Both the position numbers and the translations under genes were made by a program. A DNA stretch of 32,000 nucleotides from an uncultured Clostridia bacterium (lineage in GTDB: Bacteria; Bacillota; Clostridia; Oscillospirales; Ruminococcaceae), in the NCBI GenBank assembly GCA_947627905.1, contig CANQXX010000008.1, forward strand, positions 10,818 through 42,817. The letters are read 5' to 3'. Below the pieces are notes generated by a model that was given only the letters and a program-made list of their open reading frames with translations, had not been told where the DNA came from and did no database searches. Below, piece after piece: positions 1 to 32,000 of the stretch (the stretch's first letter is position 1; the number at the start of each line of letters is the position of its first letter).

Positions 1-1
1 G

Positions 2-742
2 CCGTTCATGGCGGCAGCATATATAATTTTCAGCCTGATGATAATTTTCCTTAATATAACTAAGATCCCGGCAGCTCTGGCGGAAATTTTCCGCAGCGCA
101 TTCGGCTTTGACGCCATAGCAGGCGGCGCATTGGGTTCAATGATGATATCGCTGCAAAAAGGCGTTGCAAGAGGAATTTTTTCAAACGAAGCCGGACTTG
201 GTTCCGCACCTATAGCGGCAGCCGCTGCAAGGACGAAAGAGCCTGTCCGTCAGGGACTTGTCACAATGACCGGAACTTTTATAGATACAATAATCGTATG
301 CACCATGACCGGACTTGCAATAGTAATTTCCGGAGCATGGAGCGATCCTTCCCTTGAGGGCGTAGGAATAACAACGGCAGCATTCCAGAGCGGACTTCCC
401 TTTCCTCCCAAAGTTACCGCATTTATTCTTATGACGTGTCTTATTTTCTTTGCATTCACTACTATTCTCGGCTGGAGCTATTATTCGGAGCGGTGCCTTG
501 CATATCTTACAAATGCTAAGAAAAGCGTTACGGTGATCTTCCGCTGGATATACATAGGAGCGGTTTTTATAGGTCCATACATGACGGTTGAAGCGGTATG
601 GAACATTGCCGATATTTTCAACGGGCTTATGGCGCTTCCGAATATTATTGCGCTTGTACTGCTTTCGGGAGTAATGGCAAGGGAATCGAAGGAATATTTT
701 GACCGTGAAAAACATCTTAAAAAAGTTATAAATAAACAGTAA
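2..742 (+). CDS. Sodium:alanine (amino acid) symporter, AGCS family, C-terminal portion; the 5' end lies outside the window
   Basis: The frame is open from the window edge. The translation contains the AGCS signature region NEAGLGSAPIAAAAARTKEPVRQGLVTMTGTFIDT and several hydrophobic helices. It is followed by a rho-independent terminator. Confidence 0.85.
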   Translation, partial: PFMAAAYIIFSLMIIFLNITKIPAALAEIFRSAFGFDAIAGGALGSMMISLQKGVARGIFSNEAGLGSAPIAAAAARTKEPVRQGLVTMTGTFIDTIIVCTMTGLAIVISGAWSDPSLEGVGITTAAFQSGLPFPPKVTAFILMTCLIFFAFTTILGWSYYSERCLAYLTNAKKSVTVIFRWIYIGAVFIGPYMTVEAVWNIADIFNGLMALPNIIALVLLSGVMARESKEYFDREKHLKKVINKQ

Positions 743-778
743 TTGAGTAATTAATTATCGGATATTTTATAATGAGCA

Positions 779-818
779 GCGTCTTTCGTAATTTATTGAA
801 CGAAAGGCGTTATTTTTT
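779..818 (+). terminator. Intrinsic terminator downstream of the symporter gene
   Basis: Stem gcgtctttcg / cgaaaggcgt (one G-T wobble), 12-nt loop, then tTATTTTTT. Confidence 0.7.
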
Positions 819-964
819 GTATTATTATAATAAAAAGTTTTTACCCAAAATAAAAAAATTCGTCCGAACATTTTTTTACATATCACATAAAATAAAAATG
901 GGGAAATTCTGTACTGCATAATAACTCCGATCATCTGAACTGACACATATCAAATACAGCTTAA

Positions 965-1567
965 CTTCCCCTATTTATCATTATTCAGCGCAAAAAGAAT
1001 TTCCCTTTTAAAACGAAGGGAAGCGAGTACACGAAACAAAAAAATAAAAATAATATTTCCGGTCTGCTTATAATTCTGATAATTTTTATAATATTATTCC
1101 TTATCATATCTATAATAATTTTTTGCAGAACAATATCCGTTTATAAATATGAAAAAAATTTTCAGAATGGCGTAAATATAACGATCGACCCTTATGCGGA
1201 ATATGAACATACTCCCGTAAAAGGCATTGTTGAAGAACAAGGCGTTGCTATATGGGGAAAAGCAGTCATAAAAATATCCGCAGGCGTCAAAGAAGCAGCC
1301 GTTGATTTTTACAACCCACAGGAAAATGCCGGAGCATACTGCATGACCTTTGAACTTAAAATATGCAGCGGCAGCGAAACAGATTACGAAACTATTTATA
1401 CCTCCGGATTGGTAGAACCGGGAAAGCATATTTATAATATAACTCTTTCCCGTGCGCTTGAAAAAGGCACTTATCAAGCCATAATACACGTTCAGCCTTA
1501 TCGTATCGGCGGAAATCACAGTCCTACCAACAACGCAGATATAAGAACAGAACTTATTGTTGAATAG
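965..1567 (+). CDS. Membrane-anchored hypothetical protein. Coordinates are the stop-to-stop open frame; the start codon is unresolved.
   Basis: The frame translates as a Lys-rich N-terminus (KTKGSEYTKQKNKNN), one strong TM helix (ISGLLIILIIFIILFLIISIIIFC) and a beta-rich ectodomain ending ...TELIVE. By my codon-by-codon reading there is no in-frame ATG, GTG or TTG before the ATG at 1343, which lies well after the TM helix. The antisense ORF 1094-1519 looks non-coding. Confidence 0.45.
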   Translation, partial: LPLFIIIQRKKNFPFKTKGSEYTKQKNKNNISGLLIILIIFIILFLIISIIIFCRTISVYKYEKNFQNGVNITIDPYAEYEHTPVKGIVEEQGVAIWGKAVIKISAGVKEAAVDFYNPQENAGAYCMTFELKICSGSETDYETIYTSGLVEPGKHIYNITLSRALEKGTYQAIIHVQPYRIGGNHSPTNNADIRTELIVE

Positions 1568-1612
1568 GATAATGTTCTCGGCAAAAATAATTTTTTATTT
1601 GGAGGAATAAAA

Positions 1613-2110
1613 GTGAAAAAAATTCTTTTGAATATAGCAGCTGCTTTGCTGATATTTACAACAGCTTCTTTTACAAGCTCAGCCGAAGAAGCAATAGATC
1701 AGGATTCCTTGAACAAAAGCGGAAGCATGAATATTTCCTATGACGAGGAAATATCATATATGGTAACGATCCCTGCCGGAGTAACATTTGTTAATGACGG
1801 AGATAAAGAACCGATCGAAAGAGGCGTTCAGGCAAGCAATGTAAGGATAAAAGAAGGTACTTCACTGGTAGTAAATGTTGCAAGCCTAAACGATTTCAAG
1901 ATGAAAAATAACGACGGATATATAGATTATTCCCTGAACGCAAACGGCAAGACCCTTGAGGCAGGAAGTTCATATGATATCCTTGTAGTTAATGCCGGCG
2001 AAAATTCAGGCTGGGTAATACTGAGATTTATAAGCGATCTGGACAAAACAAATGCACTGTATGCAGGAACATACAGTGACACTCTTACGTTTACGGTATA
2101 TATATCGTAA
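1613..2110 (+). CDS. Secreted hypothetical protein, 165 aa, beta-rich, with a fimbrial-subunit-like C-terminal strand
   Basis: GTG start 7 nt after GGAGG (1601-1605). Sec signal peptide MKKILLNIAAALLIFTTASFTSSAEE. The C-terminus YAGTYSDTLTFTVYIS has an alternating aromatic/Thr pattern. A terminator follows. Confidence 0.75.
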   Translation: MKKILLNIAAALLIFTTASFTSSAEEAIDQDSLNKSGSMNISYDEEISYMVTIPAGVTFVNDGDKEPIERGVQASNVRIKEGTSLVVNVASLNDFKMKNNDGYIDYSLNANGKTLEAGSSYDILVVNAGENSGWVILRFISDLDKTNALYAGTYSDTLTFTVYIS

Positions 2111-2115
2111 ATTTA

Positions 2116-2149
2116 CCGCTCCCGCAAAAAACGGGAGCGGTCTTATTTT
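2116..2149. terminator. Intrinsic terminator between convergent genes, likely bidirectional
   Basis: Perfect 9-bp stem ccgctcccg / cgggagcgg with loop caaaaaa, followed by tcttatttt. An A-run within the loop and upstream flank could serve the opposite strand. Confidence 0.8.
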
Positions 2150-2170
2150 CAGCAAATAATGTAAAACTTT

Positions 2171-3460
2171 TTATAAAATATAACAAATATTTATCTGCGG
2201 AGCATTTTCTTCAATATCATTTATCTGCTCCTCGGAAATTATCGGTTCTTCATATCCGACGCATATATACCGCAAGTTTTCAAGTTCATATAACGGTCTG
2301 AAATGATCCGCCGACATATCTTCTTCCCTCATATAATGCGGAATAAACGCCGTAAGGCTGTCTGCATTTTCAAGTAAAGCAATATCATCGCCAATATAAT
2401 AATCGGCTGAAAATACCGTCAGGTTTTTCAGTCCGGATATTTTTGAAAGGTTTTCTGCCTTGTCAGGCGTGGATATTTCAAGCGAACGCAGTCCTGTAAG
2501 TTTTTCAATGCCGCTTATATCAATGACATCATCAGAAACTATCATAAGTTCCGCAAGATCGGAAAGTTCCGAAAGTTTTTCAAAGGTTTCTTCCGTTATA
2601 GATCCGGCATCGTAATTATTTATGCAAACGGACGCCGCGTCAATGGGAATTTCCAATTCCCCGATCGTAATAAATTCTTTTTCATTTTTTGTTGGAGAAT
2701 TTGCATATTCCGAACTTGTTGGCTGATCGGCAAATTCGTCTATAAAAATATCTCCGCCGCCGTTTTCGGAAATTATTTTATCGCAGTCAATAGTTTTTAT
2801 GATTTCGTATTCCGACAATGCTTTATCAAGAATGTTTTCATATCCGTTTTCGGAATTTTCCGTATAGAATTTACCGTCCACTATGCCATAATAAAAGAAA
2901 GTATCAAAATTAAAAACGCCGCTTTCAGGGAGAGTTTCTCCGCTTGCAATACACTTGACATTACCGAAATTATCCGTCTGTTCAAAGCCGTATTCGGTAA
3001 AATTATATTTGTAATACGAGGTATTCCCGATATCTTTCCAATGCGCAGCAAAGAAATATTCGTTATTTTCTTTGTCATAGCAAATTTTCAGAACGGAATA
3101 AATATAACAGTCATTTAACGGCGTCCATGTTTCATTATCGGGATCAAAATAATATAAAATAATATTTCTGCCGTATGACGCGTTCCGGACATCTATCCTT
3201 TCGGGGAAATCATCACCGTTTATATCAATAAAAATACGCCCATCAAGTTCATCATAAATTTCTCCTGCCGTTTCAATTGCCGTTTCAAGAACGGTTTTAT
3301 TTTCCGAAAGGCTGTCAATTATTTCGGGAGAAACTTCGGGGTCAATTGTCTGTTCCTTATTAATTTTTTCCGGAAAAAGACCGTCATAATTATTTTTCTG
3401 ACAAGCCGAAAAAATAATTGCCGCAAATAAAACAGCAAAAATTATTTTTATTGCTTTCAT
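2171..3460 (-). CDS. Lipoprotein with a C-terminal leucine-rich-repeat domain
   Basis: I take the internal ATG at 3460 (MKAIKIIFAVLFAAIIFSAC) as the start. It is preceded by GGAGGG, and it gives a lipobox (FSAC). The C-terminal third carries LRR-like repeats (LSDLAELMIVSD.., LTGLRSLEIS.., ISGLKNLTVFS..). Confidence 0.8.
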   Translation of the reverse strand: MKAIKIIFAVLFAAIIFSACQKNNYDGLFPEKINKEQTIDPEVSPEIIDSLSENKTVLETAIETAGEIYDELDGRIFIDINGDDFPERIDVRNASYGRNIILYYFDPDNETWTPLNDCYIYSVLKICYDKENNEYFFAAHWKDIGNTSYYKYNFTEYGFEQTDNFGNVKCIASGETLPESGVFNFDTFFYYGIVDGKFYTENSENGYENILDKALSEYEIIKTIDCDKIISENGGGDIFIDEFADQPTSSEYANSPTKNEKEFITIGELEIPIDAASVCINNYDAGSITEETFEKLSELSDLAELMIVSDDVIDISGIEKLTGLRSLEISTPDKAENLSKISGLKNLTVFSADYYIGDDIALLENADSLTAFIPHYMREEDMSADHFRPLYELENLRYICVGYEEPIISEEQINDIEENAPQINICYIL

Positions 3461-3497
3461 TAATATCCCTCCGAATAAAAAAATTCCCTTTAATAAA

Positions 3498-3526
3498 ATA
3501 ATAACATACCCCGGGAATATTTTCAA
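3498..3526 (-). promoter_or_regulatory. Sigma-A-type promoter for the LRR lipoprotein gene
   Basis: Minus strand reads TTGAAA (3526-3521), a 17-nt spacer, then TATTAT (3503-3498), with TG one nt upstream of the -10 (extended -10). Confidence 0.5.
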
Positions 3527-3552
3527 TTACAAATTGGTTACAAATAATTACA
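3526..3552 (-). promoter_or_regulatory. Three phased TGTAAY direct repeats abutting the -35; WalR/OmpR-family-like response-regulator site
   Basis: Minus strand reads TGTAAT-tatt-TGTAAC-caatt-TGTAAT. The last repeat overlaps the -35 TTGAAA. The second and third repeats match TGTWAH-N5-TGTWAH exactly. A fourth TGTAAA copy lies about 40 bp further away (plus-strand TTACAAA at 3588-3594). Confidence 0.35.
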
Positions 3553-3671
3553 AAGCAGTAACAATTACTTTCAATTTATACAATAATTTACAAATATTTA
3601 ACCAATTTTATTCAGCATAAATGTATAATATAATTATGGGAATTTTTTAATAATGTATGGGAGGAATGTTT

Positions 3672-4688
3672 ATGAAAGCTCTTATCATCGGCGGAACAGG
3701 AACTATCAGCACAGCGGTAGTCCACAGGCTCATTGAAAAGAACTGGGAAGTTTACGTCCTTAACCGCGGAAGCAGGAATAATTCGCTTCCCGATAAGGTA
3801 CATACCGTAATTGCCGATATCAATGATGAAAAAGCCGTTTCCGAAAAACTAAACGGCATGAGATTCGATACCGTCTGCGAATTTATCGGATTTGTTCCCG
3901 AGCAGATACAGCGTGATATCCGTCTTTTTGAGGGAATTACCGATCAGTACATTTTCATAAGCTCGGCTTCCGCTTACCATAAGCCCTCACGAAGCTATAT
4001 CATAAACGAGGGCACGGCTATGGCAAATCCTTACTGGGAATACTCCCGCAACAAGATAGCCTGTGAAGAGATTCTTATGAAAAAATACCGTGAAAGCGGT
4101 TTCCCCGTTACTATAGTACGTCCAAGCCATACATACGACGAAAGAAGCGTTCCCCTCGGAGTTCACGGAAAGAACGGCTCATGGCAGGTAATTGAAAGGA
4201 TCAGAAATGAAAAGCCTGTAATTATACAAGGCGACGGAACTTCCCTGTGGACGCTTACGTTCAATACGGATTTTGCGGTAGGCTTCGCGGGACTTATGGG
4301 CAACCCTCACGCTATCGGCGAAGCGTTCCAGATAACGAGCGACGAAACTCTTACATGGAACCAGATATATGAAACTATCGCACAAGCTCTCGGCGTTAAA
4401 CTTCACCCGTATCATGTTTCTTCCGATTTTCTTCACAGCGTCGGTCCGGACTACGATTATGATGGCAGTCTTACCGGTGATAAATCCGTTTCGGTAGTTT
4501 TCGACAACAGCAAATTAAAACGCATAGTGCCTGAATTTTGTCCGAAGATAAGTTTTTCCGAGGGCGTAAGAATTTCGCTTGAATATGTTCTTTCACACCC
4601 GGAATGTCAGGTAAAGGATCCGGAATTTGACACATGGTGCGACAAAGTAATAAATTCCCTTGAAGAAGCAAAAAAGAAATTTATCTGA
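3672..4688 (+). CDS. NAD-dependent epimerase/dehydratase family protein (extended SDR)
   Basis: ATG at 3672 follows GGGAGG. N-terminal Rossmann motif IIGGTGTIS and catalytic YxxxK (YSRNK). Length 338 aa. Confidence 0.85.
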   Translation: MKALIIGGTGTISTAVVHRLIEKNWEVYVLNRGSRNNSLPDKVHTVIADINDEKAVSEKLNGMRFDTVCEFIGFVPEQIQRDIRLFEGITDQYIFISSASAYHKPSRSYIINEGTAMANPYWEYSRNKIACEEILMKKYRESGFPVTIVRPSHTYDERSVPLGVHGKNGSWQVIERIRNEKPVIIQGDGTSLWTLTFNTDFAVGFAGLMGNPHAIGEAFQITSDETLTWNQIYETIAQALGVKLHPYHVSSDFLHSVGPDYDYDGSLTGDKSVSVVFDNSKLKRIVPEFCPKISFSEGVRISLEYVLSHPECQVKDPEFDTWCDKVINSLEEAKKKFI

Positions 4689-4838
4689 ATACATATCATA
4701 TTTTTGATCCGTATTGAGAATAATTATCAAAAGAGTTACAGTGATTTCAGTCCATAATTTGACCCGGCAGGAGCAAGCGGAGAATATTCTGTCCGGATCA
4801 TACCATATTTAAATTTTTATTATGAAAGGAACGTGCAT

Positions 4839-6212
4839 ATGGAAAAGAATATACCCTATAAGACCTATCTCAGTGAAAACGAGATACCGACAAAATGGTA
4901 CAACCTGAGGGCTGATATGAAAAACAAGCCCGCTCCCCTGCTCAACCCCGGTACTTTACAGCCGATGACCGCCGAGGAGCTTTCCGGCGTTTTCTGCACC
5001 GAGCTTGTAAAACAGGAGCTGGACAATGACACAAAGTATTTTGATATCCCGGAAGAGATCCAGAACTTCTATAAAATGTACCGTCCTTCTCCGCTTGTAA
5101 GGGCATACTGCCTTGAAAAGGCTCTTGACACACCTGCTCACATATATTACAAATTTGAGGGCAACAATACTTCCGGAAGCCACAAGCTGAACAGCGCGAT
5201 CGCTCAGGCTTATTATGCCAAAAAGCAGGGGCTCAAAGGCGTTACTACAGAAACAGGCGCAGGTCAGTGGGGTACTGCCCTTTCAATGGCTTGTTCTTAT
5301 TTCGGACTTGACTGCAAGGTTTATATGGTAAAGGTATCCTATGAGCAGAAGCCCTTCCGCCGTGAAGTTATGCGCACCTATGGCGCTTCAGTAACACCGT
5401 CTCCCTCGGATACTACAAATGTAGGAAGAAAGATACTTGCCGAACACCCGGGAACTACCGGAAGCCTCGGCTGCGCTATATCGGAAGCCGTTGAAGCGGC
5501 TACTTCCACGGAAGGCTACCGTTATGTACTTGGTTCGGTGCTTAATCAGGTAGTTCTTCATCAGTCCATAATCGGTCTGGAATCAAAGATCGCATTTGAT
5601 AAGATAGGCGTAAAGCCGGACGTTATAATCGGCTGCGCAGGCGGCGGCTCAAATCTTGGCGGACTTATCGCGCCGTTCATGGGTGAAAAGCTCCGCGGAG
5701 AAGCAGATTACCGCATAGTTGCAGTTGAACCTGCTTCCTGCCCCAGCTTCACAAGAGGAAAATTTGCATACGATTTCTGCGATACCGGAATGGTTTGTCC
5801 TCTGGCAAAAATGTATACTCTCGGAAGCGGGTTCATTCCCTCTCCGAACCACGCAGGCGGTCTCCGCTATCACGGCATGAGCGCTATACTTTCTCAGCTT
5901 TATGATGACAAGCTCATGGAAGCGGTATCCGTTGAACAGACTGCTGTATTCGACGCTGCAACGCAGTTTGCAAGAGTTGAAGGTATTCTTCCTGCTCCGG
6001 AAAGCAGCCATGCTATCCGCGTTGCTATCGACGAGGCAATGAAGTGCAAAGAAACAGGAGAAGCAAAGAACATCTTCTTCGGTCTTACAGGCACTGGTTA
6101 CTTCGATATGGTAGCATACCAGAAGTACAACGACGGCGAAATGACCGACTATATCCCCACCGACGACGATCTTGCCGTTGGTTTTGCAGGACTTCCGAAA
6201 GTAGATCTCTGA
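4839..6212 (+). CDS. TrpB-like PLP-dependent enzyme, TrpB2 type (tryptophan synthase beta chain 2)
   Basis: About 457 aa, with the long TrpB2-type N-terminus (MEKNIPYKTYLSENEIPTKWYNLRADM), the PLP-lysine region GNNTSGSHKLNSAIAQAYYAK, and GCAGGGSNLGG. There is no trpA or other trp gene in the window. Confidence 0.85.
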   Translation: MEKNIPYKTYLSENEIPTKWYNLRADMKNKPAPLLNPGTLQPMTAEELSGVFCTELVKQELDNDTKYFDIPEEIQNFYKMYRPSPLVRAYCLEKALDTPAHIYYKFEGNNTSGSHKLNSAIAQAYYAKKQGLKGVTTETGAGQWGTALSMACSYFGLDCKVYMVKVSYEQKPFRREVMRTYGASVTPSPSDTTNVGRKILAEHPGTTGSLGCAISEAVEAATSTEGYRYVLGSVLNQVVLHQSIIGLESKIAFDKIGVKPDVIIGCAGGGSNLGGLIAPFMGEKLRGEADYRIVAVEPASCPSFTRGKFAYDFCDTGMVCPLAKMYTLGSGFIPSPNHAGGLRYHGMSAILSQLYDDKLMEAVSVEQTAVFDAATQFARVEGILPAPESSHAIRVAIDEAMKCKETGEAKNIFFGLTGTGYFDMVAYQKYNDGEMTDYIPTDDDLAVGFAGLPKVDL

Positions 6213-6220
6213 TAAAACAG

Positions 6221-6261
6221 CTCCCTCTTTTACATTATGATAAAAGAGGGAGTTTTCTCTT
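6221..6261 (+). terminator. Intrinsic terminator after trpB2
   Basis: Stem ctccctctttta / taaaagagggag with an 8-nt loop, followed by ttttctctt. Confidence 0.75.
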
Positions 6262-6288
6262 GACAAAATTGTCGGATTATAATATAAT
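6260..6288 (+). promoter_or_regulatory. Consensus sigma-A promoter for the YegP-family gene
   Basis: TTGACA (6260-6265), exactly 17 nt, TATAAT (6283-6288). Confidence 0.65.
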
Positions 6289-6321
6289 TAATAAAAATAA
6301 TTCCATAAGGAGGAATAAAAA

Positions 6322-6681
6322 ATGGGCAAATTTGTTATCAAGGAAACAGCTACAGGCGTTAAATTCGACCTGAAAGCAAACAACGGTGAAGTTATCGCTA
6401 CAAGCGAGGTCTACAAGTCTCTTGACGCCTGCAAAAACGGCATTGAAAGCGTCCGCAAATGCTGCGAAGGCGATATCGAGGATCAGACGGTCGAAGGTTA
6501 CGAAACCCTCAAGCACCCGAAATTTGAAGTTTACACCGATAAGGGCGGCGAATACAGATTCCGCCTTAAAGCACGCAACGGTGAGATCATTGCCACAAGC
6601 GAAGGATACAAGCAGAAAGCCAGCTGCCTCAACGGCATTGAAAGCGTAAAGAAAAACGCTCCTGACGCAGCAGTTGAATAA
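6322..6681 (+). CDS. YegP family protein (DUF1508/UPF0339), tandem-domain form
   Basis: Two internal repeats of the DUF1508 pattern: FDLKANNGEVIATSEVYKSLDACKNGIESVRK and FRLKARNGEIIATSEGYKQKASCLNGIESVKK. AGGAGG lies upstream. Confidence 0.9.
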   Translation: MGKFVIKETATGVKFDLKANNGEVIATSEVYKSLDACKNGIESVRKCCEGDIEDQTVEGYETLKHPKFEVYTDKGGEYRFRLKARNGEIIATSEGYKQKASCLNGIESVKKNAPDAAVE

Positions 6682-6697
6682 GCAAATAATAATACTT

Positions 6698-6730
6698 AAA
6701 GCCGCAGTTATTTTTCTGCGGCTTTTTATT
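6698..6730 (+). terminator. Intrinsic terminator after the YegP-family gene
   Basis: Stem gccgcag / ctgcggc with loop ttattttt, followed by TTTTT. Confidence 0.8.
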
Positions 6731-6752
6731 TATGTCAGAACGCATTTTCAGA

Positions 6753-6781
6753 TTGACAAACTTTACATTTTTATGTATAAT
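6753..6781 (+). promoter_or_regulatory. Consensus sigma-A promoter for the 1081-aa membrane protein gene
   Basis: TTGACA (6753-6758), 17 nt, TATAAT (6776-6781). Confidence 0.65.
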
Positions 6782-6812
6782 TAAATAAATTATATTAAAA
6801 AGGAATGATAGT

Positions 6813-9800
6813 ATGCCTTTGATCATATTTGCTATTATATGGCTGATATCGCCTATCGTGCTGCTGATACTCTATTTAGTACAGTTAAGCAGCAATTCCG
6901 ATCTGAAAAAGCAAAATAAAGCGCTGCTTGAAGAAATAAAAAAACTGACGGACTTACATACCGAAAAACCGGCGGACAACATTCAGACTGTCCATGCTGA
7001 AGCCGCTGAAAAACCGGCAGCTTCATATGATACAAATTATGATATGTCCTATGCCATTCCAAAAAATATTCCGGCAGCGGCTCTTTCGGAAACATCAGAA
7101 ACTGCGATTTCTACAGAGGTAAATGCGAAAAACGGCTGCTATCCAGAAGAAACAGCGAGCCGTGTTATTCCCGATATAACGGCAGCAGAAACCGCCGTAC
7201 CTGAAAAAACGGAGAATATTCCGCAAAATTTATATGTACCGGAAAAGAAGAGCATCAGCACTATAAATATAATACTTATACTCGGAGCGCTGCTGCTTTC
7301 TCTTGCAGGATTTATTTTTGCTGCCGCAGCATGGGAAATAATGAACACACTGTTCCGCTCGGTACTGCTGCTGTCCTTTTCGGCGCTGTTCTTCGGGATA
7401 CATTCCGTTGCGGAAAGAAAACTCGGTCTTGTCCAGACAGGACGGATATTCTACATACTTGGAAGTATTTTTCTTCCGGCGGCAGTTGCCGCCGCAGGCG
7501 TTCTTAAAATTTTCGGGGAATATTTTTCCTTTTACGGAGACGGGAAAGCGGCTGTCTTTGCGTTAATGTTCATTACGGTATGCATACCGTTTTTCAAAGG
7601 CGCACACGATTATAAATTCAGAAGTTTTGCCGCGGTGTCCTTTGCAAGCTTTTCGGCTGCGATAGTTTCGCTGATATGGCAGTTTACAAAAGGCGGAGAT
7701 ATTGCCTCTCTGGGAATGTCGGTATTCTCGCTGCTTATAATTCTCACAGAACCGCTTGTAAGCAGGATATTTACTAACATTTTCGGTGAGGAAACTATAT
7801 TTGCCGCCGAATGGAAACGTTTTTCCACGCTGAATGTGTGGGTTTTAAGCGTAATATCGCTTTTTGCAGCGGAGGACGGATATATTTCCCTTGCAGCGTT
7901 CCTGATATTCTCCGTATGTTTCCTGAAAAAATCCGTTTCGGACAAAAACGGCGCGGGCGGGACTATAGCCTTTGCTTTCTTTATGACTGCTGCGCTGTTC
8001 GTGGGATTTGACCCTGACGGAATGTCGGGATTTATGGCAATAATTGCCGCAACGGCGCTTATTTATACCGTTCTGTCGGCAATGGGGATCTTTCCCGAAC
8101 CTATCAGAAAAATAATGAAAGTTCTGGGTATCATTGCCGCAGGAGCAGTCGCGTTCCTTGGCGTTATCGAGAATATTTCCCTTATTGCCGACAATGAACT
8201 GCCGTCACTTACGCTTATCGGTGCGGCTGCGGCAATTTTTGCGCAGCTCCTTATTCTTGCACTCCGCAGCAAAACGAGCGGATACAAAGCAGCGTCATTC
8301 GGAGCGGTGCTGTGGCTTTCGGCGGAAATTTCCCTGTATGTTTTCGGAAAGCTTGAGTTAAGCGGATATGCCTTTTCGGCTGCGGCGGCATATCTTTTCA
8401 TGGCTTTATACTTTGCGGCAGCAAGGTTCACGCCGCTCAAAAAACATCTTTATTCACCGATAAACGATATTATTATCGCAGCGTATGCGTTTATCTGTTC
8501 GTTGATTTCTATAAACGCAGACCTTGGGACATATATGACCGACGGAATTATCGGGCTCGGCATACTTGCTGTCGGAACGCTGCTTGCGGTATTTTCAAAG
8601 CAGGAAAAATTCTCTCGCATAATAACCGTTTCACTTACCGCGCTGACATTTTTCCCGTTCATAGTATTATTTACAGAAACGGAAAAATATCCCGGGATCG
8701 TATGCGCGGCAGCGGTAACGCTTATGCTGATGTGCATTATCGCGGCGGTGACGATGTTCATTCCCAAAGCGGAAAAATACGCAAAAGCATACGGGATCGG
8801 AGTAATTGCCGCAGCTTTGGTATACTGTATTATAATTCTAATTGCGGAAACATACTTATTCGTGCCGCTTATTTTAGTAACGGGCGTTTCGCTTATTTAC
8901 CTTGTGAAAAAGGCGTTTCCGCAGGGAAAATACTCGCGGATATGGCTTTTCTACACATCACTTCTGCTGACTGCACTGTTCATGGGCATACAGTTCACCG
9001 ACGGAATTTACTTTATTTGCTTCCCTGCGGCGCTGCTGCTTCTTATATTTGCGGTGCAGACTATATTTGCCGATGTGGGTGATTTTGAAAAAATTGAACT
9101 GCCATCGGAAATTTTTCTTTGGAACGTTATGCCGGTATTTTCGGGAATAATGCTTTTTATGGCAGAAAGAAATAACAGCGTTATAATGTACATTTTCGCA
9201 GCGATCCTTGGGGTATGCTCGGTGCTGTTAAGCATTTTCCGGAAAAATACGCTTGATCTGATCTTCCCCATATTTGCTCTTGACGTTGTGCTGATGAAAA
9301 GCATTTACAGCGTTCCTGCGGCAGTTTGTACGGTGGTATTTGCAATTTTCGGACGGCTGATGTTCCGCAAAAAGATATTTGAAGAAAAATACTGGATAGA
9401 CGTTTTCTCAATTGGTTCGATATTTACTGCGGCGGTGTTCCTGCTTGGATTTGACGGGAAAGTACAAACATGGATAGGCTGTATTCTTGCTTCAATAGCG
9501 GTGCTGAATTTCGTCCGCCGCGAACAGACGCACTCTGCAAAGAAACTTATAATGACAGTTTCCGCATTGGGGATATTCACCATATGGTGGACGATACCGT
9601 TCTTTGATATACCGGATATTATCGGGCTTGAATTTAACCTTTTCCCTGTGGTGATATTCTGCATACTTCTCAGGATCATACATAAAGACGTGCCGGAAAA
9701 GGTATACAATTTCTCTTTCGGAGCGGCAATAGCTTGCATAGTGATACTGTTCATAGGCGCGCTTGTTTCGGGTGAAAGTTTTGACGCGGTATTTATCGGC

Positions 9801-10058
9801 ATAGTTCTGCTGATAATGCTTGCGGTATCGTTTATAATAAAACGCAAGCGCTGGTTCGTGCTTGCAGTGGCGTCAATGGTGATCTCAGCGGCGCTTCTCA
9901 GTCTGAGGCAGCTTGACAGCATTGCATGGCTCATATATCTTGCTCTTACGGGAGCGGCGCTCATTGCGCTTGGAGTTGTAAACGAAATAAAGAAGCAGCA
10001 GAAGCGCAGCGGCGAGGAAACAAAGCTGACACGGTTCATGTCCGACTGGACTTGGTAA
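6813..10058 (+). CDS. Very large polytopic membrane protein of unknown function (1081 aa), possibly DUF2339/SCO7613-C-terminal-like
   Basis: N-terminal TM helix, then a coiled-coil-like stretch (DLKKQNKALLEEIKKLTDLH), an approximately 100-aa low-complexity linker, and then an almost uninterrupted series of helix-length hydrophobic segments (by eye roughly 25-30). It has its own promoter and terminator. Every antisense or alternate-frame ORF inside it looks spurious. Confidence 0.85.
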   Translation: MPLIIFAIIWLISPIVLLILYLVQLSSNSDLKKQNKALLEEIKKLTDLHTEKPADNIQTVHAEAAEKPAASYDTNYDMSYAIPKNIPAAALSETSETAISTEVNAKNGCYPEETASRVIPDITAAETAVPEKTENIPQNLYVPEKKSISTINIILILGALLLSLAGFIFAAAAWEIMNTLFRSVLLLSFSALFFGIHSVAERKLGLVQTGRIFYILGSIFLPAAVAAAGVLKIFGEYFSFYGDGKAAVFALMFITVCIPFFKGAHDYKFRSFAAVSFASFSAAIVSLIWQFTKGGDIASLGMSVFSLLIILTEPLVSRIFTNIFGEETIFAAEWKRFSTLNVWVLSVISLFAAEDGYISLAAFLIFSVCFLKKSVSDKNGAGGTIAFAFFMTAALFVGFDPDGMSGFMAIIAATALIYTVLSAMGIFPEPIRKIMKVLGIIAAGAVAFLGVIENISLIADNELPSLTLIGAAAAIFAQLLILALRSKTSGYKAASFGAVLWLSAEISLYVFGKLELSGYAFSAAAAYLFMALYFAAARFTPLKKHLYSPINDIIIAAYAFICSLISINADLGTYMTDGIIGLGILAVGTLLAVFSKQEKFSRIITVSLTALTFFPFIVLFTETEKYPGIVCAAAVTLMLMCIIAAVTMFIPKAEKYAKAYGIGVIAAALVYCIIILIAETYLFVPLILVTGVSLIYLVKKAFPQGKYSRIWLFYTSLLLTALFMGIQFTDGIYFICFPAALLLLIFAVQTIFADVGDFEKIELPSEIFLWNVMPVFSGIMLFMAERNNSVIMYIFAAILGVCSVLLSIFRKNTLDLIFPIFALDVVLMKSIYSVPAAVCTVVFAIFGRLMFRKKIFEEKYWIDVFSIGSIFTAAVFLLGFDGKVQTWIGCILASIAVLNFVRREQTHSAKKLIMTVSALGIFTIWWTIPFFDIPDIIGLEFNLFPVVIFCILLRIIHKDVPEKVYNFSFGAAIACIVILFIGALVSGESFDAVFIGIVLLIMLAVSFIIKRKRWFVLAVASMVISAALLSLRQLDSIAWLIYLALTGAALIALGVVNEIKKQQKRSGEETKLTRFMSDWTW

Positions 10059-10067
10059 AACGCAGTA

Positions 10068-10110
10068 AAATGCCGGCTTTCTTATTTATGAAAACCGGCA
10101 TTTTTATTCT
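10068..10110. terminator. Hairpin terminator shared by convergent genes
   Basis: aaatgccgg ... ccggcattt with an extended imperfect inner stem. TTTTT follows on the plus strand and an A-run lies upstream for the minus strand. Confidence 0.6.
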
Positions 10111-10146
10111 GAATTTTTTAATTCCTTTAAAATTGGCCCAAAACGA

Positions 10147-11445
10147 TCACTTTATCGCCTTGAATGCTTCTTCCAGATCGTAAATTATATCATCAATATG
10201 CTCCGTTCCTATGGAAAGACGTATCGTGTTGGGCTTGATACCCTGTTCTTCAAGCTCCTGAACGTTGAGCTGTGAATGCGTGGTCGATGCAGGGTGGATA
10301 ACAAGGCTCTTGACATCGGCTACGTTGGCAAGAAGCGAGAATATCTGCAAATTATCTATAAACTTCTTGGCGTCCTCCTCTGTTCCCTTTATTTCAAATG
10401 TAAATATTGAACCGCCGCCGTTGGGGAAATATTTATCATACAGGCGCTTCTGTTCGCCCTCCGCAAGAGACGGATGATTTACCTTTTCTACCTGAGGATG
10501 ATCTTTAAGATAATTTACTACCTTGATCGCATTTTCAATGTGTCTTTCAACTCTTAACGAAAGCGTTTCAAGACCTTGCAGGAACAAAAACGCATGGAAC
10601 GGTGAAAGCGTTGCTCCTGTATCTCTCAGAAGTATAGCGCGGATCTTTGTTACAAATGCAGCCGCTCCCACAGCCTTTGTAAAGCTGACTCCATGATAGC
10701 TCGGATTAGGTTCAACAAGAGACGGGAATTTTCCGCTGGCTTCCCAGTCGAATTTTCCGCTGTCAACAATAACTCCGCCTATTGCCGTTCCGTGACCGCC
10801 TATAAATTTTGTAGCGGAGTGAACTACTATATCAGCGCCGTATTCGATAGGACGCACCAGATACGGAGTTGCAAAAGTATTGTCTATGACAAGCGGTATT
10901 TTATGCTTATGAGCGATGCCGGCGATCCTTTCAATATCAATTATGTTTGAATTAGGGTTTCCGAGAGTTTCGATGAAAATTGCCTTTGTATTTTCCTGAA
11001 TAGCATTTTCAAAAGAGCCTTCCTCATCGGGATCAACAAAAGTAGTTTTTATTCCGTAAGCAGGAAGCGTATGCTCAAGAAGATTATATGTACCGCCGTA
11101 AATAGTTTTTGAAGCAACGATATGATCCCCTGCCTGAGCAAGATTCTGTATCGTATATGTGATAGCCGCCGCGCCGGAAGCTACTGCAAGAGCAGCAACT
11201 CCGCCCTCAAGAGCGGCGATCCTTTGCTCAAAGATATCCTGTGTGGGATTGGTAAGACGTCCATAGATATTTCCTGCATCTTTAAGGGCAAATCTGTCCG
11301 CAGCGTGCTGTGAATTGTGAAAAACAAACGATGTGGACGCATAGATAGGCACGGCTCTCGCATCTGTGACAGGGTCTGCGTTCTCCTGACCAATATGAAG
11401 CTGTTTGGTCTCAAATTTTAAATTTCTTTCTGAAAAATTACTCAT
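10147..11445 (-). CDS. metY: O-acetylhomoserine aminocarboxypropyltransferase / sulfhydrylase (PLP-dependent, Cys/Met metabolism family)
   Basis: 432 aa. N-terminus ...FETKQLHIGQE..DPVTDARAVPIYASTSFVF and the PLP-lysine motif VVHSATKFIGGHG are typical of this family. GGAGG lies upstream. Confidence 0.9.
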   Translation of the reverse strand: MSNFSERNLKFETKQLHIGQENADPVTDARAVPIYASTSFVFHNSQHAADRFALKDAGNIYGRLTNPTQDIFEQRIAALEGGVAALAVASGAAAITYTIQNLAQAGDHIVASKTIYGGTYNLLEHTLPAYGIKTTFVDPDEEGSFENAIQENTKAIFIETLGNPNSNIIDIERIAGIAHKHKIPLVIDNTFATPYLVRPIEYGADIVVHSATKFIGGHGTAIGGVIVDSGKFDWEASGKFPSLVEPNPSYHGVSFTKAVGAAAFVTKIRAILLRDTGATLSPFHAFLFLQGLETLSLRVERHIENAIKVVNYLKDHPQVEKVNHPSLAEGEQKRLYDKYFPNGGGSIFTFEIKGTEEDAKKFIDNLQIFSLLANVADVKSLVIHPASTTHSQLNVQELEEQGIKPNTIRLSIGTEHIDDIIYDLEEAFKAIK

Positions 11446-11539
11446 TTTACTTTACCTCCGAATTTTATTTTGTTCCGGGTCGAACCGTTCAGCATACTTA
11501 ATCAATAATTCATATGTGTTTAGTAGGCTTTATGTTAAT

Positions 11540-11568
11540 ATGATACACCTAAAAATCTCTGCTGTCAA
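11540..11568 (-). promoter_or_regulatory. Sigma-A promoter for metY
   Basis: Minus strand reads TTGACA (11568-11563), 17 nt, TATCAT (11545-11540). Confidence 0.55.
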
Positions 11569-11675
11569 TAGCAAATTTGATTTTTGTAAAAATCAAACAA
11601 TAACAATGTCAGAATAAGCATATGCATTGTTTAAATTGCAGCAAAAAAATTTTTCTGAACAGCTTTGGATCGCTA

Positions 11676-11704
11676 TTGACAAATCAAGAAAAAAATGTTA
11701 GAAT
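11676..11704 (+). promoter_or_regulatory. Sigma-A promoter of the thiamine operon
   Basis: TTGACA (11676-11681), 17 nt, TAGAAT (11699-11704), directly upstream of the TPP riboswitch. Confidence 0.7.
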
Positions 11705-11713
11705 ATATCTGTG

Positions 11714-11810
11714 CTATACAGGGGAGCTGCTGATTGCGGCTGAGAGGGAACAAAAACAGTTCCGACCCTTTGACCTGATACGGATAATGCCGGCGTAGGG
11801 AATTGTTCTG
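11714..11810 (+). promoter_or_regulatory. TPP (THI-box) riboswitch aptamer, canonical
   Basis: Contains GGGGAGC, a P3 hairpin (agctgc-tgatt-gcggct), CUGAGA (11740-11745), a P3a hairpin (ggaac..gttcc), GACCC, and ACCTGATACGGATAATGCCGGCGTAGGGAA. This matches the conserved core of Rfam RF00059. Confidence 0.9.
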
Positions 11811-11833
11811 ATCTTTATGTGGAATAAACGATC

Positions 11834-11868
11834 TGCCTGCGCCGCTCGGTGCAGGCAAATTTTATTTT
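11834..11868 (+). terminator. Riboswitch-controlled intrinsic terminator (expression platform)
   Basis: Stem tgcctgc / gcaggca followed by aaTTTTATTTT, immediately upstream of the thiT RBS (GGAGG). Confidence 0.8.
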
Positions 11869-11882
11869 GGAGGTAAAATCAT

Positions 11883-12455
11883 ATGAAATTTAAAACCCGT
11901 GAGCTTGTTGAAGGTGCAGTAATGGTCGCTCTTGCGTCTGCATTAAGTCTTGTTAAGATAATTGAAATGCCTTGGGGCGGCTCGGTAACGCTGCTTTCAA
12001 TGCTTCCTATCGTTGTTTACAGCATAAGATACGGAATTAAAAAAGGTCTTTTCGCTTCATTCGTTTACTCACTTTTTCAGCTTGCAACGTCGGGAGTTTT
12101 CGGCTGGGGACTGACGCCTCTCATGCTCATAGGAAGCATACTGCTCGATTATGTTCTTGCATTTACGGTCGTAGGTCTTGCGGGAATATTCCGTAACAAG
12201 GGACTTCCCGGTTACATAGGCGGAACGGTATTTGCAGGCGTATTAAGATTTATCAGTCATTTTCTCAGCGGAGTAGTTATCTGGCATTCATTCGGTGAAC
12301 TCTGGAGCGGATTTGTTACAGACAATGAATGGCTTTACAGCCTCGTTTACAATGGAGTTTATATGCTCCCGGAGATAATATTTACGGTAATAGGCGCGGT
12401 GATACTTTTCTCCGTTCCGCAGCTCAGAAAGCTTTTTGCACCGCAGGGAAATTAA
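11883..12455 (+). CDS. thiT: Thiamine transporter ThiT (ECF transporter S component)
   Basis: 190-aa multi-TM protein whose N-terminus ([31 protein letters not shown]) is typical of the ThiT family. It is the first gene after the TPP riboswitch. Confidence 0.85.
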
Positions 12456-12475
12456 AGAATTATCGGAGGGGTTTT

Positions 12476-13789
12476 ATGAAAAATTACAGCACTCAGATGG
12501 AAGCCGCTAAAAAAGGCATAATCACACCCGAAATGCAGACCGTCTCGGAAAAGGAATACGTTCCCGCAGAAAAAATACGGGAACTGGCCGCACTTGGACA
12601 GATAGCTATTCCTGCAAACGTTAATCACAAGTCGCTTTCCGCAGAGGGAATAGGCAAAGGACTTAAAACAAAGATAAACGTCAATCTCGGTATCTCCGGC
12701 GACTGCAAAAATTACGACGTCGAAATGGAAAAGGTAAAACTTTCACTTAAATTCGGCGCGGAAGCTATAATGGATCTGTCAAATTACGGTAAAACAAATA
12801 CTTTCCGCAGGAAGCTGATAGAAATGTCTCCTGCAATGATAGGGACCGTTCCCATGTACGACGCTATAGGCTACCTTGAAAAAGATCTGCTTGAAATCAC
12901 CGCGGAGGATTTCCTGAAAGTTGTCCGCGCTCATGCGGAAGAAGGCGTGGATTTCATGACTATCCATGCGGGGATAAACCGCCGTGCAGTCGAAGCGTTC
13001 AAGCGTGACAAACGGAAAATGAACATCGTTTCAAGAGGCGGCTCGCTGCTGTTCGCATGGATGGAAATGACCGGCAATGAAAACCCGTTCTATGAACATT
13101 ATGATGAAGTCCTTGACATTCTCCGCGAATATGACGTTACCATAAGTCTCGGCGACGCGCTCCGTCCCGGCTGTATCGACGACAGTTCCGACGGCGGACA
13201 GATAGCCGAACTTATCGAGCTTGGCGCGCTTACCGAACGCGCTTGGGCAAAGGACGTACAGGTCATGGTGGAAGGTCCGGGACACATGGCTATGAACGAA
13301 ATAGAGGCAAATATGAAATTGCAGAAACGTATCTGTCATGAAGCGCCGTTTTACGTTCTCGGACCTCTGGTAACTGATATTTTCCCCGGATACGATCACA
13401 TAACTTCCGCGATAGGAGGAGCGATCGCGGCAGCAAGCGGAGCGGATTTCCTGTGCTATGTCACACCTGCGGAGCATCTCCGTCTGCCTGATATAGACGA
13501 TGTAAGGGAAGGCATAATCGCTTCAAAAATAGCCGCCCACGCTGCCGACATTGCAAAGGGCGTTCCTCATGCAAGAGACCGTGATAATGAAATGGCTGAA
13601 GCGCGCCACAAGGTAGACTGGGACGAAATGTTCAGAATAGCCGTAGATCCGGACAAAGCAAAGGCTTATTTTGAAAGCACTCCCCCGTCCGACAGGCATA
13701 CCTGTTCGATGTGCGGAAAAATGTGTGCGGTCCGGACCACAAACATGATACTTGAAGGCAAAAAGGTAGAATTTTGCACGGAAAAATGA
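12476..13789 (+). CDS. thiC: Phosphomethylpyrimidine synthase ThiC (radical SAM)
   Basis: ATG at 12476 follows GGAGGG. It starts [20 protein letters not shown], contains VMVEGPGH and the C-terminal CSMCGKMCA cluster motif. The upstream 49 codons of the supplied ORF overlap thiT and are rejected. Confidence 0.95.
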
Positions 13790-13852
13790 TATTTCAGCAT
13801 TGCTGCTTTGAAATATACGCCGGCGGAGGAGCGTCCGAGGGCGTAATAAATT

Positions 13853-13964
13853 CTGCGAGGGAACCCGTGTTTCGGGGTGAGAGGAGACTTTCAAGTCTCG
13901 ACCGATCTGTCCCAATGGACGGAGTCTGCCCCGCAGTACTCTCCTTTCGGGACAGGAAGGAGGA
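13853..13964 (+). promoter_or_regulatory. Atypical TPP-riboswitch-like leader RNA with an SD-sequestering expression platform, upstream of thiW
   Basis: P1 CUGCG (13853-57) / CGCAG (13932-36). P3 CCCG-UGUUU-CGGG. GUGAGA (13877-82). P3a GAGAC-UUUCAA-GUCUC. GACC. A GAUC-CUGUCC-CAAU-GGACGG arm. Anti-SD CUCCUUUC (13941-48) pairs with SD GGAAGGAG (13955-62). GAGAGGAGA (13879-87) is complementary to UCUCCUUUC (13940-48). The canonical ACCUGAUCUGGAUAAUGCCAGCGUAGGGA block is absent. Confidence 0.5.
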
Positions 13965-13971
13965 TATTACA

Positions 13972-14520
13972 ATGAACAAAAACAGCAAAACAAACATCAG
14001 AAAACTTGCAGCAGCTGCACTTCTAACCGCAGTTGCCGTTGTGGGATCGCTTTTTTCGTTCCCGTTCCTTGGCGCGAAATGCAGTCCGGTACAGCATCTG
14101 GTGAACATAATCGGAGGCGTTTACTTAGGACCGTGGTACGCTATGGGTTCAGCATTCTGTGCAAGTCTTATACGTCTGCTGCTTGGGCTCGGTTCGCCGC
14201 TTGCTTTCCCCGGCTCAATGGTGGGAGCGCTTCTTTCCGGAGCAATGTATCACATGATCCTCAAGCACAAAGGACAATGGATACGCCTTATCGGAGCTTA
14301 TATCGGAGAGCTTTTCGGAACATCGGTGATAGGCGGTATGCTTTCATTCCCTATTGCATATTTTGTTATGGAAAATACTGCCGCAACACTTTTCGGCTTT
14401 GTATTCCCGTTCTTTGTTTCCAGTGTTGTAGGAACGGTGGCGGCGTCTATAATAGTTTCTTCAATGAAAAAAGCAAGACTGCTCGAGATCTTTGACGACG
14501 AAGAAAAAGCAAAAAACTGA
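13972..14520 (+). CDS. thiW: ThiW, ECF-type S component for the thiazole precursor (hydroxyethylthiazole)
   Basis: ATG at 13972 lies 8 nt after GGAAGGAGG. The 182-aa multi-TM protein (..FPFLGAKCSPVQHLVNIIGGVYLGPWYA..GSPLAFPGSMVGALLSG..) sits immediately upstream of thiM, which is the usual ThiW context. Confidence 0.8.
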   Translation: MNKNSKTNIRKLAAAALLTAVAVVGSLFSFPFLGAKCSPVQHLVNIIGGVYLGPWYAMGSAFCASLIRLLLGLGSPLAFPGSMVGALLSGAMYHMILKHKGQWIRLIGAYIGELFGTSVIGGMLSFPIAYFVMENTAATLFGFVFPFFVSSVVGTVAASIIVSSMKKARLLEIFDDEEKAKN

Positions 14521-14542
14521 CAAACAAAATGGAGAAATTTTT

Positions 14543-15364
14543 ATGATAACTCCCGAAAAAATATATTCACTCAGACAGGAAATCGCATTGCGCCGTCCGC
14601 TGGTAAACTGCATTGCAAATCACGTTACAGCCGGATACTGCGCAAATGCCGTTCTTGCTGTCGGGGCAAGACCTATAATGGCTGAATTTGAAAAAGAATC
14701 CGTCGGGATAGTATCCGCCGCAAAGGCTCTCTCGGTCAATCTCGGAGGCATAAACGACAGCAAAGCCGCTGCAATATCCGTTTCGGCAAAAACTGCTCAT
14801 GATCTCTCCGTTCCGTGGATAATCGACCTTGTCGGGATCGGGTGCAGCAGCTTCAGACTGGAGCTTGCAAATGAACTGATACAAAAATATTCTCCCGATG
14901 TCATCAAAGGTAACCGGTCGGAAATATTTGCTCTCTGCGGGATCGCGTCTCATGCTGAAGGAGTTGATTCCTCCGACGGCACGGATATTTCCGTTTGCAC
15001 AAAAATGGCTGAAAAAGCTGCTTCGGCATATTCGGCAGTCGTAATGATGACAGGCGAAACGGATATTATAACGGACGGGAACAAAACGGTTTATGTAAAA
15101 AACGGTGATTCGCTCATGACATATGTTACCGGAACGGGCTGCGTTCTCGGAGCGCTGACCGGGTGCTTCCTTACTGCCGCAAATGCTTTTGACAGCGCAG
15201 TATCTGCGACGGTCACTATGGGGATTGCCGGAGAACAGGCAGCTGAGATATTCAGGAAAGACAAAAGCATAAGCCGGTTTGCAGGTTCGATAATAGACGG
15301 ATTATTTTCCGCAGATATAGATATTTACATCAATAAGGCGAGGTATTATGAAAATGAAGCCTGA
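14543..15364 (+). CDS. thiM: Hydroxyethylthiazole kinase ThiM
   Basis: ATG at 14543 follows GGAG. N-terminus ..LRRPLVNCIANHVTAGYCANAVLAVGARPIMA and VTGTGCVLGALTG are typical of ThiM. Confidence 0.9.
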   Translation: MITPEKIYSLRQEIALRRPLVNCIANHVTAGYCANAVLAVGARPIMAEFEKESVGIVSAAKALSVNLGGINDSKAAAISVSAKTAHDLSVPWIIDLVGIGCSSFRLELANELIQKYSPDVIKGNRSEIFALCGIASHAEGVDSSDGTDISVCTKMAEKAASAYSAVVMMTGETDIITDGNKTVYVKNGDSLMTYVTGTGCVLGALTGCFLTAANAFDSAVSATVTMGIAGEQAAEIFRKDKSISRFAGSIIDGLFSADIDIYINKARYYENEA

Positions 15365-15980
15365 CGTTACCCTTTATCTTGTGACCGACAGCCGCGGGAT
15401 CGACTGCACTGAATTTCTGAAAAGGATCGAAGCCGCCTGCCGCGGCGGCGCTGCTCTTGTACAGCTTCGGGAAAAAAACCGCTGTTCGCGCGATCTTCTT
15501 GCGCTTGCAAAGCAGGTCAAGCTGGTCACTGACAAATTCCATGTTCCGCTTATAATAAATGACCGAGCGGATATCGCGCTTGCCTGCGGAGCAGCAGGAG
15601 TACACGGCGGAAGCGAAGATATCCCTATCGCCGATCTGCGCCGTATCATGGGAGAAAATAGCATTATCGGAGCTACCGCGAAAAGTCTGCCGCAGGCATT
15701 GCAGGCTCAGGCTGACGGCGCGGACTATCTCGGAGTAGGAGCGATATTCCCTACCGCAACAAAGGACGCCGTTCTTACGGATATAGATATGCTAAGAAAT
15801 ATCTGTGCAAAAGTATCTGTTCCGGTATGCGCAATAGGCGGCATAACGGCTGAAAACTGCGGCGTGCTTTCCGGAAGCGGCATATCGGGTCTTGCTGTAG
15901 TTTCCGCAATAATGTCAGCAGACGACAGCGAAGCGGCAGCTTCGGAACTGCTCCGAAAAGCACGGGAGATAATATCATGA
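15348..15980 (+). CDS. thiE: Thiamine-phosphate synthase ThiE
   Basis: LYLVTD..., ALVQLREKN, PLIINDRADIALACGAAGVH and YLGVGAIFPT motifs. It overlaps the thiM end by 17 nt. The start could instead be the ATG at 15354. Confidence 0.9.
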   Translation: MKMKPDVTLYLVTDSRGIDCTEFLKRIEAACRGGAALVQLREKNRCSRDLLALAKQVKLVTDKFHVPLIINDRADIALACGAAGVHGGSEDIPIADLRRIMGENSIIGATAKSLPQALQAQADGADYLGVGAIFPTATKDAVLTDIDMLRNICAKVSVPVCAIGGITAENCGVLSGSGISGLAVVSAIMSADDSEAAASELLRKAREIIS

Positions 15981-16762
15981 AGATAAAAACAGTACTTTCA
16001 ATAGCAGGTTCCGATCCCAGCGGCGGTGCAGGCATACAGGCAGATCTTAAAACAATTGAAGCTCATGGACTTTACGGAATGAGCGTTATCACCGCTCTTA
16101 CAGCGCAAAATACCATGGGCGTCAAGGACGTTTTTACAGTGCCTGCCGATTTTTATTCCGTTCAGCTTGAAGAAGTCCTTTCGGACATCTTCCCCGATGC
16201 GGTCAAAATTGGTATGATCCCCGACGAAAATATCATGTACAGTACATATGAGCTTCTGAAAAAATATCATGTAAAAAATATTGTTATCGACACCGTAATG
16301 GTTTCCACAAGCGGGAAAAGACTTATGGAAGAAAATGCCGTTAAATTTTATTCGGACAGATTTTTATCCATAGCGGACATTATCACTCCCAATATTCCGG
16401 AAGCGCAGCTGCTCTGGGGCAAGGAAATTTTCTGCGAAAGCGATATGGAAGCTGCCGCGGCATACATTTCCCATAAGATCGGCGTTTCCGTGCTTGTAAA
16501 GGGAGGTCACCTTACAGGTGAAGCAGCCGATATCCTGTTCCATAAAGGAGAAATATCCCGCTATGCTTCGGAGCGCATAGAAAACCCTAACACTCACGGA
16601 ACAGGCTGCACCCTTTCATCTGCAATAGCCTGCGGTCTTGCGGAAGGGATGACAATTCCCGAAAGCGTTGAGCAAGCAAAAAAATATATTTCCGGAGCAA
16701 TATCCGCAGGTCTTGATATCGGGCACGGGAACGGTCCGCTTCTTCATAATTTCAAAAAATGA
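15977..16762 (+). CDS. thiD: Hydroxymethylpyrimidine / phosphomethylpyrimidine kinase ThiD
   Basis: VLSIAGSDPSGGAGIQADLKT and NTHGTGCTLSSAIA motifs. ATGA start/stop overlap with thiE. Confidence 0.9.
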   Translation: MKIKTVLSIAGSDPSGGAGIQADLKTIEAHGLYGMSVITALTAQNTMGVKDVFTVPADFYSVQLEEVLSDIFPDAVKIGMIPDENIMYSTYELLKKYHVKNIVIDTVMVSTSGKRLMEENAVKFYSDRFLSIADIITPNIPEAQLLWGKEIFCESDMEAAAAYISHKIGVSVLVKGGHLTGEAADILFHKGEISRYASERIENPNTHGTGCTLSSAIACGLAEGMTIPESVEQAKKYISGAISAGLDIGHGNGPLLHNFKK

Positions 16763-16777
16763 CCCGATGTTATGCAA

Positions 16778-16806
16778 TTGACATACGGGTCTTTTTGTGG
16801 TATCAT
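16778..16806 (+). promoter_or_regulatory. Sigma-A promoter with extended -10 for the flavoprotein gene
   Basis: TTGACA (16778-83), 17 nt, TATCAT (16801-06), preceded by TGg. Confidence 0.6.
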
Positions 16807-16835
16807 ATTATCAATATCAGAAAAGGAGAGATCTT

Positions 16836-17453
16836 ATGAAAGTCCTTATAATAAACGGAAGTCCGAGAATAAACGGCAATACAAGCATTGCAATAAGAGA
16901 AATGGAAAATATTTTCAGGCAGGAAAATGTAGAAACCGAGGTATTGCAGATAGGAAACAAGGATATCCGCGGCTGCATTGCCTGCGGAAACTGCTTTAAA
17001 AACGGCAGGTGCGCCTTTGATGATATTGTAAACGAAGCCGCTCCGAAGTTTGAAGCGGCGGACGGTCTGATAGCTGCAAGTCCGGTATACTATGCGTCCG
17101 CCAACGCTACGCTGATAGCTTTTCTTGACAGACTTTTCTACAGTACGGCTTTCGACAAGACAATGAAAGTTGGCGCAAGCGTTGTCTGCGCAAGGCGCGG
17201 AGGCTGCTCGGCAGCATTTGACGAGATAAATAAATTTTTCACCATTGCAAATATGCCTGTAGTTTCCAGCCAATACTGGAACAGTATCCACGGCAGAGAA
17301 AAGGGCGAAGCCAAAATGGACGAAGAAGGAAAACAGACCATGCGTGTACTTGCACGGAACATGGTATTCCTTATGAAAAGCATTTCGTTAGGCAAAGAAA
17401 AATACGGACTCCCCGAAAAAGAGCCGTGGAGCCCTACGCATTTTATAAGATAG
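16836..17453 (+). CDS. Iron-sulfur flavoprotein / NADPH-dependent FMN reductase family protein
   Basis: ATG at 16836 follows AAAGGAGAG. Flavodoxin-like N-terminus MKVLIINGSPRINGNTS. Compact Cys motif C-x2-C-x2-C-x5-C (GCIACGNCFKNGRC), as in Isf-type proteins. Confidence 0.8.
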   Translation: MKVLIINGSPRINGNTSIAIREMENIFRQENVETEVLQIGNKDIRGCIACGNCFKNGRCAFDDIVNEAAPKFEAADGLIAASPVYYASANATLIAFLDRLFYSTAFDKTMKVGASVVCARRGGCSAAFDEINKFFTIANMPVVSSQYWNSIHGREKGEAKMDEEGKQTMRVLARNMVFLMKSISLGKEKYGLPEKEPWSPTHFIR

Positions 17454-17468
17454 TATTATTCAGTAAAA

Positions 17469-17500
17469 ACGGGACTGTTCCGCTGTGGAACAGTCCCGTT
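17469..17500. terminator. Hairpin terminator between convergent genes; the U-run is best on the minus strand
   Basis: Perfect 11-bp stem gggactgttcc / ggaacagtccc with loop gctgt. The minus-strand reading is followed by GTTTTT. Confidence 0.8.
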
Positions 17501-17507
17501 AAATATT

Positions 17508-18386
17508 TTACATTGCAATAACAAAATTAATAACTCCGAACGGATAATTTACCGGAACTACACACGCTTTTGAAAGTCCCTTTATATCCATTTCATCGTA
17601 ATAACACTGAGGTTCAAGCTGAAGCTCCTTGCCTGTGTCGTTTGAAACATTTACGGCAAAAAGTCCGTTGTGCAGGTTTATGAACTCGCTTACGCAAGCC
17701 TGTGTGTATTCATCGTCGCCGCTCATTTCCTCTTTGGCAAACCTTGAAGCAAATGCTATGAGCGCAGGCTTCTCGGCATAGATCAGCGTTGTCATATTCG
17801 TACTGCCGCTTATGTTCTGGAGCACAACATTCTTTATAGGTTCCTTGAGTGCAAACGGTTCCATTGGTGTGAAATCATCGCCTATAAAACGTATGAGATT
17901 TTTGAATATCAGTGAAACATAATTTACTGCGTGATCCGAATCTCCGCCGGAAGATATATTGTAAAATCCTGCAACCAGCTTTTTAGCAGCATTTTCATCT
18001 GTATTGTTCATGTCCGAATCGGAAAGACTGTTTTCCTCTTTGTAAGACTTCAATGCGCTCTCAAACTGAGCATTGCTCATATATCCCTTATCAACAAGGG
18101 TCTGTCCGAGAAGAAGATGTCCGGTAGGCTGAGTTCTGAGAAGCTCTTCTACCTGATCCTTTGTAAGAAATCCCATTTCTACCATAACATCGCCAATGCG
18201 CTTATCGGCACGCTGCTGACGGTCATGAGCCTTTTCTACCTGATCTGCTGTCATAAGACCTGCATTTATTGCCAGAACACCCAGTTTAAGACGGGTATTC
18301 TTCTGGATCTGAAGCGCTTCGGAAAGCTGTTCCGAAGATACGAGCTGCCGGCGGAGAAGATAATTGCCGAAAAATTGTGTAAACAT
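17508..18386 (-). CDS. Two-domain protein: N-terminal tandem MshEN/T2SSE_N-like (putative c-di-GMP-binding) motifs and a C-terminal CheX-like domain
   Basis: GGGAGG lies 10 nt upstream of the ATG, 21 nt after the cheY stop. Residues 34-57 (KLGVLAINAGLMTADQVEKAHDRQ) and 63-86 (RIGDVMVEMGFLTKDQVEELLRTQ) fit RLGxxLLxxGLLxxxxLxxxLxxQ, with a 5-residue spacer (QRADK). Residues from about 150 to 292 resemble CheX, with conserved E234-x2-N237 (SEFINLHNG) and a C-terminal VVPVNYPFGVINFVI strand pair. Confidence 0.6.
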   Translation of the reverse strand: MFTQFFGNYLLRRQLVSSEQLSEALQIQKNTRLKLGVLAINAGLMTADQVEKAHDRQQRADKRIGDVMVEMGFLTKDQVEELLRTQPTGHLLLGQTLVDKGYMSNAQFESALKSYKEENSLSDSDMNNTDENAAKKLVAGFYNISSGGDSDHAVNYVSLIFKNLIRFIGDDFTPMEPFALKEPIKNVVLQNISGSTNMTTLIYAEKPALIAFASRFAKEEMSGDDEYTQACVSEFINLHNGLFAVNVSNDTGKELQLEPQCYYDEMDIKGLSKACVVPVNYPFGVINFVIAM

Positions 18387-18407
18387 GATATTTTAGCCTC
18401 CCTGTAA

Positions 18408-18767
18408 TTATTTGAGCGCCTTGGAAATTATTTTAGCAACGTCGTCATTCTCTATAGGCTTCTGGAGAAAATCATAAGCGCCTGCGAGAATTGCCTGCTT
18501 GAGGTTTTCCTGAGTACCTACAGACGAAGCCATAACTACCTTAGCTTTTTTGTCGATCGCCATTATTTCGGTAAGAGCTTCCACACCGTTCTTTACAGGC
18601 ATGATAATATCCATGAAAATAAGGTCGGGCTTTTCAGCCGTATATTTATCAACAGCCTGCTGCCCGTCAAAAGCCTCGACAACTTCAGCGTCGGGAGCGG
18701 CAGCCAGAACTGCGTCCTTCATTTTCTTGCGTACAAACATTGAATCATCGCATATCATTATCTTCAT
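18408..18767 (-). CDS. cheY: CheY-like single-domain response regulator
   Basis: 119 aa. Acidic pocket DD (MICDDS), phospho-acceptor D in LIFMDIIMP, a conserved S/T (MASS) and K (LQKP). AAGGAGAG RBS. Confidence 0.9.
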   Translation of the reverse strand: MKIMICDDSMFVRKKMKDAVLAAAPDAEVVEAFDGQQAVDKYTAEKPDLIFMDIIMPVKNGVEALTEIMAIDKKAKVVMASSVGTQENLKQAILAGAYDFLQKPIENDDVAKIISKALK

Positions 18768-18834
18768 TTGTAAACAGACTCTCCTTTTTGATAACTTTCA
18801 GCAATAATAAGCACATATTGCCGTTATAAAATAT

Positions 18835-18863
18835 ATTATAACACATGGAAAACAATTTTTCAA
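18835..18863 (-). promoter_or_regulatory. Sigma-A promoter with extended -10 for the cheY / cheX-like operon
   Basis: Minus strand reads TTGAAA (18863-58), 17 nt, TATAAT (18840-35), preceded by TGt. Confidence 0.6.
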
Positions 18864-18929
18864 CCCATAAAATACACAATCATAGCACGGCATTTTTAGC
18901 AGTAAAGATAATTTTACCCTTTTATGACA

Positions 18930-19075
18930 TTATTTGTACCTTGCGGGGATATAAAGCTCCGGTATATCGTTTTCTTTCACGGCTCTGATATAGTCCGGAA
19001 TATCCTTTATTTCATATCCGGTAAGCACACCTATGTATTTATGCAGATCGGAACGGTCTGCTCCGTTTTTCTGCC
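18930..19075 (-). pseudogene. Possible gene remnant: a protein-like open frame with no start codon
   Basis: The minus-strand frame reads ..VGIRQKNGADRSDLHKYIGVLTGYEIKDIPDYIRAVKENDIPELYIPARYK then a stop (TAA at 18932-18930). Stop-to-stop it is open from 19136, but it contains no ATG, and its only GTG has no SD. Its 5' part runs through the MCP terminator. Confidence 0.3.
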
Positions 19076-19088
19076 GGATACCGACCGT

Positions 19089-19114
19089 AAAAAAGCGGAC
19101 GGCTTTCCGTCCGC
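19089..19114 (-). terminator. Intrinsic terminator of the MCP gene
   Basis: Stem gcggacgg / ccgtccgc with loop cttt. The minus-strand reading is followed by TTTTTT. It begins 6 nt after the MCP stop. Confidence 0.8.
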
Positions 19115-19119
19115 TTTGT

Positions 19120-21054
19120 TTATGTATGGAATATTGCTATCTTATCACGGAGCGTAAGAGCCTGAGCATTGAGCTGCTCGCAGCTTGCTGCGCTTTCCTC
19201 GGCTGTGGCGCTGTTCTGCTGGATAACGTCGGATATCTGATCTATGCCTATCTTTACCTGACGGACGGACTCCTCCTGCTTTACAGTCTGCTGTGCAATG
19301 CCTTCAATAAGTTCATTTGTCTCATTTGTTATGGCAATTACACGCTTCATTGCTTCGGCAGTTTTATGCGCAATTGCAGAGCCGTGATTTACCGCGTCGA
19401 TACAGCTTCCGATAAGAATGGAAGTATTATTTGCGGCTTCCGCAGATTTATTTGCCAGATTTCTTACTTCATCGGCAACCACCGCAAAGCCCTTTCCTGC
19501 CGCACCTGCTCTGGCTGCTTCAACGGCGGCGTTAAGAGCAAGTATATTCGTCTGGAATGCGATATCCTCAATGGCTTTTATTATCTTGCTGATCTCGCCG
19601 GCGCTGTTTTCGATGTTATCCATGGCTTCAAGCATATTTCCGATCTCTTCGTTCTGCTTGTTTACCATTTTTATGGAACTGTTTGAAAGCTCCTGAGCCT
19701 TTTCCGCGTTGCCGGCATTAAAGCTGATGTTTCTGGAAATATCGTCCAATGAAGCGGAAAGTTCCTGAGAAGCTGCTGCCTGCTTTGTTGTACCGTCCGC
19801 AAGCACGGACGCTCCGTTAGATATCTGTTCCGAGCCGCTGTATACTTCATCTGCGGAAACATTTATGCTTTCTATCACGTCTTTCATTCTTTTACGGAGA
19901 GTTTCAGCAGATTCGCCTATACTTACAAAATCTCCGCTGTATGTAACTTCCGATTCATATCCGAAATTGCCTTCCGACATTTCATGCATCATATTGGAAA
20001 CGTCGCCTACATATCTGTCCAGTATCATAATAGCCGTTGAGATAGATTCCGCAAGCTCGCCTATTTCATTTTTTCCTATTTCATCGGCAGAAATAATATT
20101 TCCGTGAAGATTTCCGTGTTCCATTTCGGAAGCCATTTTCTTTACAGAGGTTATCGGCTCAGAAATGCTCTTTGATATGAAAATTATCAGCATGAAACCC
20201 GATATGACGATCATCAGTATGCCTATTGAAGCGCCTATAAACACAGCCATATTCCGGTTTTTTATCATTGTTTCCATAGGAGAGCCTGTAAAGAATGCTC
20301 CCTTTACCATGCCGTTTGCATCTATTATCGGGAAATATGCCGCCATATATTCGGTCCCGAACAATTCTGCCTCGTCAACATACTGCTCGCCGTTAGTTAT
20401 TACCGTTTCATAGATATCAGAAAGCATTATCGTTCCCACAGCACGTTCTCCGTCAGCGCCCGGAATGGTAGTAGATATCCTGCTGTCGTCACAATAGATC
20501 GTAGCGTGCGAGCCTGTCTGGGCATATACCTCGTCTACTATTGCGTTATCGCTGTAGGAATATCCTACGGTTATCATTCCCTTGTCTGACTTTACGGAGC
20601 TGCGGTAAAACAGGGACGCTTCCGAATCGGTAAACATTCCTGTTTTTTCGGAACTTACCACATCAAACATTCCCTCAGCGGAAATAGCGCAGTTATCCGT
20701 TTTATATCTGATTATGCCGTCGTTATCGGCAAAAACACCGAAAATGCCGTTTGACTTGCTTATTCCGTCCCATATTTCCGCCAGCTTTACGGCGTCTTTA
20801 TTTTCGATTGCATCGGTAAATTCAGTATTGCCTGCAAGAAGATATGCCAGCACCTGCGTTTCATCAGCCTTTGACATTATAGCTTCCTGAAGAACGTTTG
20901 AAGCCACAAGAGTTTCATTCCTGAGATTTTTAGTCTCGGCGTTAGTAAACAGTGCAACAAATCCCACAGTTATAGCAGCTGCAACTACTATAAGCAGCGC
21001 GCTTACCGTAACTGTAAGTTTTACTCCTATTTTTGATACTGACTTTCCGGACAT
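19120..21054 (-). CDS. Methyl-accepting chemotaxis protein with an extracellular Cache-like sensor, HAMP and MA signalling domains
   Basis: Two TM segments flank an approximately 250-aa ectodomain. The highly conserved hairpin tip is present ([40 protein letters not shown]). I prefer the ATG at 21054 (MSGKS..), 6 nt after GGGGTG, because the upstream GTG at 21063 lies within the SD. Confidence 0.9.
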
Positions 21055-21092
21055 ACGATACACCCCGACAAATATTATTATTATCTATACTT

Positions 21093-21121
21093 ATTTTAAC
21101 TCAAACACAGCACATTGTCAA
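21093..21121 (-). promoter_or_regulatory. Sigma-A promoter for the MCP gene
   Basis: Minus strand reads TTGACA (21121-16), 17 nt, TAAAAT (21098-93). Confidence 0.6.
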
Positions 21122-21192
21122 GCATTTTTCAAAATATTACACAAGGTTTACTGATATCCGATGTAAAACGTTGTATAAAACTCCCAAAAACA

Positions 21193-22374
21193 TCATGTTT
21201 CAACAGTTATTGCCTTGGACGCCTTTCCGCGGACATATCCGCCGTCAGTAAGATCAAGCGCTGCGACGATGAACTTATACTCTTTTCCGCTCTCTGCATC
21301 TGACAGCGTACACTGCGCTATGCGGACGCTTTTATATTCATTGTACTTTCCGGTATCGGCATCGTAGATATACACTCTGTAGCCCTCGGCGCCTTCGACC
21401 TCGTCCCATGTAAGCACCGTTTTTCCGGCGCTTTTCTTATAGGTTATATTTTTAGGAACAGGAAGCTTTTCCGGCGCTTCATTATATTCTTCATCGGTAT
21501 AAATGCAGTTAAGACCGGCAGATACGGCATATTTTGCTCCGTCTGATCCTTTTGCCGCCGTAATCGAAATGTTTTTCTGGGTTATTTTGCCGGTAGAAGC
21601 GGAATAGTTGCCGTTATCGTTTTTCCAGTAATTTATACTGCATGAAGTGCTGCCGTCAGCCTTTACATATTTATTTTCTGACGAAGAAGAACTTCTTCCG
21701 TACATATATCCGCACACATGGCTGCCATTTATTTTTGTATCGGAAGGTATTGCTATTTCCGTGAGCGCAGAACAGTTCACAAAAACATCGTCATATATCC
21801 TGTCCAGCCCCGAGGGAAGATCTATGGAAGAAAGTTTTATACAATCCGAAAATGCACAGCCGCCAAGCATATCGACCTCGGCGTCAGGATCGGAAAAACT
21901 TACTTTTTTAAGTGATGTGCAGAACGAAAACGCATAACTTCCTATACCTCCGTCGGAAGAATTGGACACATCACCGCCGAAAGTTACTTTTTCAAGAGAT
22001 GTGCACGCATAAAATGCGCTGTCCCCTATCCCGCCGACGCTGCCCTGAAAATCAACGCTTTTAAGATTAGGACAGAACGCAAAAGCCTGTTTGTCCACCC
22101 AGTACCAGCAGCTTTCCGGGAAAGTAACGCTGGTTATATCTCTGTTGCCGTAAAAAGCCTGCTTGCCTATCCATGTCACGTCTCCGGGTATGACGATATC
22201 TCCGCCGCTGCCATTGTATCCGGAAATATATTTATCGCCGTCGGCATCGGTCTTGATAATAAATCCGCTGTCTGCCGAAGCGCTGATATTTCCGACGTTT
22301 TCTGCGCAGAATGCCATTATTCCCATGGATAAAACCGCCGAAAGAGTTATGCTTATCATCTTTCCTGCTTTCAT
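21193..22374 (-). CDS. Secreted BspA-type leucine-rich-repeat protein with a C-terminal fibronectin type III domain
   Basis: Signal peptide. Repeated FxxCxxLxxVxF units (AFAFCPNLKSVDF, AFYACTSLEKVTF, AFSFCTSLKKVSF, AFSDCIKLSSIDL, VFVNCSALTEIAI). The C-terminus LTWDEVEGAEGYRVYIYD...KEYKFIVAAL is FN3-like. AGGAG RBS. Confidence 0.85.
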   Translation of the reverse strand: MKAGKMISITLSAVLSMGIMAFCAENVGNISASADSGFIIKTDADGDKYISGYNGSGGDIVIPGDVTWIGKQAFYGNRDITSVTFPESCWYWVDKQAFAFCPNLKSVDFQGSVGGIGDSAFYACTSLEKVTFGGDVSNSSDGGIGSYAFSFCTSLKKVSFSDPDAEVDMLGGCAFSDCIKLSSIDLPSGLDRIYDDVFVNCSALTEIAIPSDTKINGSHVCGYMYGRSSSSSENKYVKADGSTSCSINYWKNDNGNYSASTGKITQKNISITAAKGSDGAKYAVSAGLNCIYTDEEYNEAPEKLPVPKNITYKKSAGKTVLTWDEVEGAEGYRVYIYDADTGKYNEYKSVRIAQCTLSDAESGKEYKFIVAALDLTDGGYVRGKASKAITVET

Positions 22375-22429
22375 ATATACATCTCCTATGTAATACGGGG
22401 GAACGGCTTGTGCCCTTTCCCCTTTCGGA

Positions 22430-23047
22430 TCATTTCAGTGATGTTTCAAGAGCTTTCTCAACATCCGAAGCGTTATTTCCCATTATAAAATAAGCATATG
22501 AGCCTTCCGTACCTACGATAGAAGCACCTGCACGTTCCACATCATCGGGATAGAATGCGTCCTGCTCACGGGCTTTTTTCTGCCTTGCTTCAAGGTCAGC
22601 CTTTGCCGAGGAAACATCGTCCGCTTCAATAATTATGATCTCTGACAGATTTGCGCTCATAGGACACTGAAAAATAAACAGCTCCTTATAATTTGCATTG
22701 TCCGCGTCAAGCAGGAAGAAATCGGCGATAAAATCCTTTTCGTCACTGCTTACCACAGCCATAGCAGGCCAGTCCTGACCGTCTATAGCGGCTTCCGCGG
22801 CTGTCTGCAATGCGCTTACGGCTTCTTCTCCGGTATCGGAAGAATCATCTCCGCTTTCGGAAGTGCTTTCCTCCGCTGAGGCAGTACTTTCATTGTCAGA
22901 TACTGCCGGTACGTCCGAAGCCGTTGTTGCGGCGGAAGAAGTTGTTTCGCTTTCGGTATCACCGGAAGTATTTTCTCCGCAGGCTGCAAGCATTGCCGAG
23001 CAGATCGTCATAGCCGCAAGAAATGCGGCGATCTTTACATATTTCAT
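22430..23047 (-). CDS. DUF4358-like lipoprotein with a Ser/Thr/acidic linker
   Basis: Lipobox (MLAACG) and a low-complexity S/T/E-rich linker. The C-terminal domain (..FIADFFLLDADN..FIFQCPMSANLSEIIIIEADD..AKADLEARQ..) resembles the DUF4358 proteins commonly found next to MBOAT/DHHW pairs in Clostridia. Confidence 0.75.
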   Translation of the reverse strand: MKYVKIAAFLAAMTICSAMLAACGENTSGDTESETTSSAATTASDVPAVSDNESTASAEESTSESGDDSSDTGEEAVSALQTAAEAAIDGQDWPAMAVVSSDEKDFIADFFLLDADNANYKELFIFQCPMSANLSEIIIIEADDVSSAKADLEARQKKAREQDAFYPDDVERAGASIVGTEGSYAYFIMGNNASDVEKALETSLK

Positions 23048-23112
23048 AATATTACCCTCTTATTTATGATTTTATATTATAGTGTAACCGGAAATCATCA
23101 ATACAAATCATA

Positions 23113-24726
23113 CTATTCTTCATTTTTCCGTATATCCGTTTCCGTGACCTGCTCCGGTATCTCCGTTACGGAAGTTGCGGAATTTTTCGCATCAGACCCC
23201 GCTGCCGGCGCAGAAGTTACAGCCGGCGCAGATGTCGTTCCCGCCGCAGAAGTTTCCGCAGGCTGCCTGCCCTGTGTAAGAAGTTTTTCGTAATAGTTCA
23301 CGGTAGACCTTGTAGTGGCATGAAAAGCATTATTCGCAAAAAGGACGTCCGTAATGCCGTGCTCCTTGAGATAATCCTCCGCATTGTATGTGAAATACCT
23401 CATATCTATAACATATATATCTTCAAATGAACCAAACAGGAACTGAGGAAGAGCATTTCCGTAGCTGTCCTTGAATATGGCAAGCCGTCTGCCGTTTTTA
23501 GTCGAAGTGTTTACATGGGTTATTTTAGCGTCTCCTCCCATGAACGTGCAGTAAAGCATGGACTTGCTGTTGGAAAAATTAAGATAGAAGGTAGATTTCA
23601 TAGGTTCGTCCATACCTATTATTTCGTTGCCGTCTCCGAGTTTATAATTATAATATGTGGTATCCAGTTCAACGTTTTTCGGAACATAATAGAAAAAGTC
23701 CTCCGGATTATTCTTTATGGTTATATCCTGAGTGTAGCTGTACATAGTTCCTACATAGCCTTCAACAGTGTGCATATCATATTCCGAAAGATCAAGGAAA
23801 GGCACTCCTGCGGTCTCGGCAAATTTTTCCGCAGCATAATATGCTCCGAGAGACGACCAGTGATGATCGGTGCGGAAATATATATTTTCCGCCGTATGGT
23901 CTTTCAGCGCCGAATAGGCGTCAACGGGTACTGCATTTGTAAGATGTGAATAGATATTGTTTATATTGTCAAGCTGGCTGTTATTGTAGCTTGATATGCT
24001 TTCGGGACAGTAAAATTCGCTTGACGTGGGGATAACCATGCAGTAGACGTTTACATCATCTCCGAGAGCTTTCTTGTATTTTTCAACAACGGCGGCGTAA
24101 TCTTCTCCTACGGAATAACTTCCGCCGTAAAGCATTATCGCCCTTGTTCCCACAACTGCAATGCCGTTATTGGTAAGACTTACCGCGTCATCGGCAGGAG
24201 CGGCGGTAGTTTCCTGCGTCACAGCCGGTGCCGGCGCTTCGGTTCCGGCAGGAACTTCCGTTTCTGCATTGCTGACGTTATCCGTATCTTCTACAACTGC
24301 TCCATTGCTTATAACGGTAATTTCCGTAACCGGAGCGGTTTCCTCCGTAGCGGAAGTTTCCTCGGTATTTTCCGCAAGAGTAACGTTATGCAGCTTGATA
24401 TCATTTGAACGGAATCCCGTAAATTCCTGAACGGCAGAAGCCATTTCCATAAGCCTGTCGCGCATAGGAACGGTATCGCTGAAATAGTGGGATATTTCCG
24501 CCGTATATGTTCCGTCCATAAGAGACTCATGGGAATATGCCGGAAATTCAGCCAGTTCACGCTGTTCAAGGACAGATTCCCTGCTTCTTGGCATAAAGAC
24601 CATAGCTCCGCTTACAGCCGCAAAGATCACCGCGATCGCAGCAACGTAGGCAACGTCTGCGCCTTTTGAGCTTTTATCTTTTTTCTCCGTATATCTCGGA
24701 GCGCTTTTTTGTGAATTTTTATCCAT
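23113..24726 (-). CDS. DHHW family protein (AlgJ/AlgX-like SGNH O-acyltransferase/esterase fold), membrane-anchored
   Basis: N-terminal TM anchor. The literal DHHW motif is present (YFRTDHHWSSLGAYYAAEKF). Thr/Ala-rich C-terminal tail. I prefer the ATG at 24726, 11 nt after GGAAGG; the upstream ATG at 24735 is only 1 nt from the SD. Confidence 0.85.
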   Translation of the reverse strand: MDKNSQKSAPRYTEKKDKSSKGADVAYVAAIAVIFAAVSGAMVFMPRSRESVLEQRELAEFPAYSHESLMDGTYTAEISHYFSDTVPMRDRLMEMASAVQEFTGFRSNDIKLHNVTLAENTEETSATEETAPVTEITVISNGAVVEDTDNVSNAETEVPAGTEAPAPAVTQETTAAPADDAVSLTNNGIAVVGTRAIMLYGGSYSVGEDYAAVVEKYKKALGDDVNVYCMVIPTSSEFYCPESISSYNNSQLDNINNIYSHLTNAVPVDAYSALKDHTAENIYFRTDHHWSSLGAYYAAEKFAETAGVPFLDLSEYDMHTVEGYVGTMYSYTQDITIKNNPEDFFYYVPKNVELDTTYYNYKLGDGNEIIGMDEPMKSTFYLNFSNSKSMLYCTFMGGDAKITHVNTSTKNGRRLAIFKDSYGNALPQFLFGSFEDIYVIDMRYFTYNAEDYLKEHGITDVLFANNAFHATTRSTVNYYEKLLTQGRQPAETSAAGTTSAPAVTSAPAAGSDAKNSATSVTEIPEQVTETDIRKNEE

Positions 24727-24744
24727 TTTGCCCATACCTTCCGG

Positions 24745-26202
24745 TTAAAATCTGAAATACAGAAAAGGATTGTTTGTGCCGCTGACAAGAAGCAGCGTAC
24801 TTATCCAGAGAAGTCCTGCGGAAGCTGCAGCCTTCAGCACAGTCATTGCCGCCGCTCCTCCGGAAGTTTTTATCGTACGGTCATAAAATTTCCGTATAAG
24901 CGTTCCCAACGGTACGGAGCATACGACTGCCGCGATAAGCAGATAAAGATTTACCGTAAAAGCGTTCTTTGCAACGATACCGCCTGCCGGATTTCCCGAC
25001 GCACCGAACATTATTTTTATAAATCCGCCAAGTCTGCCCAGATCCTCGAAATAGAATATCGCCCACCCGAAAACTATCAGGAAAAGGCTGTATATATGAA
25101 GAAATACTTTAGGTATCTTGTTTTCAACTTTAAGGAGCGTGTACTTTTCTATCATTATAATTATGCCGAAGTAAAGTCCCCACAGCACAAAGTTCCAGCT
25201 TGCGCCATGCCACAGACCGGTCAGCAGCCATACCGTCATGATGTTTAACGGCTGGTGCCGTCTGTTGCCGCCCATAGGGATATAAACGTAATCCCTGAAA
25301 AAAGAACTGAGAGAAATATGCCACCTTCTCCAGAACTCGGTTATCGAGCAGCATATATACGGATAATTGAAGTTCTCGTTAAATCTGAAGCCGAGACATC
25401 TTCCCATTCCGATAGCCATATCGGAATATCCGGAAAAATCAAAATATATCTGGAATGTAAAAGCAATTATCCCAAGCCATGCTCCGCCGGAAGATAATCC
25501 GCTCAGCTCCCCGTCAAGAAATTGTTCCGAAATTATAGAAAGCTGATTTGCAAGGATAACTTTCTTTCCCAGACCGATAAAGAACCTGAACGCGCCTTCC
25601 GAAACGTCCTCTACCGTTATCCTGCGCGAGCAGATATCCTCCGCTATCGTTTCATACCGGACTATAGGTCCGGCTATAAGCTGCGGGAACATGGAGATAT
25701 AAAGCAGTACCCTGAAAGGGTTTTTCTGAGCCTTTACTTCCCCGCGGTAAACATCAGCAAGATATGATATCGACTGAAAAGTATAGAAACTTATCCCCAC
25801 CGGCGAAACTGCTTCCGGCAAAGGTACGGGTATTCCAAGCGCATTCAGGTTCTCCGCGATGAAACGTCCGTATTTGAATGTTCCTATCATTGCGATATTG
25901 AAAATTATTCCCAGAACAAAAAACGCTTTTGACGGCTTTTCCTTTAACGTTATGAGCAGCCCGAAAACGTAATTCACGGCAATGCTTATAAGCATGAGCC
26001 GTATATAAAACGGTTCGCCCCATGCGTAAAATACAAGTGAAAAAATAATAAGCACGGCATTTTTTGCCGGATTTATACTTCCGGCAAAGCCCTTTTCTTT
26101 CGTCAGGGCGCATACCGCCTTATCGGCAAAACCTGCCAGAATATAAAAAATTATGAGCGCAGGCAGAAACACATACAGAAACAACAGGTCGGCGAATATC
26201 AT
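24745..26202 (-). CDS. MBOAT family O-acyltransferase (AlgI/DltB/PatA-like)
   Basis: 485-aa polytopic protein. N-terminus MIFADLLFLYVFLPAL. Contains SFYTFQSISYLADVYRG and the conserved-His region FWRRWHISLSSFFRDYVYIPMGGNR, typical of AlgI/DltB-type MBOATs. Confidence 0.9.
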   Translation of the reverse strand: MIFADLLFLYVFLPALIIFYILAGFADKAVCALTKEKGFAGSINPAKNAVLIIFSLVFYAWGEPFYIRLMLISIAVNYVFGLLITLKEKPSKAFFVLGIIFNIAMIGTFKYGRFIAENLNALGIPVPLPEAVSPVGISFYTFQSISYLADVYRGEVKAQKNPFRVLLYISMFPQLIAGPIVRYETIAEDICSRRITVEDVSEGAFRFFIGLGKKVILANQLSIISEQFLDGELSGLSSGGAWLGIIAFTFQIYFDFSGYSDMAIGMGRCLGFRFNENFNYPYICCSITEFWRRWHISLSSFFRDYVYIPMGGNRRHQPLNIMTVWLLTGLWHGASWNFVLWGLYFGIIIMIEKYTLLKVENKIPKVFLHIYSLFLIVFGWAIFYFEDLGRLGGFIKIMFGASGNPAGGIVAKNAFTVNLYLLIAAVVCSVPLGTLIRKFYDRTIKTSGGAAAMTVLKAAASAGLLWISTLLLVSGTNNPFLYFRF

Positions 26203-26265
26203 GTGTCTTTATGGCTTTCTGTGGGAAAGCTCTCCTTTCAATGTTAAATTATGGAATAATTCTGC

Positions 26266-26310
26266 AAAAAAACCATTGTCCCGCACTGACCTTACGTCAC
26301 AGCGGGACAA
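26266..26310 (-). terminator. Intrinsic terminator after the small membrane protein gene, upstream of the MBOAT operon
   Basis: Stem ttgtcccgc / gcgggacaa with an inner tgac/gtca stem. The minus-strand reading is followed by TTTTTTT. Confidence 0.75.
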
Positions 26311-26375
26311 AATGTTTTGATATTCTTCAGGCTATGATCTTATTACGTTTGTCATAAGTATTTCCTGTTATTGTA

Positions 26376-26591
26376 TCAGAATGCAAGAGTATCGCTTCCT
26401 ATATCATCACATTCGATATCGCCGTAATCGCCGGGCAGGTCTCCCTCGTCGTAAAGATCGTACTCATTGTCGCTGATCCTTCCCTTGCCGGAACTTTTTA
26501 CAAGAGCGATTATGCTTAACGCAAGAGCGGCAGCCGATAATACTGCGGCAACAATAGACAGCGCTATAATTATACCGTTAGTTTTTTTCAT
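26376..26591 (-). CDS. Small single-pass membrane protein with a strongly acidic C-terminal tail (71 aa)
   Basis: GAAAGGGTG RBS 7 nt upstream of the ATG. TM helix IIIALSIVAAVLSAAALALSIIALV, then the D/E/Y-rich tail DNEYDLYDEGDLPGDYGDIECDDIGSD. It lies 41 nt after the ricT stop, and a terminator follows. Confidence 0.6.
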   Translation of the reverse strand: MKKTNGIIIALSIVAAVLSAAALALSIIALVKSSGKGRISDNEYDLYDEGDLPGDYGDIECDDIGSDTLAF

Positions 26592-26632
26592 AAATATACA
26601 CCCTTTCAGAAATTTTTATCCTTGTATTTTCA

Positions 26633-27499
26633 TCACTGGTCCTCCAGACCTTTCAGAGCCTTTAGTTCTTCCTTGTCAAGGCGCAGCTTTCCGTCCTTGA
26701 TGATCGTTACCTCCGATTTATCATAGGTAACGGGAGGATCTTCCGATTTTTCCTGCTGAACTTTCAGCTTTCCGGTAAGAAGATTTACTTCCTCAACATA
26801 ACCTTTGAAGTCAGGAGTTTTTACATAAGCTCCTACCCTCGGCGTATTCTTCTGGAGATACTCATAGGCTTCCTGTTCATATTTCAGGCAGCACATGAGC
26901 CTTCCGCAAGTTCCTGATATTTTTGTCGGATTGAGCGACAAGCCCTGCTCCTTTGCCATTTTTATAGACACCGGCTGAAATTCTCCGAGAAAGCCTTTAC
27001 AGCAAAATTCCCTGCCGCATATGCCAAGTCCGCCGAGAATCTTTGATTCGTCTCTTACGCCTATCTGCCTGAGTTCTATCCTCGTTCTGAAAACAGAAGC
27101 AAGGTCTTTTACAAGCTCACGGAAGTCAACTCTTGTTTCCGCCGTGAAATAAAACAGCAGCTTGTTGTTGTCAAATGTACACTCAACATCGACCAGCTTC
27201 ATATCCAGTTTATGATTAAGTATCTTCTCCTGACAAATTTTAAAAGCATTTTCTTCCTTTGCCTTGTTCTGCTCAAGGATCTTCATGTCCTGCTTGGTAG
27301 CCTGTCTTATTATCGCTTTCAGCGGAGCGGTTATCTGATCGTCCTCTATCATTCTGTTGGAGATAACTACCTCGCCGCATTCCACTCCTCTGGCGGTCTC
27401 GACGATTACCAGAGAACCGGTCTCCTGCTTTGTACCTGCCGGATCAAAATAATAAACCTTACCGGCATCCTTGAACCGCACTCCAATTATTTCCGTCAT
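26633..27499 (-). CDS. ricT: PSP1-domain protein RicT (YaaT)
   Basis: MTEIIGVRFKDAGKVYYFDPAG aligns with the usual YaaT N-terminus. The Cys-rich block GICGREFCC...GTCGRLMCCLKYE is present. An alternative upstream ATG at 27520 would add 7 residues. Confidence 0.9.
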   Translation of the reverse strand: MTEIIGVRFKDAGKVYYFDPAGTKQETGSLVIVETARGVECGEVVISNRMIEDDQITAPLKAIIRQATKQDMKILEQNKAKEENAFKICQEKILNHKLDMKLVDVECTFDNNKLLFYFTAETRVDFRELVKDLASVFRTRIELRQIGVRDESKILGGLGICGREFCCKGFLGEFQPVSIKMAKEQGLSLNPTKISGTCGRLMCCLKYEQEAYEYLQKNTPRVGAYVKTPDFKGYVEEVNLLTGKLKVQQEKSEDPPVTYDKSEVTIIKDGKLRLDKEELKALKGLEDQ

Positions 27500-27526
27500 A
27501 TCAAAATTTTTTCCTTTCATTATATC

Positions 27527-28489
27527 TTATTGACCGGCAGCGGCGCAGGCAAAAGCAGCCGTTTCAACCGGAACATTGGTATTTCCCATACATCTTGCGC
27601 AGGTCTTTGCAATAGCTTCATGTATGATATCAGCTCTGCGCCGGCTAAGTATCCGTGAAAGTTTTTCCGCGCCGTCCGGATCGCAGCCTATAAGGGGAAT
27701 ATTCCCCAAGCGCATGACGCAGGCGTCTCTTATGACCTTGTCTGCAAGCTCCAGCACTTCTTTTACCCTTGCTCTGCTGTCTCCTATGCCGTAAAGGATC
27801 CTGATAAGCTCATACTCGTTATTGTCTGCAAAAGCGGATATCATATCCCTGCATACTTTAACATTTTCCGCAAGTTCTCCGCCGGAAAGATATTCAATAC
27901 AGCAGCCGATATTGCCGTGAAAACATTTTATTGCATCTTCTATCTGCGCGGGAGAATATTTTCCCGTATCTGCAAGCGCCGAACGGCAGCCCTCCTCCGA
28001 AGCCTCCGGAATACCTAAAGTCACCACTCTTGAAAGTATAGTAGGGAGAAAAACGCTTCCGTTCACGGCGGTAAATATGAAATACGCCGTATCGGGAGGT
28101 TCTTCTATCAGCTTCAGCATAAGATTCTGAGAGCTTTCCTCGATATTTTCGCAGTCGGCAAAAATATACACCTTTACATCGCAGTCATTCGGAGCGACAA
28201 AGGCGTCCGAGCATACATTTCTTATGGTATCACGGTTGTATATCTGTTTTTTGCCTGTTCTTTGCGGCTTTATAACATCAGGATGAGTACCGTTCAGTAT
28301 TCTTCTGCAATTCCGGCAGGTCCCGCATACAGAGCCTTTTTCACACATCAGGGACATTGCGATATAGTCGGCAAAGACTTTTTTCCCAACGTCTTTTTCT
28401 CCCGTCAGCAGAAAGGCGTGCGGAAATCTTCCGGTGCGCTTCATTGCTTCAAGAGCTTTCAGCGGAGCTTCCTTTGAATACAGCTTCAT
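27527..28489 (-). CDS. holB: DNA polymerase III subunit delta' (HolB)
   Basis: RFPHAFLLTGEKDVGKK Walker-like region, Zn-module CEKGSVCGTCRNCRRI, LKLIEEPP, and SRV sensor motif. ATGA overlap with the darA stop. Confidence 0.9.
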   Translation of the reverse strand: MKLYSKEAPLKALEAMKRTGRFPHAFLLTGEKDVGKKVFADYIAMSLMCEKGSVCGTCRNCRRILNGTHPDVIKPQRTGKKQIYNRDTIRNVCSDAFVAPNDCDVKVYIFADCENIEESSQNLMLKLIEEPPDTAYFIFTAVNGSVFLPTILSRVVTLGIPEASEEGCRSALADTGKYSPAQIEDAIKCFHGNIGCCIEYLSGGELAENVKVCRDMISAFADNNEYELIRILYGIGDSRARVKEVLELADKVIRDACVMRLGNIPLIGCDPDGAEKLSRILSRRRADIIHEAIAKTCARCMGNTNVPVETAAFACAAAGQ

Positions 28490-28812
28490 ACCTTTTCAAA
28501 CCGTTCAACGTCGGTAACAAATATAGTTGCTCCGCCCACCGAGACTTCCACAGGAAAACTTGCGCTCTGCATTTCCGCTCCGGCAAGCACTGTAGCCGGA
28601 ACATACTGTTTTCTTCTTCTGGAACGTTCCTTGATGATCTCGATTATCGGATCTACTTTATCGTCGTCGGCACAAATCATGAAGGTAGTGTTTCCCGACA
28701 TAAGGAAACCGCCTGTAGATGCCAGCTTGGTGGCAAAATATCCTGATTTTGTCAAAGCCGATGAAACATCATGACTGTCGTCGTTATTAACAATGGCGTA
28801 TATAAGTTTCAT
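28486..28812 (-). CDS. darA: Cyclic-di-AMP receptor DarA/PstA (YaaQ, PII-like)
   Basis: The ATG at 28812 gives MKLIYAIVNNDDSHDVSSALTKSGYFATKLASTGGFL, which is typical of the YaaQ family. Its position upstream of holB matches Bacillus synteny. Confidence 0.85.
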   Translation of the reverse strand: MKLIYAIVNNDDSHDVSSALTKSGYFATKLASTGGFLMSGNTTFMICADDDKVDPIIEIIKERSRRRKQYVPATVLAGAEMQSASFPVEVSVGGATIFVTDVERFEKV

Positions 28813-28898
28813 ACACAACACTCCGTTAGCCCGCATCAGGGCAAAATGTCAGAAATTTCCACATATTGTAAAAAACACGTCTGCGGATCCTGTTATTA

Positions 28899-30236
28899 TC
28901 ATTTTATCACATTTATTTTAAAAATGCTATAGATTTTTAAAATTTTTATCGTATTTTCATCAATTATTTCTCCTGCCGATACTATAGGGATACAAGGGGG
29001 GCATACCGTTATGCTCTCCGCTGCTGTCCTGCCTGCTGAATTGACGGTATTTACCGTTTCTTTCGGAGAAAAAAACGCTTCACGCGGAAGCATTGCTCTT
29101 TCAAGAGGAAATATGCCAAATTCCGGCATATCTATCCTTATCCGCGCCATTCTTACGTTTTCCAGCGCGGAAGCCGTTCTTTCCATATCTTCCTTTGAGC
29201 TTTGTGCCGAAAACATCATGACCACATGGGAATTATCGGCATATTCCGGTTCGATCCCCTGCTCACGCAGTCTGTCGGCAAGGTCATACCCCGTCATTCC
29301 GCATGACAAAGCACATACCGTCAGTTTCAGCGGTTCGCTTTCAAGAACGTCATAAACGTTTCCAATGCGTTCCTTGAGTTTTTTTACCCGCTCTGCGGCT
29401 TCCGAAAGTTCCGCACGGAAATTTTCCCCAAGATACTTATTGCATATATCAAGGTCTGACATTATCAGCCAGCTTGGGCTGGTACTGCCGAAAAGAGCCA
29501 TATTCCTTTTCAGTTCCGCAGCGGAAATATCCATATTTTCCCCGGTATGAATATATGCTCCGCCGGTAAGCACCGGAAGGGTCTTATGCGCAGAATCACA
29601 GCACATATCCGCTCCAAGTTTTATAGGGTGGATATTTTCATCAAGAAAAGCAAGATGCGCTCCATGGGCGTTATCCACCAGAAGCGGTATACCGTATTCA
29701 TGACAGACCTGCGATATTCCGCTTATATCCGCCGTTCTTCCAAGGTAGTCAGGAGATGTGATAAATACACACGCAGGATCTTTTCCGGCATATCTGATGA
29801 TATTTTCTCTGACATTTTCAGCCGTTATCTTTCCGGATACAACAGAGCCTTTTTCATATCCCGGATATATCCATAAAGGTTCAAGACCGAGCAGCACGCA
29901 GGAATCCATTACTGAACGGTGTACGTTCCTTGCGCAGATAAAAGCTCTCCCCTCTCCGCATACCGAAGCAAGCATAGTCTTTACGCAAAGCGAAGAACCT
30001 TCCGCAGAATACACTGTTTCCGCCGTTCCGAAAAGAGAAGAGGCATTGCGTTCGCTTTCCCGTATAATGCCCTCTGTGCTGTAAAGCAGATCTGCGCCCT
30101 TTATCTCGGTGATATCATATTTATAGGGAATATCATCGCCGCCGCAGGCATTCCTGCCCTTATGACCGGGCATATGCGCCCTTACATATCCTTTATCCGC
30201 ATATTCCCGTATAAAATCATATATCGGTGTGTTCAT
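28899..30236 (-). CDS. Orn/Lys/Arg decarboxylase-family PLP enzyme (YaaO-like)
   Basis: N-terminus ..YVRAHMPGHKG, the PLP-lysine region CDSAHKTLPVLTGGA, and its position upstream of darA-holB-ricT, as for B. subtilis yaaO. Confidence 0.85.
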   Translation of the reverse strand: MNTPIYDFIREYADKGYVRAHMPGHKGRNACGGDDIPYKYDITEIKGADLLYSTEGIIRESERNASSLFGTAETVYSAEGSSLCVKTMLASVCGEGRAFICARNVHRSVMDSCVLLGLEPLWIYPGYEKGSVVSGKITAENVRENIIRYAGKDPACVFITSPDYLGRTADISGISQVCHEYGIPLLVDNAHGAHLAFLDENIHPIKLGADMCCDSAHKTLPVLTGGAYIHTGENMDISAAELKRNMALFGSTSPSWLIMSDLDICNKYLGENFRAELSEAAERVKKLKERIGNVYDVLESEPLKLTVCALSCGMTGYDLADRLREQGIEPEYADNSHVVMMFSAQSSKEDMERTASALENVRMARIRIDMPEFGIFPLERAMLPREAFFSPKETVNTVNSAGRTAAESITVCPPCIPIVSAGEIIDENTIKILKIYSIFKINVIK

Positions 30237-30441
30237 ATACGACCGCCTTCTTTAAAAATAATAAATTTGCTTATGACCGCCGAACGGCATTTTTTAACGT
30301 TCCGAAGCGGAAAATACAAGTAATTTTAAAATGTTCATTTATTTTTTGCGAAATATCCGCTAAATTGTTGAGCATAATAACGAACGAAATCCTTTATAAT
30401 GTCTTGAAATTTGTGCTATGTGTTAAAAATTTTTTATTAGG

Positions 30442-30470
30442 TTGACAACTACGGGTAAAAAGAGTAAAAT
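30442..30470 (+). promoter_or_regulatory. Sigma-A promoter for the Thr-rich surface protein gene
   Basis: TTGACA (30442-47), 17 nt, TAAAAT (30465-70). Confidence 0.6.
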
Positions 30471-30511
30471 AATTATGTACCAAAATAAGCATAATTAAGG
30501 AGAAGATGTTT

Positions 30512-31207
30512 ATGAAAAATATATTCCGTTCATTGTCCGCATCGTTAGCAGCTTGTCTTTCCATAATAATGATGACTTTTTCAGTTTCGGCTGCAACAGA
30601 AGATTATGAAGCACCGCTCAACAAAGTAAAACCCACCAACGGTGACTGGGGACAGTCCATTACCCTTGATGTAAATGATTTTGACTGCTCGCGCATAACT
30701 CCGGACACTGTTGTAAAAGTAGAATTTACGATCGACGGAGAACCTCCGCAGAACATGGCGCCTGTCGAACTTATCCTTTTCAACTACACCGAAGAGATCG
30801 ACAGGATCTGGGCAAGGATCGAACCTTTTGAATATGACGAAACCTCTGCATCTTTTGATTATGATACAATGGTACTCAGATATGGTTCCGATGACCTTAC
30901 CACGGTAGATAATCTTTGCATCGGCGATACCGGAGTACCTATGACCGTCACAAAGCTCACGATCACAAACTGCACCGTTCCCGAAACTACGACCACAACG
31001 ACCGCAGAAACAACAACTGCTGCAATTTCCGAAACGACCGCTCAGGAAACGACTGCTGCACCTGCAGTCACAACAGCAGCTCAGCCGGAAAAAGCCGAAG
31101 AGAGCAGCGGAGTTCCGATAATTCTCATAGTTGTTATCACCGTAGTTGTTGCCGTTGCAGTTGTAGCAACAATAGTTATCCTAAAGAACAAAAGAAGATT
31201 TTATTGA
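30512..31207 (+). CDS. Type-I membrane-anchored surface protein: signal peptide, about 130-aa globular domain, Thr/Ala-rich stalk, C-terminal TM helix
   Basis: ATG at 30512 lies 9 nt after AAGGAG. Signal peptide ..MMTFSVSAATE. Stalk TTTTTTAETTTAAISETTAQETTAAPAVTTAAQ. TM IILIVVITVVVAVAVVATIVIL followed by KNKRRFY. Confidence 0.8.
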   Translation: MKNIFRSLSASLAACLSIIMMTFSVSAATEDYEAPLNKVKPTNGDWGQSITLDVNDFDCSRITPDTVVKVEFTIDGEPPQNMAPVELILFNYTEEIDRIWARIEPFEYDETSASFDYDTMVLRYGSDDLTTVDNLCIGDTGVPMTVTKLTITNCTVPETTTTTTAETTTAAISETTAQETTAAPAVTTAAQPEKAEESSGVPIILIVVITVVVAVAVVATIVILKNKRRFY

Positions 31208-31744
31208 TACAAGGTCATTTTCACGGCCGTGGGCGCATACGCTCACGACCCATTTTTTTTGCAGTATCAATTGCGTGAAAACAACATCATTTTCATTTTT
31301 GCAAAAAGGCTGCCCGTTCCTGAAATAAAAAGAGCTGCCGTTCAGCGCGGAAAAAAGCCCTGTGCCAAGATATTTTCCGTATGCTTCTTTAAGCGTCCAT
31401 ATACGGAAAAAATCCCTGTTCTTATCTTCCGATGACATAATAAATTCTTTTTCCTCATCTGAAAAGATCCGCTCCATTACCTTTGGGGAAAATTCGCGGA
31501 TAAGCTCTGCGTCCACGCCGATATCGCTGTCCGAAAATCCGCACACCACAAGTCCGTTACAGTGGCTGATGTTGAACTTTATTTCCGGATGTTCAGGAAT
31601 GAACGGTTTGCCGTGCTCGCCGTTTTCAATATTGTATTCCGTAATGTCATACAGTTTTTTCAATCCGTATGAAAGCATTTTATATGCTGTTTCATGTTCT
31701 TCCTTACGGTCGGAATGATGATTTATAATTTTATAGAATATCAT
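31181..31744 (-). CDS. 4'-phosphopantetheinyl transferase, Sfp type
   Basis: FNISHCNGLVVCGFS..IGVDAE and FFRIWTLKEAYGKYLGTG motifs. I take the ATG at 31744 (GGAG 7 nt upstream) as the start, because the longer ORF runs through the upstream gene's terminator hairpin. Confidence 0.85.
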   Translation of the reverse strand: MIFYKIINHHSDRKEEHETAYKMLSYGLKKLYDITEYNIENGEHGKPFIPEHPEIKFNISHCNGLVVCGFSDSDIGVDAELIREFSPKVMERIFSDEEKEFIMSSEDKNRDFFRIWTLKEAYGKYLGTGLFSALNGSSFYFRNGQPFCKNENDVVFTQLILQKKWVVSVCAHGRENDLVSIKSSFVL

Positions 31745-31754
31745 TAAATTCTCC

Positions 31755-31786
31755 GAAAAAACGCCGCATAGAAAAACTATGCGGCG
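31755..31786 (-). terminator. Intrinsic terminator of the partial right-edge gene
   Basis: Stem cgccgcata / tatgcggcg with a 7-nt loop. The minus-strand reading is followed by TTTTTT. Confidence 0.8.
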
Positions 31787-31812
31787 AATTTTATTCACAT
31801 ATTATCAGCAGA

Positions 31813-32000
31813 TCAGAAAGCCGCGTCAATAATAAGGATAGCCTTTGTAGTAATTCCGCTTACCTTTATGATACGGTTTGAAAGGGAATCATAAATATTC
31901 TTTTTGCCCTTCATTACAGCAAGAAGCTCATCGGCATCTGCGCGGAAATTTACATCCATATCATCATATCTGTAAGGCTCTACAGCTATTGTCTGGTTGT
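31813..32000 (-). CDS. Hypothetical protein, C-terminal 61 codons only; the start lies outside the window
   Basis: The minus-strand frame is open to the window edge: NQTIAVEPYRYDDMDVNFRADADELLAVMKGKKNIYDSLSNRIIKVSGITTKAILIIDAAF, then a stop (TGA at 31815-31813) followed by a good terminator. I did not recognise a family. Confidence 0.5.
   Translation of the reverse strand, partial: NQTIAVEPYRYDDMDVNFRADADELLAVMKGKKNIYDSLSNRIIKVSGITTKAILIIDAAF

Follow-up and report, generated by a model that had tools for sequence, protein, structure and literature searches.

A TPP Aptamer-Derived RNA Family Upstream of thiW in Gut Clostridia, a Candidate Riboswitch Class with Altered Specificity

INTRODUCTION

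TPP riboswitches are the most widespread riboswitch class, and their canonical aptamer holds the pyrophosphate of the ligand via Mg2+, through the GAU of J4/5 and the GCG of J5/4. Variant classes that reuse other riboswitch scaffolds (guanine to 2'-dG or xanthine, and the FMN variants) keep the parent fold and most of the pocket nucleotides, carry few diagnostic changes, and have a distinct, narrow gene association. The RNA described here resembles them in these respects, whereas it differs in that a whole sensor arm has been lost and a hairpin gained, as opposed to point changes in the pocket. No natural TPP variant class with altered specificity is published in Rfam 15 or in the literature that we searched; a preprint on SR-PAGE concerns in vitro selection and contains no natural variants.

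Two described systems lie particularly close. The HMP-PP riboswitch (Atilho et al. 2019, PMC6478431) is a small terminator-embedded aptamer and a transcriptional ON switch that, like our RNA, is associated with thiazole-branch genes including thiW and is commonly found directly 3' of a complete TPP riboswitch. In contrast, the RNA that we describe is approximately 120 nt long and TPP derived, has Shine-Dalgarno (SD)-based expression platforms leaning toward OFF control, and shares no sequence similarity with the HMP-PP riboswitch. Sherlock et al. (2022, PMC9481103) reported that some RNAs grouped with TPP riboswitches carry changes that alter specificity in favor of thiamin or TMP, and for this cited the Breaker laboratory's unpublished findings. 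Those TPP-like variants are related to TPP riboswitches, in some cases stand in tandem with them, and have an altered phosphate-end preference, which for our RNA is predicted from the loss of the pyrophosphate arm; the likeness is by description only, as PMC9481103 gives no sequences or structures.

RESULTS AND DISCUSSION

A structured RNA between thiC and thiW

We analyzed a window of 32,000 nt, the whole stretch of DNA presented here, from an uncultured Clostridia bacterium. Direct reading of the window places 182 nt between the thiC stop codon and the thiW ATG, within an operon composed of the following features:

11676-11704, plus strand: strong promoter-like site TTGACA-17-TAGAAT at the operon head (sequence read)
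11710-11819, plus strand: canonical TPP riboswitch at the operon head (RF00059, 68 bits)
11834-11857, plus strand: intrinsic terminator at the operon head, 3' of the canonical TPP riboswitch
11883-12455, plus strand: thiT (Pfam)
12476-13789, plus strand: thiC (Pfam)
13972-14520, plus strand: thiW, the putative regulated gene (PF09512, 1.8e-42; TIGR02359), followed by thiM, thiE, and thiD

The original prediction had placed a structured, noncanonical TPP-like RNA in this gap, and both parts of that description are borne out. The spacer folds more stably than its shuffles (z, -3.5), and when all 4227 families of Rfam 15 were scanned, with matches inspected to an E value of 10, it matched RF00059 at 17.1 bits (E, 0.55; cut-off, 54.3 bits) over the 5' half only, so there is no full-length, high-scoring TPP riboswitch match. 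No other Rfam 15 family, including the HMP-PP thiS motif, matched the spacer even at E values up to 10. The ordered elements that had been listed were all found at the coordinates given for them, and the complete set of parts is as follows:

13816-13845, plus strand: hairpin A, with outer stem UACGCC/GGCGUA, inner stem CGGA/UCCG, and hexaloop GGAGCG (13828-13833); present in the minimum free energy (MFE) fold
13846-13852, plus strand: linker from hairpin A to P1 (20-230 nt elsewhere, often with an additional hairpin)
13853-13857, plus strand: P1 5' strand CUGCG, paired with 13932-36 in the MFE fold
13855-13863, plus strand: invariant GCGAGGGAA, spanning the P1 top, the junction, and the 5' strand of a short P2-like helix
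13859-61, plus strand: GGG (sequence read)
13864-13876, plus strand: P3 hairpin of 4 bp (CCCG/CGGG) with loop UGUUU, aligning to P3 of RF00059
13877-13883, plus strand: J3-2 GUGAGAG, counterpart of the canonical CUGAGA loop, aligning to UGAGA of RF00059
13884-13899, plus strand: P3a hairpin GAGACU/AGUCUC with loop UUCA (covariation)
13899-13904, plus strand: CGACCG, 3' strand of the P2-like helix (canonical, CGACCC), invariant except in locus L074
13905-13931, plus strand: variable third arm at the P4/P5 position, with hairpin CUGUCC-CAAU-GGACGG at 13907-22
13932-13936, plus strand: P1 3' strand CGCAG (MFE fold; anchored alignment)
13940-13963, plus strand: stand-alone SD-sequestering hairpin, with anti-SD UCUCCUUUC at 13940-48, loop GGGACA, and SD GGAAGGAGG at 13955-63 (MFE fold)

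The P2-like helix consists of the GG of GCGAGGGAA paired with the CC of CGACCG, and in the window a GAU precedes the CAAU-loop hairpin (together 13904-22). The canonical segments CUUUGACCU and 3' GCGUAGGGAA are absent from the window, as had been claimed, and GCGAGGGAA stands instead on the 5' side, at 13855-63. By sequence reading, GCGAGGGAA is similar to the canonical 5' AGGGG as well as to the canonical 3' GCGUAGGGAA. The P1 helix originally proposed, CUGCG/CGCAG, forms in the MFE fold, whereas the alternative CGGGG/CCCCG helix suggested alongside it must be dropped: it would break the covarying P3 and has no counterpart in relatives. The SD-sequestering hairpin is also kept in a relative (L001), and in another (L002) it lies 130 nt further from P1.

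The best candidate in the window for a promoter of thiW's own is a weak 9-of-12 match inside the end of thiC (13745-72), and we therefore assume that thiW control is operon internal. No terminator was found in the window between the variant core and thiW. These data support the claim that thiW and the genes that follow it are under the control of the variant element, independently of thiT-thiC, and the canonical TPP riboswitch and terminator at the operon head together with the variant would then place two inputs on thiW-thiM-thiE-thiD.

Half of a TPP aptamer

The RF00059 alignment covers P2, P3, UGAGA, P3a, and ACC at high posterior probability (model positions 11-60) and skips P4/P5. The pyrimidine-sensor arm (P2, P3, J3-2 (C)UGAGA, and ACC(C)) is thus present, with invariant junction nucleotides and covarying P3 and P3a, and it includes GUGAGAG at 13877-13883, which, from TPP aptamer crystal structures, we take to be the HMP-ring pocket. 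The pyrophosphate-sensor arm P4-J4/5-P5-J5/4 (ACCUGAU...GCGUAGGGA) is absent from the window, and the canonical pyrophosphate-contact nucleotides are absent throughout the variant family described below. Among 20 related loci, no variant core reached the RF00059 cut-off, and the adjacent canonical copies scored 55-74 bits.

Like the TPP riboswitch, the variant is closed by P1 and carries the P2-like GG/CC pairing, P3, UGAGA, an optional P3a, and CGACC in the same order; it is close in sequence to the canonical copies of the same genomes, and it shares their thiamin-gene context and, putatively, their SD-based translational control. It departs from the TPP riboswitch in having no conserved P4/P5 but a third arm that is variable or missing, a shortened P2 with CGACCG for CGACCC, an unpaired G between P2 and P3 that has changed to A, a GCG that is invariant at the P1/P2 junction, an additional U in one subgroup (subgroup 2), an added 5' hairpin with a GGAGCG loop outside P1, and a location before thiW only. 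Taken together, the alignments support the view that the spacer RNA is a noncanonical derivative of the TPP aptamer in which the HMP half appears to have been kept and the pyrophosphate half not conserved.

We also considered that the TPP aptamer might have undergone permutation, circular or non-circular, in which case hairpin A would be a displaced P4/P5. We rejected this idea, because hairpin A lacks the J4/5-J5/4 internal loop, being a simple stem-loop, and many members still have a remnant third arm at the canonical place. A paper on permutation (PMC10085705) does not mention TPP.

A conserved family in gut Clostridia

The variant core occurs at no fewer than 154 loci in genomes and metagenomes of gut Clostridia, most of them from a few related clades, and these counts are not independent events. 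It is found frequently among Oscillospiraceae, Ruminococcus, and Mediterraneibacter of the human and animal gut. Two routes led to these loci. Eighty genome loci were fetched via the ThiW protein alone, and the leaders of the closest ones share the core; metagenome contigs were scanned with a DNA pattern consisting only of the three conserved junction strings, which returned at least 120 stretches. Five loci (L131, L161, L179, L187, and L199) matched the pattern by chance in unrelated GC-rich DNA and are not members; all other stretches belong to the family. With a covariance model of the 48-nt core, 41 of the 80 ThiW-anchored loci carry the element directly 5' of thiW at 40-75 bits, whereas canonical TPP 5' halves, the window's own included, score at most 30 bits and no intermediates are seen; by this model, variant and canonical RNAs are therefore discrete kinds.

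GAGGGAA, GUGAGAGG, and CGACCG are invariant across 45 distinct cores, L074 being the exception for CGACCG. This invariance is also seen at the ThiW-anchored loci, where the search pattern could not impose it. A second subgroup, in which GCGAUGGGAAG replaces GCGAGGGAAC and GCGAUGGGAA stands at the GCGAGGGAA position, includes the cultured Angelakisella massiliensis Marseille-P3217T (locus L039).

Compensatory changes support the proposed helices. P3 is 100% paired, with compensatory changes in three of its four pairs (CG/UA, CG/GC/UA, and CG/UA), and P3a has them in four of six; the P3/P3a covariation score was reached by 0 of 500 shuffles, and slid controls collapsed. For P1, the mean duplex z-score is -2.0, with 40 of 90 unique sequences scoring better than 95% of their shuffles. 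Double changes occur family-wide at 7 of 10 P1 pairs in an anchored alignment, a count subject to selection because each 3' partner was the one that gave the best duplex. The helix always begins at the invariant GC(G), is free in sequence beyond it (UAUUUUCAGC/GCUGAAAAUA, GACGCAGC/GCUGCGUC, AACUAAAUAGC/GCUAUUUAGUU), and in many members is 11-17 bp long. Applied to 16 diverse members, RNAalifold independently recovered hairpin A, P3, and P3a; on full-length sequences it missed P1, because the variable third arm could not be aligned by MAFFT. Homologous leaders at more than 100 loci thus show strong conservation and covariation, in agreement with the original prediction.

The third arm, from CGACCG to the P1 3' strand, occupies the topological place of P4/P5, and neither its sequence nor its length is conserved. 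The window's wider clade has a plain hairpin there, with L5-like GAUAA(U) loops in the L009, L011, and L160 clades; in subgroup 2 a P4-like ACCUUCC/GGAAGG closes a variable insert; in L067 it is minimal (ACCUUUAUGGGAA); and it is missing in Mediterraneibacter leaders of the L054 type, where 2 nt separate CGACCG from the P1 3' strand. The pyrophosphate half had been described as rearranged; it is indeed noncanonical, but the arm is variable, is missing in some lineages, and shows no conserved rearrangement.

The original inventory overlooked hairpin A with its GGAGCG loop, the most distinctive of the conserved features, although it lies inside the region described. Across the family, hairpin A is located 26-234 nt 5' of the core. 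Among the matches listed, a hairpin with a GGAGCN loop is present at 112 of 119 unique loci, the other 7 having GGAGCG with an interrupted stem, as opposed to 2 of 380 control windows. The hexaloop is GGAGCG in nearly all members and GGAGCU or GGAGCA in few. All four loop-adjacent stem pairs show compensatory changes, with 99.3% of cells paired, and the closing pair switches from G-C to A-U among members. In L087 and L137 a sigma-70-type promoter lies just 5' of hairpin A, which argues that the hairpin is part of the leader transcript. By eye, no conserved Watson-Crick complement of the GGAGCG loop was found in the core junctions, the P3 loop, the linker, or the platforms, and relatives with GGAGCU or GGAGCA show no compensating change elsewhere.

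The GGAGCG loop is SD-like, and complements to it exist in several platforms (CGCUCC in L087 and GUUCC in L047), as might be expected if the RNA were no small-molecule sensor at all but a leader for a protein or the ribosome, with the GGAG loop as a standby or decoy site; the window's SD hairpin, which looks constitutive, would also suit such a leader, or a TPP riboswitch in decay. We regard a nonsensor of either sort as highly improbable. Invariant junctions and compensatory changes in four helices across many taxa rule out a decayed pseudo-riboswitch, and the single-stranded nucleotides that are conserved are those that form the ligand pocket of a known aptamer. Matching what is generally seen in riboswitches, the family has a structured aptamer with covariation, is consistently associated with one gene, and adjoins an expression platform. 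That a conserved thiW-specific family exists and includes the spacer RNA is well supported, as are its structure and gene association. We found no description of the variant in the full-text literature searched and no Rfam 15 match, and the family is apparently undescribed so far, although it may be identical to the unpublished TPP-like RNAs of the Breaker laboratory.

Gene association and tandem arrangements

Among the matches listed, thiW is the first downstream gene at all 149 loci with enough sequence, a set that includes metagenome loci found by the RNA pattern alone. It is usually followed by thiM-thiE(-thiD), and the three divergent ThiW types behind the variant all match PF09512 and TIGR02359. 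Directly 5' of the element, thiC is present at 67 or more loci. When 20 loci were scanned, 12 had an RF00059 match above the curated threshold on the same strand, 120-270 nt 5' of the variant, each with its own terminator, and 3 Mediterraneibacter loci had a canonical TPP riboswitch between thiW and thiM. A regular-expression search found a canonical TPP riboswitch in tandem just 5' at no fewer than 27 loci and downstream, before thiM, at a minimum of 24. In Mediterraneibacter, only thiW is behind the variant, and thiM-thiE is under a canonical TPP riboswitch. Within the same clusters the partition is strict, with the variant before thiW only and the canonical riboswitch before thiM, thiC, or thiT. 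This partition is our main argument, short of proof, that the variant does something that the canonical aptamer does not.

The same partition bears on two readings of the ligand. The variant might still sense TPP through a different, "TPP-II"-like architecture, with the canonical copy in tandem sharpening the dose response; same-ligand tandems are known, including 213 TPP-TPP arrangements (PMC9481103), the pyrimidine pocket is conserved, and the platform analysis leans toward OFF. However, a single ligand hardly explains why the variant is found with thiW at 149 of 149 loci and the canonical riboswitch with thiM, thiC, and thiT, and all known pyrophosphate-holding nucleotides are absent, which makes TPP sensing improbable in our judgment. 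Alternatively, the pocket may have been remodelled to accept the thiazole moiety (HET, HET-P, or carboxythiazole), from the ThiW/ThiM substrate branch, which would suit the exclusive association with a predicted thiazole transporter, the Mediterraneibacter arrangement in which the variant covers thiW alone and canonical TPP covers thiM-thiE, and the pocket-side changes (G to A between P2 and P3, CGACCC to CGACCG). Yet no change is seen in the UGAGA loop or its flanks, the part of canonical aptamers that confers specificity for the aminopyrimidine, and we know of no precedent for a thiazole-sensing riboswitch; we consider a thiazole ligand very unlikely.

Expression platforms and the direction of control

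In the MFE fold of the window (-74.3 kcal/mol) the aptamer is folded and the SD is held in its own 9-bp hairpin, with an unpaired probability of approximately 0 in the free ensemble. The original prediction envisaged a switch between this hairpin and a helix of the anti-SD with the aptamer core. Both 9-bp complementarities are real, but the second (13879-87 with 13940-48, with one G-U pair) requires a forced fold 16.6 kcal/mol above the MFE, and in the MFE ensemble the window's SD is paired in virtually every structure; this helix, if used, must therefore be a co-transcriptional trap.

Expression platforms differ among lineages. The sole partner of the P1 5' strand in short leaders (the L082 group, L114/L132, and L190) is the ribosome-binding site (RBS), and in clades such as the Ruminococcus-type one the P1 3' strand lies within a GC-rich hairpin, which is removed when P1 forms, and the SD then pairs. 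Counting unique sequences, the P1 3' strand overlaps the RBS in 12 platforms, and P1 formation closes the SD in 17, opens it in 8, and leaves it unchanged in 36. The translational OFF direction originally proposed is thus the more likely one family-wide (12 and 17 versus 8), with 36 platforms neutral. We regard the platforms as leaning toward OFF, by approximately 2:1, and this lean is not settled because many members have a long P1 and the sequences cluster phylogenetically. A comparison of SD accessibility in free and aptamer-constrained folds found the aptamer fold to be already the ground state in most members, and the constraints misassigned some P1 helices. Long-range pairing between the 5' leader and the RBS is not a family feature (mean z, -0.26); it holds only for the L007/L010/L011/L013 clade, in which AAUGAUAC/GUAUCAUU becomes UUUGAUAC/GUAUCAAA.

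Several observations run counter to an OFF riboswitch: the ground state in the window is already folded with the SD sequestered, a P1 of 11-17 bp should form without ligand, the platform counts are mixed, and neither a pairing partner nor a role was found for the GGAGCG loop. Ligand-independent P1 formation is unusual for a P1-gated switch.

The main rival to an OFF switch is that the RNA forms a second HMP-PP class, derived from the pyrimidine arm of the TPP aptamer, and switches ON in response to HMP-PP (or HMP-P). High HMP-PP and low TPP would turn on thiazole import and coupling, a "NOT TPP AND HMP-PP" logic as for the thiS motif. A kept pocket and a lost distant pyrophosphate arm suit phosphates placed directly on the HMP ring, and a phosphate borne directly by HMP could be served by the invariant GCG, which lies 2-3 bp away from the pocket. 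The position in tandem after a full TPP riboswitch and terminator and before thiW is that of the published TPP/HMP-PP tandems (PMC6478431, PMC9481103), and that this niche is also the niche of the HMP-PP ON switch is a further counterpoint to an OFF riboswitch. Among the platforms, the anti-SD of the L082 group overlaps an optional inner hairpin and, with the aptamer unfolded, pairs with the SD, and the 8 unique platforms that open the SD on P1 formation fit ON control. On the other side, the P1 3' strand of short leaders is the RBS, longer platforms close the SD in 17 cases versus 8, the P1 3' strand is never an obvious anti-terminator or anti-sequestor in members, and there is neither a match to the Rfam thiS motif nor a terminator-embedded aptamer. 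An HMP-PP ON switch seems to us unlikely, if still a serious contender.

A candidate ligand and mechanism

We somewhat favor the reading that the variant is a thiW-specific, TPP-derived riboswitch that acts as a translational OFF switch and responds to a thiamin-family ligand by a route other than the canonical pyrophosphate pocket. The kept HMP pocket points to an HMP-containing ligand, and the loss of the pyrophosphate arm argues that the ligand is not TPP as the canonical aptamer reads it. The RNA would bind a thiamin-family compound through the HMP ring, with the rest of the ligand perhaps read by new elements, the GCG junction and/or the GGAGCG hairpin. The altered ligand envisaged in the original prediction, with the HMP ring kept and a different phosphate end, would fit both this anatomy and the tandem arrangements. 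Thiamin or TMP would be the most likely ligand, with a differently read TPP as another possibility; TMP is the direct product of the thiW-thiM-thiE branch, and an OFF switch on that branch would suit product feedback by TMP or thiamin. Such a ligand would also be in keeping with the statement of Sherlock et al. on thiamin- or TMP-preferring RNAs.

Under this favored OFF reading, ligand binding would stabilize P1 and the compact fold and so lower thiW translation. The P1 3' strand may itself be the ribosome-binding site in short-leader relatives, and in several longer leaders P1 formation may break a competing hairpin and free an anti-SD. In the window, the SD would be held by its own hairpin (13940-63), and an unbound ON state would have to arise as a co-transcriptional trap, with the anti-SD pairing at first with GAGAGGAGA, which is exposed in the core before ligand binds.

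Implications for thiamin regulation in gut Clostridia

A wider conclusion, which we hold more tentatively, is that a new riboswitch class may have arisen when a TPP aptamer lost its pyrophosphate arm and acquired the GGAGCG hairpin; it would sense a thiamin-pathway compound other than TPP (thiamin/TMP, HMP-PP, or thiazole) and form two-input gates with canonical TPP riboswitches on thiazole salvage in abundant gut Clostridia. If this is true, the arm kept, the arm dropped, and the element added would illustrate how an aptamer is re-tooled, and the thiamin regulatory repertoire may gain a new ligand. The tandem and split arrangements with canonical TPP riboswitches would be natural two-input gates, and A. 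massiliensis is a cultured carrier of the variant. Vitamin B1 precursor exchange shapes gut communities, and the signal that gates thiazole uptake, once known, would make that exchange testable.

SD-sequestering hairpin, loop of hairpin A, and the hairpin after thiC

Locus L002 has an insertion of about 130 nt (about positions 2340-2470) that separates the 3' strand of P1 from the SD-sequestering hairpin; the hairpin itself, CUCCUUUC-GGGACA-GAAAGGAG, is otherwise identical to that of the window, where it occupies 13940-13963. The hairpin therefore acts as a distance-independent module relative to the aptamer. In four loci (L087, L137, L154, and L191), the 5' strand of the SD-sequestering, terminator-like hairpin downstream of the core contains CGCUCCUC, which is a perfect 8-bp complement of the loop region of hairpin A, GGGGAGCG. 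A comparable, weaker complementarity to the hairpin A loop (GUUCC) occurs in L047, and such pairing potential is not general across the family. These matches hint that in some lineages the loop of hairpin A, the 5' hairpin of the variant, could mimic an SD.

A separate element lies between the thiC stop codon, which it directly adjoins, and hairpin A:

13790-13815: AU-rich hairpin, UAUUUCAGCAUUGCUGCUUUGAAAUA

It is also present in L001, and the L004 version carries a compensatory change in the inner stem (AGC/GCU to GGC/GCC). No U-tract follows this hairpin. More distant relatives have at the same place a CCGC...GCGG hairpin with a U-rich tail, which looks like a weak thiC terminator.

Deviations in single members and ThiW length

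The UGUUY loop of P3 is missing from only one family member, L005, in which about 77 nt of inserted AT-rich sequence, forming a long inverted repeat in itself, take its place within the variant core (about positions 2290-2400). P3 of canonical TPP riboswitches tolerates extension, and the insertion is either an extended P3 or else an inserted element or assembly artifact. CGACCG likewise deviates in a single member, L074 (UAAACCG). The linker between hairpin A and the core in L152 contains four direct copies of a unit of about 25 nt that includes ACAUCAUUU(G), located about 60 to 160 nt upstream of the core; hairpin A of this locus (GGGAGCU) lies 201 nt upstream of the core. The ThiW protein encoded behind the variant is about 240 amino acids long in some members (L082, L086, L095, and L152) versus about 180, with a C-terminal extension carrying additional hydrophobic segments.

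Canonical TPP riboswitches upstream of the variant

Ten tandem loci, in which a canonical riboswitch just precedes the variant (L042, L047, L053, L065, L067, L070, L074, L076, L080, and L082), have an SD-like GAAAGGAGG 20 to 60 nt past the TPP terminator; this string is not followed by a convincing start codon. Beyond it, a variable hairpin immediately adjoins hairpin A. This may be what is left of the junction between an ancestral riboswitch and its gene, or it may function as a decoy. L074 contains two canonical riboswitches, divergently oriented and about 80 nt apart (1921-2028, minus strand; 2110-2213, plus strand), the plus-strand copy being the one in tandem with the variant.

The head of the operon in the window is a complete unit:

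11676-11857: promoter-like site (extended -10, 11/12 matches), then canonical TPP riboswitch (68 bits), then intrinsic terminator (10 pairs plus U-tract)

With promoter, riboswitch, and terminator together at the operon head, the distal genes are placed under two RNA elements in series.

Follow-up and report, generated by a model that had tools for sequence, protein, structure and literature searches.

On balance, we consider it probable that the 292-aa fusion protein encoded directly after a CheY-like receiver gene in the DNA analysed here (the window, a stretch of 32,000 nucleotides from an uncultured Clostridia bacterium) is a c-di-GMP-responsive phosphatase for this co-transcribed partner, with the level of the messenger setting the lifetime of the phosphorylated receiver. 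In the mechanism that we propose, residues 1-118 would form the sensor, composed of four MshEN-type repeats (a to d), of which the central pair (residues 34-57 and 63-86) would fold as a four-helix bundle like the MshEN_N of MshE and PilF and hold one c-di-GMP. The guanine edges would be bound by the main-chain amides of G36/V37 and G65/D66, with K34 and R63 stacked upon the bases and the ribose-phosphate held by Q57 and Q86. The outer repeats a and d look degenerate and probably merely buttress the bundle. In the CheX-type half (residues ~150-292), E234 and N237 would reach into the active site of the receiver encoded upstream, in its phosphorylated state, and the aspartyl phosphate of the receiver would be hydrolysed. 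Occupancy of the sensor by c-di-GMP may then alter phosphatase activity, dimerisation or location, in the direction of either activation or inhibition. The initial annotation of this DNA had proposed that c-di-GMP could directly gate the dephosphorylation of CheY-P, and such gating is plausible.

Gene Organization

The open reading frame of the fusion protein is real and its letters were quoted correctly before; its strand, which had not been given, is the minus strand (Table 1). It lies 21 nt past the receiver gene, and a GGGAGG ribosome-binding site was found in the gap. The promoter-like site of the operon reads TTGAAA-17-TATAAT with TG upstream (11/12 matches), and the hairpin at the other end is common to the fusion gene and a convergent FMN-reductase gene. 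The neighbouring gene for a methyl-accepting chemotaxis protein (MCP) has a terminator of its own at 19092-19117, again a hairpin followed by a T-run. Terminators of this kind after both the MCP and the cheX-like genes agree with a bicistronic cheY-fusion operon behind its own promoter and with a monocistronic Cache-MCP, as had been described. The window was also said to be without cheA and cheW, and indeed neither these nor GGDEF or EAL domains were detected among the large ORFs that were scanned; nor was a GEMM riboswitch found in the window.

Table 1. Features of the receiver-fusion operon and its surroundings, with positions counted from the first letter of the window.
Feature	Position	Strand	Basis or remark
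292-aa MshEN_N-repeat/CheX fusion protein	17508..18386	minus	Whole gene including stop codon; ORF and translation
CheY-like single-domain receiver, 119 aa, predicted substrate	18408..18767	minus	Pfam Response_reg, E=6e-22
Promoter-like site of the cheY-cheX operon	18835..18863	minus	Consensus match only
Hairpin terminator 3' of the fusion gene	17468..17500	.	15-bp stem; TTTTT next on the minus strand
Cache-HAMP-MCP chemoreceptor	19120..21063	minus	Pfam sCache_3_3, HAMP, MCPsignal; neighbour outside the conserved module
Repeat a, residues 5-28	18303..18374	minus	Degenerate MshEN-like helix-turn-helix
Repeat b, residues 34-57	18216..18287	minus	MshEN motif I, predicted c-di-GMP site: K34, G36, G43, H54, Q57
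Repeat c, residues 63-86	18129..18200	minus	MshEN motif II, predicted c-di-GMP site: R63, G65, G72, L83, Q86
Repeat d, residues 92-115	18042..18113	minus	Degenerate MshEN-like helix-turn-helix
Acidic linker and one short helix, residues 119-149	17940..18032	minus	Lowest pLDDT blocks, 63-71; length varies in the family
CheX-type phosphatase domain, residues ~150-292	17511..17939	minus	Foldseek and profile matches
Predicted catalytic E234-F-I-N237	17676..17687	minus	Aligns with 'GELGN' of T. maritima CheX and 'TEVGN' of B. burgdorferi CheX
P259, conserved Pro of E-x2-N-x21-P	17610..17612	minus	Aligns with 'ITPP' of solved CheX proteins

The N-Terminal Repeats and the Predicted c-di-GMP Site

Four 24-aa repeats stand in register at residues 5-28, 34-57, 63-86 and 92-115, separated by 5-aa spacers and thus with a period of 29 aa. 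The in-register profile log-odds were +6 to +37, against -34 +/- 10 in shifted controls. The two segments first recognised, K34-Q57 and R63-Q86, are indeed 24 residues each with QRADK between them. Weaker repeats flank them as had been noticed, but they were placed at 7-28 and 91-114 instead of the in-register bounds given here. Both central segments had been said to fit the MshEN consensus; against its strict form, c is off only at position 6 (M), and b is off at positions 1 (K), 6 (A) and 21 (H54).

Among 133 family representatives, which span 26-52% identity, the length of the repeat spacers was essentially invariant, and that between motifs b and c was 5 aa in all 133. In repeat b, K or R was present at residue 34 in 123 representatives, G36 in 128 and Q57 in 127; in repeat c, R or K at residue 63 was present in 107, G65 in 124 and Q86 in 126. 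Repeat a has F, Y or L at position 1, never R or K, and Q at position 24 in only 40/133, and repeat d has L, V or S at position 1, G94 in only 59/133 and always Y or F at position 24. When the repeat profiles were compared with one another, the similarity of b and c (36.6) was the highest of all pairs, with 20.0 for a-c and 8.9 for b-d. Family conservation, the structural register (see below) and this mutual similarity all bear out K34-Q57 and R63-Q86 as the functional pair.

That the N-terminus is an MshEN-type helical module, predicted to bind c-di-GMP, is supported by both sequence and structural models. NCBIfam NF053729 ('c-di-GMP_motif, MshE-related') matched the protein at 90.5 bits with a cutoff of 38 (E=4e-26), hence the motif match is far beyond chance. 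Sequence matches were also obtained to PilF (1e-12) and MshE (8e-5, or 6e-7 with the family profile), and phmmer aligned residues 32-84 with residues 7-59 of MshE. Residues 1-118 were all helical in both models. The best PDB match of the AF2 model of the N-domain (pLDDT 89.5) in Foldseek was c-di-GMP-bound MshE (5htl_B), on which the predicted structure superposed at 0.8 A rmsd over 52 columns, and bound PilF GSPII-B came next at 1.1-1.3 A. The earlier assignment of MshEN-type motifs is thus upheld by the NF053729 score and, in the predicted structure, by a bundle whose register is b+c. Only this register reproduced the observed identities of 33% and 27/25/27%, an argument made on predicted structures and on the assumption that Foldseek would favour another register if it were equally good. 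The register was resolved by the triple of PilF wild-type, K167R and Q218E; identity with MshE alone was uninformative as a register test (32/32/36% for the three registers).

In the AF2 model, the first helices are short in repeats b and c, and those of a and d begin 3 and 4 residues early, respectively. The length of the first helix was considered as a proof that a and d cannot bind, but the argument is weakened because the helix of PilF GSPII-B is likewise elongated in the apo form and unwinds on binding (PMC11731258, PMC12002112). K at motif position 1, as in repeat b, is found in binders with nM affinity, and K or L is permitted there (PMC11731258). Furthermore, isolated MshEN_N binds c-di-GMP with a KD of 0.35 uM and is sufficient without the rest of the domain (PMC5013675). 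Of the two predicted guanine-stacking clusters (positions 2, 17 and 21), L35/V79/L83 fits and the other consists of I64/V50/H54. H54, at a Leu-cluster position (motif position 21), is non-canonical; it was invariant in the close relatives examined, and H occupies the position in 83/133 representatives overall. In XpsE, the changes linked to lost binding include substitutions at cluster positions, among them L29R at motif position 21 and L54H at another position (Wang et al., 2016, PMC5013675).

We could not detect a match of the protein to Pfam T2SSE_N (PF05157) at E<=1, although this was the model named in the initial annotation. The miss is explained by the helical MshEN_N subdomain being present alone, while the alpha/beta MshEN_C is absent. 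The protein is therefore outside the full GSPII domain family and has the MshEN_N subdomain only. Pfam FumaraseC_C and DUF4388/PatA_N on residues 14-86 were below their cutoffs and were rejected, as they reflect helical repeats only and cross-hits to the helix-turn-helix motif.

The C-Terminal CheX-Type Domain

A CheX-type phosphatase fold with a predicted active site is likewise supported for the C-terminus by sequence profiles and the model. The top 13 PDB matches in Foldseek were all CheX (E 8e-8 to 1e-5, target-normalised TM-score 0.66-0.77), and CheC, FliY and FliM ranked below them. A profile of the C-terminal family matched the CheX of T. maritima (1squ/1xko) at E=1.3e-5 and that of B. 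burgdorferi (3hzh_B) at 7e-5. Detection of CheX among PDB sequences needed this C-terminal-only profile, built from more divergent members; a whole-protein profile recovered no CheX from the PDB sequences. The resemblance to CheX that had been noted for this half was borne out by these matches. The Pfam CheX model (PF13690), proposed at that time as a check, gave the fusion protein 19.1 bits, below the cutoff of 27, and matched 17/31 relatives at E<=0.01 (best 1e-6). We attribute the sub-threshold score to divergence, since the fold, the profile and the active site all agree with CheX.

The consensus of the CheC/CheX/FliY active site, on the long helix, is D/S-x3-E-x2-N-x21-P (PMC12887009). 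E-x2-N and the following Pro are present as described earlier, but the spacing to P259 is x21, as in the consensus, and not x22 as first stated. An acidic residue stands at position 234 in 128/133 representatives, N237 is found in 127/133 and the position of P259 is P in 104/133. The D/S position (E-4) is Ala in the fusion protein and D in 55/133 representatives. As read from the sequence, residues 150-292 contain a single ExxN, that is, one site as in CheX and unlike CheC. The C-terminal hairpin was also found where it had been reported, but it reads V-P-x5-G-x-I-x-F, with x5 in place of x4.

Family Distribution and the Receiver Partner

The fusion family comprises at least 292 clusters at 50% identity (E<=1e-30), nearly all of 290-300 aa. 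It is present in 241 species genomes, mostly of gut and rumen Clostridia, in groups to which flagellated genera such as Butyrivibrio and Lachnospira belong. Huintestinicola is another carrier. The linkage to cheY noted before proved to be widespread: a receiver gene adjoins the fusion gene in 71/77 related loci, directly upstream on the same strand in 70 and downstream in one. A Butyrivibrio relative with only 28% identity has kept the receiver with the gene order inverted. Genuine CheY proteins made up all of the best PDB matches of the receiver in the window (T. maritima CheY, 5e-24), with Spo0F (2e-11) ~40 bits lower. In the five receiver-less loci that were tabulated, E234 was changed to N in four and P259 was lost in three, which ties the catalytic residues to the receiver partner. 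The receiver-less E234N subclade has retained an Hpt gene, and its CheX domain may have turned into a binder without catalysis.

Alternative Explanations

The N-terminal repeats could instead be a degenerate scaffold without c-di-GMP binding, serving dimerisation, partner binding or localisation, and the CheX phosphatase would then be constitutive or regulated by proteins. We regard this as unlikely. It is true that H54 stands at a Leu-cluster position and that such positions are changed in the non-binder XpsE (PMC5013675), that repeats a and d have clearly degenerated, and that MshEN_C is absent and Pfam T2SSE_N without a match. PilF GSPII-A is a case in point, being MshEN-like while its binding is abolished by small deviations and helix capping (PMC12002112). 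However, 107-128 of the 133 representatives, down to 26% identity, retain the Gly, Gln and R/K by which repeats b and c would contact the ligand, and the same positions have drifted in a and d, which points to selection for a ligand site and not for the fold alone. Furthermore, the model with its short first helices in b and c fits the bound-state MshE bundle at 0.8 A, and MshEN_N alone suffices for binding (PMC5013675). It seems quite improbable that the array is made up of two MshEN_N domains, a+b and c+d, which bind two c-di-GMP per chain rather than one centrally. NF053729 does parse two stretches, the best of which (residues 6-57) covers the full 53-position model, and Wang et al. label the architecture (MshEN_N)2 (PMC5013675). 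In addition, b+c shares less sequence identity with PilF than either a+b or c+d does, and PilF GSPII-B aligns by sequence with c+d; its motif II also begins with Leu, and a Leu at position 1 gives high affinity (PMC11731258). Nevertheless, position 24 is Y or F in every repeat d and Q in just 40/133 of repeat a, and a double Q->E change abolishes c-di-GMP binding in PilF (PMC11731258). G94 is retained in fewer than half of the representatives (59/133), Foldseek chose b+c despite its lower sequence identity, and the profile similarities between the repeats, highest for b-c, are unlike those of a tandem duplication.

With one central site and a phosphatase for the co-transcribed receiver as the preferred reading, the pathway served by the pair has to be considered separately. 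The module had been placed in chemotaxis, a framing with less support than first claimed. An adjacent MCP gene was confined to relatives at >=89% identity, a survey of six contexts found no che or fla genes within 10 kb of the module, and the recurrent third gene encodes a phosphorelay-type Hpt. The receiver-CheX pair could therefore act in an Hpt phosphorelay without a role in flagellar switching, perhaps in type IV pili, c-di-GMP turnover or development, and 'chemotaxis' would be a misnomer; we take this as a serious possibility that stops short of being probable. A divergent single-domain Hpt gene is located upstream in 30/77 loci. Its resemblance is to the Hpt domains of phosphorelays (RcsD/YojN, 2e-4), and no match to CheA was obtained at E<=0.01. 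The receiver and the Hpt are the sole conserved neighbours across 82 loci, and in one locus (L009, 70% identity) a hybrid histidine kinase, an Hpt, two REC-HD-GYP proteins, the receiver and the MshEN-CheX fusion are encoded in this order on one strand. With an Hpt gene so often nearby, the pair may belong to a phosphorelay whose output is perhaps not the flagellar motor. On the other hand, the best solved relatives of the receiver are all true CheY, well above Spo0F, a Cache-MCP adjoins the operon in the window, and the flagellated Butyrivibrio and Lachnospira are among the carriers; flagellar switching would be a possible output of the pair. The phosphorelay alternative concerns the pathway and not the biochemistry, and it is compatible with our explanation of the fusion protein. 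Tentatively, both might be combined in a CheA-independent circuit, in which a hybrid kinase and the stand-alone Hpt phosphorylate the CheY-like receiver (in some genomes also REC-HD-GYP) and the fusion, as a directly c-di-GMP-gated phosphatase, sets by the c-di-GMP level how long the receiver stays phosphorylated. We consider this full arrangement possible but doubtful. If true, a feedback loop would be closed between phosphorelay signalling and second-messenger turnover, and the fusion would be the first enzyme with response-regulator dephosphorylation under direct c-di-GMP control. GGDEF-EAL or REC-HD-GYP genes occur within 6 kb in 7 loci. That genes of c-di-GMP turnover are enriched around the module was rejected, as 7 of ~77 loci is about the chance expectation in Clostridia and indicates only c-di-GMP signalling in the hosts. 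The histidine kinase and GGDEF-EAL genes near the Lachnospiraceae loci were also discarded as a link to the module, since they proved to be a common two-component system of the OmpR type, next to polyphosphate genes.

Comparison with Known Systems

The domain combination is not new. CheX was named among the MshEN fusion partners by Wang et al. (2016; Nat Commun 7:12481, PMC5013675), and their Supplementary Table 4 lists '(MshEN_N)2 - CheX', with Glov_2742 of Geobacter lovleyi as the example and a range of Deltaproteobacteria and Firmicutes (PMC5013675). The novelty claimed in the initial annotation was thus overstated; the architecture has been known since the 2016 survey, and the fusion is a testable lead rather than a new kind of system. 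NCBI names relatives 'chemotaxis protein CheX'. Our literature search found no experimental study and no binding or activity data for the MshEN-CheX architecture. The known routes from c-di-GMP to motility run through the motor, receptor methylation or separate adaptors, for example YcgR-type brakes, MapZ on CheR1 and the CheY-like Cle proteins. If our explanation is true, the fusion would provide a more direct route, in which c-di-GMP sets the lifetime of a phosphorylated response regulator without an adaptor. The architecture was already foreseen ten years ago, so that a positive result would be in line with expectation and would overturn nothing. The fusion protein is small and soluble-looking.

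The (MshEN_N)2-CheX entry of Wang et al. has the same domain order, N-terminal MshEN_N motifs and then CheX, and its Firmicutes range covers the family described here. However, it is a catalogue line without reference or experiment, and Glov_2742 was compared by that entry only. Our family also seems to differ from it in having one central pair, predicted to be competent, and two degenerate flanks instead of two full domains. The stand-alone CheX proteins of B. burgdorferi (3HZH), T. maritima (1XKO/1SQU) and V. vulnificus (6VPW) have the same fold, with a target-normalised TM-score of 0.72-0.77. E-x2-N-x21-P can be aligned, as can the Gly that follows the Asn, and the genetic association with a CheY is shared. 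In contrast, stand-alone CheX is a single domain of ~150 aa with no ligand-sensing module, to which the fusion protein adds a 150-aa N-terminal extension. The sequence identity between them is only 13-20%, and the fusion protein has Ala for the D/S at E-4.

The 24+5+24 motif pair is common to the fusion protein and the MshEN domains of MshE, PilB and PilF GSPII-B, and the predicted bundle superposes on them at 0.8-1.3 A; K at position 1 is also as in high-affinity MshEN binders. The putative output is a phosphatase, whereas it is an ATPase in MshE, PilB and PilF, and the fusion protein is without MshEN_C, has two extra degenerate repeats and, unlike MshE, PilB and PilF GSPII-B, carries His for Leu at motif position 21. 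Two PilZ proteins of vibrios, PlzC in V. cholerae and PlzD in V. vulnificus, exert their genetic effects through CheX (PMC12799141, PMC12887009; 2026). By them, too, c-di-GMP effectors are linked both to swimming behaviour and to a CheY-P phosphatase of the CheX type. However, the receptor there is a separate PilZ protein, whereas in the fusion protein the MshEN-type sensor is joined to the enzyme, and the motility role that depends on CheX was found, in V. cholerae, to be separate from the binding of c-di-GMP (PMC12799141, PMC12887009). MshEN_N also serves as a portable c-di-GMP input module in the glycosyltransferase NfrB, in the REC-MshEN_N protein Bd2402 and in EpsG-type kinases, and the NfrB and EpsG models cross-hit residues 56-146 of the fusion protein. 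These fusions have other output domains, none of which acts on a response regulator as proposed here for the CheX-type half.

The N-terminal repeat array

The translation of the fusion ORF in the initial annotation matched the window ORF exactly. NF053729, a 53-position NCBIfam model named 'cyclic di-GMP-binding domain-containing protein, MshE-related', scored 90.5 bits on this protein against a cutoff of 38. In phmmer searches against PDB sequences, PilF was matched at 1e-12 and MshE at 8e-5 (residues 32-84 on MshE 7-59), the latter improving to 6e-7 with a family profile. Pfam T2SSE_N, proposed earlier as a check, gave no match on the fusion protein, which has the helical MshEN_N subdomain only, without the alpha/beta MshEN_C. 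The absence of MshEN_C is not disqualifying, because MshEN_N on its own (1-62) was shown to bind c-di-GMP, at 0.35 uM (Wang et al., PMC5013675).

Two tandem motifs had been described. Both are present, but the array consists of four repeats, flanks included, with a strict 29-residue period. In-register similarity of all repeat pairs gave log-odds of +6 to +37 versus -34 +/- 10 for shifted controls, and the 5-residue spacers were essentially invariant among 133 representatives of the family (26-52% identity to the query), from which all conservation counts were taken. FumaraseC_C (PF10415) gave sub-threshold Pfam matches on repeat c and is a stored precomputed annotation in many family members; it looks like a spurious cross-match to a short helical motif, which could mislead automated annotation.

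Features of the window and conservation of the four repeats (residue numbers refer to the fusion protein)
Feature	Position	Strand	Remarks
MshEN-CheX fusion ORF, 292 aa	17508-18386	-	ORF and translation
Repeat a	residues 5-28		position 1 F/Y/L, never R/K; Gly at 3, 118/133; Gln at 24, 40/133
Repeat b	residues 34-57		position 1 K/R, 123/133; Gly at 3, 128/133; Gln at 24, 127/133
Repeat c	residues 63-86		position 1 R/K, 107/133; Gly at 3, 124/133; Gln at 24, 126/133
Repeat d	residues 92-115		position 1 L/V/S; Gly at 3, 59/133; position 24 always Y/F
H54 codon	18225-18227		repeat b, motif position 21
FumaraseC_C match	18129-18200		on repeat c
Receiver gene, 119 aa	18408-18767	-	end 21 nt upstream of fusion ORF
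Cache-HAMP-MCP gene	19120-21063		own hairpin and T-run at its end
451-aa ORF	2171-3526	-	zero Pfam matches
1081-aa ORF	6813-10058	+	weak DUF2157 membrane-domain match, nothing else
TPP riboswitch	11710-11819	+	RF00059, 68 bits; sole Rfam match in the window; precedes thiamine cluster
Thiamine cluster	11883-16762		ThiT-like transporter, ThiC, ThiW, hydroxyethylthiazole kinase, TMP synthase, ThiD
Cyclic-di-AMP receptor region	26633-30236	-	with DNA polymerase III delta', PSP1-domain and Orn/Lys/Arg decarboxylase-family genes
Cyclic-di-AMP receptor gene	28486-28836	-	DarA/PstA-type, PF06153

Judged from the alignment, the residues by which MshE contacts c-di-GMP are kept in the central repeats b and c only. 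K34 at position 1 of repeat b is a harmless deviation, because K or L there gives nM affinity in PilF (PMC11731258). Furthermore, repeat b has His for Leu (H54) at motif position 21, in the guanine-stacking cluster. H or N occupies this position in 101/133 representatives, H54 being invariant in close relatives, and 116/133 have Phe at the partner site, position 2 of repeat c. This may be a version of the pocket particular to the family.

AlphaFold gave eight helices in both models (pLDDT 86.8 for the full length, 89.5 for the N-domain alone). The best PDB match of the predicted N-domain was c-di-GMP-bound MshE (52 columns, 0.8 A), and c-di-GMP-bound PilF GSPII-B also matched at 1.1-1.3 A. Aligned residues being absent from the Foldseek output, the register was inferred from the reported identities (MshE 33%; PilF wild type 27%, K167R 25%, Q218E 27%). 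Only b+c reproduced them exactly, while a+b predicts 33/33/33/31 and c+d 37/33/35/33. Since Foldseek chose b+c despite the higher PilF sequence identity of the other registers, the model suggests that b+c is the pair forming the MshEN-type bundle.

Alternatively, each array might hold two c-di-GMP sites rather than one central pair; the NF053729 HMM reports two stretches, and the table of Wang et al. gives '(MshEN_N)2'. This parse probably arises from the periodicity of the array, and we consider two sites unlikely. The pair singled out in the initial annotation, b+c, is the best candidate c-di-GMP site on both contact-residue conservation and structural register.

The C-terminal CheX domain

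Pfam CheX scored 19.1 bits on the fusion protein, under its 27-bit threshold, and matched 17/31 relatives at E<=0.01. However, the top 13 PDB matches of the full-length model were all CheX (E 8e-8 to 1e-5; target-normalised TM-score 0.66-0.77), from D. desulfuricans, V. vulnificus, B. burgdorferi, Shewanella and T. maritima, with CheC, FliY and FliM ranking after. A C-terminal profile of divergent members matched CheX of T. maritima (1.3e-5) and B. burgdorferi (7e-5), aligning E234-x2-N237 on 'GELGN'/'TEVGN' and P259 on 'ITPP' of solved CheX. The E234-x2-N237-x21-P259 spacing is the family consensus, quoted as E-x2-N-x21-P in PMC12887009. In the B. burgdorferi CheX-CheY3 complex, those Glu/Asn residues are inserted into the active site of CheY, where they hold the attacking water in place (PMC12887009). 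Residue 234 was acidic in 128/133 representatives, N237 was kept in 127/133 and P259 in 104/133. The CheX-like C-terminus reported earlier is thus, from predicted fold and aligned residues, a bona fide CheX homologue with its predicted active site intact.

Gene organisation and receiver linkage

A GGGAGG ribosome-binding site precedes the fusion-gene ATG, a promoter-like TTGAAA-17-TATAAT with extended TG lies upstream of the receiver gene, and a 15-bp hairpin with T-run follows the fusion gene. As consensus matches, these signals and the terminator after the MCP gene fit the operon proposed initially. No CheA, CheW, GGDEF or EAL domain was found in the large window ORFs scanned, in agreement with the reported lack of cheA and cheW. 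Elsewhere in the window, the cyclic-di-AMP receptor region resembles the conserved Firmicute darA-holB-yaaT neighbourhood.

The fusion family is large and length-uniform (>1000 word-indexed matches; 292 clusters at 50% identity scoring E<=1e-30). Members were found in 241 species-level genomes, chiefly from Oscillospiraceae, Ruminococcus, Lachnospiraceae and Huintestinicola, but also Butyrivibrio and Cellulosilyticaceae; a rabbit-gut Clostridia MAG matches the window at 99% identity (L005; L-numbers denote loci with fusion homologues). A CheY-like receiver lay directly upstream of the fusion gene on the same strand in 70/77 informative loci. In Butyrivibrio sp. (L090:10001-11260, 28% identity) the order was inverted, with the receiver directly downstream, bringing the receiver linkage to 71/77. 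That the linkage outlasts a gene-order swap at such divergence argues for a functional pair. Loci without an adjacent receiver were L028, L032-L035 and L086. The five tabulated ones (L028, L032-L035) all kept Hpt and carried K34->Q, with E234->N in 4/5, P259 replaced by Ser in 3/5 and the other MshEN contact residues intact. Because the E234 change covaries with receiver loss, the catalytic Glu is tied to partner presence. The CheX domain of this subclade may be non-catalytic.

All-against-all clustering of flanking ORFs gave one other recurrent neighbour, a single-domain Hpt. This stand-alone protein of ~120 aa was encoded on the opposite strand, ~400-700 bp ahead of the receiver or fusion gene and divergently transcribed from the pair, in 30/77 loci (including L010-L017, L019-L021, L026, L028, L029, L032-L035, L042-L049 and others), and was absent from the window. 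It is similar to Hpt domains of phosphorelays (RcsD/YojN), with no CheA match at E<=0.01. In a 70%-identical relative (L009:361-6876, +), the CheY-like receiver and the fusion form one co-directional cluster with a hybrid histidine kinase (HisKA-HATPase-REC-REC), Hpt and a pair of REC-HD-GYP proteins; this one locus is suggestive, physically linking the module to c-di-GMP phosphodiesterases and a phosphorelay. GGDEF-EAL genes lay a few kb or less from the module at L011:5653-8250 (+), where the gene starts ~340 bp after the fusion gene, and at L014 and L078:1601-3268 (-). Altogether c-di-GMP turnover genes were near it in 7 of ~77 loci, L009 included, which is not clearly above chance. MCP adjacency was limited to relatives at >=89% identity, and six surveyed contexts had no che/fla genes within 10 kb.

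Proposed mechanism and relation to known systems

From homology, conservation and linkage, c-di-GMP would bind the central MshEN pair, and the CheX domain would dephosphorylate the co-transcribed CheY-like receiver via E234/N237. Ligand occupancy could then raise or lower phosphatase activity, as the fusion itself suggests, with dimerisation, occlusion or localisation as candidate couplings. The receiver may signal to the flagellar motor or, with the Hpt neighbours and the surveyed contexts in view, might belong to an Hpt phosphorelay with non-flagellar output; the best solved relatives of the receiver are all genuine CheYs, and we regard the non-flagellar alternative as a realistic possibility, though less likely than not. 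The three-part c-di-GMP/CheX/receiver reading is the best-supported.

The original interpretation is supported in part: the MshEN pair, the CheX domain and the receiver linkage stand, but the novelty was overstated. Wang et al. already count CheX among the partners fused to MshEN, and their table has '(MshEN_N)2 - CheX' for Deltaproteobacteria and Firmicutes, without reference (PMC5013675). Relatives are annotated as CheX by NCBI, and the motif is covered by a curated NCBIfam model. Full-text literature searches found no experimental work on an MshEN-CheX fusion, which makes a clean and cheap experimental target, if one unsurprising to a specialist. The window fusion is a genuine member of the catalogued architecture. 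What appears to go beyond the catalogue entry is the predicted repeat anatomy of one competent pair and two flanks, the conserved receiver and Hpt module, and the receiver-less E234N subclade. The c-di-GMP/CheX theme is topical, since two 2026 papers on Vibrio report a genetic link between PilZ effectors and CheX (PMC12799141, PMC12887009).
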